From NCBI GenBank assembly GCA_963667725.2, contig CAXXHO010000003.1, positions 928,001 to 992,000 on the forward strand: DNA of 64,000 nucleotides, read 5' to 3'. This document shows, one piece after another, positions 1 through 64,000 of this stretch. Positions within the stretch are counted from its first letter, which is position 1. The number at the start of each line of letters is the position of its first letter. Source of the stretch: Treponemataceae bacterium (lineage in GTDB: Bacteria > Spirochaetota > Spirochaetia > Treponematales > Rectinemataceae). A model generated the notes under the pieces. That model saw only the letters and a program-made list of their open reading frames with translations, was not told the DNA's origin and searched no databases. The translations under genes were made by a program, and so were the position numbers.

Positions 1-589
1 TCCTGAGGAGGAAGACGCGGGAACGTGAGACGAGGGCGCGGTTCACCTCGAAGAAGGGGTTTTCCGTCGTGGCGCCGATGAGGACGACCGTGCCGTTCTC
101 GACCCAGGGGAGGAGGGCGTCCTGCTGGCTCTTGTTCCAGCGATGGACTTCGTCGACGAAGAGGATGGTGCGCAGCGAGTAGAGTTCGTAGTGGCGGCGC
201 GCCCTTTCGATGGACTCCCTGAGTTCGGCGACGCCCGAGAGGACGGCGTTGAGGGCGATGAAGTCGCTGCGGGTGGTGTTGGCTATGATGCGGGCGAGCG
301 TGGTTTTTCCGGTGCCCGGGGGGCCGGAGAGAATGATCGAGGAGAGCTGGTCTTTCTGGATGGCCCGCCTAAGGAGTCTTCCTGGGCCCACGATCTGTTC
401 CTGGCCGGTGAACTCGTCGAGGGTACGGGGACGCATTCGGGAGGCGAGGGGTTCGCGGCCCGGGAACTGCGTTCCCGGGCCGCCGCGGAGCCCTTCCCGG
501 GCTGCCGCCCCGCTGCCGCCGCCCAAGAGCGCGCCCTTGGGCGAACCCTGAGGCGCGGCGAACAGCGGGTTGTCGCTTTCCCTTGCCAT
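1..589 (-). CDS. rarA: Replication-associated recombination protein A (RarA/MgsA AAA+ ATPase), 3' end runs off the window
   Basis: Manual minus-strand translation from ATG at 589: ...[23 protein letters not shown]...[10 protein letters not shown] (Walker A)...[19 protein letters not shown]...[19 protein letters not shown]. Missing from the ORF track because there is no stop in the window. Confidence 0.93.
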
Positions 590-590
590 T

Positions 591-1721
591 CTATTCCGCG
601 GTCCAGCCGGACCAGGTGCTTCCGCTCACCGTATTGGAGTAGAGCGCGTAGGTATCGGTGCCCTGGGCTGCCAGCCCTATCAGAAGGGTCTTGTTCGTCG
701 CGGAATAGTAAAAGGCCATTACCGGCTTCGTGTAGATAGTCGTCGTATAGGAACTCGCTGTGGGAGCGAAAATGGCGTCGGCGTTGTTGCCGACGATTGG
801 GTCGGCGGTCGATCCGACAGTGTATTCGTAATAGCCGTATCCGGAATTATTCTTAGCCACGAGGAGGCGGTAGGCGCTGGCCGCATCGTCGATGGGAACT
901 TCGGCGAGGACGCCGAGGCTTACGCTTGAGGCCAGGTTGTCGGATGTCCAAGTTGAAGCCGAGCATGTATAAAGATCGCCGTCCGATGTCGTGACATGGA
1001 CCTTGCCTGCCGAATCGGAGGCTACGGCTTTGAGGGTCTCGCCCGCCGATGAGGGCCCGCTCGCCGTCTGTTCGGTAAAAGTTCCCAGACTTGTCGTCCT
1101 GTAGAGCTTGGACGAAGTGATAGCCCAGTAGGCGCTATCACCATAGACGAGCCCCTGGACGGGAATGTCCAGGCCGGTCAATCCGGCGCTGACGAAAGCG
1201 CTTCCGTTATAGTAATAGAGGTCGTAGGTCGCTAGCTCTTCGGTATCGGTATGTGCGGCCGCGAATAGCGTCCCGTTGGCGTAAAAAAGAGAGTCGACAA
1301 TCTTCGCCGCGAATTCGCCGCTGTCCATCTTGGTCCAGGCGGTAGCGCCCGAATCGGCGGTGGAGTAGATTCCCTTGAGTGCTGTCGTGGACGTGTTCGC
1401 GGTGGCGATATAGACGGTTCCCGCGCCGTTCGACGCAAGCCCCACACAGTAATAGTCGGAATCGCCATTCACCGGCATTACTAGCCATGTGTCGCCGCTG
1501 ATCGGCCGGTAGAAAACCTTGGCCATAGCGGCATAGTAATTGCTGCCGTCTTCGGCCAGGGCTTTGACGGTGACATTCTTGAATACATCGGTGCCCACTT
1601 GGGCTTTCTCGGTCTGTATTTCGTGAAAGACGCCGAAACTGTTGTCGCAGGCTGCGAAGGCGATACTTGCCGCGACGGCGAGAATTACCAGAAACGCAGG
1701 GTTCAGTTGTTTTATTTTCAT
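591..1721 (-). CDS. Putative lipoprotein, Thr/Ser/Tyr-rich, possibly a beta-propeller
   Basis: Basic N-terminus, hydrophobic stretch and lipobox-like FAAC; Asp-box-like STADSGATAW; beta-rich composition. Confidence 0.65.
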   Translation of the reverse strand: MKIKQLNPAFLVILAVAASIAFAACDNSFGVFHEIQTEKAQVGTDVFKNVTVKALAEDGSNYYAAMAKVFYRPISGDTWLVMPVNGDSDYYCVGLASNGAGTVYIATANTSTTALKGIYSTADSGATAWTKMDSGEFAAKIVDSLFYANGTLFAAAHTDTEELATYDLYYYNGSAFVSAGLTGLDIPVQGLVYGDSAYWAITSSKLYRTTSLGTFTEQTASGPSSAGETLKAVASDSAGKVHVTTSDGDLYTCSASTWTSDNLASSVSLGVLAEVPIDDAASAYRLLVAKNNSGYGYYEYTVGSTADPIVGNNADAIFAPTASSYTTTIYTKPVMAFYYSATNKTLLIGLAAQGTDTYALYSNTVSGSTWSGWTAE

Positions 1722-1732
1722 TATTCTCGCTC

Positions 1733-2335
1733 CTAGAAGTGGTAGACGGCGCCGACGGAAATTTCGAGGAAATTGGCGTATCTGGTGAGGTCGCTGTTAA
1801 CGCCGAAGTGCAGTTCGGGGATCAGCCACCAGAAAACCTGGCCGCCAAGGCTCCATGCCTCGCTTACCTGGGTGAAAACGCCGCCTCCGAGTTTCGCGAA
1901 GGGGCTGATCGTGCCATCCCCCGAAAGTCTGAGGACGGTGGCTCCGACATCCAGTCCCACCGTGTATTCCATCGGTTCCTTGCCCCACCAGTAGCCCAGT
2001 CTGAAGGCGACCGGCGCCACGAAGAGGGTCCGCCCACCCACCGTGGTGTTGAAGGCTCCGCAGAGCGAACCGCCAATCGTGAGTCTATTGGCCACGAAGT
2101 ACTGATATCCGAGGCTGAATGAGGCGCCCACGCCCAGCGGCGTGGCTTCCGTCGCGAGAGCGTCGGCGGGAAGAATGAATAGCGGTATTCCGGCTCCTGT
2201 CGTGAGCGAGATGATCTGGCTGCCCTTTCTGTGCAGACCCCCGAAATAATTCTGGTTTTCATCGCCATCCTGCGCGAAAAGGGGCAAGGCAACAAGAAGC
2301 ATGAGCAGACCGATGGCGGCAATCTTTCGTTTCAT
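1733..2335 (-). CDS. Small outer-membrane beta-barrel (TP0733/OmpW-like family)
   Basis: Start MKRKIAA with GGAGG SD; signal peptide ending LPLFA-Q; alternating beta-strands; C-terminal AVYHF ending in aromatic F. Confidence 0.75.
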   Translation of the reverse strand: MKRKIAAIGLLMLLVALPLFAQDGDENQNYFGGLHRKGSQIISLTTGAGIPLFILPADALATEATPLGVGASFSLGYQYFVANRLTIGGSLCGAFNTTVGGRTLFVAPVAFRLGYWWGKEPMEYTVGLDVGATVLRLSGDGTISPFAKLGGGVFTQVSEAWSLGGQVFWWLIPELHFGVNSDLTRYANFLEISVGAVYHF

Positions 2336-2429
2336 CTTTCCTCCACAAAAATCGGAACGGTAAACAATGCAAGAGCCTGATGCGGCACTATAGCACGAAA
2401 GGCATTGTCTCCACCACGGAGCGCTGGCA

Positions 2430-2981
2430 TCAGCGCGCGCCAACGCGGCGCGATGTCCGGGCGAGCACCGTCCACCATGCCCGATCCAGATCCCGGCTGT
2501 CGCTCTCTATCCTGTAGAGCAAAGCGTCCAGGTGCCGAAATGAAAATGCGCCGAAAGGGGGCGGCGTAACATTATTTCCAACGAAAAAACCCCTTCCCGG
2601 CGAAAGAGGCGGCGAATCCATGGGACTGAGGCCAGTTTCCTTGGCGATATGATCGGCCGCCTTGAGGATTCCTCCGGAAAGAGGCGTTTCCGGGACTATA
2701 TACCATTTCCCGTCGACGAGCGCGACGGAAGAGAAATGAAGGAGGGGAGGGAGATCGGCGAAAAGGCTCTGGGCATTCTTCCTGAACGGTTTGTCGCTGA
2801 ACGCGACTTTTCCCGAACCTTTTTTCGAATAAAACCCGAGATAGATGGCTTCCGGCAGCGCTGAAGCTTCTGAACTGTCCCCGGATCTGAAGGCGAATGA
2901 GCGTATTTCCCGTATCGAGCGGATTATATTGCCTTCCGGCACGAGCGCGATCGCGAAAATTGCCATTCCTCTTCCTTTCAT
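2430..2981 (-). CDS. Hypothetical protein
   Basis: 183-aa ORF co-oriented with the downstream barrel gene; no recognisable motif. Confidence 0.5.
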   Translation of the reverse strand: MKGRGMAIFAIALVPEGNIIRSIREIRSFAFRSGDSSEASALPEAIYLGFYSKKGSGKVAFSDKPFRKNAQSLFADLPPLLHFSSVALVDGKWYIVPETPLSGGILKAADHIAKETGLSPMDSPPLSPGRGFFVGNNVTPPPFGAFSFRHLDALLYRIESDSRDLDRAWWTVLARTSRRVGAR

Positions 2982-3044
2982 CGATGGAACTTGCCGAAAT
3001 TCTATGGTACTATTTTAGCCTAGAGATCGTAAAGGTGGACGGCT

Positions 3045-3815
3045 ATGGAACACAAGGTAGAAGCGCTGACCAATTTTCTCAAGGAAACCATTTCGGGGTG
3101 GAGCAATGTCGAATGCATCACCATGGATCCCAGGTCGGAAAATTACGCTTATGATCCCTACTTCGCCCTGGTCATCGATGTGTACTGCAGCGGACAGGTG
3201 CCTTCTCCGGAAAAACGCAGGGATGCCTTTGGCGACCCAGGGGATTTCGAAACGGCCGCGGGCATGACGAAAGACAGATTTTTCCTTCAGGAAATGCCCA
3301 TCCGTATTGAGTACAAAGATATAGGTCTCATGAACAAGATGATAGCGCAGCCCGACCATCATCTAAAGCTCCTCAAGAATTCGGGCACCTACCCCTTTTA
3401 CCGCCTCAAATACAACAAGGTCATCTTCAGCGCCACGGGATGGATCGATAAGATACGTCTCGATCTCGAGAACTTTCCCGACACCGCGTGGGAAGCTCTC
3501 TGGGACAGCTTCAGCTCCAAGATGGAGCACTATCTCTCCGATATGGGCGCCGCCTCTTTCTCCGACGATAAGTTTTTCCTCATCCTCTCGGAAGCCGGTT
3601 TCTTCCGCTATGCGGCGGCCAGCGTATTCATGGTGAACAAGCAGTTCGAGCCCTCCCACAGGGATATCGAAGCGCATCTGCGCCTGCTGCCCATCGTGCC
3701 CGAAGGATTCTGGACGACCTGGGAGGCGCTGCTGCAGAAAGAGTGCGAAATGTCGCCCGGCAAGCGTTTCGAGATAGCGAGAATGCTTGCCAGTTCGGTG
3801 CTTTCTCTGCGCTGA
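3045..3815 (+). CDS. DUF4037-like / nucleotidyltransferase-fold hypothetical protein
   Basis: 256-aa ORF; YDPYFALVIDVY and SxFMVNKQFEPSHR resemble conserved treponemal DUF4037 proteins (recall, not searched). Confidence 0.55.
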   Translation: MEHKVEALTNFLKETISGWSNVECITMDPRSENYAYDPYFALVIDVYCSGQVPSPEKRRDAFGDPGDFETAAGMTKDRFFLQEMPIRIEYKDIGLMNKMIAQPDHHLKLLKNSGTYPFYRLKYNKVIFSATGWIDKIRLDLENFPDTAWEALWDSFSSKMEHYLSDMGAASFSDDKFFLILSEAGFFRYAAASVFMVNKQFEPSHRDIEAHLRLLPIVPEGFWTTWEALLQKECEMSPGKRFEIARMLASSVLSLR

Positions 3816-3832
3816 TTGGAGATGACTGACAC

Positions 3833-5524
3833 ATGAATACATTCCCTTTGGCCAATCGGCGCCTAAAATCCATCCACGTGGTCGCCGTTTTCGCCCTTGC
3901 CTTTCTCCTCCATTCCTGCTCGAGCGCTGAGATTTCGTCCTTCGTGTGGAAATCGGCTTCGGGCGAGAACCTGCCCTTTGCCCAGAAAGCGGATTTTCCC
4001 AAGGGAGAGGAAAACGCCTTCAGCCTGGCTAGACCTAAAAATTCCTATGTCCTGCGGAAACCCTTGCAGATCGGCCAGGGGCTTATGGTAGCCGTAAGCA
4101 TGACGGTGAAGCAGGAAAACATCGTCGTGAGTCTCTCCCTCTCCGCCGACGCGAAAAATGCCGGACAGGAAGTCCGTTTCGCGGCCAGGCCGGGCGTCAC
4201 GGTCTTCTACCTCAGCCCTCCCTCCGCCTCGGCGGTGAGGATGCTCTCCATAAACGTGACAGCCCCCCCAAACCCTGCCGCGGACGCGAAGGAAGACAGG
4301 GTTCTTGCCGAACTGGATTCAGTATCCATTCTTCCGGCTTTCAGGGGCTATGAGCGCAGGCTCAAGGGCGGCTACAGGATTTCCGACGGCATAGCCATCG
4401 AACGAAAGGGCGCCTCCGCGAACCTCTGGGCGCTGGAAAATCCTTTCTCCGGCCAAGATGCGGCGGAGAAGGAAAAGGGCCTGTCGACGGCCCTCGTCAT
4501 CAGATACGCCAAGCGCGCCGACGCCGACATCGTCATAGAAGCCGGCAGGCGGATAGTCGCCAACGGCGCGAGCGCCAAGAAGGAATTCGTCATTCCTGCA
4601 TCGGTTTTTCCCGACGCTTCGAGCCAGGCCCTCATGACAATCCTCGTTCCCGACGAAATTCAGCTGGAGGCCGCCTATATCGAGGCGCTTCCCCTGGAAA
4701 CCGCCTCCCGCGTCGATCCCGGCGTCGCGCTGCTCCAGCCTCTTCTTTCGGAGAGGGAGGATTTCGCATGGTACCGCTGGGATCTCCTGCCCGATGTCCT
4801 GATATTCGACTTCAGGGATTACGCGGTCCAGGACAGCTATCTCAAGAGGCTGGCTTTCTTCGTCGAAAAGAAAGGTTTCGTCGGCAGGCTGGCGAAGGAT
4901 GAGGAGATCGCCTCCCTCCATGGCTGGAATGCCCACGATTATAGGGCCGAAGACCTGGCCAGGTTCTTTACGGCCGCCGGGGAAAGCGATTTTCCCTTGA
5001 GCGGGGAAGAACTTCGCCTCAGGGATTTCCTTGTGGAGAAAGGTCTCCTCACGAAGAAGGGCAACGGCTTTGGAAGCCGGAACGGCGCCATCATCTCGAT
5101 AACCCAGGAATCGGATTCCTATCTCCGCCACCGCTTTCTAACCCATGAATCCTCCCATGCCGTTTACTTCACCGACGCCAGCTACCGCAATTTCTGCGTT
5201 TCCCTCTGGAACGGCATGTCCAAGGAGGAGAAGTGGTTCTGGGTTCTCTATTTTGGATGGATGAACTACGACACGAATTCGGCTTCCCTCATGGCCAACG
5301 AGGTACAAGCCTATCTCCTCCAGCAGTCGCCTAAAAATGCCGGTGAATATTTTACCAAGACATTGCCCGATCGACTTCTCGAAAACCACCCAGAGCTGGA
5401 AGCTCCCATCGCGCTCTATATGGAAAAGCACGGGCTTGAGTTCGAAAAAAAGGCTAGGATGCTCGATGGATGGCTGAGATCAACCTATGGTTTCGGCGCG
5501 GGCACCACATTCTTTCTCGAGTGA
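3833..5524 (+). CDS. Exported protein/lipoprotein with HExxH motif (putative zinc metalloprotein)
   Basis: Signal with LLHSC; C-terminal domain RLAFFVEK...HGWNAHDY...THESSH...NEVQAY. Confidence 0.6.
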   Translation: MNTFPLANRRLKSIHVVAVFALAFLLHSCSSAEISSFVWKSASGENLPFAQKADFPKGEENAFSLARPKNSYVLRKPLQIGQGLMVAVSMTVKQENIVVSLSLSADAKNAGQEVRFAARPGVTVFYLSPPSASAVRMLSINVTAPPNPAADAKEDRVLAELDSVSILPAFRGYERRLKGGYRISDGIAIERKGASANLWALENPFSGQDAAEKEKGLSTALVIRYAKRADADIVIEAGRRIVANGASAKKEFVIPASVFPDASSQALMTILVPDEIQLEAAYIEALPLETASRVDPGVALLQPLLSEREDFAWYRWDLLPDVLIFDFRDYAVQDSYLKRLAFFVEKKGFVGRLAKDEEIASLHGWNAHDYRAEDLARFFTAAGESDFPLSGEELRLRDFLVEKGLLTKKGNGFGSRNGAIISITQESDSYLRHRFLTHESSHAVYFTDASYRNFCVSLWNGMSKEEKWFWVLYFGWMNYDTNSASLMANEVQAYLLQQSPKNAGEYFTKTLPDRLLENHPELEAPIALYMEKHGLEFEKKARMLDGWLRSTYGFGAGTTFFLE

Positions 5525-5576
5525 AAGGCCGAAGGGCGGGCTACGAAGTGAAGATAGTCGGCGAGGAGGGGGTTTT

Positions 5577-6206
5577 TCAGACGAGATCCAGGAACTCGAA
5601 TATTTTTCTATACAGCTCAAAGTACTCCGACCGGGCAAATTCGTCGATTTTTTCCTCGGGAAGGGATTCCAGGAGCCTGTCCAGATAGCCCAGCAGCTTC
5701 TTGAGATCGGCCATCGTCTCCTGGGGCAGGGGCTGCCCGGAGTTTTCCGCCGCGGCCTCGGGGCTCTCGATTTTCTCCGGCCGGGCGCCTGAGGATATGG
5801 AAGAAGCCTTGGAGATCATGTCGTCATAGGTGTTTTTCAGCGTCCCGAGCTCCAGCTTTATGGATCTCAGTTCGCCGGCGATTCTCGAGAGAAGATCGGA
5901 CTGAAGGGATTCTCCGCCGCGCGAGGTTCCCTGGGCGCGGGCTGGTGGCAGGGGTGAAGGGACATCGGGCATGGTCGCTTCCTCATCGTCGGGACGGCTC
6001 TGTCCCTCGATGTCTTCGGGGGCGATGAAAACGCCTTCTTCGTCGGAGCCGGAAGCCGTTGGATTCCAAAGCAGTTTCTGGTCGATTTTTTCGAGCGAGG
6101 AGAGGATGGTATCAGTCTCTTCCGGGCTGAGGAAAACCCCATCGTCCAAAAGTTCCTCCCGCGCATCGATGGTCGAGGATTTATGCGCCTGACTTTGTTG
6201 TCCCAC
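5577..6206 (-). CDS. Acidic hypothetical protein with conserved spirochaete-type C-terminal helical domain
   Basis: GTG start after GGGGAG; C-terminus YLDRLLESLPEEKIDEFARSEYFELYRKIF. Confidence 0.6.
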   Translation of the reverse strand: MGQQSQAHKSSTIDAREELLDDGVFLSPEETDTILSSLEKIDQKLLWNPTASGSDEEGVFIAPEDIEGQSRPDDEEATMPDVPSPLPPARAQGTSRGGESLQSDLLSRIAGELRSIKLELGTLKNTYDDMISKASSISSGARPEKIESPEAAAENSGQPLPQETMADLKKLLGYLDRLLESLPEEKIDEFARSEYFELYRKIFEFLDLV

Positions 6207-6326
6207 TATGAAATCTCCCCTATGAAATTATTATATCAGGAACGAAAGGCTTTACAAGACAAATCTAGAGCCGCCGGGCCAGCCTGTCAATATTATTAAA
6301 GCGGCTAAGCGTTTGTACCGTAAATC

Positions 6327-6848
6327 ATGATAATGGGTGAAACACAACTTCGCAACCCGGCAGGCAGAGGTCTGTCGGCTCTGGGTGACGCTTTGTCGAA
6401 CGCTCTCTGCGCCTGCGTCATCACCTACTGCATTGTCTCATTCTTCGCCGGCCAGGCGGGAATGCTGGCCTATAGGGACATGAAATCGGGCATCCGGCAG
6501 ATGAACGAGAGAATCGTCGTACTGAACGAGGAAAACGCCAAGCTCCAGGATCTGCGCAAAGCCCTGGCCTCGAATTCGGACCGAATCGCCCAGGAGGCGA
6601 GATCGATAGGCTATCTGCGCAAGGATGAGAGAATGGTGATCTTCTCCTCTCCGCAGCCGGCGACGGCCGAACCTTCGCGCGGCCGTGAAAACGAGCCTAT
6701 TCGGGCTGGATCTTCCACCGGGCTTCCCGATCTGATGATCAAGATCCTCGCCGCGATGACGGGGCTGGCCGTGCTCCTGGCTTCGCTGCTTATGTCCTCT
6801 CTTCCAAGCCGGCGCGGCGCGCTCAGAACGACGGCAAATCGATCTTGA
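6327..6848 (+). CDS. Septum formation initiator family protein (FtsB/DivIC-like)
   Basis: TM helix, GxxGxxAY, coiled coil, EARSIGYLRKDERMV; extra C-terminal TM helix. Confidence 0.7.
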   Translation: MIMGETQLRNPAGRGLSALGDALSNALCACVITYCIVSFFAGQAGMLAYRDMKSGIRQMNERIVVLNEENAKLQDLRKALASNSDRIAQEARSIGYLRKDERMVIFSSPQPATAEPSRGRENEPIRAGSSTGLPDLMIKILAAMTGLAVLLASLLMSSLPSRRGALRTTANRS

Positions 6849-9333
6849 TCGTTGTGTCGAGATCGGGCAGGGTCAGCGCGCTGTCCGGCGTCGACAGGGC
6901 GTTGTCGTTTCCCGTAGAGCCGTCGCCGCTTCCCGTGGACGAGGTTCCCGTTATCAAATTGAAGAGATTCGTGGTATTTTCGGTCTCGTCTTTGTGGATG
7001 TCACAGCTTTTAATTGGCTGGGTGCCGTCCAGATAGAGGAGATTTACCGTACCTTCGTCGCAGTATCGCGTAGGGAGCAGACCCGAGACGGCGCAGACGG
7101 TAACGCTGGAAAGGCCGGTCTGGGGCGAGGGGAAATTCTTGTACCCCAAACCCTTGTGGATATCCCTCATGAAGTCGGCCCATATAGGGGCGGCGATGGT
7201 GGCGCCCGTCTGCTCGACGCCCAAGGAGCTGCCGGGCCTGTCGAATCCGAACCAGATCGCCGTGGTGTAGTAGGGACTGAATCCTACCGTCCAGGCGTCA
7301 GCCCAGTTCACCGTCGTGCCCGTCTTGCCCGCGAGGGGGATCGTGTATGTATCGCCCTTTTCGTCCTTCTGCTTCATGGAGTTTCCGGAGTTGGTCGCGC
7401 TCGCGAGGGTGCCCGACCAGACGACGCGCTTGAGCATGTCGGTCATGATGGCGGCGTTCTGCGGGCTAACGACCTGGAGGGCGCCGCTTTTCTCGCGCAG
7501 CCTATCGCGCATTTCCTTTTCCGGCTCCAGGATCAGGTTGCCGTTCCTGTCTTCGATGTAACGGATGGCGATGGGCTCCACCGCCTTGCCGCCGTTGGCG
7601 AATACCGAATATGCCCTGGTCATGCGAAGCGGCGATACGCCGATGATGCCCAACCCGAGCGGATAAAGCCGAGGGAAAGTGTTCTGTATGTCCTTGGGGT
7701 CAGTGATGCCGAGAAGGGCCGCCGCCCTCTGGATGGCGGCGTCGAAGCCTACCGTCTCGAGCACCTTGACCGAGGGAACGTTCATGGAATGTGCCAGGGC
7801 GTTCCACGCCAGCACGTTGCCCTTCCATTCGCCCCTGAAATTCAGTGGAATATAAGGAGTCCCGTCCTCGTTGTAGAAGATGGTGGGAGTATCGTAGATG
7901 AGGGAGCCTTCGGTGATCTTCTTGGAATCGATGGCCGCGGAATAGTAGAGGGGCTTGAAGGTGGACCCGGGCATGACGTTGGACTGCGTCGCCCTGATGA
8001 GCTGGTTGGCCGTGCTGTAGTTGGATCCGCCGATCAATGCCGTTATATACCCCGTCGTGTTGTCGATGGTCACCAGAGAACCTTCAACGATGGTTTTTTC
8101 GAGGTCGGTCTTTATCCTGGCCGTACCGGAGTTGGCCAGCAGCTTCAGGTCGGGCATGCCGAAGAGGAGGGAGACAGCGTCGAGGGTGGGGTTTATCCTC
8201 GAGGTATAGTAATCGTAGGATTTTGCCTCGCTCTTGGAATCGGAGACGAAGAGGGGATGGAGGTTAAAAGACAGGCCGAGCAGTTCCACGATGGGCGTAT
8301 AGGTGTCGTCGGCTTTGGAAAGGCGCTGAGACGAAGCCCTTTTATACGAGGCGTTGGCCCTTTCTATGCCCCGTTTCATGTAAGCGTCGGCAATTTCCTG
8401 CTGATCGAGATCGAGGGTGGTGTAGACCGACAGACCGTCGGAATACAGATCGGCCGAGCCGTAGAGGAGGTCTTCCTCGAGCTGGCGCCTCACGTACTCG
8501 CTGAACCAGGGGGCCTTGTCTTCGCGGCTGTAATACGCCGACGAGGCGATCCTCGTGTAATCGAAATTATCCCAGTAGAGGTTGAAGGATGCCTCAGCCT
8601 CGGCTCTGGAGAGAACTTTGTTCTCCACCATCTGCTCCAGGAGCACTTTAGAGCGGGCCTGCGCGTTCTGGGGATTTTTGAAGGGATTGTAGAGGGTAGG
8701 TCCCGAGAGCTGGATCGCGATGATGGCCGATTCGGCGGGGGTGCATTCCTTGGCCGGATGGCCGAAGAAATACTGGCTCGCGGCATCCACGCCGTAGAGA
8801 CCTCCCGCACCCATGATTGTCCTGTTGAGGTACATTTCGAGGATTTCCGGCTTGGAGAATCTGCGCTCGATCTGAAGGGACCACCAGAGTTCCACGAGCT
8901 TCCTTCGAAGCGAGATGTCTTTGCGGTCGTCGTAGAGATCGCCGGCAAGCTGCTGGCTGATGGTAGATCCGCCGCCCAGGTTTTTTCCTATCAACTTGCC
9001 GAAAGCGGCGCGCGCTATCGAGCGGAGCGTAAAGCCCCTGTGCGAGTAAAAGCTCTTGTCCTCGCGCGTCAGGAAGGCGCCGATCAGATGGGGAGGCAGT
9101 TCGCTTATCGATACGGGGTTGCGCTTTTCCTCGGAGAAGAACTCGGTGATGAGTCTTCCTTTTATATCATAAAGCTTGGTCGGAAGCGCCGATTTGAACT
9201 CGGTGAAATTTTCGTTCCGTATGGTGTTGACGGTACCGCCCAGCGCCGCGCCGAAGCCCGCACCCAGGAGGATGACAAAGCCCAGCGAAAGCCAGACGAA
9301 GAGAGGAGCAGCGTTTTTTGACCTCTTGGACAT
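6823..9333 (-). CDS. mrcA: Class A penicillin-binding protein 1A (transglycosylase/transpeptidase)
   Basis: TREDKSFYSH, GGGSTISQQL, RKLVE; transpeptidase motifs STFK, SMN, KTG. Confidence 0.93.
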   Translation of the reverse strand: MSKRSKNAAPLFVWLSLGFVILLGAGFGAALGGTVNTIRNENFTEFKSALPTKLYDIKGRLITEFFSEEKRNPVSISELPPHLIGAFLTREDKSFYSHRGFTLRSIARAAFGKLIGKNLGGGSTISQQLAGDLYDDRKDISLRRKLVELWWSLQIERRFSKPEILEMYLNRTIMGAGGLYGVDAASQYFFGHPAKECTPAESAIIAIQLSGPTLYNPFKNPQNAQARSKVLLEQMVENKVLSRAEAEASFNLYWDNFDYTRIASSAYYSREDKAPWFSEYVRRQLEEDLLYGSADLYSDGLSVYTTLDLDQQEIADAYMKRGIERANASYKRASSQRLSKADDTYTPIVELLGLSFNLHPLFVSDSKSEAKSYDYYTSRINPTLDAVSLLFGMPDLKLLANSGTARIKTDLEKTIVEGSLVTIDNTTGYITALIGGSNYSTANQLIRATQSNVMPGSTFKPLYYSAAIDSKKITEGSLIYDTPTIFYNEDGTPYIPLNFRGEWKGNVLAWNALAHSMNVPSVKVLETVGFDAAIQRAAALLGITDPKDIQNTFPRLYPLGLGIIGVSPLRMTRAYSVFANGGKAVEPIAIRYIEDRNGNLILEPEKEMRDRLREKSGALQVVSPQNAAIMTDMLKRVVWSGTLASATNSGNSMKQKDEKGDTYTIPLAGKTGTTVNWADAWTVGFSPYYTTAIWFGFDRPGSSLGVEQTGATIAAPIWADFMRDIHKGLGYKNFPSPQTGLSSVTVCAVSGLLPTRYCDEGTVNLLYLDGTQPIKSCDIHKDETENTTNLFNLITGTSSTGSGDGSTGNDNALSTPDSALTLPDLDTTIKIDLPSF

Positions 9334-9498
9334 GACAACAAAGGTATACGAGTGCCGCGGCTTGGTCAATTATGGACGAACAGGCGTACGAAGGGGCTTA
9401 CGCGGCGGAGCGGGGAGGGCCGGGCTCAGGTTCGGGGTCCCATAGTATGGCCGCTACTGGATATTTATTTTTAAAAATTGTAAATTTCTTCGTATAGT

Positions 9499-9530
9499 AT
9501 TGACGAAGCCGGTCAATTATGGATATTAAT
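9499..9530 (+). promoter_or_regulatory. Probable sigma70 promoter of the gap operon, overlapped by an ATTGAC-N7-GTCAAT palindrome
   Basis: TTGACG at 9500, TATTAA(T) at 9524, AT-rich UP-like tract upstream. Confidence 0.45.
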
Positions 9531-9540
9531 TTATCTATAG

Positions 9541-10674
<1,134 letters not shown>

Positions 10675-10759
10675 GGTTTCGCTTACGTTGCGGCGGCGGC
10701 GCCGCGGTCGCTCAGGGTTTCCTGGGCGGTTGGGGGCGCCGCCGCAAGGAGCCTGAAAA

Positions 10760-12019
10760 ATGATCAAAACCGTCAAGGATATAAAGCTAGCCGGAAAGCG
10801 CGTCATCATGCGCGTCGACTTCAACGTTCCCATGAAAGAGGGGAAGGTTCAGGACGACACCCGCATTATGGCTGCCCTTCCCACGATCAAGCATGTTCTC
10901 GATGCGGGGGTTAAGAGCCTCGTCCTCATGTCCCACCTGGGCGATCCCGACAAGGATGCCGTCAAGGCCAAGGAAAAGACTGAAAGGGACGGGAAAGTCT
11001 TCGATCTCGAAAAGTATCTCGCGGGAAAACATAGGATGAAGCCTGTCGCCGAGTATCTATCAGCCAAACTGGGCAAACCGGTCGTATTCCTTCCTTCCTG
11101 CATGGGACAGAAGGCCGCCATCGACGCCTTGCCCGACGGTTCCGTCGTCATGCTGGAGAACACTCGCTTCCATAAAGAAGAGACCTCCAAGGATCTCGCC
11201 AAGCAGGAAATTCTCGGCAAGGAACTCGCTTCCTACGGCGATGTCTACGTCAACGACGCTTTTGGCTCGGCGCATAGGGCCCATGCCTCCACCGCGACCG
11301 TCTCCAAATTCAGCGCCGTGAGTGTTGGCGGCTTTCTCATGGAAAAAGAAGTGGCCCACCTCGAGCCCATGCTCCATAATCCCCCGCGGCCCATGGTCGC
11401 CATCATCGGAGGCGCCAAGGTTTCCTCGAAGATCGCGGTGCTCCAGAGTCTGCTCAAGACGGCCAGCGCCCTCATCATCGGCGGCGGTATGGCCTACACC
11501 TTCCTCAAGGTCAAGGGCTTCAAGGTCGGCAAGAGTCTCGTCGAGGACGATTTCCTCGATACGGCGAAGAGTCTGCTCGATGAAGCGGCTAAAGCCGGCG
11601 TCAGGATCGTTCTTCCCGTCGACCATATCTGCGCCGCCGCCTTCGCCCCGGACGCGACGCCCGTGAACGTCGACGGCGAGAACATCGCCGACGATCTCAT
11701 GGGGCTCGATGTAGGCCCCAAGACCCTCGCTTTGTACAGCGAAGTTCTCTCGAAAGCGAAAAGCATCGTCTGGAACGGCCCCGTGGGCGTCTTCGAATTC
11801 GACGCCTTCGCGAAGGGAACCGAGGAAGTCGCCAAAATGGTCGCGGCGGCGACGGGCCGCGGCGCCCTCACCGTGGTAGGCGGCGGCGACTCCGTGGCCG
11901 CCGTCAACAAGTTCGGCCTCGCCTCCAAGATGAGCCACGTTTCCACCGGCGGCGGCGCCAGCCTCGAGTACCTCGAGGGCAAAACCCTGCCCGGAATCGC
12001 CTGTCTCGAACAAAAATAG
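10760..12019 (+). CDS. pgk: Phosphoglycerate kinase
   Basis: RVDFNVP, NDAFGSAHRAHAS, GGAKVSSK, HVSTGGGASLE. Confidence 0.98.
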   Translation: MIKTVKDIKLAGKRVIMRVDFNVPMKEGKVQDDTRIMAALPTIKHVLDAGVKSLVLMSHLGDPDKDAVKAKEKTERDGKVFDLEKYLAGKHRMKPVAEYLSAKLGKPVVFLPSCMGQKAAIDALPDGSVVMLENTRFHKEETSKDLAKQEILGKELASYGDVYVNDAFGSAHRAHASTATVSKFSAVSVGGFLMEKEVAHLEPMLHNPPRPMVAIIGGAKVSSKIAVLQSLLKTASALIIGGGMAYTFLKVKGFKVGKSLVEDDFLDTAKSLLDEAAKAGVRIVLPVDHICAAAFAPDATPVNVDGENIADDLMGLDVGPKTLALYSEVLSKAKSIVWNGPVGVFEFDAFAKGTEEVAKMVAAATGRGALTVVGGGDSVAAVNKFGLASKMSHVSTGGGASLEYLEGKTLPGIACLEQK

Positions 12020-12051
12020 CCTCCCTTTCCGGAAAGACCTTGCAGCGATTG

Positions 12052-12080
12052 AAGGCCACCCGAAAGGGTGGCTTTTTTTT
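12052..12080 (+). terminator. Rho-independent terminator after pgk
   Basis: aaggccaccc-gaaa-gggtggcttt followed by a T-run. Confidence 0.85.
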
Positions 12081-12161
12081 ATCCCCGGGCGATTCGGCGG
12101 GAGGGGTTTTTTCTTTCCTCCTCGACGGGTTGTCTCTATATTATGACTAAAGGAGTCAAGA

Positions 12162-12860
12162 TTGAAGACCGCGGTAAAAACTGGAACTGAAGCGGCGATG
12201 ACGACGACGAGGGTATCGATGACGACCAATGCGGCGACGGTAAAAGCGGCGGCGGCCGCGGCCAGCAAAGCCGGCGCGAAGCCGGGGGGCGGAGAATCGC
12301 CCGGCCTCGGACTGTTCGCGAGGATGAGCGAAGATATCGAGACCGTCAGGAAGCGCGATCCCGCGGCGCGCTCATCCGCGGAAATCGTCCTGGCCTACGC
12401 GGGGCTGCACGCGATATGGGCGCATAGGACGACGCATTTTCTATGGCGCAGCGGCGGAAGGATCTCTGCCCGGGTACTTTCCCAGCTCGCCCGCTTCTTC
12501 ACCGGCGTGGAGATTCACCCGGGGGCGCGCATCGGCCGACGATTCTTCATCGACCACGGGATGGGCGTCGTCATCGGGGAGACGGCGGAAATCGGCGACG
12601 ACGTGACCATCTATCACGGTGTGACCCTGGGGGGAACAACCCTGAGCAAGGGGAAGCGCCATCCGAAGCTGGGCGACAGGGTGATCGTCGGGGCCGGGGC
12701 GAAAATCCTCGGCAACATCAGCATTGGCGCTGACTCGAAGGTTGGGGCCAACGCCGTCGCCATACGCTCGGTGCCCGAGAACTCCGTCATCGTGGGATTC
12801 CCCGGCCGCGGCTGCGGCGACAGCGATCGCTGTTGGGGCGGCGAGGATTTCATAATTTGA
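12162..12860 (+). CDS. cysE: Serine O-acetyltransferase
   Basis: [34 protein letters not shown], hexapeptide repeats; AAGGAG 6 nt before the TTG start. Confidence 0.92.
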
Positions 12861-13000
12861 AGCATGCAATTTTTTATGACGGTTTCTCCGGTTTGGATAC
12901 CGAAAATGCCTTTACTAAAGGTTTGGATATCAGCTACTATCGTCGGCGTGGCCGGAACCCTGCTTGGTTCCGAAAGCTTCTTTAATACGAGGTACTGCTC

Positions 13001-13750
13001 ATGCGTTCATATTTTATCGCCGGTAACTGGAAAATGCACAAGACCGTCGCGGAATCCGTCGCTCTCGCCGTCGATCTCAAGGCCAAACTCGCGGGCTGCA
13101 AGGAAAAAGTGATGATAGCGCCCGCTTTCACCGCCCTTTCCGAGGTCGCGAAGGTGCTTGTGGGGTCCAACATTCTGCTCGGCGCGCAGAACATGGGGCC
13201 AGAAGAACAGGGAGCCCATACGGGCGAGGTATCGGTGCTCATGCTCAAGGATATTGGCGTCAAAGTCGTGATCCTTGGCCATTCGGAGCGCAGGCACATT
13301 TATCTCGAGTCCGACGCCCTCATCAATAAGAAGGTCAATCTGGCCCTGGCTCATGGGCTCGAAGTCATCCTCTGCGTGGGAGAGACCCTGGAGGAACGCG
13401 AGTCCGGAAAACTGGAGACCGTTCTCTCCACCCAGCTGCGCGAAGGGCTCAAGGGCGTCGCCGCGGAGAGCCTCGACAAGGTGACCATAGCCTACGAACC
13501 CGTCTGGGCCATCGGCACGGGCAAGACAGCCACGCCCGAGGATGCCGACTCTGTCCACGCTTACTGCAGGAAGGTCCTCGCTTCTCTCTACGGCGAGGCG
13601 AAGGCGAAGACGATGATCATCCAGTACGGCGGCTCGGTGAAGGCGGACAACGCCGCCTCCCTCATGGCCAAGCCCAACATCGACGGCGCCCTCGTCGGCG
13701 GCGCGAGTCTCAAGGTCGAGAGTTTTGCCCCGATCGCCTGTTTTAGGTAA
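13001..13750 (+). CDS. tpiA: Triosephosphate isomerase
   Basis: AGNWKM, GHSERR, AYEPVWAIGTG, YGGSV, LVGGASL. Confidence 0.98.
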   Translation: MRSYFIAGNWKMHKTVAESVALAVDLKAKLAGCKEKVMIAPAFTALSEVAKVLVGSNILLGAQNMGPEEQGAHTGEVSVLMLKDIGVKVVILGHSERRHIYLESDALINKKVNLALAHGLEVILCVGETLEERESGKLETVLSTQLREGLKGVAAESLDKVTIAYEPVWAIGTGKTATPEDADSVHAYCRKVLASLYGEAKAKTMIIQYGGSVKADNAASLMAKPNIDGALVGGASLKVESFAPIACFR

Positions 13751-13855
13751 ATTATGATGAGGTCTTGATTCGAGGCCTCGTTCTCGTATACCATGAACTC
13801 CTGTGCGCGCAACGCGGGCACAGGTTGTCAATCTTGCATTCCGGGAGTCGTTACC

Positions 13856-14233
13856 ATGGGTTTTTTTGCTGTGCTGCTCCTCATTCTCTTCGTTCTCGTC
13901 TGCGCGCTGCTCATTTTCCTCGTCATCATCCAGGATGAAGATTCCGACTCTCTCGGCGGCATTTTCGCCGGCGGATCGGCGAGCGCCTTCGGATCGAGAT
14001 CCTCGAATGTCGTCATCAAGATAACCTATGTGCTTGGAGCGCTTTTCTTCGTAACAGCCTTCTCGATGGCCATCATCAACAAGTCCTCCACCGGCAATGT
14101 CGAAGCGTTGGTTACCGAGCAGGCTCAGCAGACGACCAATACCGAATGGTGGAAGGGCGATACGACCGCCACCACGCTGGCTCCCGACGCGACCGCGCCT
14201 GCCGAATCGACGACGCAGACAACGACGAAATAA
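13856..14233 (+). CDS. secG: Preprotein translocase subunit SecG
   Basis: Two TM helices around GGIFAGGSASAFG; canonical position after tpiA. Confidence 0.9.
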   Translation: MGFFAVLLLILFVLVCALLIFLVIIQDEDSDSLGGIFAGGSASAFGSRSSNVVIKITYVLGALFFVTAFSMAIINKSSTGNVEALVTEQAQQTTNTEWWKGDTTATTLAPDATAPAESTTQTTTK

Positions 14234-14302
14234 AGCGCCGATCGGGCGCCAGAGAAGCGAAGACTCCTCCCTTGCTTTGTCATTAGAGGATGGAGCGGAC
14301 AT

Positions 14303-14779
14303 ATGATACTTCAAAAGGTGTTTCAGCTTTCCACGATCAAGACAGGTTTGGAAAGCGAGAGCAAAGAAGAGCTCTTCGAGGAACTTGTCGATGTGCTGGC
14401 CCGAAGCTATCAGGCCAAGCTTCCATTCCCGCGCCAGAAGATTCTCGACGCCCTAATCCGTCGCGAGGCCAAGATGTCCACCGGCATCGCCAAGGGCGTT
14501 GCCCTCCCTCACGCCACGGTCGAGGGGCTCGACTGCCTGAGGGGCGTTCTGGGCATTTCCTCCAAAGGCATAGACTATGATTCACTGGATGGCCATCCAG
14601 TCTTCCTCGTTTTCATGCTTCTGACTCCCCCCGATGACGCCGAATCACACCTGCATTCGCTTCAAAGAATGGCTTCCCTGATCGACGATACCGATATGAC
14701 CTCCCGGCTGGCGGCTTCCGCGTCGTCCTCTGAGGCTTTCGCGCTTATTAAGGAATTTGACAGCAGCGACCTGAGCTGA
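14303..14779 (+). CDS. PTS EIIA (Ntr/Fru-type) domain protein
   Basis: RREAKMSTGIAKGVALPHA, GIDYDSLDG. Confidence 0.9.
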   Translation: MILQKVFQLSTIKTGLESESKEELFEELVDVLARSYQAKLPFPRQKILDALIRREAKMSTGIAKGVALPHATVEGLDCLRGVLGISSKGIDYDSLDGHPVFLVFMLLTPPDDAESHLHSLQRMASLIDDTDMTSRLAASASSSEAFALIKEFDSSDLS

Positions 14780-14884
14780 ACGTAAAAATTGTTGGTTAGT
14801 GTGATTCCACCCGGCTTGTTCTGGAACAGGACAGATGGGACCGCACCTGTCTATACAGATTTTGTATAGTAAGAGAGGTGCACC

Positions 14885-15193
14885 ATGGATTCTCTGAATG
14901 GCCTGGACAGATTGCTGGAGGCCGAAACAAAGGCCGCGGCGCTGATCCGGGACGCTGAAACGGAGGCTGGCCTCATTGTCGGCAAGGTCCGCGACGAGGC
15001 TCACTCCAGGGAAAAAGAAAGGCTCACGAAGCTTCATGCCGAGCAGGAGTCCGAACTGGCCTCCTTCAAGTCCGAAATCGCCGAAAAACTCAAGAACGAG
15101 CTCAATGAATACGAAAAAAGTCTCGTCGCGACTCAGAGAGACGAACGGTTATTCGCCACAACCTGCGGAAGGTTTATGTCCTCCGAGGTTTGA
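14885..15193 (+). CDS. V/A-type ATPase peripheral stalk subunit G/H
   Basis: Charged coiled coil LLEAETKAAALIRDAETEA; first gene of the ATPase operon. Confidence 0.7.
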   Translation: MDSLNGLDRLLEAETKAAALIRDAETEAGLIVGKVRDEAHSREKERLTKLHAEQESELASFKSEIAEKLKNELNEYEKSLVATQRDERLFATTCGRFMSSEV

Positions 15194-15195
15194 GC

Positions 15196-16194
15196 ATGGC
15201 CGACTCCTTTGAAATAGCCTATCTCTACGCCAGGGTCTGCGGCGCCTTCTCATCCATGTACCTGGGCGCGAAGGGCGCCGCCCTCGCCGCCGAATCCTCT
15301 CTCTCCTCGATCTGGAAACTGTATTTCGAGGAAGATATTCCCAACCAGCCTGAATCCAGGCTCCTCTCGACGCTGGAACGCAAGGTTATCGGGCATTCGA
15401 TGGAGCGTTTCATGACCCTCGCCGGTTCGGCCATGGAGTCGGACGAGTTCATCGCGGCCATCGTCGCCAAGTATGAGATTTCCGTCATCAAGAATCTTCT
15501 CTACAGACTCGCCGCGTCGGAACCGAAGCCGGAATCGCCGTTCTTTTCAAGTCCGACCATAGAAAAGGCGCTTTCGGCCTGGCCCAGGCTGGAAGAGATG
15601 TTCGCGGACTCCCCCTACGCGTGGATAGAGGCGGCTGGCCTTGCCGATATCGGGGCCGCCGAAAACCGCTTGGACAGGCAGTATTACCGGCAGTTATGGG
15701 CCGCGGTTTCGGCGCTTCCAAGGAACAGAAAGGGCAATATTCCCGCTCTTGTGCTGAGGGATATCCAGTACCAGAACCTCGCCTGGGCTCTTCGGGTTCG
15801 CAAATACTATGGTTACGGCCGGGAGAGTACGGCGCCGCTTCTCGTGGAGATCGAGGGCGAAGACGCGGTTTCCCTCGCTCTCGACAGCTTCGATCTGGAT
15901 ATCGACAACCTGGGAAGCTTCGACGCATGGCCTGCTAGAAAGCTTCTTGAGGGACAGACTTCGTCCCGTCTCGATCTTCCCCTGCTCGAGAACAGGATGC
16001 AGAGGGATCTTTTCGCTTTCATTCGACGTTCCATGCATATGTATCCATTCGGCTATACGCCGCTCTACTGCTATTTCAAGATGCTCGAGGCCGAGGCTTC
16101 CTTTGTCCTGGGCGTACTCGAAGGGATAAGGCTTAAAGCGCCGGCCGAAGAGAAAATCGGCCTGGCCTGGGCTCTCGCGGGAGATGAAATATGA
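15196..16194 (+). CDS. atpC: V/A-type ATPase subunit C (d/AC39)
   Basis: AYLYARVCG, LDRQYY, NLAWALR; operon position. Confidence 0.8.
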   Translation: MADSFEIAYLYARVCGAFSSMYLGAKGAALAAESSLSSIWKLYFEEDIPNQPESRLLSTLERKVIGHSMERFMTLAGSAMESDEFIAAIVAKYEISVIKNLLYRLAASEPKPESPFFSSPTIEKALSAWPRLEEMFADSPYAWIEAAGLADIGAAENRLDRQYYRQLWAAVSALPRNRKGNIPALVLRDIQYQNLAWALRVRKYYGYGRESTAPLLVEIEGEDAVSLALDSFDLDIDNLGSFDAWPARKLLEGQTSSRLDLPLLENRMQRDLFAFIRRSMHMYPFGYTPLYCYFKMLEAEASFVLGVLEGIRLKAPAEEKIGLAWALAGDEI

Positions 16195-18182
16195 GTTCGA
16201 CGACGATGAGGAGGATGGAACTGCTCCTCCTCAAATCCGATATTGACGGCACGCTCAGGTACCTTTCCTCGGGGCATTCTTTCCAGATCATTTACCCGGA
16301 CGAGGATGGTTCTTCCCGGGCGAGGGGTGACTCGCGGGAGATCACCAGGCTGGATGCCGCGATGGCGAAGCTGGGCAAGATAGGCGCCTGTTTGGGCTAC
16401 CAGGAAGCGGGCCTGGATCTGGGAAAGGCCAAGCTTCCGGATGAAGCCCTCCTCGCTGAGGTGGACAGGCTCGCTTCGTTCTGCGGGGAAAACGAGGAAG
16501 CGGCCCTGGCCCAGAAGCTGAAGCTCGGCGAGCTCGAGGAATCGCTGCGCGAGGTGAAGGCTTTCGCGGGGCTTTCGCTGCCTTTCGAGGAGATCAACAA
16601 GCTCGCTTTCGTGGCCCTGCGCATAGGCAAGGTGGACCCGGACAGGATCCCCCTGCTCGCGGGCGCTCTCGACGCGAGGGCGGCGATAATTCCTCTCGAC
16701 GACGAGGGGTCGATCATTGCCGTCGCCTCGCGGCGGGGCCGTTTTACCCTCGAAACCGAGCTGGCCAAGGCGGGGTTCGTCAAGGCCGATCTGCCTCCCG
16801 ATTTCAAGGGTGTCCCGGCCAACGCCCTGGCCGCCATCGAAGCCTCCTACGAGGGGGCGAAAAAACGCCTCGCGGCGCTCGCCGAGATGAAGGAGGAGGA
16901 AGCCCGCCGATTCGCCGCCTCATGGGCGGAAATGCTCTCTTCGGTGAAGCTGGGCAAGGCGCTCAAGAAGGTGGAGAGCAGGCTGGAAGGCACCGAGTGG
17001 GTCTACAGGCTTTCGGGCTGGGTCCCCGCGCGGAACGTCAAGCCATTGAGCGACAATCTTTCGAGGCTGTTCGGCGACCGTATGGCCATACGCGTCTACA
17101 ATCCTGAGGACGAGGAGGGGAAGCTTCCGGAAGACAGTCAGGAAGTGCCCGTCCTCCTGAAGCACAACGGACTGGTGTCGGCTTTTCAGGGCATCGTCCT
17201 CTCTTACGGCACGCCGGTGTACGGCGACATCGATCCCACGCCCTTCGTGGCCTTCTTTTTTACCCTTCTCTTCGCGATCATGTTCGGCGACATGGGCCAG
17301 GGCGCCGTCATCATATGCGCCGGGCTTCTGATCAGGGGGGCGAAGAAGGGATTTTTCGCCGCTTACCAAAAATTCTGGCTGGCCTTCGTCGCGGCGGGGG
17401 CAGGTTCCATGTTCATGGGACTTCTCGTCGGCTCTGTCTTTTCTAACGAAGCGCTCCTCGTTCCCGTGGAACGTTTCCTCACCACCTTGTTCCTTGGCAG
17501 TCCTCGCGACCGTTTCCTCGACATCATGCCGAGCGACAATATCAGCGCGATGTTCAGCTTTTTCGGCTTCACGGTCGGCATCGGATTCCTCATCAACTCG
17601 ACCGGCCTTGTCATCAACATGATAAACCTCGCGCGAAGGGGAGAATGGGGCGAGGCCCTGTTCGCGAAGACGGGGCTTTCAGGCACCCTTCTGTTCTGGT
17701 GGGCCGCCGGCATGGGCCTGCGGATCATTCTCGGCGGAAAACTGGGATGGATCGATATTATCGGCCTGGGGATTCCCCTCGCGGCGCTGCTCTTCACCGA
17801 ACCGCTCCAGCGGGCCGTTATGAAAGCGGGCGGGGAAAAGCTCTCGGTCGTCGATGTCCTCGTGGGCGGCCTCGTGGAGATCATCGAGACCTTCTCCTAC
17901 TACGCCTCCAACACCATGAGTTTCCTCCGCGTGGCGGCCTTCGCGCTTGCCCACGCCGTGCTCTCCTTCGTCGTCTTCACGATGGCCGAGCTCGTTAGGA
18001 ACCGCGCGCCCGGAGGCATCGTGTTCCAGCTTGTCGTGTTCATCGTCGGCAACGCGGTCATCATAGGGCTCGAAGGCCTCATCGTCACCATACAGGTGAT
18101 CAGGCTCCAGTACTACGAATTTTTCTCCAAGTTTTTCACGCGGACGGGCAAAAGCTTCGATCCCATACGCTTCGAGAATTGA
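16191..18182 (+). CDS. atpI: V/A-type ATPase subunit I (a)
   Basis: YGTP..IDPTP, MFGDMGQG, SNTMSFLRVAAFALAH, RLQYYEFFSKF. Confidence 0.95.
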   Translation: MSSTTMRRMELLLLKSDIDGTLRYLSSGHSFQIIYPDEDGSSRARGDSREITRLDAAMAKLGKIGACLGYQEAGLDLGKAKLPDEALLAEVDRLASFCGENEEAALAQKLKLGELEESLREVKAFAGLSLPFEEINKLAFVALRIGKVDPDRIPLLAGALDARAAIIPLDDEGSIIAVASRRGRFTLETELAKAGFVKADLPPDFKGVPANALAAIEASYEGAKKRLAALAEMKEEEARRFAASWAEMLSSVKLGKALKKVESRLEGTEWVYRLSGWVPARNVKPLSDNLSRLFGDRMAIRVYNPEDEEGKLPEDSQEVPVLLKHNGLVSAFQGIVLSYGTPVYGDIDPTPFVAFFFTLLFAIMFGDMGQGAVIICAGLLIRGAKKGFFAAYQKFWLAFVAAGAGSMFMGLLVGSVFSNEALLVPVERFLTTLFLGSPRDRFLDIMPSDNISAMFSFFGFTVGIGFLINSTGLVINMINLARRGEWGEALFAKTGLSGTLLFWWAAGMGLRIILGGKLGWIDIIGLGIPLAALLFTEPLQRAVMKAGGEKLSVVDVLVGGLVEIIETFSYYASNTMSFLRVAAFALAHAVLSFVVFTMAELVRNRAPGGIVFQLVVFIVGNAVIIGLEGLIVTIQVIRLQYYEFFSKFFTRTGKSFDPIRFEN

Positions 18183-18195
18183 AAAGGAGTTGTTC

Positions 18196-18504
18196 ATGAA
18201 GAAGAAAATCACGACAGCGGTCCTGGCCGCGGCGGGCAGCGCATCCGCTTTTGCCCAGACTCAAGGAGCGGCGACCGCCCCCGTATCGGCCTGGGCCGGC
18301 GGCATCAAGTATCTTGCCGCCGCCCTCGCCGTGAGCGTGGCGGCCGTAGCCGGCGGCATGGCTGTGGCCAAGATCGGATCGGCGGCGATGGGAGCCATGG
18401 CGGAAAAGCCCGAACTCTCCGGCAAAGCCCTTCCCTACGTTGGTCTCGCGGAAGGCATCTGCCTCTGGGGCTTCCTCGTGGCCCTCCTCATCCTCCTCCT
18501 CTAG
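18196..18504 (+). CDS. atpK: V/A-type ATPase proteolipid subunit K (c), 2-TM
   Basis: Two TM helices, AEKPE loop, ion-binding Glu in GLAEGI. Confidence 0.92.
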   Translation: MKKKITTAVLAAAGSASAFAQTQGAATAPVSAWAGGIKYLAAALAVSVAAVAGGMAVAKIGSAAMGAMAEKPELSGKALPYVGLAEGICLWGFLVALLILLL

Positions 18505-18516
18505 GGAAGGGAATCC

Positions 18517-18831
18517 ATGAAGGAAATATTCGTCCTCGCCGAAGAAGAACTCGTCATCGCCTTCAGGATGATAGGCGTGGATGGGGCGGCTGTGGCTGGC
18601 GCCGATGACGCCCTCGCCACCTTCCGCCGCGTGACCGGCGCTTCGGGAGAATGCAGAATGCTCATCCTCGCCGAGGATATCGCCGACATGCTCGGGACGG
18701 AACTCATCGACTGGCAATTGTCGGGGCGCTATCCTCTCGTCGTGGAAATACCGCCCCTGTCGGGCTCCCAGCCCGATCATGTCCAGCTCGTCGACGCCGT
18801 CCGGCAGGCGATAGGCATCAAGATCCAATGA
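18517..18831 (+). CDS. atpF: V/A-type ATPase subunit F
   Basis: FRMIGVDG, PLVVEIP, VRQAIGIKI. Confidence 0.9.
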   Translation: MKEIFVLAEEELVIAFRMIGVDGAAVAGADDALATFRRVTGASGECRMLILAEDIADMLGTELIDWQLSGRYPLVVEIPPLSGSQPDHVQLVDAVRQAIGIKIQ

Positions 18832-18841
18832 GGGAAGAGCT

Positions 18842-19456
18842 ATGGAAGAGATAAAAGGCACCGAAGCGCTCGAACGCGAGATACTCGACGACGCCGCGAG
18901 GAAGGCCGAGAGGATTGTCCGGAAGGCCAAGGAAGAGGCCGAAAGGTTAAAGGCGAATTCGGCCGAGGCTCTGGATGGAATGGTCGCACAGCTCGAGGCG
19001 CGCAAGCTCGAGAAGATCGCCCAGATGAAGAGGGAGACCTTTTCGAAAATGCCCCTCGAGAAAACGAGGCTGAGGGCGCGCTTCATTGACAGCGCGATGA
19101 GGGCCTCGGTGGCCAAATTCATGGCCGCCCTCGACGACGCGAAGCTGGGCGCCTGGTGCCTATCCGAGCTCAGGAAGCGTTCCTCCCTCTTCGCGGGACG
19201 GAAACTGCGCATGAGCCACCGAGGCATCGACGCCTCTTCGCTGCGGGAGATAAGGGAGCTTCTTGGAACCGGCGCGGAGGTCTCGGCCTTGGCCGTGGCT
19301 GATGCCGGCGCGCCTCCACGCGGCATCGTGGTCGAAAGCCTGGACGGGACGATGGTCATGACGCTCGGCGAGAAGCAGCTTGAAGAAAGGCTTCTGGATG
19401 AGTACAGGGGAGAACTGGCTTCGGCATTGTTCCCCGCGACGGCCGAAAGAGGATAA
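18842..19456 (+). CDS. atpE: V/A-type ATPase subunit E
   Basis: ILDDAARKAERI coiled coil; GIVVES; operon position. Confidence 0.85.
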   Translation: MEEIKGTEALEREILDDAARKAERIVRKAKEEAERLKANSAEALDGMVAQLEARKLEKIAQMKRETFSKMPLEKTRLRARFIDSAMRASVAKFMAALDDAKLGAWCLSELRKRSSLFAGRKLRMSHRGIDASSLREIRELLGTGAEVSALAVADAGAPPRGIVVESLDGTMVMTLGEKQLEERLLDEYRGELASALFPATAERG

Positions 19457-21283
19457 ATGTCGATGAGAGCAGGGACAATAGCGAGAATTTCCGGACCGAT
19501 CGTCAAGGCCAGGGGCATGGCCTCGGCCGGGCTCTACGATGTGGTGAAGGTCGGCGCGGCCGGCCTTATCGGCGAGATCATCAGGCTCGAAGGCCAGGTC
19601 GCCACCATCCAGATCTACGAGGACAACACCATGATGAGGGTAGGGGAGCCCGTGGAATGCCAGGGCAAGCCTCTCTCCGTCCTCCTCGGCCCCGGACTTA
19701 TCGGGTCGATCTACGACGGCATACAGCGGCCGCTGCCCCTGCTGAAGGCTCTTTCAGGCCCCATGCTCCTGCCCGGCGTCGCGGGCGACGCCCTCGACGC
19801 GAAAAGAAAGTGGCGCTTCCAGCCGACCATGGCCGTCGGCGAACCCATCGGCCCCGGCATCGTCTATGGTACGGTGCAGGAGACGCCCTCAGTTCTCCAT
19901 AAGCTGGTGTTCGACGGGACGACGCCTCCAGGCACCGCCGCCTGGGTGGCCGCCGAGGGCGACTATGACATCTCGCAAGTCCTCGTGAAGTCCTCAATCG
20001 GGAACGAATACTCGGCCTCGTCGCGCTGGCCGGTCCGGAAGGCCCGCGCTTTCGCGCAGAAACTCGTACCTAACGAACCTCTCGTCACGGGCCTGCGCGT
20101 CATCGACGTGCTCTTTCCCGTGGCCAAGGGCGGATGTGCGGCCGTGCCCGGCGGCTTCGGCACCGGCAAGACGATGACGCAGCACGCGATCGCCAAATGG
20201 TGCGACGCCGACATCATCGTCTACATAGGCTGCGGCGAGCGCGGCAACGAGATGACCGATGTCCTCACCGAATTCCCCAGGCTCATCGACCCGAGGACGG
20301 GACGATCTCTCATGGAGAGGACCATTCTCATCGCCAACACCTCGAACATGCCCGTCGCCGCCCGCGAAGTCTCGATCTACACGGGCATCACCATCGCCGA
20401 GTACTACCGCGACATGGGGTACCAGGTGGCCGTCATGGCCGATTCGACATCCCGCTGGGCGGAAGCCCTGAGGGAACTCTCCGGGCGCCTCGAGGAAATG
20501 CCCGCCGAGGAGGGATTCCCCGCCTATCTTCCCACGAGGCTCGCCGAATTCTACGAACGCGGCGGCATGGTAACGACGTTGGAGGGGAGGAAAGGCTCCG
20601 TCACCATCATCGGGGCCGTTTCGCCTCCCGGCGGCGACTTCTCCGAGCCGGTGACCCAGCATACCAAGCGCTTTATACGCTGCTTCTGGGCCCTCGACCG
20701 CGACCTCGCGAACGCCCGCCATTATCCGGCCATTTCCTGGAACGACTCCTATTCCGAATACGCCGACGATCTCATGGCCTTCTGGGACGGCATCGACAGT
20801 TCCTGGAAGAAATTCAGGGCCAAGGCCATGGACATTCTGAAAAAAGAACGCAAGCTCGCCGAGATCGTGCGCCTCATAGGCCCGGATGCCCTTCCAGACG
20901 AGCAGCGCCTCATCCTCATGACGGCCGAGCTCCTGAAGACTGGATTCCTGCAGCAAAGCAGCTTCGATGCTGTCGACATGTACTGCGTCCCCGCGAGGCA
21001 GACGATGATACTCGAGTGCATTCTCACTTTCCACGAACTGGCGGAAAAAGCCATCCACGGAGGGATTCCCCTGCCCAAGATAGCCGCCATGCCCCTGCGT
21101 AACAGGTTGATGCGGCTGAAAAGCTCCATAACCAACGAACGTGTCGAGGAAGGACGGGGCGTCCTTCTGGAAATCCGACAAGCTTTCGCCGAATTGGGCG
21201 CGGGATTGGGGCTTGGCGCGGCGGCCGGGTTTGGCGCCGACGCCGCGGCCGGCGCCGGAAGCGACAGGACGGTAGCAGAATGA
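19457..21283 (+). CDS. atpA: V/A-type ATPase catalytic subunit A
   Basis: [40 protein letters not shown]; no intein. Confidence 0.98.
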
Positions 21284-22668
21284 GAGGAACAGAATACAAG
21301 GGCCTTACCAAGGCCGACGGCCCCATCGTCATCGCCGCGAGGACGGAGAACGTGGGTTTTTCCGAACTTGTGCGCATAAAGGACAGATACGGACAGCTGA
21401 GGATAGGCCGCGTCGTCGACATCTCGGAGCAGGCCGTGGCCATACAGCTTTTTTCCGACACTTCCGGCATATCGCTCGACGAGGCATGGGTCGAATACCT
21501 GGAAAAGCCCCTCGAGTTTCGCGTCGGCCCCGATATCGTGGGGCGCATCTTCAACGGTCTCGGCAAGCCCATGGACGGCTACCCGGAAATACCATCCTCC
21601 GACTTGCGCGACATAAATGGCCTTCCCATCAACCCCAGCGCTCGCGTCTACCCCAGGGACTTCATCCAGACGGGTATCTCGGCCATAGACGGGATGAACA
21701 CCCTGATCCGCGGCCAGAAGTTGCCCATTTTCTCGGGCAACGGTTTGCCCCATAACAGGCTTGCCGCCCAGATCATTAGGCAGGCCAAGGTGAGGGGAGG
21801 GGAGACCCAGTTCGCCGTCGTCTTCGCTGGTATGGGCATCAAATATGACGTCGCGCGCTACTTCATCGACGCCTTCGAGCAGTCGGGCGTCCTCTCGCGC
21901 GTCGTCATGTTCCTCTCCCTGGCGGACAGCCCCTCCATCGAGCGGCTCCTTACGCCCCGCAGCGCCTTGACCGCCGCCGAGTACCTCGCCTACGAAAAGA
22001 ACATGCACGTCCTCGTCGTGATGACGGACATGACCAATTACTGCGAGGCGCTTCGCGAAGTCTCGGCGGCGCGCAACGAGGTCCCCTCGCGGAAAGGCTA
22101 TCCAGGCTACCTCTATTCTGACCTGGCCTCGCTCTACGAGCGGGCGGGCCGCATCGAGGGATCTGAGGGCTCCATCACGCAGCTGCCCATCCTCTCCATG
22201 CCCAACGACGACATATCCCACCCCATACCCGACCTCACCGGCTACATCACCGAGGGCCAGATCGTCCTGGAGCGGGACCTCGCCCAGCGCGGCGTCTACC
22301 CGCCTATCGCCGGCCTGCCTTCGCTCTCGCGCCTCATGAAAGACGGCATCGGCGAGGGCATGACGAGGGAAGACCACCGGGACCTCTCTTCCCAGCTCTT
22401 TTCGGCCTATGCCTATGTGCGCTCGGTGCGCGACCTGGCCGCCATCATCGGCGAGGAGGAACTCTCGGCGCGCGACAAGGTCTATCTGGAATTCGGCGAA
22501 GCCTTCGAGACGAGATACCTCGCCCAGGGCGAATTCGAGGACAGGAGCATAGAGCAGACCCTCGACCTGGGCTGGTCCATCCTCTCCCTGCTGCCCAGGG
22601 AAGAGCTGGTGCGGATCCCCGAGAACCTGATCAGCAAGTATCTCCCCGAGCGCGGGAAGGGAAACTAA
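21280..22668 (+). CDS. atpB: V/A-type ATPase subunit B
   Basis: [36 protein letters not shown]. Confidence 0.98.
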
Positions 22669-22681
22669 AGGAGCGTCGATC

Positions 22682-23314
22682 ATGGCACAAGCCTATCCGG
22701 CCCCTACCAAAACCAACCTCATCAACGAAAAGCGCGGCCTCGGGCTCGCGCTCCAGGGCTACGATCTCCTCGAGAAGAAGCGCGAAATCCTCGTCATAGA
22801 GCTGCTCAAACGAATGGACGAACTCGGCCTCCTCGAGAAGGAAATCCAGGAACTGACCGAAAAATCCTATCGCCACCTGCGGAAGATGCTCCTCGTCGTC
22901 GGCCGGGAAAGAGCGCTCGCCCTCTCCTCAAAGCCGGTGCGCTCCATCAGTCTCAAGACGGGGAACGTGAACGTCAGCGGCATGAACCTGCCCACCCTCG
23001 TCGTCCGGGCGGGCGCCCCCGAACTCAACTATTCTTTCATAAATTCTTTTGCCGTAGGCGACGAAACCGTGATAGAGTTCAGCGAGCTGTTGCAGAAACT
23101 GGCCGCGGCCGCTGGCCTGCGGTCCATCGTCTGGCGGCTCGCCCGCGAGGTCAAGAAAACCCAGCGGCGCGTCAACGCCCTGGACAAGATGGTGATCCCC
23201 CGGTCGGGAGAAATCGTGAAATTCATAGAATCCACCTTGGACGAGCGGGATCGCGAATCCCTATTCGCCGTGAAGTTGCTCAAACAGCGGATGTCGGAGC
23301 AGGACGCCTTATGA
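22682..23314 (+). CDS. atpD: V/A-type ATPase subunit D
   Basis: PTKTNL, GYDLLEKKR, KKTQRRVNAL. Confidence 0.95.
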   Translation: MAQAYPAPTKTNLINEKRGLGLALQGYDLLEKKREILVIELLKRMDELGLLEKEIQELTEKSYRHLRKMLLVVGRERALALSSKPVRSISLKTGNVNVSGMNLPTLVVRAGAPELNYSFINSFAVGDETVIEFSELLQKLAAAAGLRSIVWRLAREVKKTQRRVNALDKMVIPRSGEIVKFIESTLDERDRESLFAVKLLKQRMSEQDAL

Positions 23315-23793
23315 TACAGATATTCAGGACGATTCTCGTGGCGATAAACGGTTCGGAAGCCTCCATCGACGCGCTGAAATACGCGCTCGCCATGAAGAAG
23401 CAGTTCGGTTCGAAGCTCATCGCCTGTTATGTCGTCGATACGGCCACCATACGCCAACTCGCCCTTTCCCGGATATTCGTGCCCGACGAGAGCGAGGAAT
23501 ACGAGCGGAGCCTGGAGAATTCGGGCCGCCGCTATCTCAATTTCTGCGTGGAAATCGCCGCGAAAAAGCGCCTGACCGTGGAGACGCTTCTCGGGAAAGG
23601 CTCGGTTCCGGGCGAGATCATCAGGGCCTCGATCGAGAACGGCGCCGATTGCATCGTCATCGGCGGCCAGCCCTCCGAGATGCAGTCCAGGGACGCCGTG
23701 GCCGACGCGAACCGCGAAATTCTGCGGAACGCTCGCTGTCCTGTCGTGTTCATAAAGCCGGGCATGGGCGAAGAGCTCTACAGGGGCCTGTAA
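23311..23793 (+). CDS. Universal stress protein
   Basis: ILVAINGSEAS...ADCIVIG...ILRNARCPV. Confidence 0.88.
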   Translation: MIQIFRTILVAINGSEASIDALKYALAMKKQFGSKLIACYVVDTATIRQLALSRIFVPDESEEYERSLENSGRRYLNFCVEIAAKKRLTVETLLGKGSVPGEIIRASIENGADCIVIGGQPSEMQSRDAVADANREILRNARCPVVFIKPGMGEELYRGL

Positions 23794-23842
23794 ACGGATT
23801 GTTACGATTCTTTTTCGTTGCTATAGTAGCCGCGAGGAATAA

Positions 23843-24250
23843 ATGCGTATTGCTGTTGTCGCTATAAGCGAGAAAAAAACCGACAGACTCCTGAAGCTGG
23901 CCCGCGCGGCCTCGCGTGAATTCAGCCTGATGGGTCATGTCTCGGACTTTTTCGAGGCGGTGGATTATCGGCTATCCACATACGACTTCCTGGTGGTATG
24001 CTCGGAACCCAGCGGACTCGGAAGCGGCATAGGCAAAAAGCTAGGCGAGCAGCTTTCGAGCGGCGGGAATCTCGTGGGCAAACGAACCATGGCCCTTCTC
24101 GTCAAGTCCGGACTCCTTCCCCAAAAAGCGCTCGCGGTCATGATGACGTCTCTCGAGAAGGAAGGCATGATCGTCACGATGGGCAAAGTCGTCGCGAACG
24201 ATGGCGAATCGGTAGCGGCGGCGCGGGAAGCACCACTTTTACGGGGCTAG
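23843..24250 (+). CDS. Hypothetical protein (possible flavodoxin-like fold)
   Basis: 135-aa alpha/beta ORF within a co-oriented gene run. Confidence 0.55.
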   Translation: MRIAVVAISEKKTDRLLKLARAASREFSLMGHVSDFFEAVDYRLSTYDFLVVCSEPSGLGSGIGKKLGEQLSSGGNLVGKRTMALLVKSGLLPQKALAVMMTSLEKEGMIVTMGKVVANDGESVAAAREAPLLRG

Positions 24251-24254
24251 ATAC

Positions 24255-25133
24255 GTGGAAAATTACTACGATGTGCTTGGCGTCCCTCCCGACTCTGATC
24301 AGAGCGCCATAAAAAGCGCCTTCAGGAAAAAAGCGAAGAAGTATCATCCCGACACGAGCGCCTCCGAAAGACCCTCGAGCGGTCAAGAGGCCAGGGAGAA
24401 AATCGACTACGGCAAGACGGCCAAGGGTTCGGTGGCCTCGGTGCGCGAATCGGCCATGCGCCTCATCCTCGAAGCCTACAGGATTCTTTCGGACGGCGAA
24501 AAGCGGCGGGCTTACGACCGCAGCCTGAGGAGACAGAAGCTCGAACAGGGGGGATTCAACTACAGGGCTTTCCTGAAGGCCAGAACCCACGATCCCGAGA
24601 GTCAGGCCAAGCTCATCGTCTACGACCTTCTCCATAATTTCGACGACGAAGCCCTGGAAACCTACGAGCGCTCCAAATCCTTCGGCGATTTCAGGCTCGA
24701 GCGCTGGCTGGAAAGAGGCGACGCCATGGACGCCGAATACTGCCTGGCCGAGGAATACGAAAAGCGGGGGCGGCTTCTCAAAGCCTATGCCATCTACAAG
24801 CGGCTCATCGCCATGGAACACGAAAAAGCCTGGTTCCGTTACTACTACGATGTCGTCGCGCTGAAGTTCAGAACGCTGGTGCTGCAGAAAATGCCGGGAC
24901 GGATAGACGAGGACGACTATCTCGACAGGCTGGAAGAATCGATCGCCCTTGAGGTTGGGGTCAGGGATTCGGCGCAGTTCCTGAGGAAAAAAGCCGAAGT
25001 CCATCTGCGCCGCAAGGAATGGGGCGAGGCGCATCAAGCTCTCGAGCGGGCATCCCGCCTAGTGCCCAGGCTGCCGGGACTGAGCGCGGTTCGCAGGCGT
25101 CTCGCCGAAGCCGACGTCGATCCGCTCGCCTGA
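24255..25133 (+). CDS. J-domain (DnaJ-type) protein with helical/TPR-like C-terminus
   Basis: NYYDVLGV...KKYHPD...EAYRILSD..KRRAYD. Confidence 0.88.
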   Translation: MENYYDVLGVPPDSDQSAIKSAFRKKAKKYHPDTSASERPSSGQEAREKIDYGKTAKGSVASVRESAMRLILEAYRILSDGEKRRAYDRSLRRQKLEQGGFNYRAFLKARTHDPESQAKLIVYDLLHNFDDEALETYERSKSFGDFRLERWLERGDAMDAEYCLAEEYEKRGRLLKAYAIYKRLIAMEHEKAWFRYYYDVVALKFRTLVLQKMPGRIDEDDYLDRLEESIALEVGVRDSAQFLRKKAEVHLRRKEWGEAHQALERASRLVPRLPGLSAVRRRLAEADVDPLA

Positions 25134-25293
25134 GAGTATTTTCCGCGCCCGATTACGCGGCGGGCACATCGAAATGGCTCTGCTCTATTGAAATACCCTG
25201 GGTTTTGGTTTACCTTCTCCAATCGGGTTTGTTATAAACTGTGTAGGATTTCCGCCTAATAGGCTATGTATGAAGCAAGAGCGAGTATAAAAG

Positions 25294-26322
25294 ATGAGAA
25301 AGATTTTACCTGCTTTGTTCGCACTCGTAGGTCTGGCCGCCCTCGGCGCCCAGACTACCATCGATAAACCTGCCGCCACCATAAAACTGACCAAGCAGGA
25401 AGTCATCTCCGTCCGCCAGATCAAGACCGACGTCCAGCGTCTCGAAAAAGCCGCGGGCATCACCTTCACCGTCGAACAGATCAAGCAGGTTCTCGACGCG
25501 AGGATCAACAGTCTCCTTTTCGTCCAGTTCTGCGAAAGGGAGAAGATTTCCGTAAGCGATACCGATATCAGCAACGCCCTCGCGCAGATGAAGGCCAGTC
25601 TTGGGGCCAAGGCGACAGACGCGGATCTTGAAAGCCAGCTGAGGGCGAGCGGCGTCTTCGTCGAGCCGAAAGTATATGTCCGCCAGCGTCTTCTTTTCGA
25701 AACCTACGTCCAGACCAAGCGGAAGGACGAGCTGAAGGCCATTCTCGTCGCTCCCAGCGCCGACGAGATCCTCAAGGCCTACGATCTCGCGAAGGCTTCC
25801 CTCGTCCGCCCGGACACCATGAGGGTCAGCGTCCTCTATGTGGACACGAGGCTCAAGAGCGATGTCGACGCCAAGAAGGCCAAGGATACGCTGCAGTCGG
25901 TAGCCTCAGCGCTCAAGGTTAACCCCACGAAATTCGATGAGTACATGCTGAGATCGAGCGACGCGGCGGGGTACAAGTCCATACCCTCCCTCTATATAGA
26001 AAAGACCGCCCAGAACAAGAGCCTTTTCGGGGCCGATCTCTTCGATGTCGTCTTCAAGCTCAAGGCCGGCGATATCTCCGGCATGGTCGAGAGCCCCACT
26101 GGATACAGGATCGTGAGGGCCAACGAGTTCCTTCCGCAGAAGCAGCTGGGCCTGGCCGATCCTGTCCCGGGCAACCAGAACATGACAATTCAGCAGTTCA
26201 TCGCCTATCAGGTGGCTTCGGCGAAGGAAGCGCAGTTCATGGACAAGCTGGAAGCCGATCTCATCACGAAGCTAAGAGGCGAGGCTTCCATAAAGACCTT
26301 TGACGAAAATCTGAAATGGTAA
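25294..26322 (+). CDS. Periplasmic SurA/PrsA-like peptidyl-prolyl isomerase/chaperone
   Basis: Signal peptide, SurA N-like helices, parvulin-like LKAGDISGMVESPTGYRIV. Confidence 0.8.
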   Translation: MRKILPALFALVGLAALGAQTTIDKPAATIKLTKQEVISVRQIKTDVQRLEKAAGITFTVEQIKQVLDARINSLLFVQFCEREKISVSDTDISNALAQMKASLGAKATDADLESQLRASGVFVEPKVYVRQRLLFETYVQTKRKDELKAILVAPSADEILKAYDLAKASLVRPDTMRVSVLYVDTRLKSDVDAKKAKDTLQSVASALKVNPTKFDEYMLRSSDAAGYKSIPSLYIEKTAQNKSLFGADLFDVVFKLKAGDISGMVESPTGYRIVRANEFLPQKQLGLADPVPGNQNMTIQQFIAYQVASAKEAQFMDKLEADLITKLRGEASIKTFDENLKW

Positions 26323-26335
26323 AAAGAGGGAGCTG

Positions 26336-26791
26336 ATGGCTTCACGCAGGAAAGCAAGAATACTCGCTTTTCAGGCACTGTATGCCTGGGAAGCTTCCCG
26401 TTCGTCGCTCGACGATCTACTCAAATTCGCGTGGCTCGAGGCTTCGAAGGTCGAACAGCTCGAGGACGATACGGCCGCGTTCACGAGACTCATCATCGCG
26501 GGAACCCTCGAAAACATGGAAGAGATCGACGCGAGGATAAAGAAGCACTTGTCCCACTGGCCCTTCGAGAGACTCAAGAAAGTCGATCTGGCCATCTTGA
26601 GGATGGGGACGTATTGCCTCCTGTTCCAGGACGACATCCCCGCCCAGATCACGATCGACGAAGCCATCGAAATCGCCAAGGAATATGGTTCGGAAGATTC
26701 ATATAAATTCATCAACGGCGTACTGGACGGGATCCACAAGGATACAGGGCAGGGAGACTCCGGAGGGGGAAACCCAGACGCTAAGCGCTGA
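26336..26791 (+). CDS. nusB: Transcription antitermination factor NusB
   Basis: RRKARILAFQALY, IDEAIEIAKEYG, FINGVLD. Confidence 0.96.
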   Translation: MASRRKARILAFQALYAWEASRSSLDDLLKFAWLEASKVEQLEDDTAAFTRLIIAGTLENMEEIDARIKKHLSHWPFERLKKVDLAILRMGTYCLLFQDDIPAQITIDEAIEIAKEYGSEDSYKFINGVLDGIHKDTGQGDSGGGNPDAKR

Positions 26792-26800
26792 GGCAGGTAC

Positions 26801-27553
26801 ATGATCAGACTCAAGAACAAGGAACAGATTGAAGGCATACGCAAATCCTGCGTCCTCCTCTCCGAATTTCTCGAAAAGCTTCGCCCCATGGTGCAGCCCG
26901 GGGTAAGTCTTCTCGAACTCGACAAGTTCGCCTACGACTACACGATAAAGCGCGGAGGCAAGCCGGCCTTCCTCGACTACGAGGGCTATCCGGCTTCCAT
27001 CTGTCTTTCCGTCAACGAAACCGTCATCCATGGTATTCCCAGCAAACGCCGCCTCGTCGAGGGCGACATAATCGGCGCCGACTACGGCATCGAGCTGGAC
27101 GGCTATTTTTCCGATTCAGCGGTCACCTGGGCCGTCGGCAAGGTCAGCCCCGAGGCTGACCAGCTCATGAGGGTGACGAGAGAATGCCTGGACAAGGCCA
27201 TAGAGGCCGTCGTTCCCGGCGCCCGCATCCACGACATAGCCAGGGCTGTTTTCAGCCATGCCACGCGCTACGGCTACGGCGTCGTGCGCCAGTACTGCGG
27301 CCATGGCGTCGGCCTCGAAATGCACGAGGATCCGCAGATCCCCAATTATATCTCCAGCGGACCCAATCCGAGACTCCTTCCCGGCATGGTCATCGCCATC
27401 GAACCGATGATAAACGCGGGCAAGGGCGACGTGAAGGAACTGGCAGACGACTGGACGGTTGTGACGCTCGACGGGTCCCTGTCGGCGCATTATGAGCACA
27501 GCGTTCTTGTCACCGAGTCCGGTCACGAGGTTCTCACTTCCTGGACTTTCTAG
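26801..27553 (+). CDS. map: Methionine aminopeptidase type I
   Basis: SVNETVIHGIP, GHGVG..MHEDP, AIEPM, SAHYEHS. Confidence 0.97.
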   Translation: MIRLKNKEQIEGIRKSCVLLSEFLEKLRPMVQPGVSLLELDKFAYDYTIKRGGKPAFLDYEGYPASICLSVNETVIHGIPSKRRLVEGDIIGADYGIELDGYFSDSAVTWAVGKVSPEADQLMRVTRECLDKAIEAVVPGARIHDIARAVFSHATRYGYGVVRQYCGHGVGLEMHEDPQIPNYISSGPNPRLLPGMVIAIEPMINAGKGDVKELADDWTVVTLDGSLSAHYEHSVLVTESGHEVLTSWTF

Positions 27554-27668
27554 TGAGCGTTGATTGTCATATAGCCTGATGCTTCCGCCTATTTGGCTGC
27601 TGTAACGAAAATCAGTATTTTATCTTTTAGTTAGTAGCACACTGGAAATCGCATCTCAGGAGAAGCAT

Positions 27669-29204
27669 ATGGCATTGAACAAAAAGCTCTACTCAAGAAA
27701 ATTTTTCATAGCGAACCTCATCATCTTGGGCGTGATCATCGGCTTCGTCTTCGCCTTCGTGGGCGGCCGATCCCTCGGCGGCGTTTCGCAGAAGTTGGTT
27801 TCGCTGCCGATAGTCGAGGCGGAAACGCCGAGCGTGCAGGTGACGCCCGAAATAGGCGCGGCCCTCTCCCAAGCCGAGGCTGTCCAGACCGCCTTCCGCT
27901 ATGTCGCCAACACCGTTCTGCCCTCGGTGGTGGAACTCGATGTCGTGGACAAAGTGTCGGATACCCCGAAAACCCAACCTAGCATCCCCTTCGAATTTTT
28001 CTTCGGTCCGCAGGAAACCATTCCCGACCAGAAGACGCCGAAATTTGGCCAGGAAGGCCTCGGATCGGGCGTCATCGTCAGGAAAACCGGCAAGACCGTC
28101 TACATCCTCACGAACAACCATGTGGCGGGCAACGCTGAGAAGATCACCGTCATAATGAGCGACGGCAGGGAATTCCCCGGCACACTTGTGGGAGCCGACG
28201 AGCGCAAGGATATCGCCCTCGTGAAGTTCGAAACGAGCGATCCCGATATCGTGGTAGCCAAGCTGGGCGATTCCTCGAAAATACAGGTAGGAGACTGGGC
28301 TATCGCCCTCGGCAGCCCGCTCGGCCTTGTGTCCTCGGTGACGGCGGGCATCGTGAGCGCCGTGGGCAGAAATGGTGGTCCGGACGGCAATATCAACGAT
28401 TTCATCCAGACAGACGCGGCCATCAACCAGGGCAACTCCGGCGGAGCCCTCGTCAACATCAGGGGCGAAGTCGTGGGCATCAATACATGGATAGCCACGC
28501 AGACCGGCGGCTCCGTGGGCCTGGGTTTCGCCATCCCCATCAACAACCTCAAAAGCGCGATCGACGATTTCATCCAGCACAAGACCGTCCGCTACGGCTG
28601 GCTCGGAGTGAGCCTCCTCGGCATCAACGGCGACAAGGCCACGGCCAAAGAGCTCGGCATAGAGGATAAGAAGGGCGCCTTTGTCGCTCATGTCTTCAAG
28701 AACGGCCCCGCCTACAACGGCGGCGTCCTGCCGGGCGACTTCATAACCGGCGTCGACGGGGCGGACGTGAAGTCCCAGGACGAGCTTGTCCGCAAGATCG
28801 GCGACATTCCCGCTGGATCCTCGGCAGTCATCGACCTGATCAGGGCGGGTAAGAAAATGAGCCTCAAGGTCAAGATCGATCTGCGCGACAAAACAGTCGC
28901 CAGCAACAACAAGGACCTCTATCCTGGCCTTTCGGTGATCTCACTTCAGTCGGAGTCCATCGACCAGACAAAGGTGCCGGAAAGCGCCAAGGGCGGCATC
29001 GCCGTAACCGACGTCATAGCCAAGAGTCCGGCTTCGGTGATGGGGCTCAAGGCTGGCGACATCATCATTAAGCTGAACGAGAAGAAGGTGGAAGGACTCA
29101 TCTGGTTCTACCAGCAGATCAACGACCCGAGCGTTAAAAAGCTGACCTTCACGGTGGTCCGCGACGAGCAGATAATCGATACCCTTGCTTTAAATAAAAA
29201 CTGA
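27669..29204 (+). CDS. htrA: Do/HtrA family serine protease with two PDZ domains
   Basis: TNNHV, DIAL, QTDAAINQGNSGGAL; N-terminal TM helix. Confidence 0.95.
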   Translation: MALNKKLYSRKFFIANLIILGVIIGFVFAFVGGRSLGGVSQKLVSLPIVEAETPSVQVTPEIGAALSQAEAVQTAFRYVANTVLPSVVELDVVDKVSDTPKTQPSIPFEFFFGPQETIPDQKTPKFGQEGLGSGVIVRKTGKTVYILTNNHVAGNAEKITVIMSDGREFPGTLVGADERKDIALVKFETSDPDIVVAKLGDSSKIQVGDWAIALGSPLGLVSSVTAGIVSAVGRNGGPDGNINDFIQTDAAINQGNSGGALVNIRGEVVGINTWIATQTGGSVGLGFAIPINNLKSAIDDFIQHKTVRYGWLGVSLLGINGDKATAKELGIEDKKGAFVAHVFKNGPAYNGGVLPGDFITGVDGADVKSQDELVRKIGDIPAGSSAVIDLIRAGKKMSLKVKIDLRDKTVASNNKDLYPGLSVISLQSESIDQTKVPESAKGGIAVTDVIAKSPASVMGLKAGDIIIKLNEKKVEGLIWFYQQINDPSVKKLTFTVVRDEQIIDTLALNKN

Positions 29205-29231
29205 TAGTATTATCCCATCTTCGCGATAACT

Positions 29232-29268
29232 GCTTGAAGCCCTGATTTTTCAGGGCTTCAAGCTTTTT
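29232..29268 (+). terminator. Rho-independent terminator after htrA
   Basis: gcttgaagccctga-tttt-tcagggcttcaagc (14-bp perfect stem) followed by TTTTT. Confidence 0.85.
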
Positions 29269-29320
29269 GACCATATGCGGTCCCCCTTGAGGAACGCGGA
29301 ATATTCTCCCGAGAGGCCCT

Positions 29321-29926
29321 ATGCACAAAGAATTCGTTCCCTACGACACCATCAGGAACAATGCCCTGAAGATGGCCTACCGTATCTACAAAGATGGATT
29401 CATCCCCGATATCATCTACGTGTCCCTGAGGGGCGGGGCCTATATGGGGAATGTCATAAGCGAGTATTTCAAGTTCATCACCGGCGAGACAAACCCCGTT
29501 TTCTACGCGGCTGTCGTCGCCCGCTCCTATACCGACGTGAGCACCCAGGAAGAGGTCAAGATCGACGGATGGACCTACAGTCCCGACCTCTTCCATGGAG
29601 GGGAAAAGGTGATGCTCGTCGACGACGTCTACGACTCGGGAAGGACCGTCAACTACCTCACCGAAGTGTTCATGCGAAAGGGCTTGCCGCGCGCCAACAT
29701 CAAGGTCGTCGTTCACGACTACAAGGTCCGCGAATACCTGCCCGACACCCATCCCATCCACCCCGATTACTGGTGCCGCAAGATCGAAGTGCCCACGCTG
29801 GAAGACGAGACCTGGATCCACTACATGAGCCACGAGCTTGTCGGCCTGTCGGCCGCCGAAGCCCAGAAGTACTATATCGACAAGGATCCCGAACTGGCCG
29901 AGGCCATGAAGCTCGTCACCGGCTGA
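29321..29926 (+). CDS. Type I phosphoribosyltransferase
   Basis: SLRGG; PRPP-binding motif VMLVDDVYDSGRT. Confidence 0.88.
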   Translation: MHKEFVPYDTIRNNALKMAYRIYKDGFIPDIIYVSLRGGAYMGNVISEYFKFITGETNPVFYAAVVARSYTDVSTQEEVKIDGWTYSPDLFHGGEKVMLVDDVYDSGRTVNYLTEVFMRKGLPRANIKVVVHDYKVREYLPDTHPIHPDYWCRKIEVPTLEDETWIHYMSHELVGLSAAEAQKYYIDKDPELAEAMKLVTG

Positions 29927-29947
29927 AAATTCAGGAAAAGAAACTGA

Positions 29948-29984
29948 AAAAGAGGGCGGCCCGCATCGCGGGCCGCCCTCTTTT
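29948..29984. terminator. Bidirectional terminator between the PRTase gene and glgC
   Basis: aaaagagggcggcccgc-atc-gcgggccgccctctttt between convergent genes. Confidence 0.88.
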
Positions 29985-30005
29985 CATAGGTTCGGAATCG
30001 GGTTT

Positions 30006-31280
30006 TCAGATCGCCGTGCCGGCCGGCACGATCATGTTCTTGGGAATGACGATGACGCCGTCCACGACATAGTGCGTGGCGTATTCGCCCTCGGGCCGCG
30101 GCATGTCGTCGATGCCTATCCTGCAGTTGGGGCCTATCCTCGCGTTCTTGTCGATGATGGCTCGCCTCAGTATGCTTCCGCCGCCGATGCCGATGTTAGG
30201 AATCCCTTTCAGGGCGTTGGCCTTCTTATCCTCTTCCGTTTCATAGCGGTCGGCGCCCATGCATATCACGCCGTCGAGGCTCGCGCCCGACTCGATGATC
30301 GTGCGAATTCCCACGATGGAGCGCGATATGGACGCGTTGGTGATGATGCAGCCGTCGGTGGCCAATGCCTGGTTCAGCGTGCAGTAGTTGAGCTTGGACG
30401 CTGGAAGATTCCTGTTGTGCGTGAAAATCGGGTTGTCCTCGTCGTAGAAATTGAACTTCGGGTTGATGTCAGTCAGCTGGATATTCGCGTCGTAGAAGCT
30501 CTTGATCGTTCCGATATCTTCCCAGTAGCCGTCGAAAAGGTAGGCGTTGATTTTTTCCTTGGCGAGGATGTCGGGAATGACTTCCTTTCCGAAGTCGTTC
30601 GAGTCGCCGGCGAGGGCTTCTTCCATGAGGGAAGCGTCGAAGATGTAGATGCCCATGCTCGCGAGGTATTCATTTTCCGGCGCGGAGGATTTCGGGCGGA
30701 TCTCGTCGGGGAGCTTGAAATCCGAGATGTCCTTCGCTGGACCCGGCTTTTCCATGAAGGATTCGATCAGCGAATCCTTTCCCGTCTTGATGATGCCGAG
30801 GGCGCTCGCCGTAGTCCTGTCCACCATGGTGCCGGCGATCGTGAGCCTGGCCTTCGAGGCGAGATGTCTCCTGAACATGTCGCCCAAGTCCATCCTGTAG
30901 AGCTGGTCGCCCGATACGATGAGGTAATGGGTGGGGTTCTGCGGCCTGAAATGGATGAGGTTCTTGCGCACGGCGTCGGCCGTGCCCTCATACCAGCCCG
31001 AATGGACAGGGGTCTGCTCCGCGGCGAGGATTTCCACGAATCCGCTCGAGAACGTATCGAAATTGTAGGACTTGGCGATGTGCAGATGGAGGCTCGCGGA
31101 GTTGAACTGGGTGAGGATGTAAATCTTCTTGAAACCGGCGTTGATGCAGTTCGATATGGGAATATCGACGATGCGGAACTTGCCTCCGAAGGGAACGGCC
31201 GGCTTGGATCTTTCCTTGGTGAGGGGGAATAGACGAGTGCCTTTGCCGCCGCCAAGCACGATCGACAATACTTTCAGCAT
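30006..31280 (-). CDS. glgC: Glucose-1-phosphate adenylyltransferase
   Basis: GGGKGTRLFPLT..RSKPAVPFGG, EGTADAVR, EKP, YWEDIGT. Confidence 0.97.
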   Translation of the reverse strand: MLKVLSIVLGGGKGTRLFPLTKERSKPAVPFGGKFRIVDIPISNCINAGFKKIYILTQFNSASLHLHIAKSYNFDTFSSGFVEILAAEQTPVHSGWYEGTADAVRKNLIHFRPQNPTHYLIVSGDQLYRMDLGDMFRRHLASKARLTIAGTMVDRTTASALGIIKTGKDSLIESFMEKPGPAKDISDFKLPDEIRPKSSAPENEYLASMGIYIFDASLMEEALAGDSNDFGKEVIPDILAKEKINAYLFDGYWEDIGTIKSFYDANIQLTDINPKFNFYDEDNPIFTHNRNLPASKLNYCTLNQALATDGCIITNASISRSIVGIRTIIESGASLDGVICMGADRYETEEDKKANALKGIPNIGIGGGSILRRAIIDKNARIGPNCRIGIDDMPRPEGEYATHYVVDGVIVIPKNMIVPAGTAI

Positions 31281-31362
31281 GATGGCCCCTTTCGCGCGGG
31301 TGTGTTGAAAAATATATACACATCTGTTTACCTAAGCACCCAGCGCGTGTAAAGTATAGCTT

Positions 31363-33804
31363 ATGATGAAGAAACCCGCCACAGAATTTTGGGACTCTTT
31401 TCTCGCCTGGCTCGATGAGCAGGGGGAAGTGGCCTGGACCCGTACGCTGCGGCAGCGCTCGCCGAAACTCGCCGAACTGCCTGCCGATCTCGCTCCGCCT
31501 CTCGCCGCGGCCCTCGCCGCGAAGGGCATTTCGACTCTCTACACTCATCAGTCCGAATGCTACCGCATCGCCCGCTCCGGGCGGAATTTCGTCGTCGTCA
31601 CGCCTACGGCATCGGGAAAGACCCTCTGCTACAATCTCCCCGTGGTCCAAACCCTCTTGGAGAACCCCACCGCCCGCGCCCTCTATCTTTTTCCGACGAA
31701 AGCCCTCTCCCAAGACCAGCAGGCCGAGCTCAACGAAGTTGCCCTGGGCGGCGCTCTGCCCGTAAAAATACAGACCTACGACGGGGATACGCCATCTTCC
31801 CTCAGGACGGCGGCGCGGACCTCCGGCCGTATCGTCATCACGAATCCGGACATGCTCCACGCCGGGATTTTGCCCAACCACGCCAAGTGGATACAGTTCT
31901 TCTCCGGCCTGAAATATGTGGTCGTGGACGAAACGCACAGCTACAGGGGCGTTTTCGGCAGCCATGTGGGCAACGTGCTGAGGCGGCTCAAACGCATCGC
32001 CGCCTTCTACGGCGCCCAACCTTCCTTCATTTTCTGCTCGGCGACGATCGCCAATCCCCGGGAACTCGCCGAAGCGCTGATCGAGGAGCCCGTCGAACTC
32101 GTCGACGACAACGGCGCCGGGGCCGGCGAAAAGACGATCGTCTTCTACAATCCCCCCGTCATCGATCCGGTGCAGGGCATGAGGAAGAGCAGCGCTACCG
32201 AGTCCGAGCGCATCGCCCTCGAACTCCTGCGCAAGGGGGTGAAGACCATCCTCTTCGCCCGCTCAAGGCTTGCGGTGGAGCTCATCGCGAGCAACATCAA
32301 CCAGAGCCTGGAGAATCCCAACAACGAAAACGAGAGGATAAAGGTGAGTCCCTACCGTTCGGGGCTTCTTCCGTCGGAACGACGCGCCATCGAGAAAGGC
32401 CTGCGCGAGGGATCGATCAACGGGGTCGTCTCCACGAACGCCCTGGAACTCGGCATTGACATAGGCGGCCTCGACGCCTCAGTCATGGCGGGCTACCCCG
32501 GCAGCACGGCGTCCTTCTGGCAGCAGGCGGGAAGGGCGGGGCGAAGGGGTGGCTCCTCCCTGGCCGTGTTCGTGGCATCGGCCGCTCCCCTGGACCAGTA
32601 TTTCGCCCTTCATCCCGAATATTTCCTCGCGCAGTCCCCGGAACAGGCCAGGGTCGACCTGGACAATCCCTTCATCTTCATCGACCACGTAAAGTGCGCG
32701 GCCTTCGAGCTGCCTTTCGCTGAGGGCGGGGCCTTTGGCGGCGGCGCGGATAAAATGGAAGGCGGCGAGGGCGAAACGGAGGGCGGCGAGGACAAATTTG
32801 AGCCCGGCGAGGGAAGCGAGCGTTCCGAGCTGACGGCGGAGGCCCTTTCCCTGCTGGAGGAGGAAGGCGCGGTGCGTCTCACCGGCGGACGCTGGTACTG
32901 GTCCGACGAGGGCTACCCCAGCGAGAAGATTTCGCTTCGCTCGGCCACCGCCGACAATATCGTCATCGTCGACGTGACCGGCGGCGGAAGCCGCGTGATC
33001 GGCGAGATGGACAGGCCGAGCGCCAAGGAGCTCATTTTCGACAACGCCGTCTACATCCACCTGGGCACGCAGTTCATCGTCAAGAAGCTCGACATCGCCA
33101 ACAAGGTCTGCCACGTCGAGCGCAAGGACCTGGATTACTGGACCGACGCCGTCGTCAAGACCGACCTCGAGGTGCTCACCGAGGACGAGCGCTCCTCGCC
33201 CGGCCAGTCCATGCTCTTCGGCTACGCCGTGGGCGACGTCCTCGTGAGGAGCCAGGCGGAGAAGTTCAAGAAACTGCGATTCCACACGCGGGAGAACGTC
33301 GGGTTCGGCGAAATATTCCTGCCGCCCGAGGAAATGCAGACGCGCGCCCTCATGCTTCTCTTTCCGAAGGAAAGCGCGGCCGGCTCTTTCCTGGAGAGGC
33401 TCGATCCGGCGACGGCAGCGGCCGCGCTCGTCGGGGCCGCTCGCTTGCTCAAGTCACTGGCTCCGGCCTTCGTCCTCTGCGATCCCCGCGACATCGGCGT
33501 ATCCGAGCGCGTGAGAGACCCTCATTTCTTGATCCCGGCCATCTACCTCTACGACAAGTATCCTGGCGGCACCGGTCTCTCGGAGGCCCTCACGAGCAAG
33601 CTGGACGGACTCATGGGCGCTGCGTACGAGAGGCTCCACGGCTGCTCCTGCGGCGCGGGCTGCCCTTCCTGCATCGGCGCCGACCTCGTGGGCGCCGATG
33701 GCTCGCCCCAGGCCGGCGAAATTTCCGGCCAGGCACGCAGGGGCGGCGCCGGATTCAAGCCCCTTGTGGGCGAACTCCTGGCCCGCTGCAGCGGTCGTCC
33801 TTGA
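31363..33804 (+). CDS. DEAD/DEAH helicase with DUF1998 domain (MrfA/YprA-like)
   Basis: PTASGKT, PTKALSQDQ, DETH, TNALELGIDIG, QQAGRAGR, YPGGTG, CSCGAGCPSC. Confidence 0.92.
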   Translation: MMKKPATEFWDSFLAWLDEQGEVAWTRTLRQRSPKLAELPADLAPPLAAALAAKGISTLYTHQSECYRIARSGRNFVVVTPTASGKTLCYNLPVVQTLLENPTARALYLFPTKALSQDQQAELNEVALGGALPVKIQTYDGDTPSSLRTAARTSGRIVITNPDMLHAGILPNHAKWIQFFSGLKYVVVDETHSYRGVFGSHVGNVLRRLKRIAAFYGAQPSFIFCSATIANPRELAEALIEEPVELVDDNGAGAGEKTIVFYNPPVIDPVQGMRKSSATESERIALELLRKGVKTILFARSRLAVELIASNINQSLENPNNENERIKVSPYRSGLLPSERRAIEKGLREGSINGVVSTNALELGIDIGGLDASVMAGYPGSTASFWQQAGRAGRRGGSSLAVFVASAAPLDQYFALHPEYFLAQSPEQARVDLDNPFIFIDHVKCAAFELPFAEGGAFGGGADKMEGGEGETEGGEDKFEPGEGSERSELTAEALSLLEEEGAVRLTGGRWYWSDEGYPSEKISLRSATADNIVIVDVTGGGSRVIGEMDRPSAKELIFDNAVYIHLGTQFIVKKLDIANKVCHVERKDLDYWTDAVVKTDLEVLTEDERSSPGQSMLFGYAVGDVLVRSQAEKFKKLRFHTRENVGFGEIFLPPEEMQTRALMLLFPKESAAGSFLERLDPATAAAALVGAARLLKSLAPAFVLCDPRDIGVSERVRDPHFLIPAIYLYDKYPGGTGLSEALTSKLDGLMGAAYERLHGCSCGAGCPSCIGADLVGADGSPQAGEISGQARRGGAGFKPLVGELLARCSGRP

Positions 33805-33823
33805 GGAGCCTTCCTTGTCAGCC

Positions 33824-35137
33824 ATGAAGGGCAGACTTGCCCGTCTCAAGGAAATGGGGCTCATCAAGGCCTCGGAAATAGGGTCACGTCCAGAAAAGCC
33901 GGAGGGACAGGGAAAGCCGGTAAAGTCGAAAAGGCCCGTACGGGAAGAAAAAGCCGGCTTCCTTCCGGGATGGGAAAGGATCGCTCCCCATACCTATACG
34001 AGAACGATGGAGACCGGCTTCAGTTTAGACGAAAACCGCGGCGACTGCTTTGAGGAAAGCCATTTCGCGAACCAGCGGCTGAGACGGAAAAAGGGTCTGC
34101 AGCCCCTGCCTTTGACCGCCATCCCCCTGAGCCGGCTCTCCTTCTTCGACCTCGAGACCACAGGCCTTTCGGGCGGGGCGGGCACCATAGCCTTCCTCGC
34201 GGCCGTCGGTTTTTTCGAAGGCGGAGGCTTCCTCGTCACCCAGGTATTCATCGACGATTTCCCGGGCGAGCCCGCTTTTCTCGATTTCACGGTCAATCTT
34301 CTCGCTGAGCATCCTTATCTCGTCACCTACAATGGGGCCGCCTTCGATCTGCCCCTTTTAAGGACGCGCTGCATCATGAACGCCGTTACCGTCCCTGAAT
34401 TCAGCCATATCGACCTCCTGCATATGGCGAGGAAGTTCTGGAGGAAAACCTTCGGCTCCTGCTCCCTGCAAGCCATGGAGATAGCCGTTCTCGGGGAGGG
34501 ACGGGAGGACGATGTGCCCGGATTTCTCATCCCGCGGCTCTGGCTCGAATACTCGGGAACGGCCGCAGCGGACGCCGATGCTCTCGAGGCCTCTCTCGCG
34601 GCGATGGGAAAGGTGGCCGACCACAATCTCCTTGATGTCAGATCGCTCGCCAGGCTCTTCCTCAGGGTCGAGGGAATCATGAAGGAACCCTGCGTACGAT
34701 GGGAGAGCGAAAGAGTCTATGTCCCTCACCTCGCCATGGAACTCATGGCGGCCGACAGATCGGAGGAAGGCTACGTCCTCCTCGATGAAGGCGCCGCCGC
34801 AGGCGACCATGGGGCGCTCAAGCTGCTTTTCAGGTTCTACAGAAAGGCGGGGGATATCGAAGCCTGCGGACGCGTCATCGCCGCGATGGACGAGAACAGC
34901 GTCGAAGGCTGCATGGAAAAGGCGAAATTCCACGAACATGTGAGAAAGGATCCCGGAACCGCTCTTGTCTACGCCGAAAAAGCGATGGACCTTCTGGAAG
35001 CGGAAGCCGCCCAGGAAACGGATCTCCGGAATCCCGGCGCTCTAAACCGAGACAGCCCCGAACGCGAGGCGCTCGAGAAAAGGCGGGCGCGGCTCTTGAG
35101 AAAACTAGGGAAATCGGGAGATGGCTGCCGCGGGTGA
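33824..35137 (+). CDS. RNase H-like (DnaQ-type) exonuclease, MrfB/YprB-like, with TPR-like C-terminus
   Basis: FFDLETTGLSGGAGT, TYNGAAFDLP, HIDLLH, HNLLDV. Confidence 0.88.
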   Translation: MKGRLARLKEMGLIKASEIGSRPEKPEGQGKPVKSKRPVREEKAGFLPGWERIAPHTYTRTMETGFSLDENRGDCFEESHFANQRLRRKKGLQPLPLTAIPLSRLSFFDLETTGLSGGAGTIAFLAAVGFFEGGGFLVTQVFIDDFPGEPAFLDFTVNLLAEHPYLVTYNGAAFDLPLLRTRCIMNAVTVPEFSHIDLLHMARKFWRKTFGSCSLQAMEIAVLGEGREDDVPGFLIPRLWLEYSGTAAADADALEASLAAMGKVADHNLLDVRSLARLFLRVEGIMKEPCVRWESERVYVPHLAMELMAADRSEEGYVLLDEGAAAGDHGALKLLFRFYRKAGDIEACGRVIAAMDENSVEGCMEKAKFHEHVRKDPGTALVYAEKAMDLLEAEAAQETDLRNPGALNRDSPEREALEKRRARLLRKLGKSGDGCRG

Positions 35138-35178
35138 ACAATTTCCGCGACCGATGGTGCGAAGGTAATCGGATTATG

Positions 35179-36240
35179 TCAGGGCTTGGGATTGGCCTGG
35201 AGCGTGTCTCCGAGCTGGCCGCAGGCGCCCATGACGCCTCTGCCGCGGTGCATTCGCTGGACGGCGACGAGTCCAGCCTTCTCTAGCACGTCGGTAAAGG
35301 CCTGAACTTGCGCCTTGCTGGGCGTTTCGAAAGGAAGTCCCGGCACGGCGTTCCATGGAATGAGATTGACCTGGGCCTTGAGCGGTTTTACCCAACGCAC
35401 CAGGGCGCGGGCATCGTCGGGGCTCGCGTTCCTGTTTCCGGTGAGGACTGCTTCGAGGGTGACACGCTCGCCGGTCTTTTCCTGGTACTCGAGGAGGGCG
35501 GCCTTGAGAGCCGCCAGGTTCCAGGTGCGGTTTATGGGCATCATCTCCGACCGCATATCCTCGTCGGCCGTGGTCAGCGACACGGCGAGCCTGACTCGGG
35601 GACCGTTGGCCGCCAGGTCGAGAATCCCCGGGACGACCCCGCTCGTGGAGATGGTGATCTTTCGGAGCGACATGCCTATACCTTCCGGATCAGAGAGGAG
35701 GGCAATCGATTTTCGAAGCGCGGGAAGATTGAGGAGGGGTTCTCCCATGCCCATGAAGACGACATTCGATATGAAGCCCCGTCTTTCCTTGAGGTAGTAA
35801 TACTGCTCGAGGATTTCGTCCGGTCCGAGATTCCTCAGGAAACCGAGCTGGCCGGTACGGCAGAATTTGCAGCCCATGGGACAACCCACCTGGCTGGAGA
35901 GACAGGCGGTCTTCCTTCCCTCGATATCCTCCAGAAGGACGCACTCGACAGCAGCGCCGTCGCTGAGCCGTATCTGAAGCTTGAGGGATCCGTCCTCATC
36001 CTTGAATTCCGAACTCACCAAGGATGAGCGGAGGGTGCCGAACAGGGCCGCCAGACGTTCCTTGTCAGCGCCCGGGAGATTGGTCATGCCGGAAAAATCG
36101 CTTGTTCCGCGCACGATCCAATCGTAGACTTGTTTCGCCCTGTAAGGCTGCTCAAAGCTGAGTAGGTCGAGGATCTCGTCAGGGAGCAGGCCCGAAAGAT
36201 AAACCGACGGTTTTACATCATTCGAAGGTCGGGTCGCCAT
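35179..36240 (-). CDS. rlmN: 23S rRNA m2A2503 methyltransferase
   Basis: SSQVGCPMGCKFC, MGMGEP, ACGQL. Confidence 0.95.
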   Translation of the reverse strand: MATRPSNDVKPSVYLSGLLPDEILDLLSFEQPYRAKQVYDWIVRGTSDFSGMTNLPGADKERLAALFGTLRSSLVSSEFKDEDGSLKLQIRLSDGAAVECVLLEDIEGRKTACLSSQVGCPMGCKFCRTGQLGFLRNLGPDEILEQYYYLKERRGFISNVVFMGMGEPLLNLPALRKSIALLSDPEGIGMSLRKITISTSGVVPGILDLAANGPRVRLAVSLTTADEDMRSEMMPINRTWNLAALKAALLEYQEKTGERVTLEAVLTGNRNASPDDARALVRWVKPLKAQVNLIPWNAVPGLPFETPSKAQVQAFTDVLEKAGLVAVQRMHRGRGVMGACGQLGDTLQANPKP

Positions 36241-36255
36241 TCTATGGTCTTGCCT

Positions 36256-37404
36256 TCACGAGGCCTTCGCCGAAAGCTTCAGGAGCGCTTCGGAGATGAA
36301 GGGGTTCTTGATTCCCATCTTCGTAAACTCGGTGAGGATGTCTATGGCCTGCTGGCGCTGACCGGCGGCCACGTAGCACTGGGCGAGTTCGAGATAGATT
36401 CGGTAATTCTTGGGATCGTTCTGGATGAGCATCTTCAGGCTCGTGATGGCGTCGTCCCATTTTCCCTGGGTGCGCGCGATGACGGCCAGGCCGAGGATGG
36501 CGTATACGTCGAACTCTATGTTGAGGGCATCCTCGTAGTATTTCACCGCTTTATCCAGTTCGCCGATATTCCTGTAGGCATCGCCCGCCCTGGTGAGGAT
36601 TACCTTGTTCTTGGGATCCTTTTCCAGAATCTTGTTCCAGTAGACGAGGGAATTGGCCTGCTTGCCGACGCCTCTGTAGCAGTCGGCTATGCCGAAGAGG
36701 GCGTAGAAGTTGTCCGGCTCTCTTTCCAGGGTTTTCTCGAAATAGGGAACGCCGCGGTCGAACTGCTTCAGTTTCCGGTAGCAATTCCCGATGGAGGTGA
36801 GAACTCTGATGTCGACCCGGTCGCCCTGAAGATCGACCATTCTCTGCCAGTAGCCGAGGGCTTCCTTGTATTCCTTGAAGTCATAATGCAGATGGCCGAG
36901 ACCGATGAGGGCGTAGTGATTGTCGGCTTCCATCTCGAGAACGCGCTGATAGATAGCTTTGGACTTCCTGAAATCGTGGACTTTCCGATACGCGTCGGCC
37001 ACTCTCGTCAGGACGGTGATGTTCGTATTGTCGTGGAGCAGGTACTGCTCCTATATCTCGATGGCTTTGTGATACTGATTGAGGGCCTTGTAGCAGTCCG
37101 CCAAACCGAACAGGGCATAGCTGTTTCCTGGATGGAATACGAGGCAGCGCCGGTAATGGTCGGCGGCGTCCCTGTAGGCGCCGCGTTTGCGGGCGGCGTC
37201 GCCGAGGCCGACCAACGCGTAGTTGTTTTCCTTGTCCTTTTCCAGAATCTGGGCAAAGCACTCAACGGCTTCGTCGAATCGGTTTTCCTTGAGAAGCTGG
37301 TAACCTTTCTTGGAGGATTCGGAGATCTCGTTGAGTTCGCTCTCGAGGGCTTCCGGAATTTCAAAGAAATCGTCTTGGGGGAGAGGAACAGGCATGTCGC
37401 TCAT
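36256..37404 (-). pseudogene. TPR-repeat protein interrupted by an in-frame TAG at 37051-37053
   Basis: ORFs 37051..37443 and 36256..37002 are in one frame; TPR periodicity continues across ...HKAIEI*EQYLLHDNTNITVLTRVADAY... Confidence 0.8.
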
Positions 37405-37534
37405 GTTTTTTCCTTGTGGCAGAAAGCGTATTTTATGATTCAAACATTTTAAAAAATACGGATCTAAGGCTGCTTTCTGTCTAACTGCAAAGTATAAAGC
37501 GAAAAAACGGAAAAAGCAATCGGAGTTGTATCGC

Positions 37535-38083
37535 TCAGGTCGCTTTACGACTTCGGTAAAATCGCACGATCGAGCGACCGTAGCTTCGTTCGTCCTCGAC
37601 CGCGAGGGATCCGATTTTCAGGGGCAGTTTATCTTCCTTGGGGAAATGGATGATCGCCAGACCGCCTTCCTTTAGGGACAATCCTTTCACCAGGGTCTTG
37701 AGCAGATCCAGCTTGAAGGCGTAGGGGAAGGGAGGGTCGAGGAAGGCGATATCGAAGGCGACCTTGTTCCGGGCCAGGAAAAGCTCCACCGGCTGGGCTT
37801 TGCACTCGATGCGCTGATCAGCGGCTATCGAGACGTTTTTGAGGAGAATGGGGAACTTGGCCCTATCGCGTTCGACGCACATAATTGGGTTGGCGCCGCG
37901 CGACGCCGCCTCGAGGGCGATGATGCCCGATCCGGAGAAAAGATCGAGAAAAGAGAGGCCCGTCATATCCCCCAGGACGCCGAAGACGGATTCCCTCATC
38001 CTGTCCATGGCGGGACGGATGGCTAGATGTGCGTCGGGAAGCTCGATTGTCCTGCCGCAGTAGATTCCTCCGGTGATGCGCAT
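37535..38083 (-). CDS. rsmD: 16S rRNA m2G966 methyltransferase
   Basis: MRITGG, LDLFSGSG, EAASRGA, FLDPPF. Confidence 0.93.
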   Translation of the reverse strand: MRITGGIYCGRTIELPDAHLAIRPAMDRMRESVFGVLGDMTGLSFLDLFSGSGIIALEAASRGANPIMCVERDRAKFPILLKNVSIAADQRIECKAQPVELFLARNKVAFDIAFLDPPFPYAFKLDLLKTLVKGLSLKEGGLAIIHFPKEDKLPLKIGSLAVEDERSYGRSIVRFYRSRKAT

Positions 38084-38087
38084 AGGC

Positions 38088-38555
38088 TTACCAGTCCCTC
38101 GTGCGGAATTCGCGTCTGATGTCGCGGTCCACGTCGCGTTCCTTGATGTCGGCGCGCTTGTCGTAGGCTTTCTTGCCTTTGCAGAGTCCTACCTCGATCT
38201 TAACGAGGCCGTGCTTGAGATAAACCGCCAGGGGAATCAGCGTAAAGCCTTTTTCGCGGACTTTCCGGTCGATACGTTTTATCTCCTGCGCGTGGAGCAG
38301 GAGTTTCTTGGGCCTGTCGGGATCGTGGCTGAATACCGAAGAGAATACATATTCCGAGATATGGAAGTTCCTCAGCCATACTTCGGCGTTCCTCACGTCG
38401 GCGTAAGCGTCGGGGAAGGATATTCTTCCGTCCTTGATGGATTTGACTTCCGTGCCTTTGAGTTCCACGCCGCATTCGAAACTTTCTTCGACGCTGTAGT
38501 CGAATCGGGCGCGCCTATTGAGGGCCACGACCTTGACGCCTTCCGGTATGCTCAT
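38088..38555 (-). CDS. smpB: SsrA-binding protein
   Basis: NRRARFDY, LKGTEVKS, KLLLH, GKKAYDKR; start MSIPEG overlaps the upstream stop. Confidence 0.96.
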   Translation of the reverse strand: MSIPEGVKVVALNRRARFDYSVEESFECGVELKGTEVKSIKDGRISFPDAYADVRNAEVWLRNFHISEYVFSSVFSHDPDRPKKLLLHAQEIKRIDRKVREKGFTLIPLAVYLKHGLVKIEVGLCKGKKAYDKRADIKERDVDRDIRREFRTRDW

Positions 38556-40162
38556 CGTTCCACTATCGCGGGCCTGAAGCCGAGAAAGGCTGATCCGTGG
38601 GCTGAGGGCATGCCGCCGCGCGAGAATAGGGTGATGGAATCGGAATCGTTGGCCCAGGAGCCGCCGCGAACAGCCTTTTCGTCCCCCGAAAATTGGCCGG
38701 CCGCGAAGGCGGGGTAGGGGCGGTAAGCGTCGGCTGTCCATTCCCAGACATTGCCGAACATGTCGGCGAGGCCTGTCGCGGAATAGCCGGCGGCGCCCGA
38801 TCGCGCGGGACCTTCTTTCGCCGCGTCGGACCAGGTGGCTTTCTTTTCAGTCAGCGAGGCTGGGGCTGATAGTCCCGCGCGAGCCGCGGCCTCCCACATC
38901 GCCTCGCTGGGCAGCTCCGCTTTCCACGCGCTTCCCGTTCTGGAGGAGAGCCATGCGCAATATGCTGACGCCGCTGCCCAGGAAACGTAGGTCACGGGCT
39001 TGTCGCCGTCGATTCCGGTTTCCTTCCATTCACTGAGATAGGTGTCGTCGGCCAGCCCCGCTTTTATGAGGGCAGCCTTGTTCCTTGGATGCCAGTCGGC
39101 ATTGGCCGCGAGGAAGGCGGTCCATTGCCTGTTGGTGACTTCGGTCCGGGCGATGCCGAAGGTGGAAACGCTCGCCATATAGCCGGCCTGGGAGCCGGAA
39201 GGGGCTTCGCCCCCCATGGGCAGCTCCCCTCGCGAGAAGAGTACAAAATCATGGGCGGCCAGCGAAACGGAACCCTTGGGGCCTGGAGCTTCCATGCCGG
39301 AAGTCGGCTCGGAGGCGGCCGCGCCTTTGGCGATGGAGCTTAAAGGCAGGGCAGCAGAACTATCCTTGGACAGGATGTCCTGGAGCCAGACAGCTCCAGC
39401 CTTTTCGGAACAGAGGGCGGCGGCTGCTATGCGAGCCGCCGAGACCAGGGAGAGCGGGCCGGGCATGCCCGCGGCGGTTACGAGGACGCTTGCCTTCAAT
39501 CCGTCCCTCGCGGATTCGGATGAGGCGGTGGCCGACAGGATGTCCCTGGCGAAGTCCAGCGAACTCGAATGCTCTGCGGTATCGCTATCCTTGCCGCTCG
39601 GCGCCGGCGCCGAGCGGTCCAGGGGGGCCGATAAGGCGCCCGTTCCGGCCAAGGCTGAAACCGCGTCGGAGAGTACGGTCGGAAACTGGTAGAGGGCGCT
39701 CGGTTTTCCCGCCAGGGACCATTCGGCATATTCTTTATAGGCGGAATGAATGAGGGCCGCGGGATTTTCGGCCGAGAGGCCGAATTCGATTTTTTCGCGG
39801 CGAGGGAAAATAAGGCTGCCCAGTAGCCTTCCTTTTATATGGATATTCCTCGTCTCGGGCGTAAACCCCTCGCTTTCGACGCGGATCGAATAGTCGCCTG
39901 AGGGAAGAAAGATATTCTGTCCGATGCTTCCTTTGTACGCGTCGTCGACAAAGACTGCCGATTTGGCGGGGGCGCCTTCGAAAACAAGATAGCTTCCGTT
40001 TTTCCGTATCCCTGGCAAAACAAGGGCCAGGAAGAGCAGGAGCATCGCGAGAATCGCGTAGACCGCGGGCAGGTAGACGCGCGGCTCGACGCCGGCTATG
40101 GAGTGCAGTCTGACGGTTGCCTGATCGATGTCGGACTGTGTGATTTTCTTCTCTTCCTTCAT
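38552..40162 (-). CDS. Membrane-anchored PEGA + FGE/sulfatase-modifying-factor domain protein
   Basis: TM helix; PEGA-like segment; TEVTN, LPSEAMWEAAAR, GNVWEW, RGGSW, LGFR. Confidence 0.85.
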   Translation of the reverse strand: MKEEKKITQSDIDQATVRLHSIAGVEPRVYLPAVYAILAMLLLFLALVLPGIRKNGSYLVFEGAPAKSAVFVDDAYKGSIGQNIFLPSGDYSIRVESEGFTPETRNIHIKGRLLGSLIFPRREKIEFGLSAENPAALIHSAYKEYAEWSLAGKPSALYQFPTVLSDAVSALAGTGALSAPLDRSAPAPSGKDSDTAEHSSSLDFARDILSATASSESARDGLKASVLVTAAGMPGPLSLVSAARIAAAALCSEKAGAVWLQDILSKDSSAALPLSSIAKGAAASEPTSGMEAPGPKGSVSLAAHDFVLFSRGELPMGGEAPSGSQAGYMASVSTFGIARTEVTNRQWTAFLAANADWHPRNKAALIKAGLADDTYLSEWKETGIDGDKPVTYVSWAAASAYCAWLSSRTGSAWKAELPSEAMWEAAARAGLSAPASLTEKKATWSDAAKEGPARSGAAGYSATGLADMFGNVWEWTADAYRPYPAFAAGQFSGDEKAVRGGSWANDSDSITLFSRGGMPSAHGSAFLGFRPAIVER

Positions 40163-40228
40163 TGGGGGAAGCGTATAGGATGCGTCCGGACCTTGTCAAC
40201 GCGGTACGAACATGGTAGTGTGATTTCA

Positions 40229-41218
40229 ATGACCAAGCAGGCTGGCAAGAGCGCCGATTTCATCGACAGGCTCCAGAATTTCACGGAAACGCTACTCACT
40301 CGTCGTCTCAGGAAAAGACTTAAGGACAAGATGAAACAGCAGCGGCGGAACGCCGTGGTGGATTGGCTCATGGCCATTTTATGGGCGGCCTGCGTCGTTC
40401 TCGTCATCAATCAATATATCTTCCAGAACTACCAGATACCTTCCGAGTCCATGGTCAAGACGCTGAAGATCGGCGATATGATTTTCGTCGACAAGCTTTC
40501 CTATGGCCCAGAACTCCTGCCTGGCGTCGCCAAGCTTCCAGGGCTCGCCCAACCTCACCGAGGCCAGATCATTGTTTTCGAGAATCCGACCTATCTTTCC
40601 AAAGGACCAGTCTTCACCATTGTCCAGCAGATGATCTATATGCTCACGCTTACGATGGTCGATATCGACAGGGACCAGAACGGCGAACAGAGGGTCCATT
40701 ATCTTATAAAGCGCGCCGTCGGGTTTTCCGGCGACAGGATCAGGGTCGACGAGGGCGAGGTATCCATCAAGCCCGAAGGTTCTTCTTCCTGGTTTTCCGA
40801 GCCCGCGCTGATGAAGCATCTGGGGCTTCCCTTCGCCGCCGAGCGGATGGTGGCTAAAAGCGAATACAAGGCCATCGAGGCCGTCGGCGCGATGTCGGCA
40901 TATCAGGAAAGCAGGCTTAGCGTTCCCGCCTCATCGGGATCGGCGAATATCTCCTCGGCATACAAGGACGCTTTCGGTTACGACATGAAAAGGGTTTCAG
41001 TGCTCAAGGACATGAATCCCTCGGATTCCCGGATCGCCGCCACATCCAGACGTTACGAGATGGGTTGGTATATACCGGAGGGAAGAATCTTCCCGATGGG
41101 CGACAACAGGGACAATTCGCGGGACGCCCGCTACTTCGGCCCGGTGAACCTGAACCGAGTGCTCGGAAGGGCATTGTTCATCTACTGGCCATTGGGCCGG
41201 GCAGGCCGAATCCGCTGA
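40229..41218 (+). CDS. lepB: Signal peptidase I
   Basis: IPSESM (catalytic Ser), YLIKRAVG (catalytic Lys), MGDNRDNSRD. Confidence 0.93.
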   Translation: MTKQAGKSADFIDRLQNFTETLLTRRLRKRLKDKMKQQRRNAVVDWLMAILWAACVVLVINQYIFQNYQIPSESMVKTLKIGDMIFVDKLSYGPELLPGVAKLPGLAQPHRGQIIVFENPTYLSKGPVFTIVQQMIYMLTLTMVDIDRDQNGEQRVHYLIKRAVGFSGDRIRVDEGEVSIKPEGSSSWFSEPALMKHLGLPFAAERMVAKSEYKAIEAVGAMSAYQESRLSVPASSGSANISSAYKDAFGYDMKRVSVLKDMNPSDSRIAATSRRYEMGWYIPEGRIFPMGDNRDNSRDARYFGPVNLNRVLGRALFIYWPLGRAGRIR

Positions 41219-41282
41219 AGATTCATACTTCCGATGTCTTGGTAAAGGCGTCGGGTGCCGGTAGATTCCAGGGGGACAGGTC

Positions 41283-42014
41283 ATGGCGTTTTCCAACAGA
41301 CATCGCTCCTACACCGAGAAAGTGATGACCGCCCGTAAAAGGCGCAGAGGACTCCGCAAGGTCCTCCTCGTTCTCCTCTCGGTGGGGCTTATCCGCACTT
41401 TCTTCCTTCAGTCGTATAAGGTTGACGCCACATCGATGCGGCCGGCCCTTTCCCCTGGCGACAGAGTCCTGTCTTTTCCCCTTCCGGTTGGCGCCGCAAC
41501 GCTTTTCGGAAAATTGCCTCGCATAACCGACTTGAAAAGAGGGGAGCTTATCGTCCTCGCTCCCGATCCCATACCTGCGGAAAGCTGGTGGTTCAGCGCC
41601 TGGGATAGCCTGGCGCGATTCTTCACGCTTCAATATTATTCCCCCTCGGCCCGGCGCCATGGCCTCAGTCTGACCTCTCCGGGCCTGTATAGAGTCATAG
41701 GACTGCCCGGCGACGCCATCAGGCGCAAGGGGGCTCTGTATGAAATACGCCCGGCGGGTTCCACTTTGTTCCAGAATGAGTACATGCTTTCCGAGGTCAG
41801 CTATTCGCTTTCCGGTACCTCCCCGGTTTCAGGGCCGGCTCAGGGCGGAGAATTCGCGCGCGTGAATATCCTTGGAAAGAACGAATACTACGTCGCCTGC
41901 GACGACAGATCCTTGTTGGCGGGATCCCAGCTATGGGGGTCCGTAGGACAGGAAAGAATCATCGGGCGGATCATCGCCGTCTGGTGGCCTCTACGGCGCA
42001 TGAAAATACCATGA
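41283..42014 (+). CDS. S26 signal-peptidase-like paralogue with degenerate active site
   Basis: SYKVDATSMRPAL..GDRV, LYRVIGLPGD, IIGRI..WWP. Confidence 0.8.
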   Translation: MAFSNRHRSYTEKVMTARKRRRGLRKVLLVLLSVGLIRTFFLQSYKVDATSMRPALSPGDRVLSFPLPVGAATLFGKLPRITDLKRGELIVLAPDPIPAESWWFSAWDSLARFFTLQYYSPSARRHGLSLTSPGLYRVIGLPGDAIRRKGALYEIRPAGSTLFQNEYMLSEVSYSLSGTSPVSGPAQGGEFARVNILGKNEYYVACDDRSLLAGSQLWGSVGQERIIGRIIAVWWPLRRMKIP

Positions 42015-43285
42015 ACCTTTCAGGCTTCCTCTCGGAAAGCGGCGGGGCATTCGAAACGCCGCGATCCCTCTATGTTCATGTGCCCTTCTGTTCCTCCCGC
42101 TGCTCCTACTGCGATTTCCATTCCTTTCCCTGTTCACGAGTATCAGCCTCGCAGCGAGCCGACTACGTGGAAAAGCTCCTGCGGCGTACGGAACATCTCT
42201 GCCGGACGGCCTCGGCCTCCATCGAGACCATCTTTATCGGCGGCGGCACGCCCACGGTTCTGGAAGACGAGGTTTTCGGAAGACTTCTCGCCGGAATCAG
42301 ATCCATTGCGGGGCATCCTCCTCTCGAATGGACGGTAGAGGCCAATCCAGAATCGCTGAGCCCCAGCAAGCTCGAAATGATGGCTGTTCATGGGGTCACC
42401 AGGCTTAGTATAGGGATCCAGAGCATGGACGACGCCGAGCTGGCCATCCTCGGAAGGCATGCCAGGGCGGCGGATAACCGCGGAGCCCTGGACATGGCCA
42501 TCCAGTCGGGACTCAAGCTGTCGGCCGACCTCATGACGGCCTTGCCCGGTCCGGAAAAACGCTCCTCCCGCTCCTCTACACGCTCCGCCCTCCGCGATTC
42601 GACCGCCTTCCTAGCCGAAAAGGGCGTGGGGCATCTCTCCATCTACGACCTTGTCGTCGAGGAGGGAACGCCGATCAAGGGGCGGCTGGATCGAGCGGAG
42701 CTTTTTCCCGCCGACGAGGACGCGGCCTTCGATGAACGCGAGAATGTTGAAGGCTTCCTCAAGGCTCTGGGGTTCTCCCGCTACGAGGTTTCCAATTATG
42801 CGCTCGAAGGTTCCGAATGCCTTCATAACCAAGCCTACTGGTCGATGAACTCCTATCTGGGCGTCGGAAGCGGCGCGGTTTCGACGCTGATCGTCGCCGA
42901 CGGAAGAAAGGCGGCCGCCGCGGGGGCGAGGGGAAGCCTCTCGCTGAGAATCGAGGAGGGGAGGGATCTGCAGACCTATCTCCTTGACCCCGACAAATCC
43001 CTCGCCCTGTCCTGGATAGGGAGGAAGGATTCGGCCTTCGAGATGATCATGATGGCGCTGCGCACGGCCAGAGGCCTCGATGAAGAGCGGTTCAAGGCCC
43101 GTTTCGGGCTGGAAGCCGGCGCTATCTTGTCCAACACGAGGGAAAAATGGAAGGACCGTTTTTCGGAAAGTGCAGGTTTTCTCAGGCTTGACGGCCCCGG
43201 TCTCGACATCCTCAACCTCATCCTCGTCGATGCCCTGGACGAAATGGGCTCCTGGTTTCCCGAAGCGGGAGGGAAAACCCCATGA
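42011..43285 (+). CDS. hemW: Radical SAM heme chaperone HemW (HemN family)
   Basis: LYVHVPFCSSRCSYCDF, GGGTP, YEVSNY, HNQAYW. Confidence 0.88.
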   Translation: MNLSGFLSESGGAFETPRSLYVHVPFCSSRCSYCDFHSFPCSRVSASQRADYVEKLLRRTEHLCRTASASIETIFIGGGTPTVLEDEVFGRLLAGIRSIAGHPPLEWTVEANPESLSPSKLEMMAVHGVTRLSIGIQSMDDAELAILGRHARAADNRGALDMAIQSGLKLSADLMTALPGPEKRSSRSSTRSALRDSTAFLAEKGVGHLSIYDLVVEEGTPIKGRLDRAELFPADEDAAFDERENVEGFLKALGFSRYEVSNYALEGSECLHNQAYWSMNSYLGVGSGAVSTLIVADGRKAAAAGARGSLSLRIEEGRDLQTYLLDPDKSLALSWIGRKDSAFEMIMMALRTARGLDEERFKARFGLEAGAILSNTREKWKDRFSESAGFLRLDGPGLDILNLILVDALDEMGSWFPEAGGKTP

Positions 43286-44142
43286 CAAGAGTGCTCTCGA
43301 TTCAATCCCACGTCGTCTACGGCCACGTCGGCAACAGGGCCTCAGTCTTTCCCCTCGAAAGGATGGGCGTGGAAGTCTGGCCCCTGAACACCGTGCAGTT
43401 CTCCAACCATACAGGGTACGGACACTGGAAAGGACAGGTTTTCCCTGGCTCCCATATCGCGGAACTATGGGAGGGACTGGAAGCCCTCGGCCGCGCGTCC
43501 GCCTGCGACGCCCTCCTTTCGGGCTACCTGGGCGCACTGGATGTCGGGGAAGCCATCCTGGATATCGTCGCCTCGATCAGGAAAAGCAACCCAAAAATGC
43601 TGTACTGCTGCGACCCCGTCATGGGCGACTATGAACGCGGCCTCTACGTGAAACCCGGCATCCCCGAGTTTTTCCGCGACAGGGCGCTTCGCGAGGCATC
43701 CATCATCAAACCCAACCAGTTCGAGGCCGAAGCGCTCTCAGGCGTAGCCATCCGCGGCATGGAAGACGCCAGGCGAGCCTGCGCCATCCTCCATGAAAAA
43801 GGACCAGGGATCATCCTCGTCACGAGCATCGACGCCATCCGGCACGGCGGGGATCAGATCTGCACGCTGCTCTCGCTCGGCGATCATGCCTATGTCGTCA
43901 GGACCCCGCGCTTTTCCTTCCCCGTCCCCCCTCACGGCGCTGGCGACATGGCTTCGGCGCTCTTCCTCGGCCATTACCTGGAAACCGGGGACGCGGCGCT
44001 TTCGCTGGAGCGCATGGCCGGCGCCGTCCATGCCGTATTCAAGGCGACGAAGGCCCAGGATTCCGTCGAACTGGCGATCGTCGAGGCTCAGGACGCGTTC
44101 GCTGAAAGGAAAAGCCTGTTCCACGCCGAAAAAATCTGGTAA
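43282..44142 (+). CDS. pdxY: Pyridoxal kinase
   Basis: SIQSHVVYGHVGN, QFSNHTGY, DPVMGD, PNQFE, GAGD. Confidence 0.93.
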   Translation: MTRVLSIQSHVVYGHVGNRASVFPLERMGVEVWPLNTVQFSNHTGYGHWKGQVFPGSHIAELWEGLEALGRASACDALLSGYLGALDVGEAILDIVASIRKSNPKMLYCCDPVMGDYERGLYVKPGIPEFFRDRALREASIIKPNQFEAEALSGVAIRGMEDARRACAILHEKGPGIILVTSIDAIRHGGDQICTLLSLGDHAYVVRTPRFSFPVPPHGAGDMASALFLGHYLETGDAALSLERMAGAVHAVFKATKAQDSVELAIVEAQDAFAERKSLFHAEKIW

Positions 44143-44201
44143 ACTCCGAGGCTGGGGACGGAATAGCCGAATGAAGGCGTCCGTACGCAAGGAGCCTGCC
44201 G

Positions 44202-45485
44202 ATGAGCGATTTTTCCTATGCCGTAGTTTCTTCCGTACTTCACGACAGCCGGGCCATAGAAACCATATTTTCCGGTTTCGAACCGCTTTTTTCAGGCCTG
44301 AACGGAGAGCGTGTCGAACTGAATCCCCCCGCCGACGGCGGCCCTGTCGCGGCGGCGCCCCCGTTTTTCTTCATCCTCACGGGCGGAACCGAGGGGCTCG
44401 TCCTCAAATATCTGTCTTCCCTGCCCGCCTCCGCGTCGGCCAAACCCTATCCACTTGTCCTCATAGCCCATCCCCGCCACAACTCCCTGCCTGCCGCCCT
44501 GGAGATCGCCGCGCGGGCGAGACAGGACGGAGGATCAGCCATCGTCATACAGATAAGAACGGCGGAAGACGAATCGGCTCGCGCCGATATCCTGGAAGCG
44601 ATACGCCTGAACCGCGCCGTCGCCGCCATGCGCGGCTCGAGGATCGGCGCCGTGGGAGAGGCTTCGGACTGGCTCGTCGCGTCCAGCCAGAAAGCCTCGG
44701 CCCTGAAATCGACCTGGGGCGCCCAGCTGGAACCGGTGTCCATCCGGGAGCTGGAGGATAAAATAGAAGGACTCAGGGAAGGACCGCTCGGCCCCAAGGC
44801 TTCTGCATTCCTCCAGGAATCCCGCTATAAAAAAGAGCCGGCCGGCACGGACATGCATAAATCCGACTTGATATATGGGGCCCTGCGCGCCATCGTCGCC
44901 GAAAAGCGGCTGGACGCCTTCACGCTCAGGTGTTTCGATCTGCTAAGCCTCGAGCGGGCGACGGGCTGCTACGCGCTTTCGCAGATGGCCGACGACGGAA
45001 TAGACGCGGGCTGCGAGGGCGATATCCCTTCCATTCTTGCCCTTCGCTGGATGCGCCTGCTCTCGGGCAAGCCGGCCTGGATGGCCAATCCTTCCGAGAT
45101 CAACCTGGGGAAGACCTCGAGTAAAGGGAATATCCTGCTTGCCCACTGCACCGTTCCCCGATCGCTGCTCACCGGCTATGGGATACGCAGCCATTTCGAG
45201 TCGGGATTGGGCGTCGCCATCGCGGGCAAATTCGCGCCAGGGCAAGTCACCCTCGCGCGCATCGGGGGCGTGTCCCTCGATCAGGTCTGGCTCGCCGAAG
45301 GCCAGCTCACGGATTGCCCGTCGGATGAGGGGTTGTGCAGGACACAGGCTGTCATCGAAATGGATAACGCCGATCTGGCGCGGCTGCTCGATAAGCCGCT
45401 TGGAAACCATCTCATCGTCGGCTTCGGACACTGGGCGAAAATGGCGCGCCGATATCTTTCAATGGAGAATATCAGGGAGATTTGA
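44202..45485 (+). CDS. L-fucose/L-arabinose isomerase-like protein
   Basis: LRCF, GCEGD, LAHCT, CRTQ, PLGNH motifs. Confidence 0.75.
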   Translation: MSDFSYAVVSSVLHDSRAIETIFSGFEPLFSGLNGERVELNPPADGGPVAAAPPFFFILTGGTEGLVLKYLSSLPASASAKPYPLVLIAHPRHNSLPAALEIAARARQDGGSAIVIQIRTAEDESARADILEAIRLNRAVAAMRGSRIGAVGEASDWLVASSQKASALKSTWGAQLEPVSIRELEDKIEGLREGPLGPKASAFLQESRYKKEPAGTDMHKSDLIYGALRAIVAEKRLDAFTLRCFDLLSLERATGCYALSQMADDGIDAGCEGDIPSILALRWMRLLSGKPAWMANPSEINLGKTSSKGNILLAHCTVPRSLLTGYGIRSHFESGLGVAIAGKFAPGQVTLARIGGVSLDQVWLAEGQLTDCPSDEGLCRTQAVIEMDNADLARLLDKPLGNHLIVGFGHWAKMARRYLSMENIREI

Positions 45486-45487
45486 TC

Positions 45488-46096
45488 TCACTGCACGAAA
45501 AAGTCGTAGGATGGATGAAGTCTTTCGGCATAGTCTGATCGCAGGCCCAGGTTGAATTTCTTCTCCGTCCCCAGGGTTGAGGGCGGGCCGTGGCCCGGGA
45601 ATATCATCGTGTCGTCAGGATATCCCTGCAGTTTCGTTTCCAGCCTTTCGAACAGGGCCTGGGCGTTGAACGACGAGGTGGTCTTCCCTATGATGCCCGC
45701 GTGCAGGGCGTCGCCGGTGAAGAGATAGGGACCGATACTGTAGATCATGGAGTCCTGGGAATGCCCGGGCACGGCCAGAGCCTTGATCGAGAAGCCCGCT
45801 TCCTCGAAGCTGTCCTGATCGCGCACCTTCCTGCAGACGATATCGAATATCTTCTTGTTGGATGCGTAGACGGCCGGCTCATAAATCCTCATGAGCGTTT
45901 TCAGGCCTCGGCAATGATGGATATGGTTATGCGTGATGAGTATGGCCTTGAGCGAATAGGATTTGTGTTCTATCTGGTCTATCATCGTCGTCGTGACCTC
46001 GGCCGGATCCACGATTATCGCCGATGAAGTCTCCTCGTTTCCCAGAATATAGGCGTTCGAGAAACCGTAGATCGAATAATGCTGGTAAATCTTCAT
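45488..46096 (-). CDS. MBL-fold metallo-hydrolase (glyoxalase II-like)
   Basis: THNHIHH, PGHS, FTGD, PGHG; true start is MKIYQH at 46096. Confidence 0.88.
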   Translation of the reverse strand: MKIYQHYSIYGFSNAYILGNEETSSAIIVDPAEVTTTMIDQIEHKSYSLKAILITHNHIHHCRGLKTLMRIYEPAVYASNKKIFDIVCRKVRDQDSFEEAGFSIKALAVPGHSQDSMIYSIGPYLFTGDALHAGIIGKTTSSFNAQALFERLETKLQGYPDDTMIFPGHGPPSTLGTEKKFNLGLRSDYAERLHPSYDFFVQ

Positions 46097-46692
46097 AGAT
46101 AGATATGCTCCATGTCCTTCACCGCTTCCGTGATGTTCGAGCCCACGGTCGAGATGGATACGGCCTTCTTGGGCATGAAATAGACGCGCTTGAAATCGCA
46201 GTCGTCGAAACGGCTGTTCTCGATGTCGGACAGGATGAAGCGGGAGTCGTAGAGGTTCGAGCTTGAAAAAGTGCTCTCCTTGATCCTGCTGCCGTCGAAA
46301 TTCACGTGGATGAGCTCCGAATTCTCGAAGCTGCAGTCGAAAATATCCACGTCCCCGAAAGAGCAGAAGTCCATATCCACGCCCGAGAAATCGCAGGAAT
46401 CGAGACAGGCCGTGTCGAAGAAACAGAGGCGGAAGGAGGCGCCCGTGAACATTATATGGGAGAGCGAGGTTTTCCCGAAGTTGCAGCCGACGAATCGAAT
46501 CCGCGAAAAATCTCCCACGTTCAGGGCAATATGCGAAAAATCGATGTTGATCGCGCTGCGTTCGCCGACGATGCCGTCTATGAGAAGCTTTACCGCTTCC
46601 TGGGGGCTGGGATGATGTGTCCGGCAATAAGGGCTTCCCGCGAAGGTGGTTTCCTCGCAGCCGGCGGCGCCGCAGGGCATCTTTCTGTACAT
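46093..46692 (-). CDS. Pentapeptide-repeat protein with N-terminal Cys/His motif
   Basis: Five-residue repeats (CNFGK TSLSH IMFTG ASFRL...); N-terminal C-x4-C-x10-C-x2-H. Confidence 0.85.
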   Translation of the reverse strand: MYRKMPCGAAGCEETTFAGSPYCRTHHPSPQEAVKLLIDGIVGERSAINIDFSHIALNVGDFSRIRFVGCNFGKTSLSHIMFTGASFRLCFFDTACLDSCDFSGVDMDFCSFGDVDIFDCSFENSELIHVNFDGSRIKESTFSSSNLYDSRFILSDIENSRFDDCDFKRVYFMPKKAVSISTVGSNITEAVKDMEHIYL

Positions 46693-46820
46693 GAGGACAG
46701 GCTACACCATCGAGGCCGGCGGGACAAGGCCGCGCCCGGCCGGAGCCTCCGACCGGAGCTCCCGGCCGCAAGCCTATCCTCTGCTTGAATCGGGACTCTT
46801 CTAGGGTATATTATACTAGC

Positions 46821-47117
46821 ATGTGCTATTATTGCGGGGAAGCGCTGCCTGCTAGCCCGAAGATCGGTTTTTCCGAAACCTGTCCCTCCTGCGGCAAAGA
46901 CCTTCATGTCTGCCTCCATTGTTCCTTTTATCTCATAGGGGCGCATTGGGATTGCCGGGAAACCATCGACGCCCTCGTCGCCGAAAAGGATAAAAGGAAT
47001 TTCTGCGAGTGGTTCGGCCTCGATGCCCGCTACGGCGTGAAGAACGCGGGCTTGATCGCGACGCGCGGCAAGGCCGAATCAGCTAAATCCGCCTTCGACG
47101 CGCTCTTCACGAAATGA
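46821..47117 (+). CDS. Small Cys-rich (putative double zinc-finger) protein
   Basis: CYYC, CPSC, CLHC, C..., NFCEWF; overlaps the murI start. Confidence 0.7.
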   Translation: MCYYCGEALPASPKIGFSETCPSCGKDLHVCLHCSFYLIGAHWDCRETIDALVAEKDKRNFCEWFGLDARYGVKNAGLIATRGKAESAKSAFDALFTK

Positions 47118-47941
47118 GTACCATGACCAAGAATTCTTCCATCGTGTTTTTCGACTCCGGCGTGGGAGGGCTCTCCTATCTCGAACAGGCCCGGAGCCTT
47201 CTTCCGGGGGCGACCCTGCATTATGTCGCCGACGATGAGGGCTTTCCCTACGGCACGAAGACGGTCAGGCAACTGGAAACCCTGCTCCTGGACAGGGTAA
47301 GGCGCCTGAGGGCGAGGGTTATGCCCGAAGCCCTCGTCATCGCCTGCAATACGGCCAGTCAAGCCGGCCTCAAGGTGCTGCGCGAAGCCCATCCATTCTT
47401 CCCCATCATCGGCACCGTGCCCGCCATAAAGCCCGCCGCCGAGAGTTCGAAAACCGGACATATAGGCGTCTTGGCAACCGAGCGGACCGTCGTCGATCCT
47501 TATATCGACGATCTCATCGCCCGCTACGCTTCCGAGACGGAGGTAGTCAAGCTGCCGGCTCAGGACCTGGTCTCCTTCGTGGAACGCCACTACCTTTCGT
47601 CGACGGAAGATGAGAGGCGTGCTGCCGTGGAGCCCTATGTCCGCCTGCTTCTGGACCGCGGCGTCGACAGGATAATCCTCGCCTGCACGCATTTTCTCCA
47701 TGTCGAAAAGGATATAGCCGCCTGCGCGCTTGCCCTCGGGGCCGCGGAGGTCGAGATCGTCGATTCCCGTCAGGGCGTGGCCAAAAGGCTCGCGCAGATC
47801 ATCTCCGAACTGGAAAAGGACGATAGCGGGACGGCAGTCTCCGAAAGAGGGCGCTTTTTCCTCACCGGGGAACCGCCCTTCGATCCCTCATACGCCCAGT
47901 GGGCCGAACATTTCGGCCTCCTTCCTCCGGAACGGCTCTAG
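47114..47941 (+). CDS. murI: Glutamate racemase
   Basis: FDSGVGGLS, PYG, IACNTAS, LACTHF. Confidence 0.96.
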   Translation: MSTMTKNSSIVFFDSGVGGLSYLEQARSLLPGATLHYVADDEGFPYGTKTVRQLETLLLDRVRRLRARVMPEALVIACNTASQAGLKVLREAHPFFPIIGTVPAIKPAAESSKTGHIGVLATERTVVDPYIDDLIARYASETEVVKLPAQDLVSFVERHYLSSTEDERRAAVEPYVRLLLDRGVDRIILACTHFLHVEKDIAACALALGAAEVEIVDSRQGVAKRLAQIISELEKDDSGTAVSERGRFFLTGEPPFDPSYAQWAEHFGLLPPERL

Positions 47942-47959
47942 GATGCCGCGGGTGAAAGC

Positions 47960-48988
47960 TTGACCGGAACGGTGATATTCTCGACCAATAATTCGGCACA
48001 GGTTCTCTGCGACGACGGATTCCTGCGTCTTTGCCAGATAAAGGGCAAGAGGATAAAGGCGCTGACGGGCAGCTACAACAGCCTGGCCGTCGGCGATATC
48101 GTGGAAGTCACTCCCACCGAAGGCAGCCTGGGCCTCATCTCAAAAATGCAGCCCAGGAAGAACACTTTCGGCCGATACAACGAAAAGGGCAGGGCCGAGC
48201 AGTCAATCGCCGCCAATATCGATATGGTGATCTGCGTGACCTCGCCCAGGCTTCCTCCCTTCAGACCGCGCTTCATCGACAGGCTGGCCGTCATGGCCGA
48301 ATGGGCCAGCGTTCCCTTCGTCATCGTGCTCAACAAGATAGACCTGGGCGTCCCTGATGAAGTCCAAGAACGCCTGGAGGATTACCATGAGCTGGGCTAT
48401 CGGGTAATCCAGAGTTCGGTGAAGACCGGCGAGGGCATCGAAGCCCTTCTGGGGCTCCTTTCCGGCTCGGTGGGCGTGTTCGCCGGACAGTCGGGGGTCG
48501 GCAAGTCGAGCCTCCTCAACGTCCTCGTGCCCGGAACCGAGCGCAGAACGGCCGACGTGTCTGAAAAATACGACAGAGGAAAGCATACGACGACCATGGC
48601 CGAGATGATTCTTACCGATAGCGGACTCAAGATTATCGATACGCCGGGCATTCGCAGGCTGGCCCTCAGGAGCCTTCCCCCCGACGACCTGGCAGGCTGT
48701 TTCCCGGAGATGCTCCCCCTCATAGAGGACTGCGCCTACGGCTCGCGCTGCAGCCATACGGACGAGGAAGGCTGCGCCATCAGGGAAGCGGTGGAGGAAT
48801 CCACTATCCATCCGGACCGCTATGAAAGCTACCTACGCATCAGGGAGGACCTCGTCCAGCCCGTCGCGTGGAAAAAGTCGGGCGTCCGCGATCCGGGCAG
48901 GAAGGAGAGAGGGCTTTCATCCAAGATCAGGACGAAAATCAGGGGTTCTGGTTCGGCCGATCTCGACGAACACGACGAACTCTTTTAG
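47960..48988 (+). CDS. rsgA: Ribosome small subunit-dependent GTPase A
   Basis: NKID, GQSGVGKSS, GKHTTT, DTPG, C-terminal Zn finger. Confidence 0.95.
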   Translation: MTGTVIFSTNNSAQVLCDDGFLRLCQIKGKRIKALTGSYNSLAVGDIVEVTPTEGSLGLISKMQPRKNTFGRYNEKGRAEQSIAANIDMVICVTSPRLPPFRPRFIDRLAVMAEWASVPFVIVLNKIDLGVPDEVQERLEDYHELGYRVIQSSVKTGEGIEALLGLLSGSVGVFAGQSGVGKSSLLNVLVPGTERRTADVSEKYDRGKHTTTMAEMILTDSGLKIIDTPGIRRLALRSLPPDDLAGCFPEMLPLIEDCAYGSRCSHTDEEGCAIREAVEESTIHPDRYESYLRIREDLVQPVAWKKSGVRDPGRKERGLSSKIRTKIRGSGSADLDEHDELF

Positions 48989-48997
48989 GATCGATGT

Positions 48998-51520
48998 ATG
49001 TTTTTAAAAAACGATCACAGCCTTAGGCTCCTTGATTTTTTCAGGATACGCGAGCGTACCGCCGAGTATTGCCTCTCCTGGGAGGGGGGCGAGCTTGTCC
49101 GCGCCTCGCTTCCCATCGACGACAAGGCTCTCCTTGAGCGCTTCAAGGCAGATATAGCCTCGCTATGCGACTTTCTCGCCTCCAGCGAGCTGCCTTCCTT
49201 TTCTTTTCCTCAGATAGCCGAGGCGCTGAAGCGCCTCGGGGCTTCGGGCATGACCCTCGAGCTGGAGGAACTCTTCGCCCTGGGCATCTGGACGAAGGAA
49301 TTCGACAGGCTTTTCGCCCTGCTCTCCAAGGTCGACTTTGCCGCGAAAAGGCAGGATGGCAAGAAGACAGAGGACGAAGAGGGCCCTATTGAGGAAAAGC
49401 GGGGATTCCATCCTCAAGAACTGGCCGAAAGATGGGCCGAATCGGAAGCCGAGGAACTGTTCGCCGCCGCGCCTAAGCTTCAGCATGTATCTAAAATCAT
49501 ATTCGATATTCTCACGCCGGACGGGGAGCTCCGCGATCTGCCAGAGATAAAGCGAATTAGGGACGCCATCGCCCGCGCCAACCGCGATCTGCTGACGATT
49601 TCCGACTCCTACCGGAACGATCCCGACCTCCGTTCGGTGCTTCAGTCCGACGAGCCTACCCAGCGCGACGGCAGGACCGTCCTGGCCGTGAGGGCTAATT
49701 TCAGGGGAAGGGTGAAGGGTATCGTCCACGAGGTTTCCTCCTCGGGGCAGACGGTCTTCATAGAGCCGGCCGCCCTCGTCGAGAAGAACAACGAACTCGT
49801 GCAGCTCGAAGCCCGGCTCAGGGCTGAAATTTTCCGTATTCTCAAGGAGACGACGGAGAAGGTCAGAAAGGACGCGCCTTCGATAGGGCAGGCCAGGATT
49901 CTCCTCGCCTACATGGACCAGCGCCTGGCTCGGGCGATCCAGATGAGACGCGAGGAACTCGTGCTGGCCGAGGTCGTCGACGCAGGGTTCACGATCTGGC
50001 GGGCTCGCCATCCCCTCTTAGGCAAGCGAGCCGTGCCCATCGATGTCGACGTGCCCGATCTGACCCGTACCCTCATCGTCACCGGACCCAACACGGGAGG
50101 CAAGACCGTCACGCTCAAGACTATCGGGCTTTTCGCCCTCATGCACCAGTTCGGGCTGGGGCTTCCGGCGGCCTTGGGCACGAAACTGCCCATATTCGAC
50201 GCCGTCCTGGCAGACATCGGCGACGAACAGTCCATCGACCAGTCCCTGTCCACCTTTTCCGGCCACATGAAGGTCATCGCCGATGTCGTGAAAAACGTCA
50301 GCTCCAGGAGCCTCGTCCTCCTCGACGAGCTGGGCGCCGGCACCGACCCCGAAGAGGGCTGCGCCATAGCCATGGGCCTCCTCGACTTTTTCATCGAGAA
50401 GGGCTGTCTCACCATGGCGACCACGCATCACGGCATCCTCAAGAACTATGGATACACCAGGCCGGGCTGCCTGAACGCCTGCATGGAATTCGATTCGACC
50501 CTCCTCGCGCCGACCTACCGCATTGTCATGGGCATCCCCGGGGAAAGCCGCGCCCTCGAGATCGCCGCGCAGACAGGGCTGGCGGCCGATATCGTGACGA
50601 GGGCGCGGCGCTACCTGAGCGACGAGCGTACCGATGTCGGGGAAATGATCAAGGGCCTGAACGAGAAGCACAGGGAACTCGATTCGCTCGAAAGGGAACA
50701 CAAGAAGCGGCTCAAGGCCGTCACCGAGGATAAGCGGAAGGCCGATCTCGCCGTGCTGCGGGTGCGCCAGCGGGAATCGGAGTTGCGCCGCAACGGTCTC
50801 TCCGACCTCAGGAACCTTCTTTCGGAAAGCAGAAAAACCCTCGAAAACCTCGTGCGCGAGCTTCGGGAATCGGGAGCGAATACCGACAAGACGAAGGACG
50901 TCAAGAAATTCCTCGCCGATCTGGCGGAATCCGTCGAGAAACAGTACGGGGTCCTGGAGAGCGAAGAGCTGGAGGCCAAGGCCGAACTCAAGGCGAGGGT
51001 TCAGCCGGTCGATGCGGACTCTGTGCCTGGCGAGGCTTCTTCCGGAAAGAAGGCGCGCGCAGTCTTCGCCGAGGGCGAAGAGGTGATGTACGGACCTTAC
51101 AGAAAGAGGGCTCGACTGATCAGGAAGGCCTCGGGCGGCAAATGCGTCATCGAAATCGGCTCCATGCGCCTCACGGTCGCCAAAACCGACCTTACGCCCG
51201 TCGAGGAAAAGAAATCCGACAGGCCCGTCTACGATGTTGAGCTAGCTCCCGAGGGCGCTGAGGGGTCGGCGCGCGCGAGTTTCGAGCTCGACCTGCGCGG
51301 ATTCCGCCTCCTCGAGGCTATCGGCGCCGTGGAACGGCAGATCGATGCGGCCAGCCTCCAGGGCTTGAGCCTATTTTCCATAATTCATGGCACGGGGGAG
51401 GGGGTTCTAGGCAAGGGCATCCACGACTATCTCAGGTCCAGCCCCGCCGTCGAAGATTATCATTTCGCCAGGCCGGAAGAGGGAGGATACGGCAAGACGA
51501 TCGTCAGACTAAAGGCGTAG
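48998..51520 (+). CDS. mutS2: Endonuclease MutS2
   Basis: TGPNTGGKT, DIGDEQSIDQSLSTFSGH, DELGAGTDP; Smr domain IIHGTGEG. Confidence 0.96.
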   Translation: MFLKNDHSLRLLDFFRIRERTAEYCLSWEGGELVRASLPIDDKALLERFKADIASLCDFLASSELPSFSFPQIAEALKRLGASGMTLELEELFALGIWTKEFDRLFALLSKVDFAAKRQDGKKTEDEEGPIEEKRGFHPQELAERWAESEAEELFAAAPKLQHVSKIIFDILTPDGELRDLPEIKRIRDAIARANRDLLTISDSYRNDPDLRSVLQSDEPTQRDGRTVLAVRANFRGRVKGIVHEVSSSGQTVFIEPAALVEKNNELVQLEARLRAEIFRILKETTEKVRKDAPSIGQARILLAYMDQRLARAIQMRREELVLAEVVDAGFTIWRARHPLLGKRAVPIDVDVPDLTRTLIVTGPNTGGKTVTLKTIGLFALMHQFGLGLPAALGTKLPIFDAVLADIGDEQSIDQSLSTFSGHMKVIADVVKNVSSRSLVLLDELGAGTDPEEGCAIAMGLLDFFIEKGCLTMATTHHGILKNYGYTRPGCLNACMEFDSTLLAPTYRIVMGIPGESRALEIAAQTGLAADIVTRARRYLSDERTDVGEMIKGLNEKHRELDSLEREHKKRLKAVTEDKRKADLAVLRVRQRESELRRNGLSDLRNLLSESRKTLENLVRELRESGANTDKTKDVKKFLADLAESVEKQYGVLESEELEAKAELKARVQPVDADSVPGEASSGKKARAVFAEGEEVMYGPYRKRARLIRKASGGKCVIEIGSMRLTVAKTDLTPVEEKKSDRPVYDVELAPEGAEGSARASFELDLRGFRLLEAIGAVERQIDAASLQGLSLFSIIHGTGEGVLGKGIHDYLRSSPAVEDYHFARPEEGGYGKTIVRLKA

Positions 51521-51550
51521 TTGACAGTTATTTCGTTGCTATGCTATCGT
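51521..51550 (+). promoter_or_regulatory. Sigma70-type promoter of the yebC-ruvCAB-queA operon
   Basis: TTGACA-18 nt-TATCGT with extended TGn; AAGGAG SD downstream. Confidence 0.55.
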
Positions 51551-51586
51551 TTTGCGTCATTTGTTGGGTTTATATAAGGAGATCCT

Positions 51587-52321
51587 ATGTCCGGTCATAG
51601 TAAATGGGCGACCATAAAGCACAAAAAGGGACTGGCCGACGCCAAGCGCGGTCAGATGTTTACCAAGTTCATCAAGGAAATTTCCATAGCCGCCAGGATG
51701 GGCGGCGGCGACCCGGACATGAATCCACGTTTGCGCACTTCAATTCTGAAGGCGAGAGCCGCGAACATGCCCAAGGACAATATCGACCGTGCCATAAAGA
51801 AGGGCGCGGGAGAGCTTGAAGGCGTCAACTACGAAGAGCTCGTCTACGAAGCCTACGCTCCCGGCGGCGGCGCGATGCTCATCGAGGTCCTCACCGAGAA
51901 CAAGAACCGCGCGGCGGCCGAAATCCGCAATCTTCTCACCCGATCCGGCGCCAACCTCGGGACCTCCGGCTCCGTTTCCTACCTTTTCAAGCGCAAGGGC
52001 GTCCTGACCTACGACGCCGAAGTCTATTCCGAAGACCAGATCATGGAAGCGGCCCTCGAAGCCGGCGCCGACGACATCGTCAGCGAGGAAGGGACCGTCT
52101 CCGTCTATACCGATCCCGCCACCTTCGAAGACGTGCTCAACGCCATGAACGCCAAGAATTTCGCGACGCTCGGCGCCGAAATCTCGATGATCCCCGATGT
52201 GTATCTGGCCCTCGATGCCGAAGCGGCGGGCAAAGTGCAGAAAATCATCGACAGGCTCGAAGAGAACGAAGACGTTCAGAACGTCTATCACAACATGGAA
52301 CTTCCCGAATCAGAAGAGTGA
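51587..52321 (+). CDS. yebC: YebC/PmpR family protein
   Basis: MSGHSKWATIKHKK, NPRLR, DVQNVYHN. Confidence 0.96.
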   Translation: MSGHSKWATIKHKKGLADAKRGQMFTKFIKEISIAARMGGGDPDMNPRLRTSILKARAANMPKDNIDRAIKKGAGELEGVNYEELVYEAYAPGGGAMLIEVLTENKNRAAAEIRNLLTRSGANLGTSGSVSYLFKRKGVLTYDAEVYSEDQIMEAALEAGADDIVSEEGTVSVYTDPATFEDVLNAMNAKNFATLGAEISMIPDVYLALDAEAAGKVQKIIDRLEENEDVQNVYHNMELPESEE

Positions 52322-52863
52322 GGGATGACAAGGCCGGGACTATGATGTCGGCGCGGATCCGCAGTGAGCGGATCATCATCGGCATCGATCCCGGCCTCGC
52401 CTCGCTGGGCTATGGCCTTATCGTTGAGGGCAAAAACGGCCAGATCAGGCACCTTGCCCACGGCTGCGTCAAGACATCTTCCGAAATGCCGTCAGCCGAA
52501 AGGCTCCAGATCATCTTCAACGAAATACATTCCATTCTTACCCTCTACAAGCCCGACGTGGGCGGCATCGAGGATTTATATTTCTTCCGCAACGTCAGCT
52601 CCGCCCTGCCCGTGGCCGAGGCTAGGGGCGTCATCAAACTGGCCTTTATCCTGGCCTCCGTGCCCCTTGCCGAGTTCACTCCCAACGCCATCAAGAAAGC
52701 CGTGACGGGGACGGCGAGGGCCGACAAGGCTCAGGTGCAGGAGATGGTGAGGATTCTGCTCGGGCTCGAGAAGAAACCCTCTCCTGATCACGCCGCCGAC
52801 GCCCTGGCCGCCGCCATATGCAGACTGCATTCCGAAGGTCCCGTAGGCATTTCCCTTTCCTGA
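52318..52863 (+). CDS. ruvC: Holliday junction resolvase
   Basis: IGIDPG, EARGV, KKAVTG, DHAADALA; exact start uncertain. Confidence 0.95.
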   Translation: MRDDKAGTMMSARIRSERIIIGIDPGLASLGYGLIVEGKNGQIRHLAHGCVKTSSEMPSAERLQIIFNEIHSILTLYKPDVGGIEDLYFFRNVSSALPVAEARGVIKLAFILASVPLAEFTPNAIKKAVTGTARADKAQVQEMVRILLGLEKKPSPDHAADALAAAICRLHSEGPVGISLS

Positions 52864-52939
52864 GATAGTCCCGACATTAAGCCGGCTCAGCGTCCCCCGC
52901 TCTGGCGCAGGCGGCGCGAAACCTGCTATACTTCCCTCA

Positions 52940-53572
52940 ATGTTCAATAGAATACTGGGTCTTCTTTCTGGCCGCTCGGCCGGTTCCATATTCGTCCTCA
53001 CCGGCGGCATCGAATGGGATATCGCCGTTCCCGCGCGCGCCTCAGGGCTTTTCGGCCCGGCGGGCGAGCAGACCGAGGTTTTCGTCTGGCTTCATCATTA
53101 CGAGGACGGCATGAAGCTCTTCGGCTTTCCGTCGGAACACGAACGCGCGATATTCCTCGATCTCATGAAGGTGGAAGGCATCGGGCCCAAGCAGGCGCTC
53201 AAGATACTATCGGGGATTTCCCCGACGGATCTGGCCGCCGCCCTCGACGCGGGCAATCTCTCGGCTCTCCAGAAAATTTCCGGCGTGGGGCCCAAGATGG
53301 CCCAGAAGATGGTCCTGGCCCTCAAGGGGCGGCTCGTCGACCTAAAAGCCGAAGGGGAGGCCGCCGCGCCTTCTTCGCCCTGGGCCGATGTGGTGAGCGC
53401 GCTCGCCGACATGGGCTTCGACAGGAAATCGGTGGAGGCATCGGTGCGGAAGCTTTCGGCCGACATTCCGTCGGGGACTGACGGATCGTCGGGAGCCGCC
53501 GGTTCGCCATCCGGCGAGCGTGAACTCTTCAGGCGCGCCCTCCTCGACCTTTCCGCCGGGGGCTCCAAATGA
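52940..53572 (+). CDS. ruvA: Holliday junction branch migration protein
   Basis: [27 protein letters not shown]. Confidence 0.95.
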
Positions 53573-54624
53573 GGAAGACATCGGCTGAGAATCCGGATTT
53601 CGACATGAAAAGCGGCGCCATGGATCCCAATTTCGATCCCGCCGAAGATGAGCGCGAAGCGACTCTGCGGCCTCACGTCCTCTCGGAATTCCAGGGGCAG
53701 GCGCGCATAAAGGAAAACCTTTCGATATTCATCAGGGCGGCCACCGAACGCGGCGAACCCCTGGACCATCTTTTCCTCATGGGGCCCCCCGGGCTCGGAA
53801 AGACCACGCTCGCCCTTGTCGTGGCCTCCGAGATGGGCTCGGATTTCAAGCCCACCAGCGCTCCCGCCCTGGAAAAGCCCAAGGACCTCGCCGGCATCCT
53901 GACGACGCTGCGGCCGGGATCCGTCTTTTTCATCGATGAAATCCACAGGCTCAAGCCCGCTATCGAGGAAATGCTCTATATCGCCATGGAGGATTTCGAG
54001 CTGGACTGGATTATCGGCCAGGGACCCTCAGCGAGGACGGTGCGCGTGCCTGTGCCGCCCTTTACCCTCATCGGCGCGACGACGAAGGCCGGCATGGTTT
54101 CGGCCCCTCTGGCGAGCCGCTTCGGCATTTCCCTGAGGTTCGACTATTACAGCCCCGAGGAGCTGGAACTCGTCATCAACCGCTCCGCCTCGATACTGGC
54201 CATAAAAATCGGCAGGGAAGCCGTGAGGCTTCTGGCGTCCACGAGCCGCGGCACCCCGCGCATCGCGAACAGGCTCCTGCGCCGCATGAGGGATTTCGCC
54301 CAGGTGGCCGGCAAGGATTCCATCGACATCGAGGTCGTGAGGGAAGGGCTGTCCCGCCTCGAAGTGGACGAACTCGGCCTCGAACGTCTCGACAGGGATA
54401 TCCTGAGGGCAATAATCTCGAAATATGCCGGCGGACCCGTGGGGGCGGAGACTCTGGCCATAACGGTCGGAGAGGGCGTCGACAGCCTCGAAGATTACTA
54501 CGAACCCTTCCTCATTCAGGCGGGACTCTTGGCGAGAACGCCGCGGGGACGCATAGCGACGCCGTTCGCATATAAACATCTAGGCATGGAGTACAGCAGT
54601 GAGAACGGAAGACTTCAATTTTAA
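53569..54624 (+). CDS. ruvB: Holliday junction helicase
   Basis: [35 protein letters not shown]. Confidence 0.97.
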
Positions 54625-55642
54625 CCTTCCCGAAAAGTCGATAGCCCAGTATCCGACCGAAAAGCGGGGCGAGTCGCGGCTTCTGGTCCTGGACCGCGCC
54701 AGCGGAAGACGTACGCATTCGATGGTGTCCGACGTGGCGAGCTTCCTCGAACCGGGTACCCTCATGGTATTCAACGATTCCAAGGTCAGGAAGGCGAGGC
54801 TTTACGGCACGGCGCTCGACACTGGCGCCAAGGTGGAATTCCTCCTTCTCTCTCCTGTAGGCGGACAAATAGGCCCCGCGGTTTCAGCGACTTCCTGGAT
54901 CGCCATGGCCAGCAAGGCCAGACGACAAAAAATCGGAAGAACCTATCTTTTCCCGGGCGGAATAAAGGGCAGCGTCGTCGGGGAAAAAGCCGACGAAAAA
55001 ATAATCGAGTTCGACCTTCCCGTGGGGGACGCATACCTGGACCTCAATGGCCATATCCCTCTTCCTCCCTACATAAAGAGAGACGACGAGACGGCCGACT
55101 CCGACAGGTACCAGACAGTCTATGCCAGAACGACGGGCTCGGCGGCATGCCCCACCGCCGGACTTCATTTTACCGAGTCTATCCTCGCTTCAATAGCGGC
55201 TGCCGGTATCCAGATGGAATGGGTTACCCTTCATGTGGGGCTTGGGACCTTCCTGCCCGTTCGCGCGGAACAGATCGAGCAGCACAGGATGCACGAGGAA
55301 TGGTACTCCGTATCCGAAAAGACGTCGGCCGCGGTCAACGCCGCGAAGAAGGAGGGACGCAAGATCCTCGCCGTCGGAACGACGAGCCTGAGGACGCTGG
55401 AATCCGCGTGGGGTTGCGAAGGCCTGCGTGCCGGCGCCTCAAGCACGAGCATATTCATCTATCCCGGATATCGTTTCAACGTAATAGATCAACTCTTCAC
55501 GAATTTCCACACGCCCATGTCCACGCTGCTCATGCTCGTATCGGCTTTCGCCGGAAGGGAAAGCATCCTGGACACCTATGCCGAGGCCATCGAGAAAGGA
55601 TACAGGTTCTTCAGCTACGGCGACGCCATGCTTATCCGCTGA
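54599..55642 (+). CDS. queA: S-adenosylmethionine:tRNA ribosyltransferase-isomerase
   Basis: [35 protein letters not shown]. Confidence 0.97.
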
Positions 55643-55652
55643 TCATTATTCG

Positions 55653-55726
55653 AGACTCTTCTGGAGACCCGTCTCCAGAAGAGTCTATAGACGGGTCTCC
55701 AGACGAGTTTCCAGATGAGTCTCCAA
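55653..55726. repeat. Degenerate 12-bp tandem repeat plus a perfect 16-bp inverted repeat at the queA/tmk junction
   Basis: Minus strand TTGGAGACTCAT CTGGAAACTCGT CTGGAGACCCGT CTATAGACTCTT CTGGAGACGGGT; inverted repeat agactcttctggagac-cc-gtctccagaagagtct. Confidence 0.85.
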
Positions 55727-56338
55727 GGCTAGGAATATCTGTCTAGTGACATCGTCCATGGATTTTTCCGCGTCTATCACCGCGATGTTCCATCCGGCGG
55801 CCTTCGCGTCGGCCAGCGCTTCCTCATATGCCGCGCTCACCTGCTTCTGGATGTGCAGTTTTTCATAAATCTCCAGCTGATCCCTGGCGCTGACCCTGCG
55901 CATGGCTGTTTCCGGATCGATTTTGAAGAAAATTGTGAGTCCGGGAATGGGGAATACCTCGTTGAGACGCCTCGGAAGATCCTTGCCGCAGGCGATGCCC
56001 TGATAGGCGAGGCTGGACAGGGAATAACGGTCGCAGACGACGATTTTCCCCCCCTTGGTCGCGCTGAGAATGCCTTCTTCCCCAAAAACATGCTGATAAC
56101 GATCCGCGGCAAAGAGATAGGCCACCGTGCCTGGTTCGGCCTTGATGTCTCCCCTGAGGACGCGTCGGATGAGGACGCCTTCGGGGCGAGACGTTGGTTC
56201 CGCGGTGATCATATGGGGAATGGCGTTCTTCTCCATCATCGAAGAAAGCCTTCGCATCTGCGTCGTCGTCCCGGAACCGTCAATGCCTTCAAAAACGATG
56301 AAGTTTTTTATGGCCGTTACTGTGTCATAGCTTTGCAT
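55685..56338 (-). CDS. tmk: Thymidylate kinase
   Basis: FEGIDGSGTTTQ, LFAADR, CDRYSLSSLAYQG. Confidence 0.94.
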   Translation of the reverse strand: MQSYDTVTAIKNFIVFEGIDGSGTTTQMRRLSSMMEKNAIPHMITAEPTSRPEGVLIRRVLRGDIKAEPGTVAYLFAADRYQHVFGEEGILSATKGGKIVVCDRYSLSSLAYQGIACGKDLPRRLNEVFPIPGLTIFFKIDPETAMRRVSARDQLEIYEKLHIQKQVSAAYEEALADAKAAGWNIAVIDAEKSMDDVTRQIFLALETHLETRLETRL

Positions 56339-56391
56339 GATGTGTTAGTATATAGGGCGCAGCCCATATTTTCTATGCAGGAATTGATCGG

Positions 56392-59300
56392 ATGGCACGA
56401 AAAAGCGCTAAATTGGCCTGGGCCGTCATAATCGCGGTTCTGGTCGCAGGAATACTCGCGGTGTACACCGTACCACGTGTGCGGAAGTATGCCGATAGGC
56501 GCATCGAAACCGTCATCAGTTCTCTTCAGGATACCGTTTTTTCGATCACGGGCCTCAGACTGGGTTATGGATACGCCGCGCTTTCCTCATCCAGCCGCGT
56601 ATCCATCCACGATATAGAGCTTTTCCAGGAAACCGCCGACGATTATTCCGTTCTGCGCCGCAAAGTGATTTCGGCGGGAGACCTGGAGCTGCGCATCGAC
56701 CTATGGGCCGCGATTTTCGGAAAGCCGGCCGACATCATCAGGGAAATACGGGTCTCCGCCATAAGCATCGACCTGGAATTTCCCGACGATTTCAGCATTT
56801 ACAACAACATCAGCAAGTACCTGGCCGATCAGCCGGCCGGCGAAATGCCGCGTCTCTCCATCGACCTCAGCGATATCTCAATCGGCATCCGCGATGGCGA
56901 GAGAGGTAAATACGGCGCGTCCATATCTTCGCTCCAGGTATCCACGATCTCCGGTCTCCTGGAATTGGTCGCTCCTTCAGCGATTGTTTTCGCCTCCGTT
57001 CCCGCCGCCGAGGCGCAGGAAGTTTTCCTGCAGGTGACGATGGCCAGGGTATCCATGCCGAGCGATTCTTCCGGACTTACGGCTTCCCTGGGGCTTTCGG
57101 CGCGCTATGGAACCATGACGCTGGCCGAACAGAAGATAGCCATCGCGAAATCGGGCGAAAAGTTCGAACTGAAGCTGGGGAACGGAAACGGTCTCGAAGG
57201 GGTTCTGCGGTATACGCCCGGGCAGGAAGCGCTGGATGGCGAAATTAGGCTGAAGGAGTATAGACCCGAAGCCGACCTGTCCGGATTCGATGCCGTCCTC
57301 AAGGATTTGTTCGGGCTTAAATATCAAGGTGAAGTCCTTTTTTCCTACGGAAAAGACGGGTTGTCCTATGAAGGTCGTCTGCAGGCCGCCGGGGAAGCGG
57401 GTAAGCGCGTGGGCGGGCTGTCGGCGGAAGGGGCCGAGCTGGAAGCCGTCGGGAAGGGAAACGCGGAGGGACTGGAAGAACTGCGGCTCAGGGGCAGGGC
57501 GGGCGACTATACGCTGGCGTATGAAGGCCCGCTGGACTATCAGGGGCTGAAAATTATCGGCGCAGTGTCCCTCTCCGCCGGTGATGAAACCGTTCGGGGA
57601 GAACTCAAGGGCGAGAACGGAAGCTACGCGCTGTCGGTTGGGGATGCCGTCCTGAAGGGCTTTAAGATAAGCGACTTGATGGCCGGAGTAGAGAAGCGGG
57701 GCGATATCTACAGCCTGAGGCTCAAGGGTGAGCTGGAGAAGGACGGCCAGTCCGTATCTCTTGATGGTACTGGAAAATACGGAACGGAACTGAGCTTCAA
57801 AATCAAGCTTGCGTACCAGGACAGGTCTTACCTCCTGGAAGGAACCTATGGGAAGGGGCTGGTAAGCCTGAACGGCGGTTACGGGCTTAGCGGTGAGGTG
57901 CGATTCCTCGATGAAGGAGCCTTCAGCGGAAGCATCAAGGCCCAGGGTCTGCCATTGGCCGTGGATGGCGGCGTTCTTTACCTGGATCTGTCGCTGCGCG
58001 GCAATTATGCGGCGAACGGGATCTGGAAGGTTGAAGGCGATGAAGTCCGGGTGCGGTACGAAGGGAAGGGAGAAATCCCGGCAATAGGGCTGAAGGGCTT
58101 GAAACTCGACGCGGGAAAGCTGTCCGTGAAAACTTTATCCCTGCAGGGCAATGGCTACGGCCTTTCCGGCGGCCTAAGGGGAAGTTACGGAGAAAAGGCC
58201 TTGGAGGGTTCAGCCTCCCTTGTCGGGGAAGGAATGCTTGGCGGCGGAACGGCTCGTTATGAGCTGAGTCTGGGCTACGGCGAAGGCAGCGGAAAGCTGA
58301 AGCTTCAGGTGGACGGCTATGATCTAGGGCTTATCGGCGTGGATGGCTACCGGGCAAAAGCCCTGCTCGAGGGATCCGGGGAACTGTCGCTCGAGGAACT
58401 GCTCCGCGGTGAGTACGGGAGGCTGGACGGCTGGGTGCTGAAGGGCAAAGCCGGCCTCGCGGGCAGCGCCGGCCTCGCGAGCAGCGCCGTGTCGATTTCC
58501 GATCAGAGGCTGGAGCTGAGCAAAGCCGGCAAAGAGCTTTCGCTGAAGATTGGGAACGGGAGAGGTTTTGACGCGATCCTGCGATATGCGCTTGGCGAAG
58601 AATCCGTGACCGGAGCGGTCACGCTGAAAGGGTATAAGCCGGAGGGCGATGTCCTGGGACTGGCGGGCGCGCTGAAGGAGCTTCTCGCGCTGCGCTACGA
58701 TGGCGGAGCCTCGTTTGCGTACGATAAAAGCGGATTGAGGTACGAGGGCGACGTTTTCGTGAAGGGCGAGACAGGGCAGAAAGTGAGCGGCCTACCGGTG
58801 GCGGGCGCGAGCGTGGAGCTTGCCGGAAAGGGAAATGAGCGGGGATTTGGGGAAATAGCCGTCAAGGGAATACTTGGCGATTACAGGATTGGCTATGAAG
58901 GTTCGTTCGGCTATGAGGGACTGGCGGCGGCCGGCGAGATCTCGCTCTCGAAAGACGGGGAAGCGCTGCGTGGGACGGTAAAGGGCGAGCGAGGAACCTA
59001 TGACGTGACCGTCGGGGCGGGTCTCCTTGGTGGAGTTGAGCTTAAAAATCTGACGGCGGGTATTAAAAGCGAAGCCGATAGATACGGGCTCAGGCTGAAG
59101 ACGGAAATAGGAGCGGGCAGAGTCGAGGGCGATGGATTTATCCTGAAGGGGAATTCCGACTACGAATGGCGGATGAACCTCCAGGACTTGGATATGCTGG
59201 GTATATTGAGTGTCGCGCGGGGCTTCGGGGTCCAGCTGTCCGCGGACGGAATCGGGCAGGCGTCGCTGAGCGGAAGCCTGAGCATCAAGGGAGACAAGGG

Positions 59301-62300
59301 AAAGAGTTCATGGGCGGCTTTCGGAATGGAAGGAGCGCTCGATGTCGATGGCACGAAGATCCTCCTGACAGGTTCCGGATCGGGCGATGAAAGCTGGTAT
59401 GAAATACGCGGTCTTGAAGCGGAGGTTGCCGGGGAGACGGTCAGCATCAACGGAAAAGGCGAGTTTGGAGCCCTGACAAAGTTCGCCGGGAACCTCGGTT
59501 ACCGAGGAGTGAACTACAGGCTGGAGGGAACCTATTCAAAAGGCCTGGCGACCCTAAAGGGCGAATACGGGCTCGATGCCGAAGTTGTGATCGGTAAAGA
59601 TGGAACGCTGAAGGGCAGCCTGAAAGCCCGCGCCTTCCCCTTGGCTCTGGATGAGGGCCGTATGTATGGTGACCTGTCGCTGCGGGGATTCTATGGGGCG
59701 GACAAGGCTTGGCGGCTGGAAGGCGACGAGATTGCCCTGCGTTATGAGGGGAATGGAGCATTTCCGGCCCTCTGGATGAATGGGCTGAAAGTCAGCGGCG
59801 GCGTGGTGGACGTGGCTGCCCTGACGCTGAGGGGGGAGGGCTACGGGCTCTCTGGAAGCCTTAGCGGAAGTTTTGGGGCAAAGGGTATTGAAGGCCGCGG
59901 TCATTTTATCGGCGAAGGTTCCTTGGGCAGCGGGCTGGCTCAGTACAATCTGGATCTGGGGTATGGGGAAGGTCAAGGCAGGCTGAAAATCGGCCTGAGC
60001 GGCTATGATCTGGGAATTGTCGGCCTCAAGGGCTTCCGGGCTCATGCTTCGCTGGAAGGATCGGGAGAGCTGTCGCCAGAAGAACTGCTTCGCGGAGAGT
60101 TGGGAAAGCTGGATGGCTGGGTGCTGAGAGGAAAAGCCGGGCTCGAAGGCGATGCCTTGACGTTGAACGATCAGGACATCGAGATAAGTAAGGCCGCCGA
60201 CCTTCTTTCATTGAAGGTGGGAAACGGCAAGGGATTCGAAGGGCTGCTGCGGTACAGCCTGGACGGGAAAGAGCTTGAGGGCCAAGTATTGCTTGCCGCG
60301 TACAGACCCGAGGGCGATATCGCGACGCGGATCCCTCTGCTGCGGGATCTTTCCGGGCTTCTGTTCGAGGGGGGAGCCGCCCTTTCCTATGGCGAAAGCG
60401 GATTATCCTATGAAGGCCAGATCCTGGCCCTCGGGGAAGCCAGTCGGCTGGTGGGCGGCGTATCGACGGATGGCGCGAGGTTTGAGGCTGCCGGAAAAGG
60501 GGATGGGATCGGGCTCGCCAAAGTGGCCTTACGAGGCGTTCTAGGGACCTATGAGCTCAGCTACGATGGTTTGTTACGCTATGAGGGATTGAAAGTCGCC
60601 GGCGGCCTGTCCTTCTCGGCAGGGGCCGATATCGTTCAGGGGAATCTGAAGGGCGAGAAGGGCATATACGAGCTTACGATCGGGCAAGCTTCGATAATGG
60701 GCATCGGAATCAGGGGCTTGGCGGCTGGGCTTGAGAGAAAAGCCGATAGCTACGGTCTCACCTTGAGCGGGGAACTGGAAAAGGACGGCGAGACGGTACG
60801 GGTCAAGGCGACGGGTGAATACGGAACGGATCTGAAGTTCGCCGCGGAGCTTGGCTATCGAGGCGTCGCCTACGGCCTGGATGGAACCTTTGAAAACGGT
60901 CAGTTGACCATGAAGGGCGGATACGGCCTCGTAGGCAAGCTGGTCATCGGCGAAGGAAAGGCGATAGAGGGAAGCCTGAGCGCCAGGGATTTGCCGCTGG
61001 CTGTGGACGGCGGCATGGTGTATGGAAATCTGTCGCTCAGGGGCGCCTACGGGAAGGATAGATCCTGGTGGGTGGAAGGCGATGAAGTCGGCCTCCGTTA
61101 CGAGGGAAAGGAAAAATATCCGATCCTCGGAATGAAGGGTTTGAGAATCGGCGGCGGAAGGGCGGAGGTGGACTCCCTCACGCTGGAGGGAGAGGGCTAT
61201 GGTCTCTCCGGAAGCCTGAAGGGGAGCTACGGTGGGGAAGGAACCGAGGCTTTTGAGGGCAGCGGCATCTTCATCGGTGAAAAAGCCCTGGGCGGCGGCT
61301 CGGCCATATATGAGCTTAGCTTCGGCTATGGCGAAGGCCGCGGCAGAATTCGGCTTGGCGTCGATGGCTACGATCTGGGTTTCGCGGGGCTGAAGGGATA
61401 CAGGGCGAATGCCTCTCTCGCCGGATCCGGCGACCTCTCTTGGGCGGAACTCGTCAAGGGCGAGCTTGGGAAGCTGGACACATGGGTGATGAGGGGCAAA
61501 GCAGGGCTCTTCGGCGATGCCATGACGCTCTCCGAACAGGGATTGGAGCTGCGCAAAATCGGCGATCTGCTCACCCTGAGCGTCGGAAACAAGAATGGAT
61601 TTGAGGGAGCGGTGAGTTATGCCCTCGGTGCGAAATCAGCAGGCGGCGAAATCCTCCTGGATGGATATTCGCCCGAAAAAGATCTCATCGGTCTGGATGG
61701 GATCCTGAAAGATCTCCTTGGCCTGAAGTATGGCGGCAAGGCGGTATTCGCCTATGGCGAGAGCGGCCTGACCTACGCTGGCGACATTGTCGTGCAGGGG
61801 GAAGCCGGCCGCAAAATAGGCGGACAGTCCGTGGAAGGCATGCTCATGGAGGTTATCGGAAAGGGAGACTTGACCGGCCTTGGCGAGCTGACGCTGAAGG
61901 GTTCTTTCGAAGGATATACACTTGGCTACGGGGGATCGCTTTCCTATGAGGGTATGAAAGTTGCGGGCGCTCTATCTCTGTCGAAGGGGGAGGAAGCCGT
62001 TCTTGGATTTGTGAAGGGAGAAAAAGGAGCGTATGAGCTCTCGGTGGGAGATGGCACGCTGGGGGGCATCAGGCTTCAGGGCTTGCTGGCCGCGGTTGAG
62101 GAAAAGGAAGAGCGTTACGATATAAGATTGAACGGGGAGCTTGCGGGAGGGAAGATCGAGGCTGAAGGCTCTTTATTGAAAGGGAAGAAAGGCTACGAAG
62201 GGCGCATGAGTCTTCAGGATACCGAAATCATGGGCCTGCTGCGTCTCGCTGAGGTTTTTGGGCTCAAGGTTCCCGAAGTCGGGCTTAAAAAAGCTCTTGT

Positions 62301-64000
62301 CAGCGGAGGATTCAGCCTCAGCGGGGACTATGAGAAGGTAGCCTGGGCCGTCGGGAATTTGAGAGGGGATCTGGAGCTCGATAGCGGCAAGGTCGTTGTA
62401 AAAGGCTCCGGGATAGGGGACGGAAGTAAGTTTGAGATCAAGGATCTGATTCTCGAGACGGGAGCGGAAAATATCAGCGTGAAAGGCTCAGGCGAATATG
62501 GCGCCGGCATAAAGTTCGCCGGAGACGTCGGATTCCGGGGGATGAATTATGGGGTGGAAGGAGCCTATGAAAATGGCCTGGTAAAGCTTAAAGGCGATTA
62601 TGGGCTCGAGGGGGAGGCGCAGATAGGCGACGACGGCACGTACAAGGGCAGCCTTAAGGCCAAGGGCTTCCCGTTGACGATGTCTGACGGCCTGGTCTAT
62701 GGAGATCTTTCGCTTCGCGGCACCTTTGGCGCCGACAAAGTCTGGCGGATCGACGGAGACGATATCGGTCTACGCTATGAATATGAAGGCGAGTATGAGT
62801 ATCCGACGCTTGGCATGAAAGGAGTAAAGATCAGCGAAGGCAGGCTGGATGTCGGCACGCTGACGGTTACGGGAAAGGACTATGGACTTTCAGGGTATCT
62901 GAACATCGGGTATAAAAACTTGCTGACGAAACCCGCTATCGCTTTGGATGGATCGCTGAGAAACTCGAAGAACGTCGTTGAGACCTACAATGTAAGCGCG
63001 ACGTATGTCGATGGAATCGTCGACGCGAAAATCGGCATCGCGGGCTTCCCGCTTGAGCGATATGTCAAAAAAGACATAAAGGGCGCGATAGAGGGAACCA
63101 TCAGCATTCTGGGACCATTAGATCAGGCGGCGCTGAAGCTGGATCAGCTGGACTTGAAAATCCTTCCTCCCGCCAAACTGGACGTCAAGCTGATCGGGGG
63201 AGAATATAGGAACATTCCCATCAAGATGACGGCTTCCGGATCGCTTGAAAAAGGACTTCTCAAGATTGTTTCGCCCAAGATTGATTACCTGAATCACCAG
63301 GCGGAAAACATAAGCGCGGCGATATTGCCGGCGGAAGGCAGGATAAATCTCAGCTTTGACTACAGGACGGTGCTGGGGAGCGAACGTCTGGAGACCAGCG
63401 TCGTCGCCGAGGCTCGAATACACGGCGCATCAGCCGACGCATCCGCTAACGCGAGCGCGGAAGACAAGGGTTTTTCCGCCGAATTCTCCGGAAAGCTATT
63501 AAATGCCAAATATCGTGAAACTTTAGTGGATCGCTGGGAGTTTTCTGGTACATACGGGAACGGAAATCTTTCCTTTAACGGCGACAGGGGAGGGCTGATG
63601 GCGAACATTGGCGCCGATGGAGCCTTCGACGTAGTGATGAAGGATAGATTTCCCGTTTCCGCAACCATAAAGGGGACCATGTCGAGCAATATCGTGACAG
63701 CATCCATGGAAAATCTCGAGATCGATCTGAAGAAATTCAGTTCGGTTCTGCCGACGGGGAAAATCTCCTTGCTCGATGGAGTCCTGACAGGCGACCTTAT
63801 GCTCAAAGGTCCGCTCTCCGACCCGGAGATAAACGGCGCGCTCACCCTGAAAAAAGCCAAGATTCTGTCCAGGGAATTGGTGCTGGGCGAGCTGGGTCCA
63901 TTCTCCACGACACTCAACTTTACCGGCAAGAATATCGAAATGGCTCCAGCGACGGTGCCTCTTGAAAAGGGAGTCGTGGAGGTCTCGGCGTCGGGCCTTC
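56392..64000 (+). CDS. Giant TamB/AsmA-like protein (>2,536 aa, 3' end outside the window) with tandem super-repeats
   Basis: Frame +1 is open from ATG 56392 to the end. N-terminal TM anchor MARKSAKLAWAVIIAVLVAGILAVY; all-beta Gly-rich body; TamB-like LDGVLTGDLMLKGPLSDPEINGAL near the end; divergent from tmk. Confidence 0.8.
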   Translation, partial: MARKSAKLAWAVIIAVLVAGILAVYTVPRVRKYADRRIETVISSLQDTVFSITGLRLGYGYAALSSSSRVSIHDIELFQETADDYSVLRRKVISAGDLELRIDLWAAIFGKPADIIREIRVSAISIDLEFPDDFSIYNNISKYLADQPAGEMPRLSIDLSDISIGIRDGERGKYGASISSLQVSTISGLLELVAPSAIVFASVPAAEAQEVFLQVTMARVSMPSDSSGLTASLGLSARYGTMTLAEQKIAIAKSGEKFELKLGNGNGLEGVLRYTPGQEALDGEIRLKEYRPEADLSGFDAVLKDLFGLKYQGEVLFSYGKDGLSYEGRLQAAGEAGKRVGGLSAEGAELEAVGKGNAEGLEELRLRGRAGDYTLAYEGPLDYQGLKIIGAVSLSAGDETVRGELKGENGSYALSVGDAVLKGFKISDLMAGVEKRGDIYSLRLKGELEKDGQSVSLDGTGKYGTELSFKIKLAYQDRSYLLEGTYGKGLVSLNGGYGLSGEVRFLDEGAFSGSIKAQGLPLAVDGGVLYLDLSLRGNYAANGIWKVEGDEVRVRYEGKGEIPAIGLKGLKLDAGKLSVKTLSLQGNGYGLSGGLRGSYGEKALEGSASLVGEGMLGGGTARYELSLGYGEGSGKLKLQVDGYDLGLIGVDGYRAKALLEGSGELSLEELLRGEYGRLDGWVLKGKAGLAGSAGLASSAVSISDQRLELSKAGKELSLKIGNGRGFDAILRYALGEESVTGAVTLKGYKPEGDVLGLAGALKELLALRYDGGASFAYDKSGLRYEGDVFVKGETGQKVSGLPVAGASVELAGKGNERGFGEIAVKGILGDYRIGYEGSFGYEGLAAAGEISLSKDGEALRGTVKGERGTYDVTVGAGLLGGVELKNLTAGIKSEADRYGLRLKTEIGAGRVEGDGFILKGNSDYEWRMNLQDLDMLGILSVARGFGVQLSADGIGQASLSGSLSIKGDKGKSSWAAFGMEGALDVDGTKILLTGSGSGDESWYEIRGLEAEVAGETVSINGKGEFGALTKFAGNLGYRGVNYRLEGTYSKGLATLKGEYGLDAEVVIGKDGTLKGSLKARAFPLALDEGRMYGDLSLRGFYGADKAWRLEGDEIALRYEGNGAFPALWMNGLKVSGGVVDVAALTLRGEGYGLSGSLSGSFGAKGIEGRGHFIGEGSLGSGLAQYNLDLGYGEGQGRLKIGLSGYDLGIVGLKGFRAHASLEGSGELSPEELLRGELGKLDGWVLRGKAGLEGDALTLNDQDIEISKAADLLSLKVGNGKGFEGLLRYSLDGKELEGQVLLAAYRPEGDIATRIPLLRDLSGLLFEGGAALSYGESGLSYEGQILALGEASRLVGGVSTDGARFEAAGKGDGIGLAKVALRGVLGTYELSYDGLLRYEGLKVAGGLSFSAGADIVQGNLKGEKGIYELTIGQASIMGIGIRGLAAGLERKADSYGLTLSGELEKDGETVRVKATGEYGTDLKFAAELGYRGVAYGLDGTFENGQLTMKGGYGLVGKLVIGEGKAIEGSLSARDLPLAVDGGMVYGNLSLRGAYGKDRSWWVEGDEVGLRYEGKEKYPILGMKGLRIGGGRAEVDSLTLEGEGYGLSGSLKGSYGGEGTEAFEGSGIFIGEKALGGGSAIYELSFGYGEGRGRIRLGVDGYDLGFAGLKGYRANASLAGSGDLSWAELVKGELGKLDTWVMRGKAGLFGDAMTLSEQGLELRKIGDLLTLSVGNKNGFEGAVSYALGAKSAGGEILLDGYSPEKDLIGLDGILKDLLGLKYGGKAVFAYGESGLTYAGDIVVQGEAGRKIGGQSVEGMLMEVIGKGDLTGLGELTLKGSFEGYTLGYGGSLSYEGMKVAGALSLSKGEEAVLGFVKGEKGAYELSVGDGTLGGIRLQGLLAAVEEKEERYDIRLNGELAGGKIEAEGSLLKGKKGYEGRMSLQDTEIMGLLRLAEVFGLKVPEVGLKKALVSGGFSLSGDYEKVAWAVGNLRGDLELDSGKVVVKGSGIGDGSKFEIKDLILETGAENISVKGSGEYGAGIKFAGDVGFRGMNYGVEGAYENGLVKLKGDYGLEGEAQIGDDGTYKGSLKAKGFPLTMSDGLVYGDLSLRGTFGADKVWRIDGDDIGLRYEYEGEYEYPTLGMKGVKISEGRLDVGTLTVTGKDYGLSGYLNIGYKNLLTKPAIALDGSLRNSKNVVETYNVSATYVDGIVDAKIGIAGFPLERYVKKDIKGAIEGTISILGPLDQAALKLDQLDLKILPPAKLDVKLIGGEYRNIPIKMTASGSLEKGLLKIVSPKIDYLNHQAENISAAILPAEGRINLSFDYRTVLGSERLETSVVAEARIHGASADASANASAEDKGFSAEFSGKLLNAKYRETLVDRWEFSGTYGNGNLSFNGDRGGLMANIGADGAFDVVMKDRFPVSATIKGTMSSNIVTASMENLEIDLKKFSSVLPTGKISLLDGVLTGDLMLKGPLSDPEINGALTLKKAKILSRELVLGELGPFSTTLNFTGKNIEMAPATVPLEKGVVEVSASGL
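57115..62900 (+). repeat. Four diverged intragenic repeat units starting at 57115, 58489, 60157 and 61522
   Basis: Recurring motifs in each unit: (L/I)xxQx(I/L)x(I/L)xK, GN(G/K)xG(F/L), Y(R/K/S)PExD, (D/N)LSLRG, GD(E/D)xxxRYE, YGLSG; units 1-3 also have GYGEG, GYDLG, LD(G/T)WV..GKAGL. Confidence 0.92.

Follow-up and report, generated by a model that had tools for sequence, protein, structure and literature searches.

What is the long open frame that runs off the end of the stretch of DNA analysed here (64,000 nucleotides of a Rectinemataceae genome; hereafter, the window), how did it reach its size, and what would keep a protein of that size in the cell envelope? A sequence-only reading of the window proposed a TamB-like bridge, lengthened by tandem repeats and possibly scaled to a wide periplasm. 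The relationship between the length of AsmA/TamB bridges and the gap that they span is raised only in passing in the papers cited below, and the TamBs of Rectinemataceae, with 1, 2, 3 or 4 copies of one module, allow direct length-function tests.

The tamB locus

The genes and segments of the locus are the following (plain positions are those of the window; C3 denotes a contig of the same genome, G000):

55685..56338, minus strand: thymidylate kinase gene (tmk), the divergent neighbour upstream of tamB
56392..64000, plus strand: tamB, the first 2,536 codons of a gene for 2,911 aa; the frame continues past the window to G000:C3:993127
56416..56472, plus strand: N-terminal hydrophobic segment of TamB, residues 9-27, presumed inner-membrane signal anchor (hydropathy)
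C3:993147-995657: bamA, 5 POTRA domains and an Omp85 barrel, downstream of tamB and outside the window
C3:995726-996289: skp, next after bamA
between skp and mutS, minus strand: STAS gene
C3:996873-999515: mutS, beyond the STAS gene

The frame that had been read as open for 2,536 codons from position 56392 is indeed open, and reaches its stop codon 1,127 nt past the end of the window, for a total of 2,911 aa. The N-terminal anchor and the Gly-rich body noticed at the same time are likewise confirmed: residues 9-27 (mean Kyte-Doolittle hydropathy 2.5) form the sole strong hydrophobic segment of the whole protein, and Gly accounts for 15-23% of residues 200-2200. The identification as TamB, for which an extension of the contig had been proposed as the check, is upheld by a PF04357 (TamB/DUF490) match at the C-terminus (residues 2655-2853, 58.5 bits against a cut-off of 22.4, E 9.5e-16) and by bamA (TIGR03303, 433.7 bits; cut-off 297), which begins 19 nt after the tamB stop within the order tmk-tamB-bamA-skp-(STAS gene)-mutS. 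A profile of the last repeat unit and the C-terminus retrieves the solved 1,259-aa TamB with E 1.3e-10. The NCBIfam TamB equivalog model NF047952 scores 31.1 bits, below the required 825, as expected because the spirochaete type of TamB is divergent, and the Pfam search returns no family match in the repeated region. That the gene product is a TamB is close to certain. Both PF04357 matches in the genome lie inside this gene, which is thus the only TamB locus of the genome and probably encodes a functional TamB.

TamB and BamA are a textbook pair. The tamB-bamA-skp order is described for Borrelia (PMC5582053), and tamB-bamA with a five-POTRA BamA is reported as general in spirochaetes (PMC4494059). 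The present locus resembles the hybrid BAM-TAM locus bb0794-bamA-skp of Borrelia burgdorferi (PMC5582053, PMC13382580) in the N-terminal anchor, which was tested and described as uncleaved in BB0794 (PMC5582053), in the C-terminal DUF490 domain and in the five-POTRA bamA and skp downstream. Unlike BB0794, which has ~1,465 aa and presumably one unit, the protein analysed here has 2,911 aa and four units, and belongs to a genome in which flagellin and FliF were sought and not found. In E. coli and Borrelia, TamB is known or modelled to complete the barrel of its Omp85 partner (PMC13119328, PMC13382580). By homology, the 2,911-aa TamB would have its N-terminus in the inner membrane and its DUF490 end docked on BamA, as known for Borrelia, and may transport lipids or OMPs.

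Elsewhere in the window, at positions 40103-42014, two adjoining genes look, from their translations, like signal peptidase I paralogues.

The repeated segment and its predicted structure

The repeated part of tamB consists of the following segments:

57112..58485, plus strand: unit 1, modules A+C, 458 aa (self-comparison, alignment, module profiles)
58486..60153, plus strand: unit 2, modules A+B+C, 556 aa (self-comparison, alignment, module profiles)
59110..59427, plus strand: module B of unit 2, 6 strands and a helix, missing in units 1 and 3 (alignment, model)
60154..61518, plus strand: unit 3, modules A+C, 455 aa (self-comparison, alignment, module profiles)
61519..63141, plus strand: unit 4, modules A+B+C, end approximate (corresponds, in colinear alignment, to the one unit present in ordinary spirochaete TamB)

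Four homologous units had been read at spacings of 458, 556 and 455 aa, and chunked self-comparison recovers these offsets along with those of 1,014, 1,011 and 1,469 aa (33-81% local identity, E down to 1e-30); plain whole-protein self-BLASTP gave the self match alone. The refinement is that the units are modular: a 104-aa block, module B, is present in units 2 and 4 only, and the module profiles resolve the array as (AC)(ABC)(AC)(ABC), with a higher-order period of ~1,012 aa. A four-way alignment gives identities of 45-51% between unit 1 and the others. When aligned with a profile built from single-unit relatives, the ~560-aa unit falls at positions ~232-810 in a spirochaete TamB of usual length (~1,455 aa); what has been multiplied is, by alignment, the middle of a normal spirochaete TamB, now present as four diverged copies.

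The view that units so diverged are no echo of the assembly stands as well. The unit DNA is 64-69% identical, and a 10,242-nt contig of sequencing run X1, possibly the source sample, covers the gene (positions 1-10092 of locus L001) with 0 differences. Run X5, from a different study, covers the gene in ~99%-identical pieces at a flat depth of 11.6-17, and 4 of the 5 members of the 90% protein cluster of this TamB, drawn from NCBI, ENA and Logan assemblies, are 2,905-2,911 aa long.

The AlphaFold2 model of unit 4 and the C-terminus (1,198 aa; 58 sequences in the alignment) has a pLDDT of 83.3 and a pTM of 0.47, so that it does not fix the overall shape and length. The solved structures most similar to it are fragments of TamB, namely, 9xdc and 9xdd (Z 13.9 for both, rmsd 4.7 and 5.6 A, 255 and 267 residues aligned) and 5vtg (Z 10.5, rmsd 3.1 A over 129 residues), and as modelled, the C-terminal region has the beta-taco fold of TamB. 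This superposition and an amphipathic beta trunk are shared with E. coli TamB (PDB 9XDC, 9XDD, 5VTG), a proposed lipid bridge (PMC13119328, PMC13507460); unlike the present protein, that of E. coli has 1,259 aa and TamA as its partner.

The model across the junction of units 2 and 3 (modules B-C-A, 556 aa, 80 sequences) has a pLDDT of 94.1, a pTM of 0.80 and no segment with pLDDT below 50, and forms one continuous amphipathic beta-sheet, so that the sheet is predicted to run on through the C-to-A junction. Modules A, B and C contain 14, 6 and 16 strands, respectively (strands of at least 6 residues; one 3-residue strand omitted). Because all these numbers are even, copies that are added or trimmed would extend the same up-down sheet without flipping its hydrophobic face. 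The hydrophobic/polar alternation along the strands is 2.45 vs 1.49 +/- 0.18, above all 1,000 shuffles. Among the structural matches listed for the unit, all are single-layer sheets of a generic kind (porin walls, the ApoB100 belt, OspA; best Z 10.4, rmsd 22 A) and, for this reason, its groove shape is taken from homology; VPS13, ATG2, YhdP and LPD-3 chains were not among the matches listed (at most 50 per search) for either model. Of the continuous beta-taco expected for the units, the junction model supports the continuity of the amphipathic sheet; the curled taco shape, to which no solved trunk among the matches listed corresponds, is putative.

Could the repeated region be no TamB trunk at all, but an insertion of adhesin-like or beta-helical type, or else an artefact of assembly? 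The lack of a Pfam match in this region and the low ESM Atlas recognition score of unit 2 (1310) would be compatible with such an origin. However, the unit has its counterpart, by alignment, in the one middle segment of normal spirochaete TamB; both models show meanders, with strands mostly of 6-15 residues and short turns between them, and no beta-helix, and no Pfam match to a beta-helical adhesin or autotransporter passenger was found; the nearest Atlas clusters are TamB_N (the Atlas name of PF27051), TamB and YdbH-like (0.90-0.92); and separate assemblies agree. The unit alignment, the cluster lengths, the junction model and the run coverage largely refute the insertion or artefact, which we regard as most improbable, and a continuous lengthened TamB trunk is probably the correct description.

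The amphipathic up-down trunk would have grown as its ~560-aa middle segment was duplicated in tandem and in frame. For E. coli TamB, a length of 215 A is predicted for 1,259 aa (PMC13507460), with about 60 strands (PMC13382580). On this basis, the three extra units, with ~96 strands, are estimated to add 34-46 nm if the molecule is straight, and the bridge would then measure 50-60 nm instead of roughly 25 nm; simple proportion would give ~50 nm in total. The module series shows where a bridge can be cut or extended without breaking the sheet.

TamB length and unit number among spirochaetes

Across the phylum, 401 genomes were sampled, and PF04357 is matched in 186; lengths were taken, as open frames, from the 150 matches listed (46 being unlisted). 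Among these, the 149 other TamBs have a median of 1,468 aa: 144 are 1,285-1,617 aa long, three are shorter, and two reach 1,935 and 1,964 aa. A unit-profile search of representative proteins agrees, with 110 of the best 150 of 754 matches at 1,380-1,560 aa. Given these lengths, 2,911 aa is not the spirochaete norm but about twice it, in line with the rough doubling of the groove that the first reading had put forward. The protein also lies far above the bacterial TamB length classes of 1,250-1,300, 1,450-1,500 and 1,650-1,700 aa (PMC13119328); a few very long exceptions are mentioned in the literature (PMC4494059). The two long outliers of the sample (G103, 1,935 aa, and G089, 1,964 aa) are flagellated and lack the unit-type repeat. 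Outside the family, a spirochaete lineage represented by P0084 and P0153 has TamBs of 2,629 and 2,644 aa that come from an independent, older duplication, so giant TamB is not unique to the Rectinemataceae clade described below. Two other TamB-like proteins have different internal repeats, one of 2,123 aa (P0008) with a ~130-aa period and one of 1,672 aa (P0115) with a ~80-aa period near the N-terminus.

By description, rather than by structure match, the lengthened TamB is similar to VPS13, ATG2, BLTP1-3 and the eukaryotic DUF490 proteins (mean 2,150-2,200 aa; PMC13119328), repeating beta-sheet bridges whose length is thought to be tied to membrane spacing. It differs in that the lengthening here occurs by recognisable ~560-aa tandem units that vary among close relatives. 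The greater length of eukaryotic DUF490 members has been suggested to reflect larger membrane distances (PMC13119328), so the length-scaling idea is already in print, though not for a repeat-expanded spirochaete TamB. A literature search by title and abstract start, with most subscription journals, including those of species descriptions, outside its scope, found nothing on repeat-expanded TamB, on the tether discussed below or on the periplasm width of Rectinemataceae.

The four units recur in the two other species of the genus, in proteins of 2,900 and 2,911 aa that are 68% and 90% identical to the one described here, and the units of the three species cluster by position. The dN/dS values are 0.14-0.26 in all four units vs 0.18-0.21 in the non-repeated N-terminus; by this measure, all four units are shown to be under purifying selection. 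In the tree of TamB C-termini (a gene tree, not a species tree), 13 genera form one clade with a support of 1.0, in which unit number varies from under 1 to 4. Of 69 genomes sampled in the family, 61 have a TamB match, 34 inside the clade and 27 outside. Inside, 2-4 units are present in 7 genomes (one frameshifted) and no more than one in 4; in 20, a contig stops within the unit or at its edge, and the remaining 3 retain C-terminal pieces only. Outside, 23 have a single frame of 1,442-1,584 aa (7 judged by frame length alone), one is broken in the unit, two are broken elsewhere and one is frameshifted.

In six clade genomes, the contig ends bear exact overlaps of 47-141 nt; in four of the six, the overlapped site is displaced by one period (1,602-1,809 nt), a displacement by which collapsed near-identical repeats are recognised. 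Near-identical tamB copies are seen directly in G019 (99.3% over 1,448 nt), G061 (99.8% over 1,230 nt) and G063 (four at 96-98%), and P0003-P0006 and P0010 have copies that are mostly 96-100% identical at the protein level; diverged copies occur in G015, P0007 and P0032. P0004 and P0005 are equal in length, yet their copies group by protein, a pattern of concerted evolution. Because near-identical repeats break tamB in most draft genomes of the clade, the expansion is hidden from annotation-based surveys, and the short TamBs of the clade could themselves be collapsed identical repeats. The rate of module A relative to the C-terminus is 3.1-5.5 in five close clade pairs vs 1.1-2.5 in seven flagellated pairs; it is not raised in two distant clade pairs (1.6 and 2.1), and two clade pairs lack module A. 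Gly makes up 16-27% of the units in 19 of 20 clade proteins vs 10-14% in flagellated members of the family.

Several individual loci of the clade bear separate mention. L053:400-9035 (G063) contains the four tamB copies, ~1,585 nt each, broken by frameshifts that are possibly sequencing errors. L039:4659-8039 (G018), encoding 1,127 aa, and the frameshifted L055:5247-9627 (G065) each lack part of a unit, through contraction or a collapsed assembly. In the window, a G-over-C skew of 0.19-0.37 over positions 57000-63000 is restricted to the repeated region of tamB; it fits an enrichment in Gly, Glu and Lys that is seen clade-wide, even in single-unit members.

Flagellum loss, a probable outer-membrane tether and envelope width

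Flagellin was found in none of 40 clade genomes vs all 29 other genomes of the family. Rectinema cohabitans is described as rod-shaped (PMC6052044), and endoflagellar gene loss is reported to accompany non-spiral shape in spirochaetes (PMC12236494). Flagellum loss alone does not lengthen TamB: in three other families (f14, f9 and f17), nine genomes without flagella keep TamBs of 1,285-1,617 aa, and the long outliers G103 and G089 are flagellated. Loss of the cell wall is rejected too, penicillin-binding proteins being present in 45 of 45 genomes.

A search for OmpA domains in this lineage led to a large conserved protein that consists of a signal peptide, a FadL/PorV-like barrel (Atlas 0.97-0.98), an array of FlgD-type Ig domains and a C-terminal PF00691 domain:

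G000:C3:1523615-1530343 = L102:3616-10344, minus strand: protein of barrel, 16 FlgD-Ig and OmpA domain, 2,243 aa
L111:939-18236: 48-Ig orthologue of G019, 5,766 aa, with 100%-identical blocks

The protein is likely an outer-membrane-to-cell-wall tether, with an Ig chain that would lie in the periplasm and a C-terminal domain that would bind the wall. We counted Ig domains in 31 orthologues of the family, from 68 genomes with a match, resolving split hits by span. The flagellated relatives have 8 Ig domains in 11 of 12 cases and 12 in the remaining one, whereas all 14 complete clade arrays have 16-48 (ten arrays of 16, three of 20 and a single one of 48); five further clade arrays, cut by contig ends, have at least 7-15. 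In the 16-Ig form, which is common to several genera, the best repeat pairs are 26-51% identical, so that, judged by repeat divergence, this state is old. In the class sample (201 genomes), no tether frame besides that of this genome exceeds 1,860 aa among the 150 of 291 matches listed; the tether query has no match in family f14 (0 of 14), nor in G103 or G089.

Why, then, is the long TamB kept? We favour the view that, in this aflagellate lineage of Rectinemataceae, a wider gap separates the outer membrane from the cell body, and that the lengthened protein would have been retained for this reason; we put the probability of this reading at about 0.5. It is proposed because the clade acquired its doubled tether at its origin, which hints, indirectly, at a widened envelope. 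The TamB expansion, the tether doubling and the flagellum loss all fall in one clade, however, and so count as one evolutionary event. In its fullest form, more tentatively held, the aflagellate clade would have rebuilt its envelope with ~2x the membrane spacing, rescaling both TamB (from 1 unit to 4, each with an even number of strands) and the tether (from 8 to 16-48 Ig domains) by in-frame tandem duplication. Were it so, repeat counts would read out periplasm width from sequence, and the family would contain a bacterial lipid bridge in a natural series of lengths. The doubling of the presumed tether makes a sharp prediction on envelope width for non-spiral Rectinema-type cells.

Several observations bear on how strictly lengths and distances could be matched. 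TamB length and Ig number do not covary within the clade (G069, 1,416 aa and 16 Ig; G018, 1,127 and 20; G000, 2,911 and 16; G001, 2,900 and 20; G019, 2,603 and 48), and G014 has a 12-Ig tether beside a single-unit TamB. TolC-type pumps need a normal gap; the TolC-type frame of G000 (501 aa) and the neighbouring adaptor frame (491 aa) have ordinary sizes. Hence, of the suggestion that TamB is a bridge to a wide periplasm and a ruler of its width, the first part gains from the tether doubling, and a strict molecular ruler is not shown. An Ig domain is ~4 nm long, so an 8-Ig tether already equals the length of an ordinary TamB, and full extension of these proteins is not required. As envelope spanners that act as spacers, the two proteins are comparable to Lpp and OmpA, which set the distance from outer membrane to wall (PMC8824477), and the tether has the PF00691 domain of OmpA. 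The Lpp work in E. coli differs in that it involved engineered changes of a few nm (PMC8824477), whereas here two large spanners have doubled naturally. E. coli meets a longer Lpp by tilting it, with the periplasm not widened (PMC8824477).

The main rival is a tolerated accordion, in which, after a first duplication, unequal crossing-over and gene conversion would keep shifting the copy number, and the extra length would be harmless and matched to no distance, the Gly-rich trunk tilting or bending in an envelope freed from the constraint of periplasmic flagella. The near-identical copies in other clade members (96-100%), the grouping of the P0004 and P0005 copies by protein, a unit number (<1 to 4) unrelated to tether length, and units that evolve faster, relative to the C-terminus, in the five close clade pairs than in the seven flagellated ones (the two distant clade pairs excepted) all fit this scenario. 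Yet four diverged units have stayed intact across the species of the genus (68-90% identical), each under purifying selection, and the 16-Ig tether is old and spread over genera. Purifying selection also follows from the need to fold, so that it does not fully separate harmless copy-number change from a wide envelope, and the former is possible, if short of probable. Alternatively, the extra units might provide capacity or reach, as a curved or coiled lipid reservoir or an oblique conduit to sparse BamA sites. A lipid-wrapping beta-belt, that of ApoB100, is among the closest look-alikes of the unit (Foldseek E 5.6e-5, TM 0.29), and the high Gly content of the clade units suits a bendable sheet, but the doubling of the tether is left unexplained, and we consider a reservoir or oblique conduit unlikely.

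Some further envelope components were inspected. The LptA-like gene is ordinary in size and uninformative on envelope width, and LptD, sought with PF19838, was not found in any of 5 genomes. TolC-type (PF02321) matches number 0-5 per genome in the aflagellate clade vs 1-29 in the flagellated relatives. A paralogue of the tether, encoded at G000:C3:77554-80715 (minus strand), is a 1,054-aa lipoprotein-like protein that combines 4 Ig domains with an OmpA domain and shares 73% identity with the last 200 aa of the tether. G000 also encodes several large proteins (1,630-2,864 aa) with internal repeats of ~90-280 aa, most of them with signal-peptide-like starts, at these positions:

C4:15176-21520
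C5:37629-46220
C5:66348-71957
C5:76699-81588
C5:685136-692557
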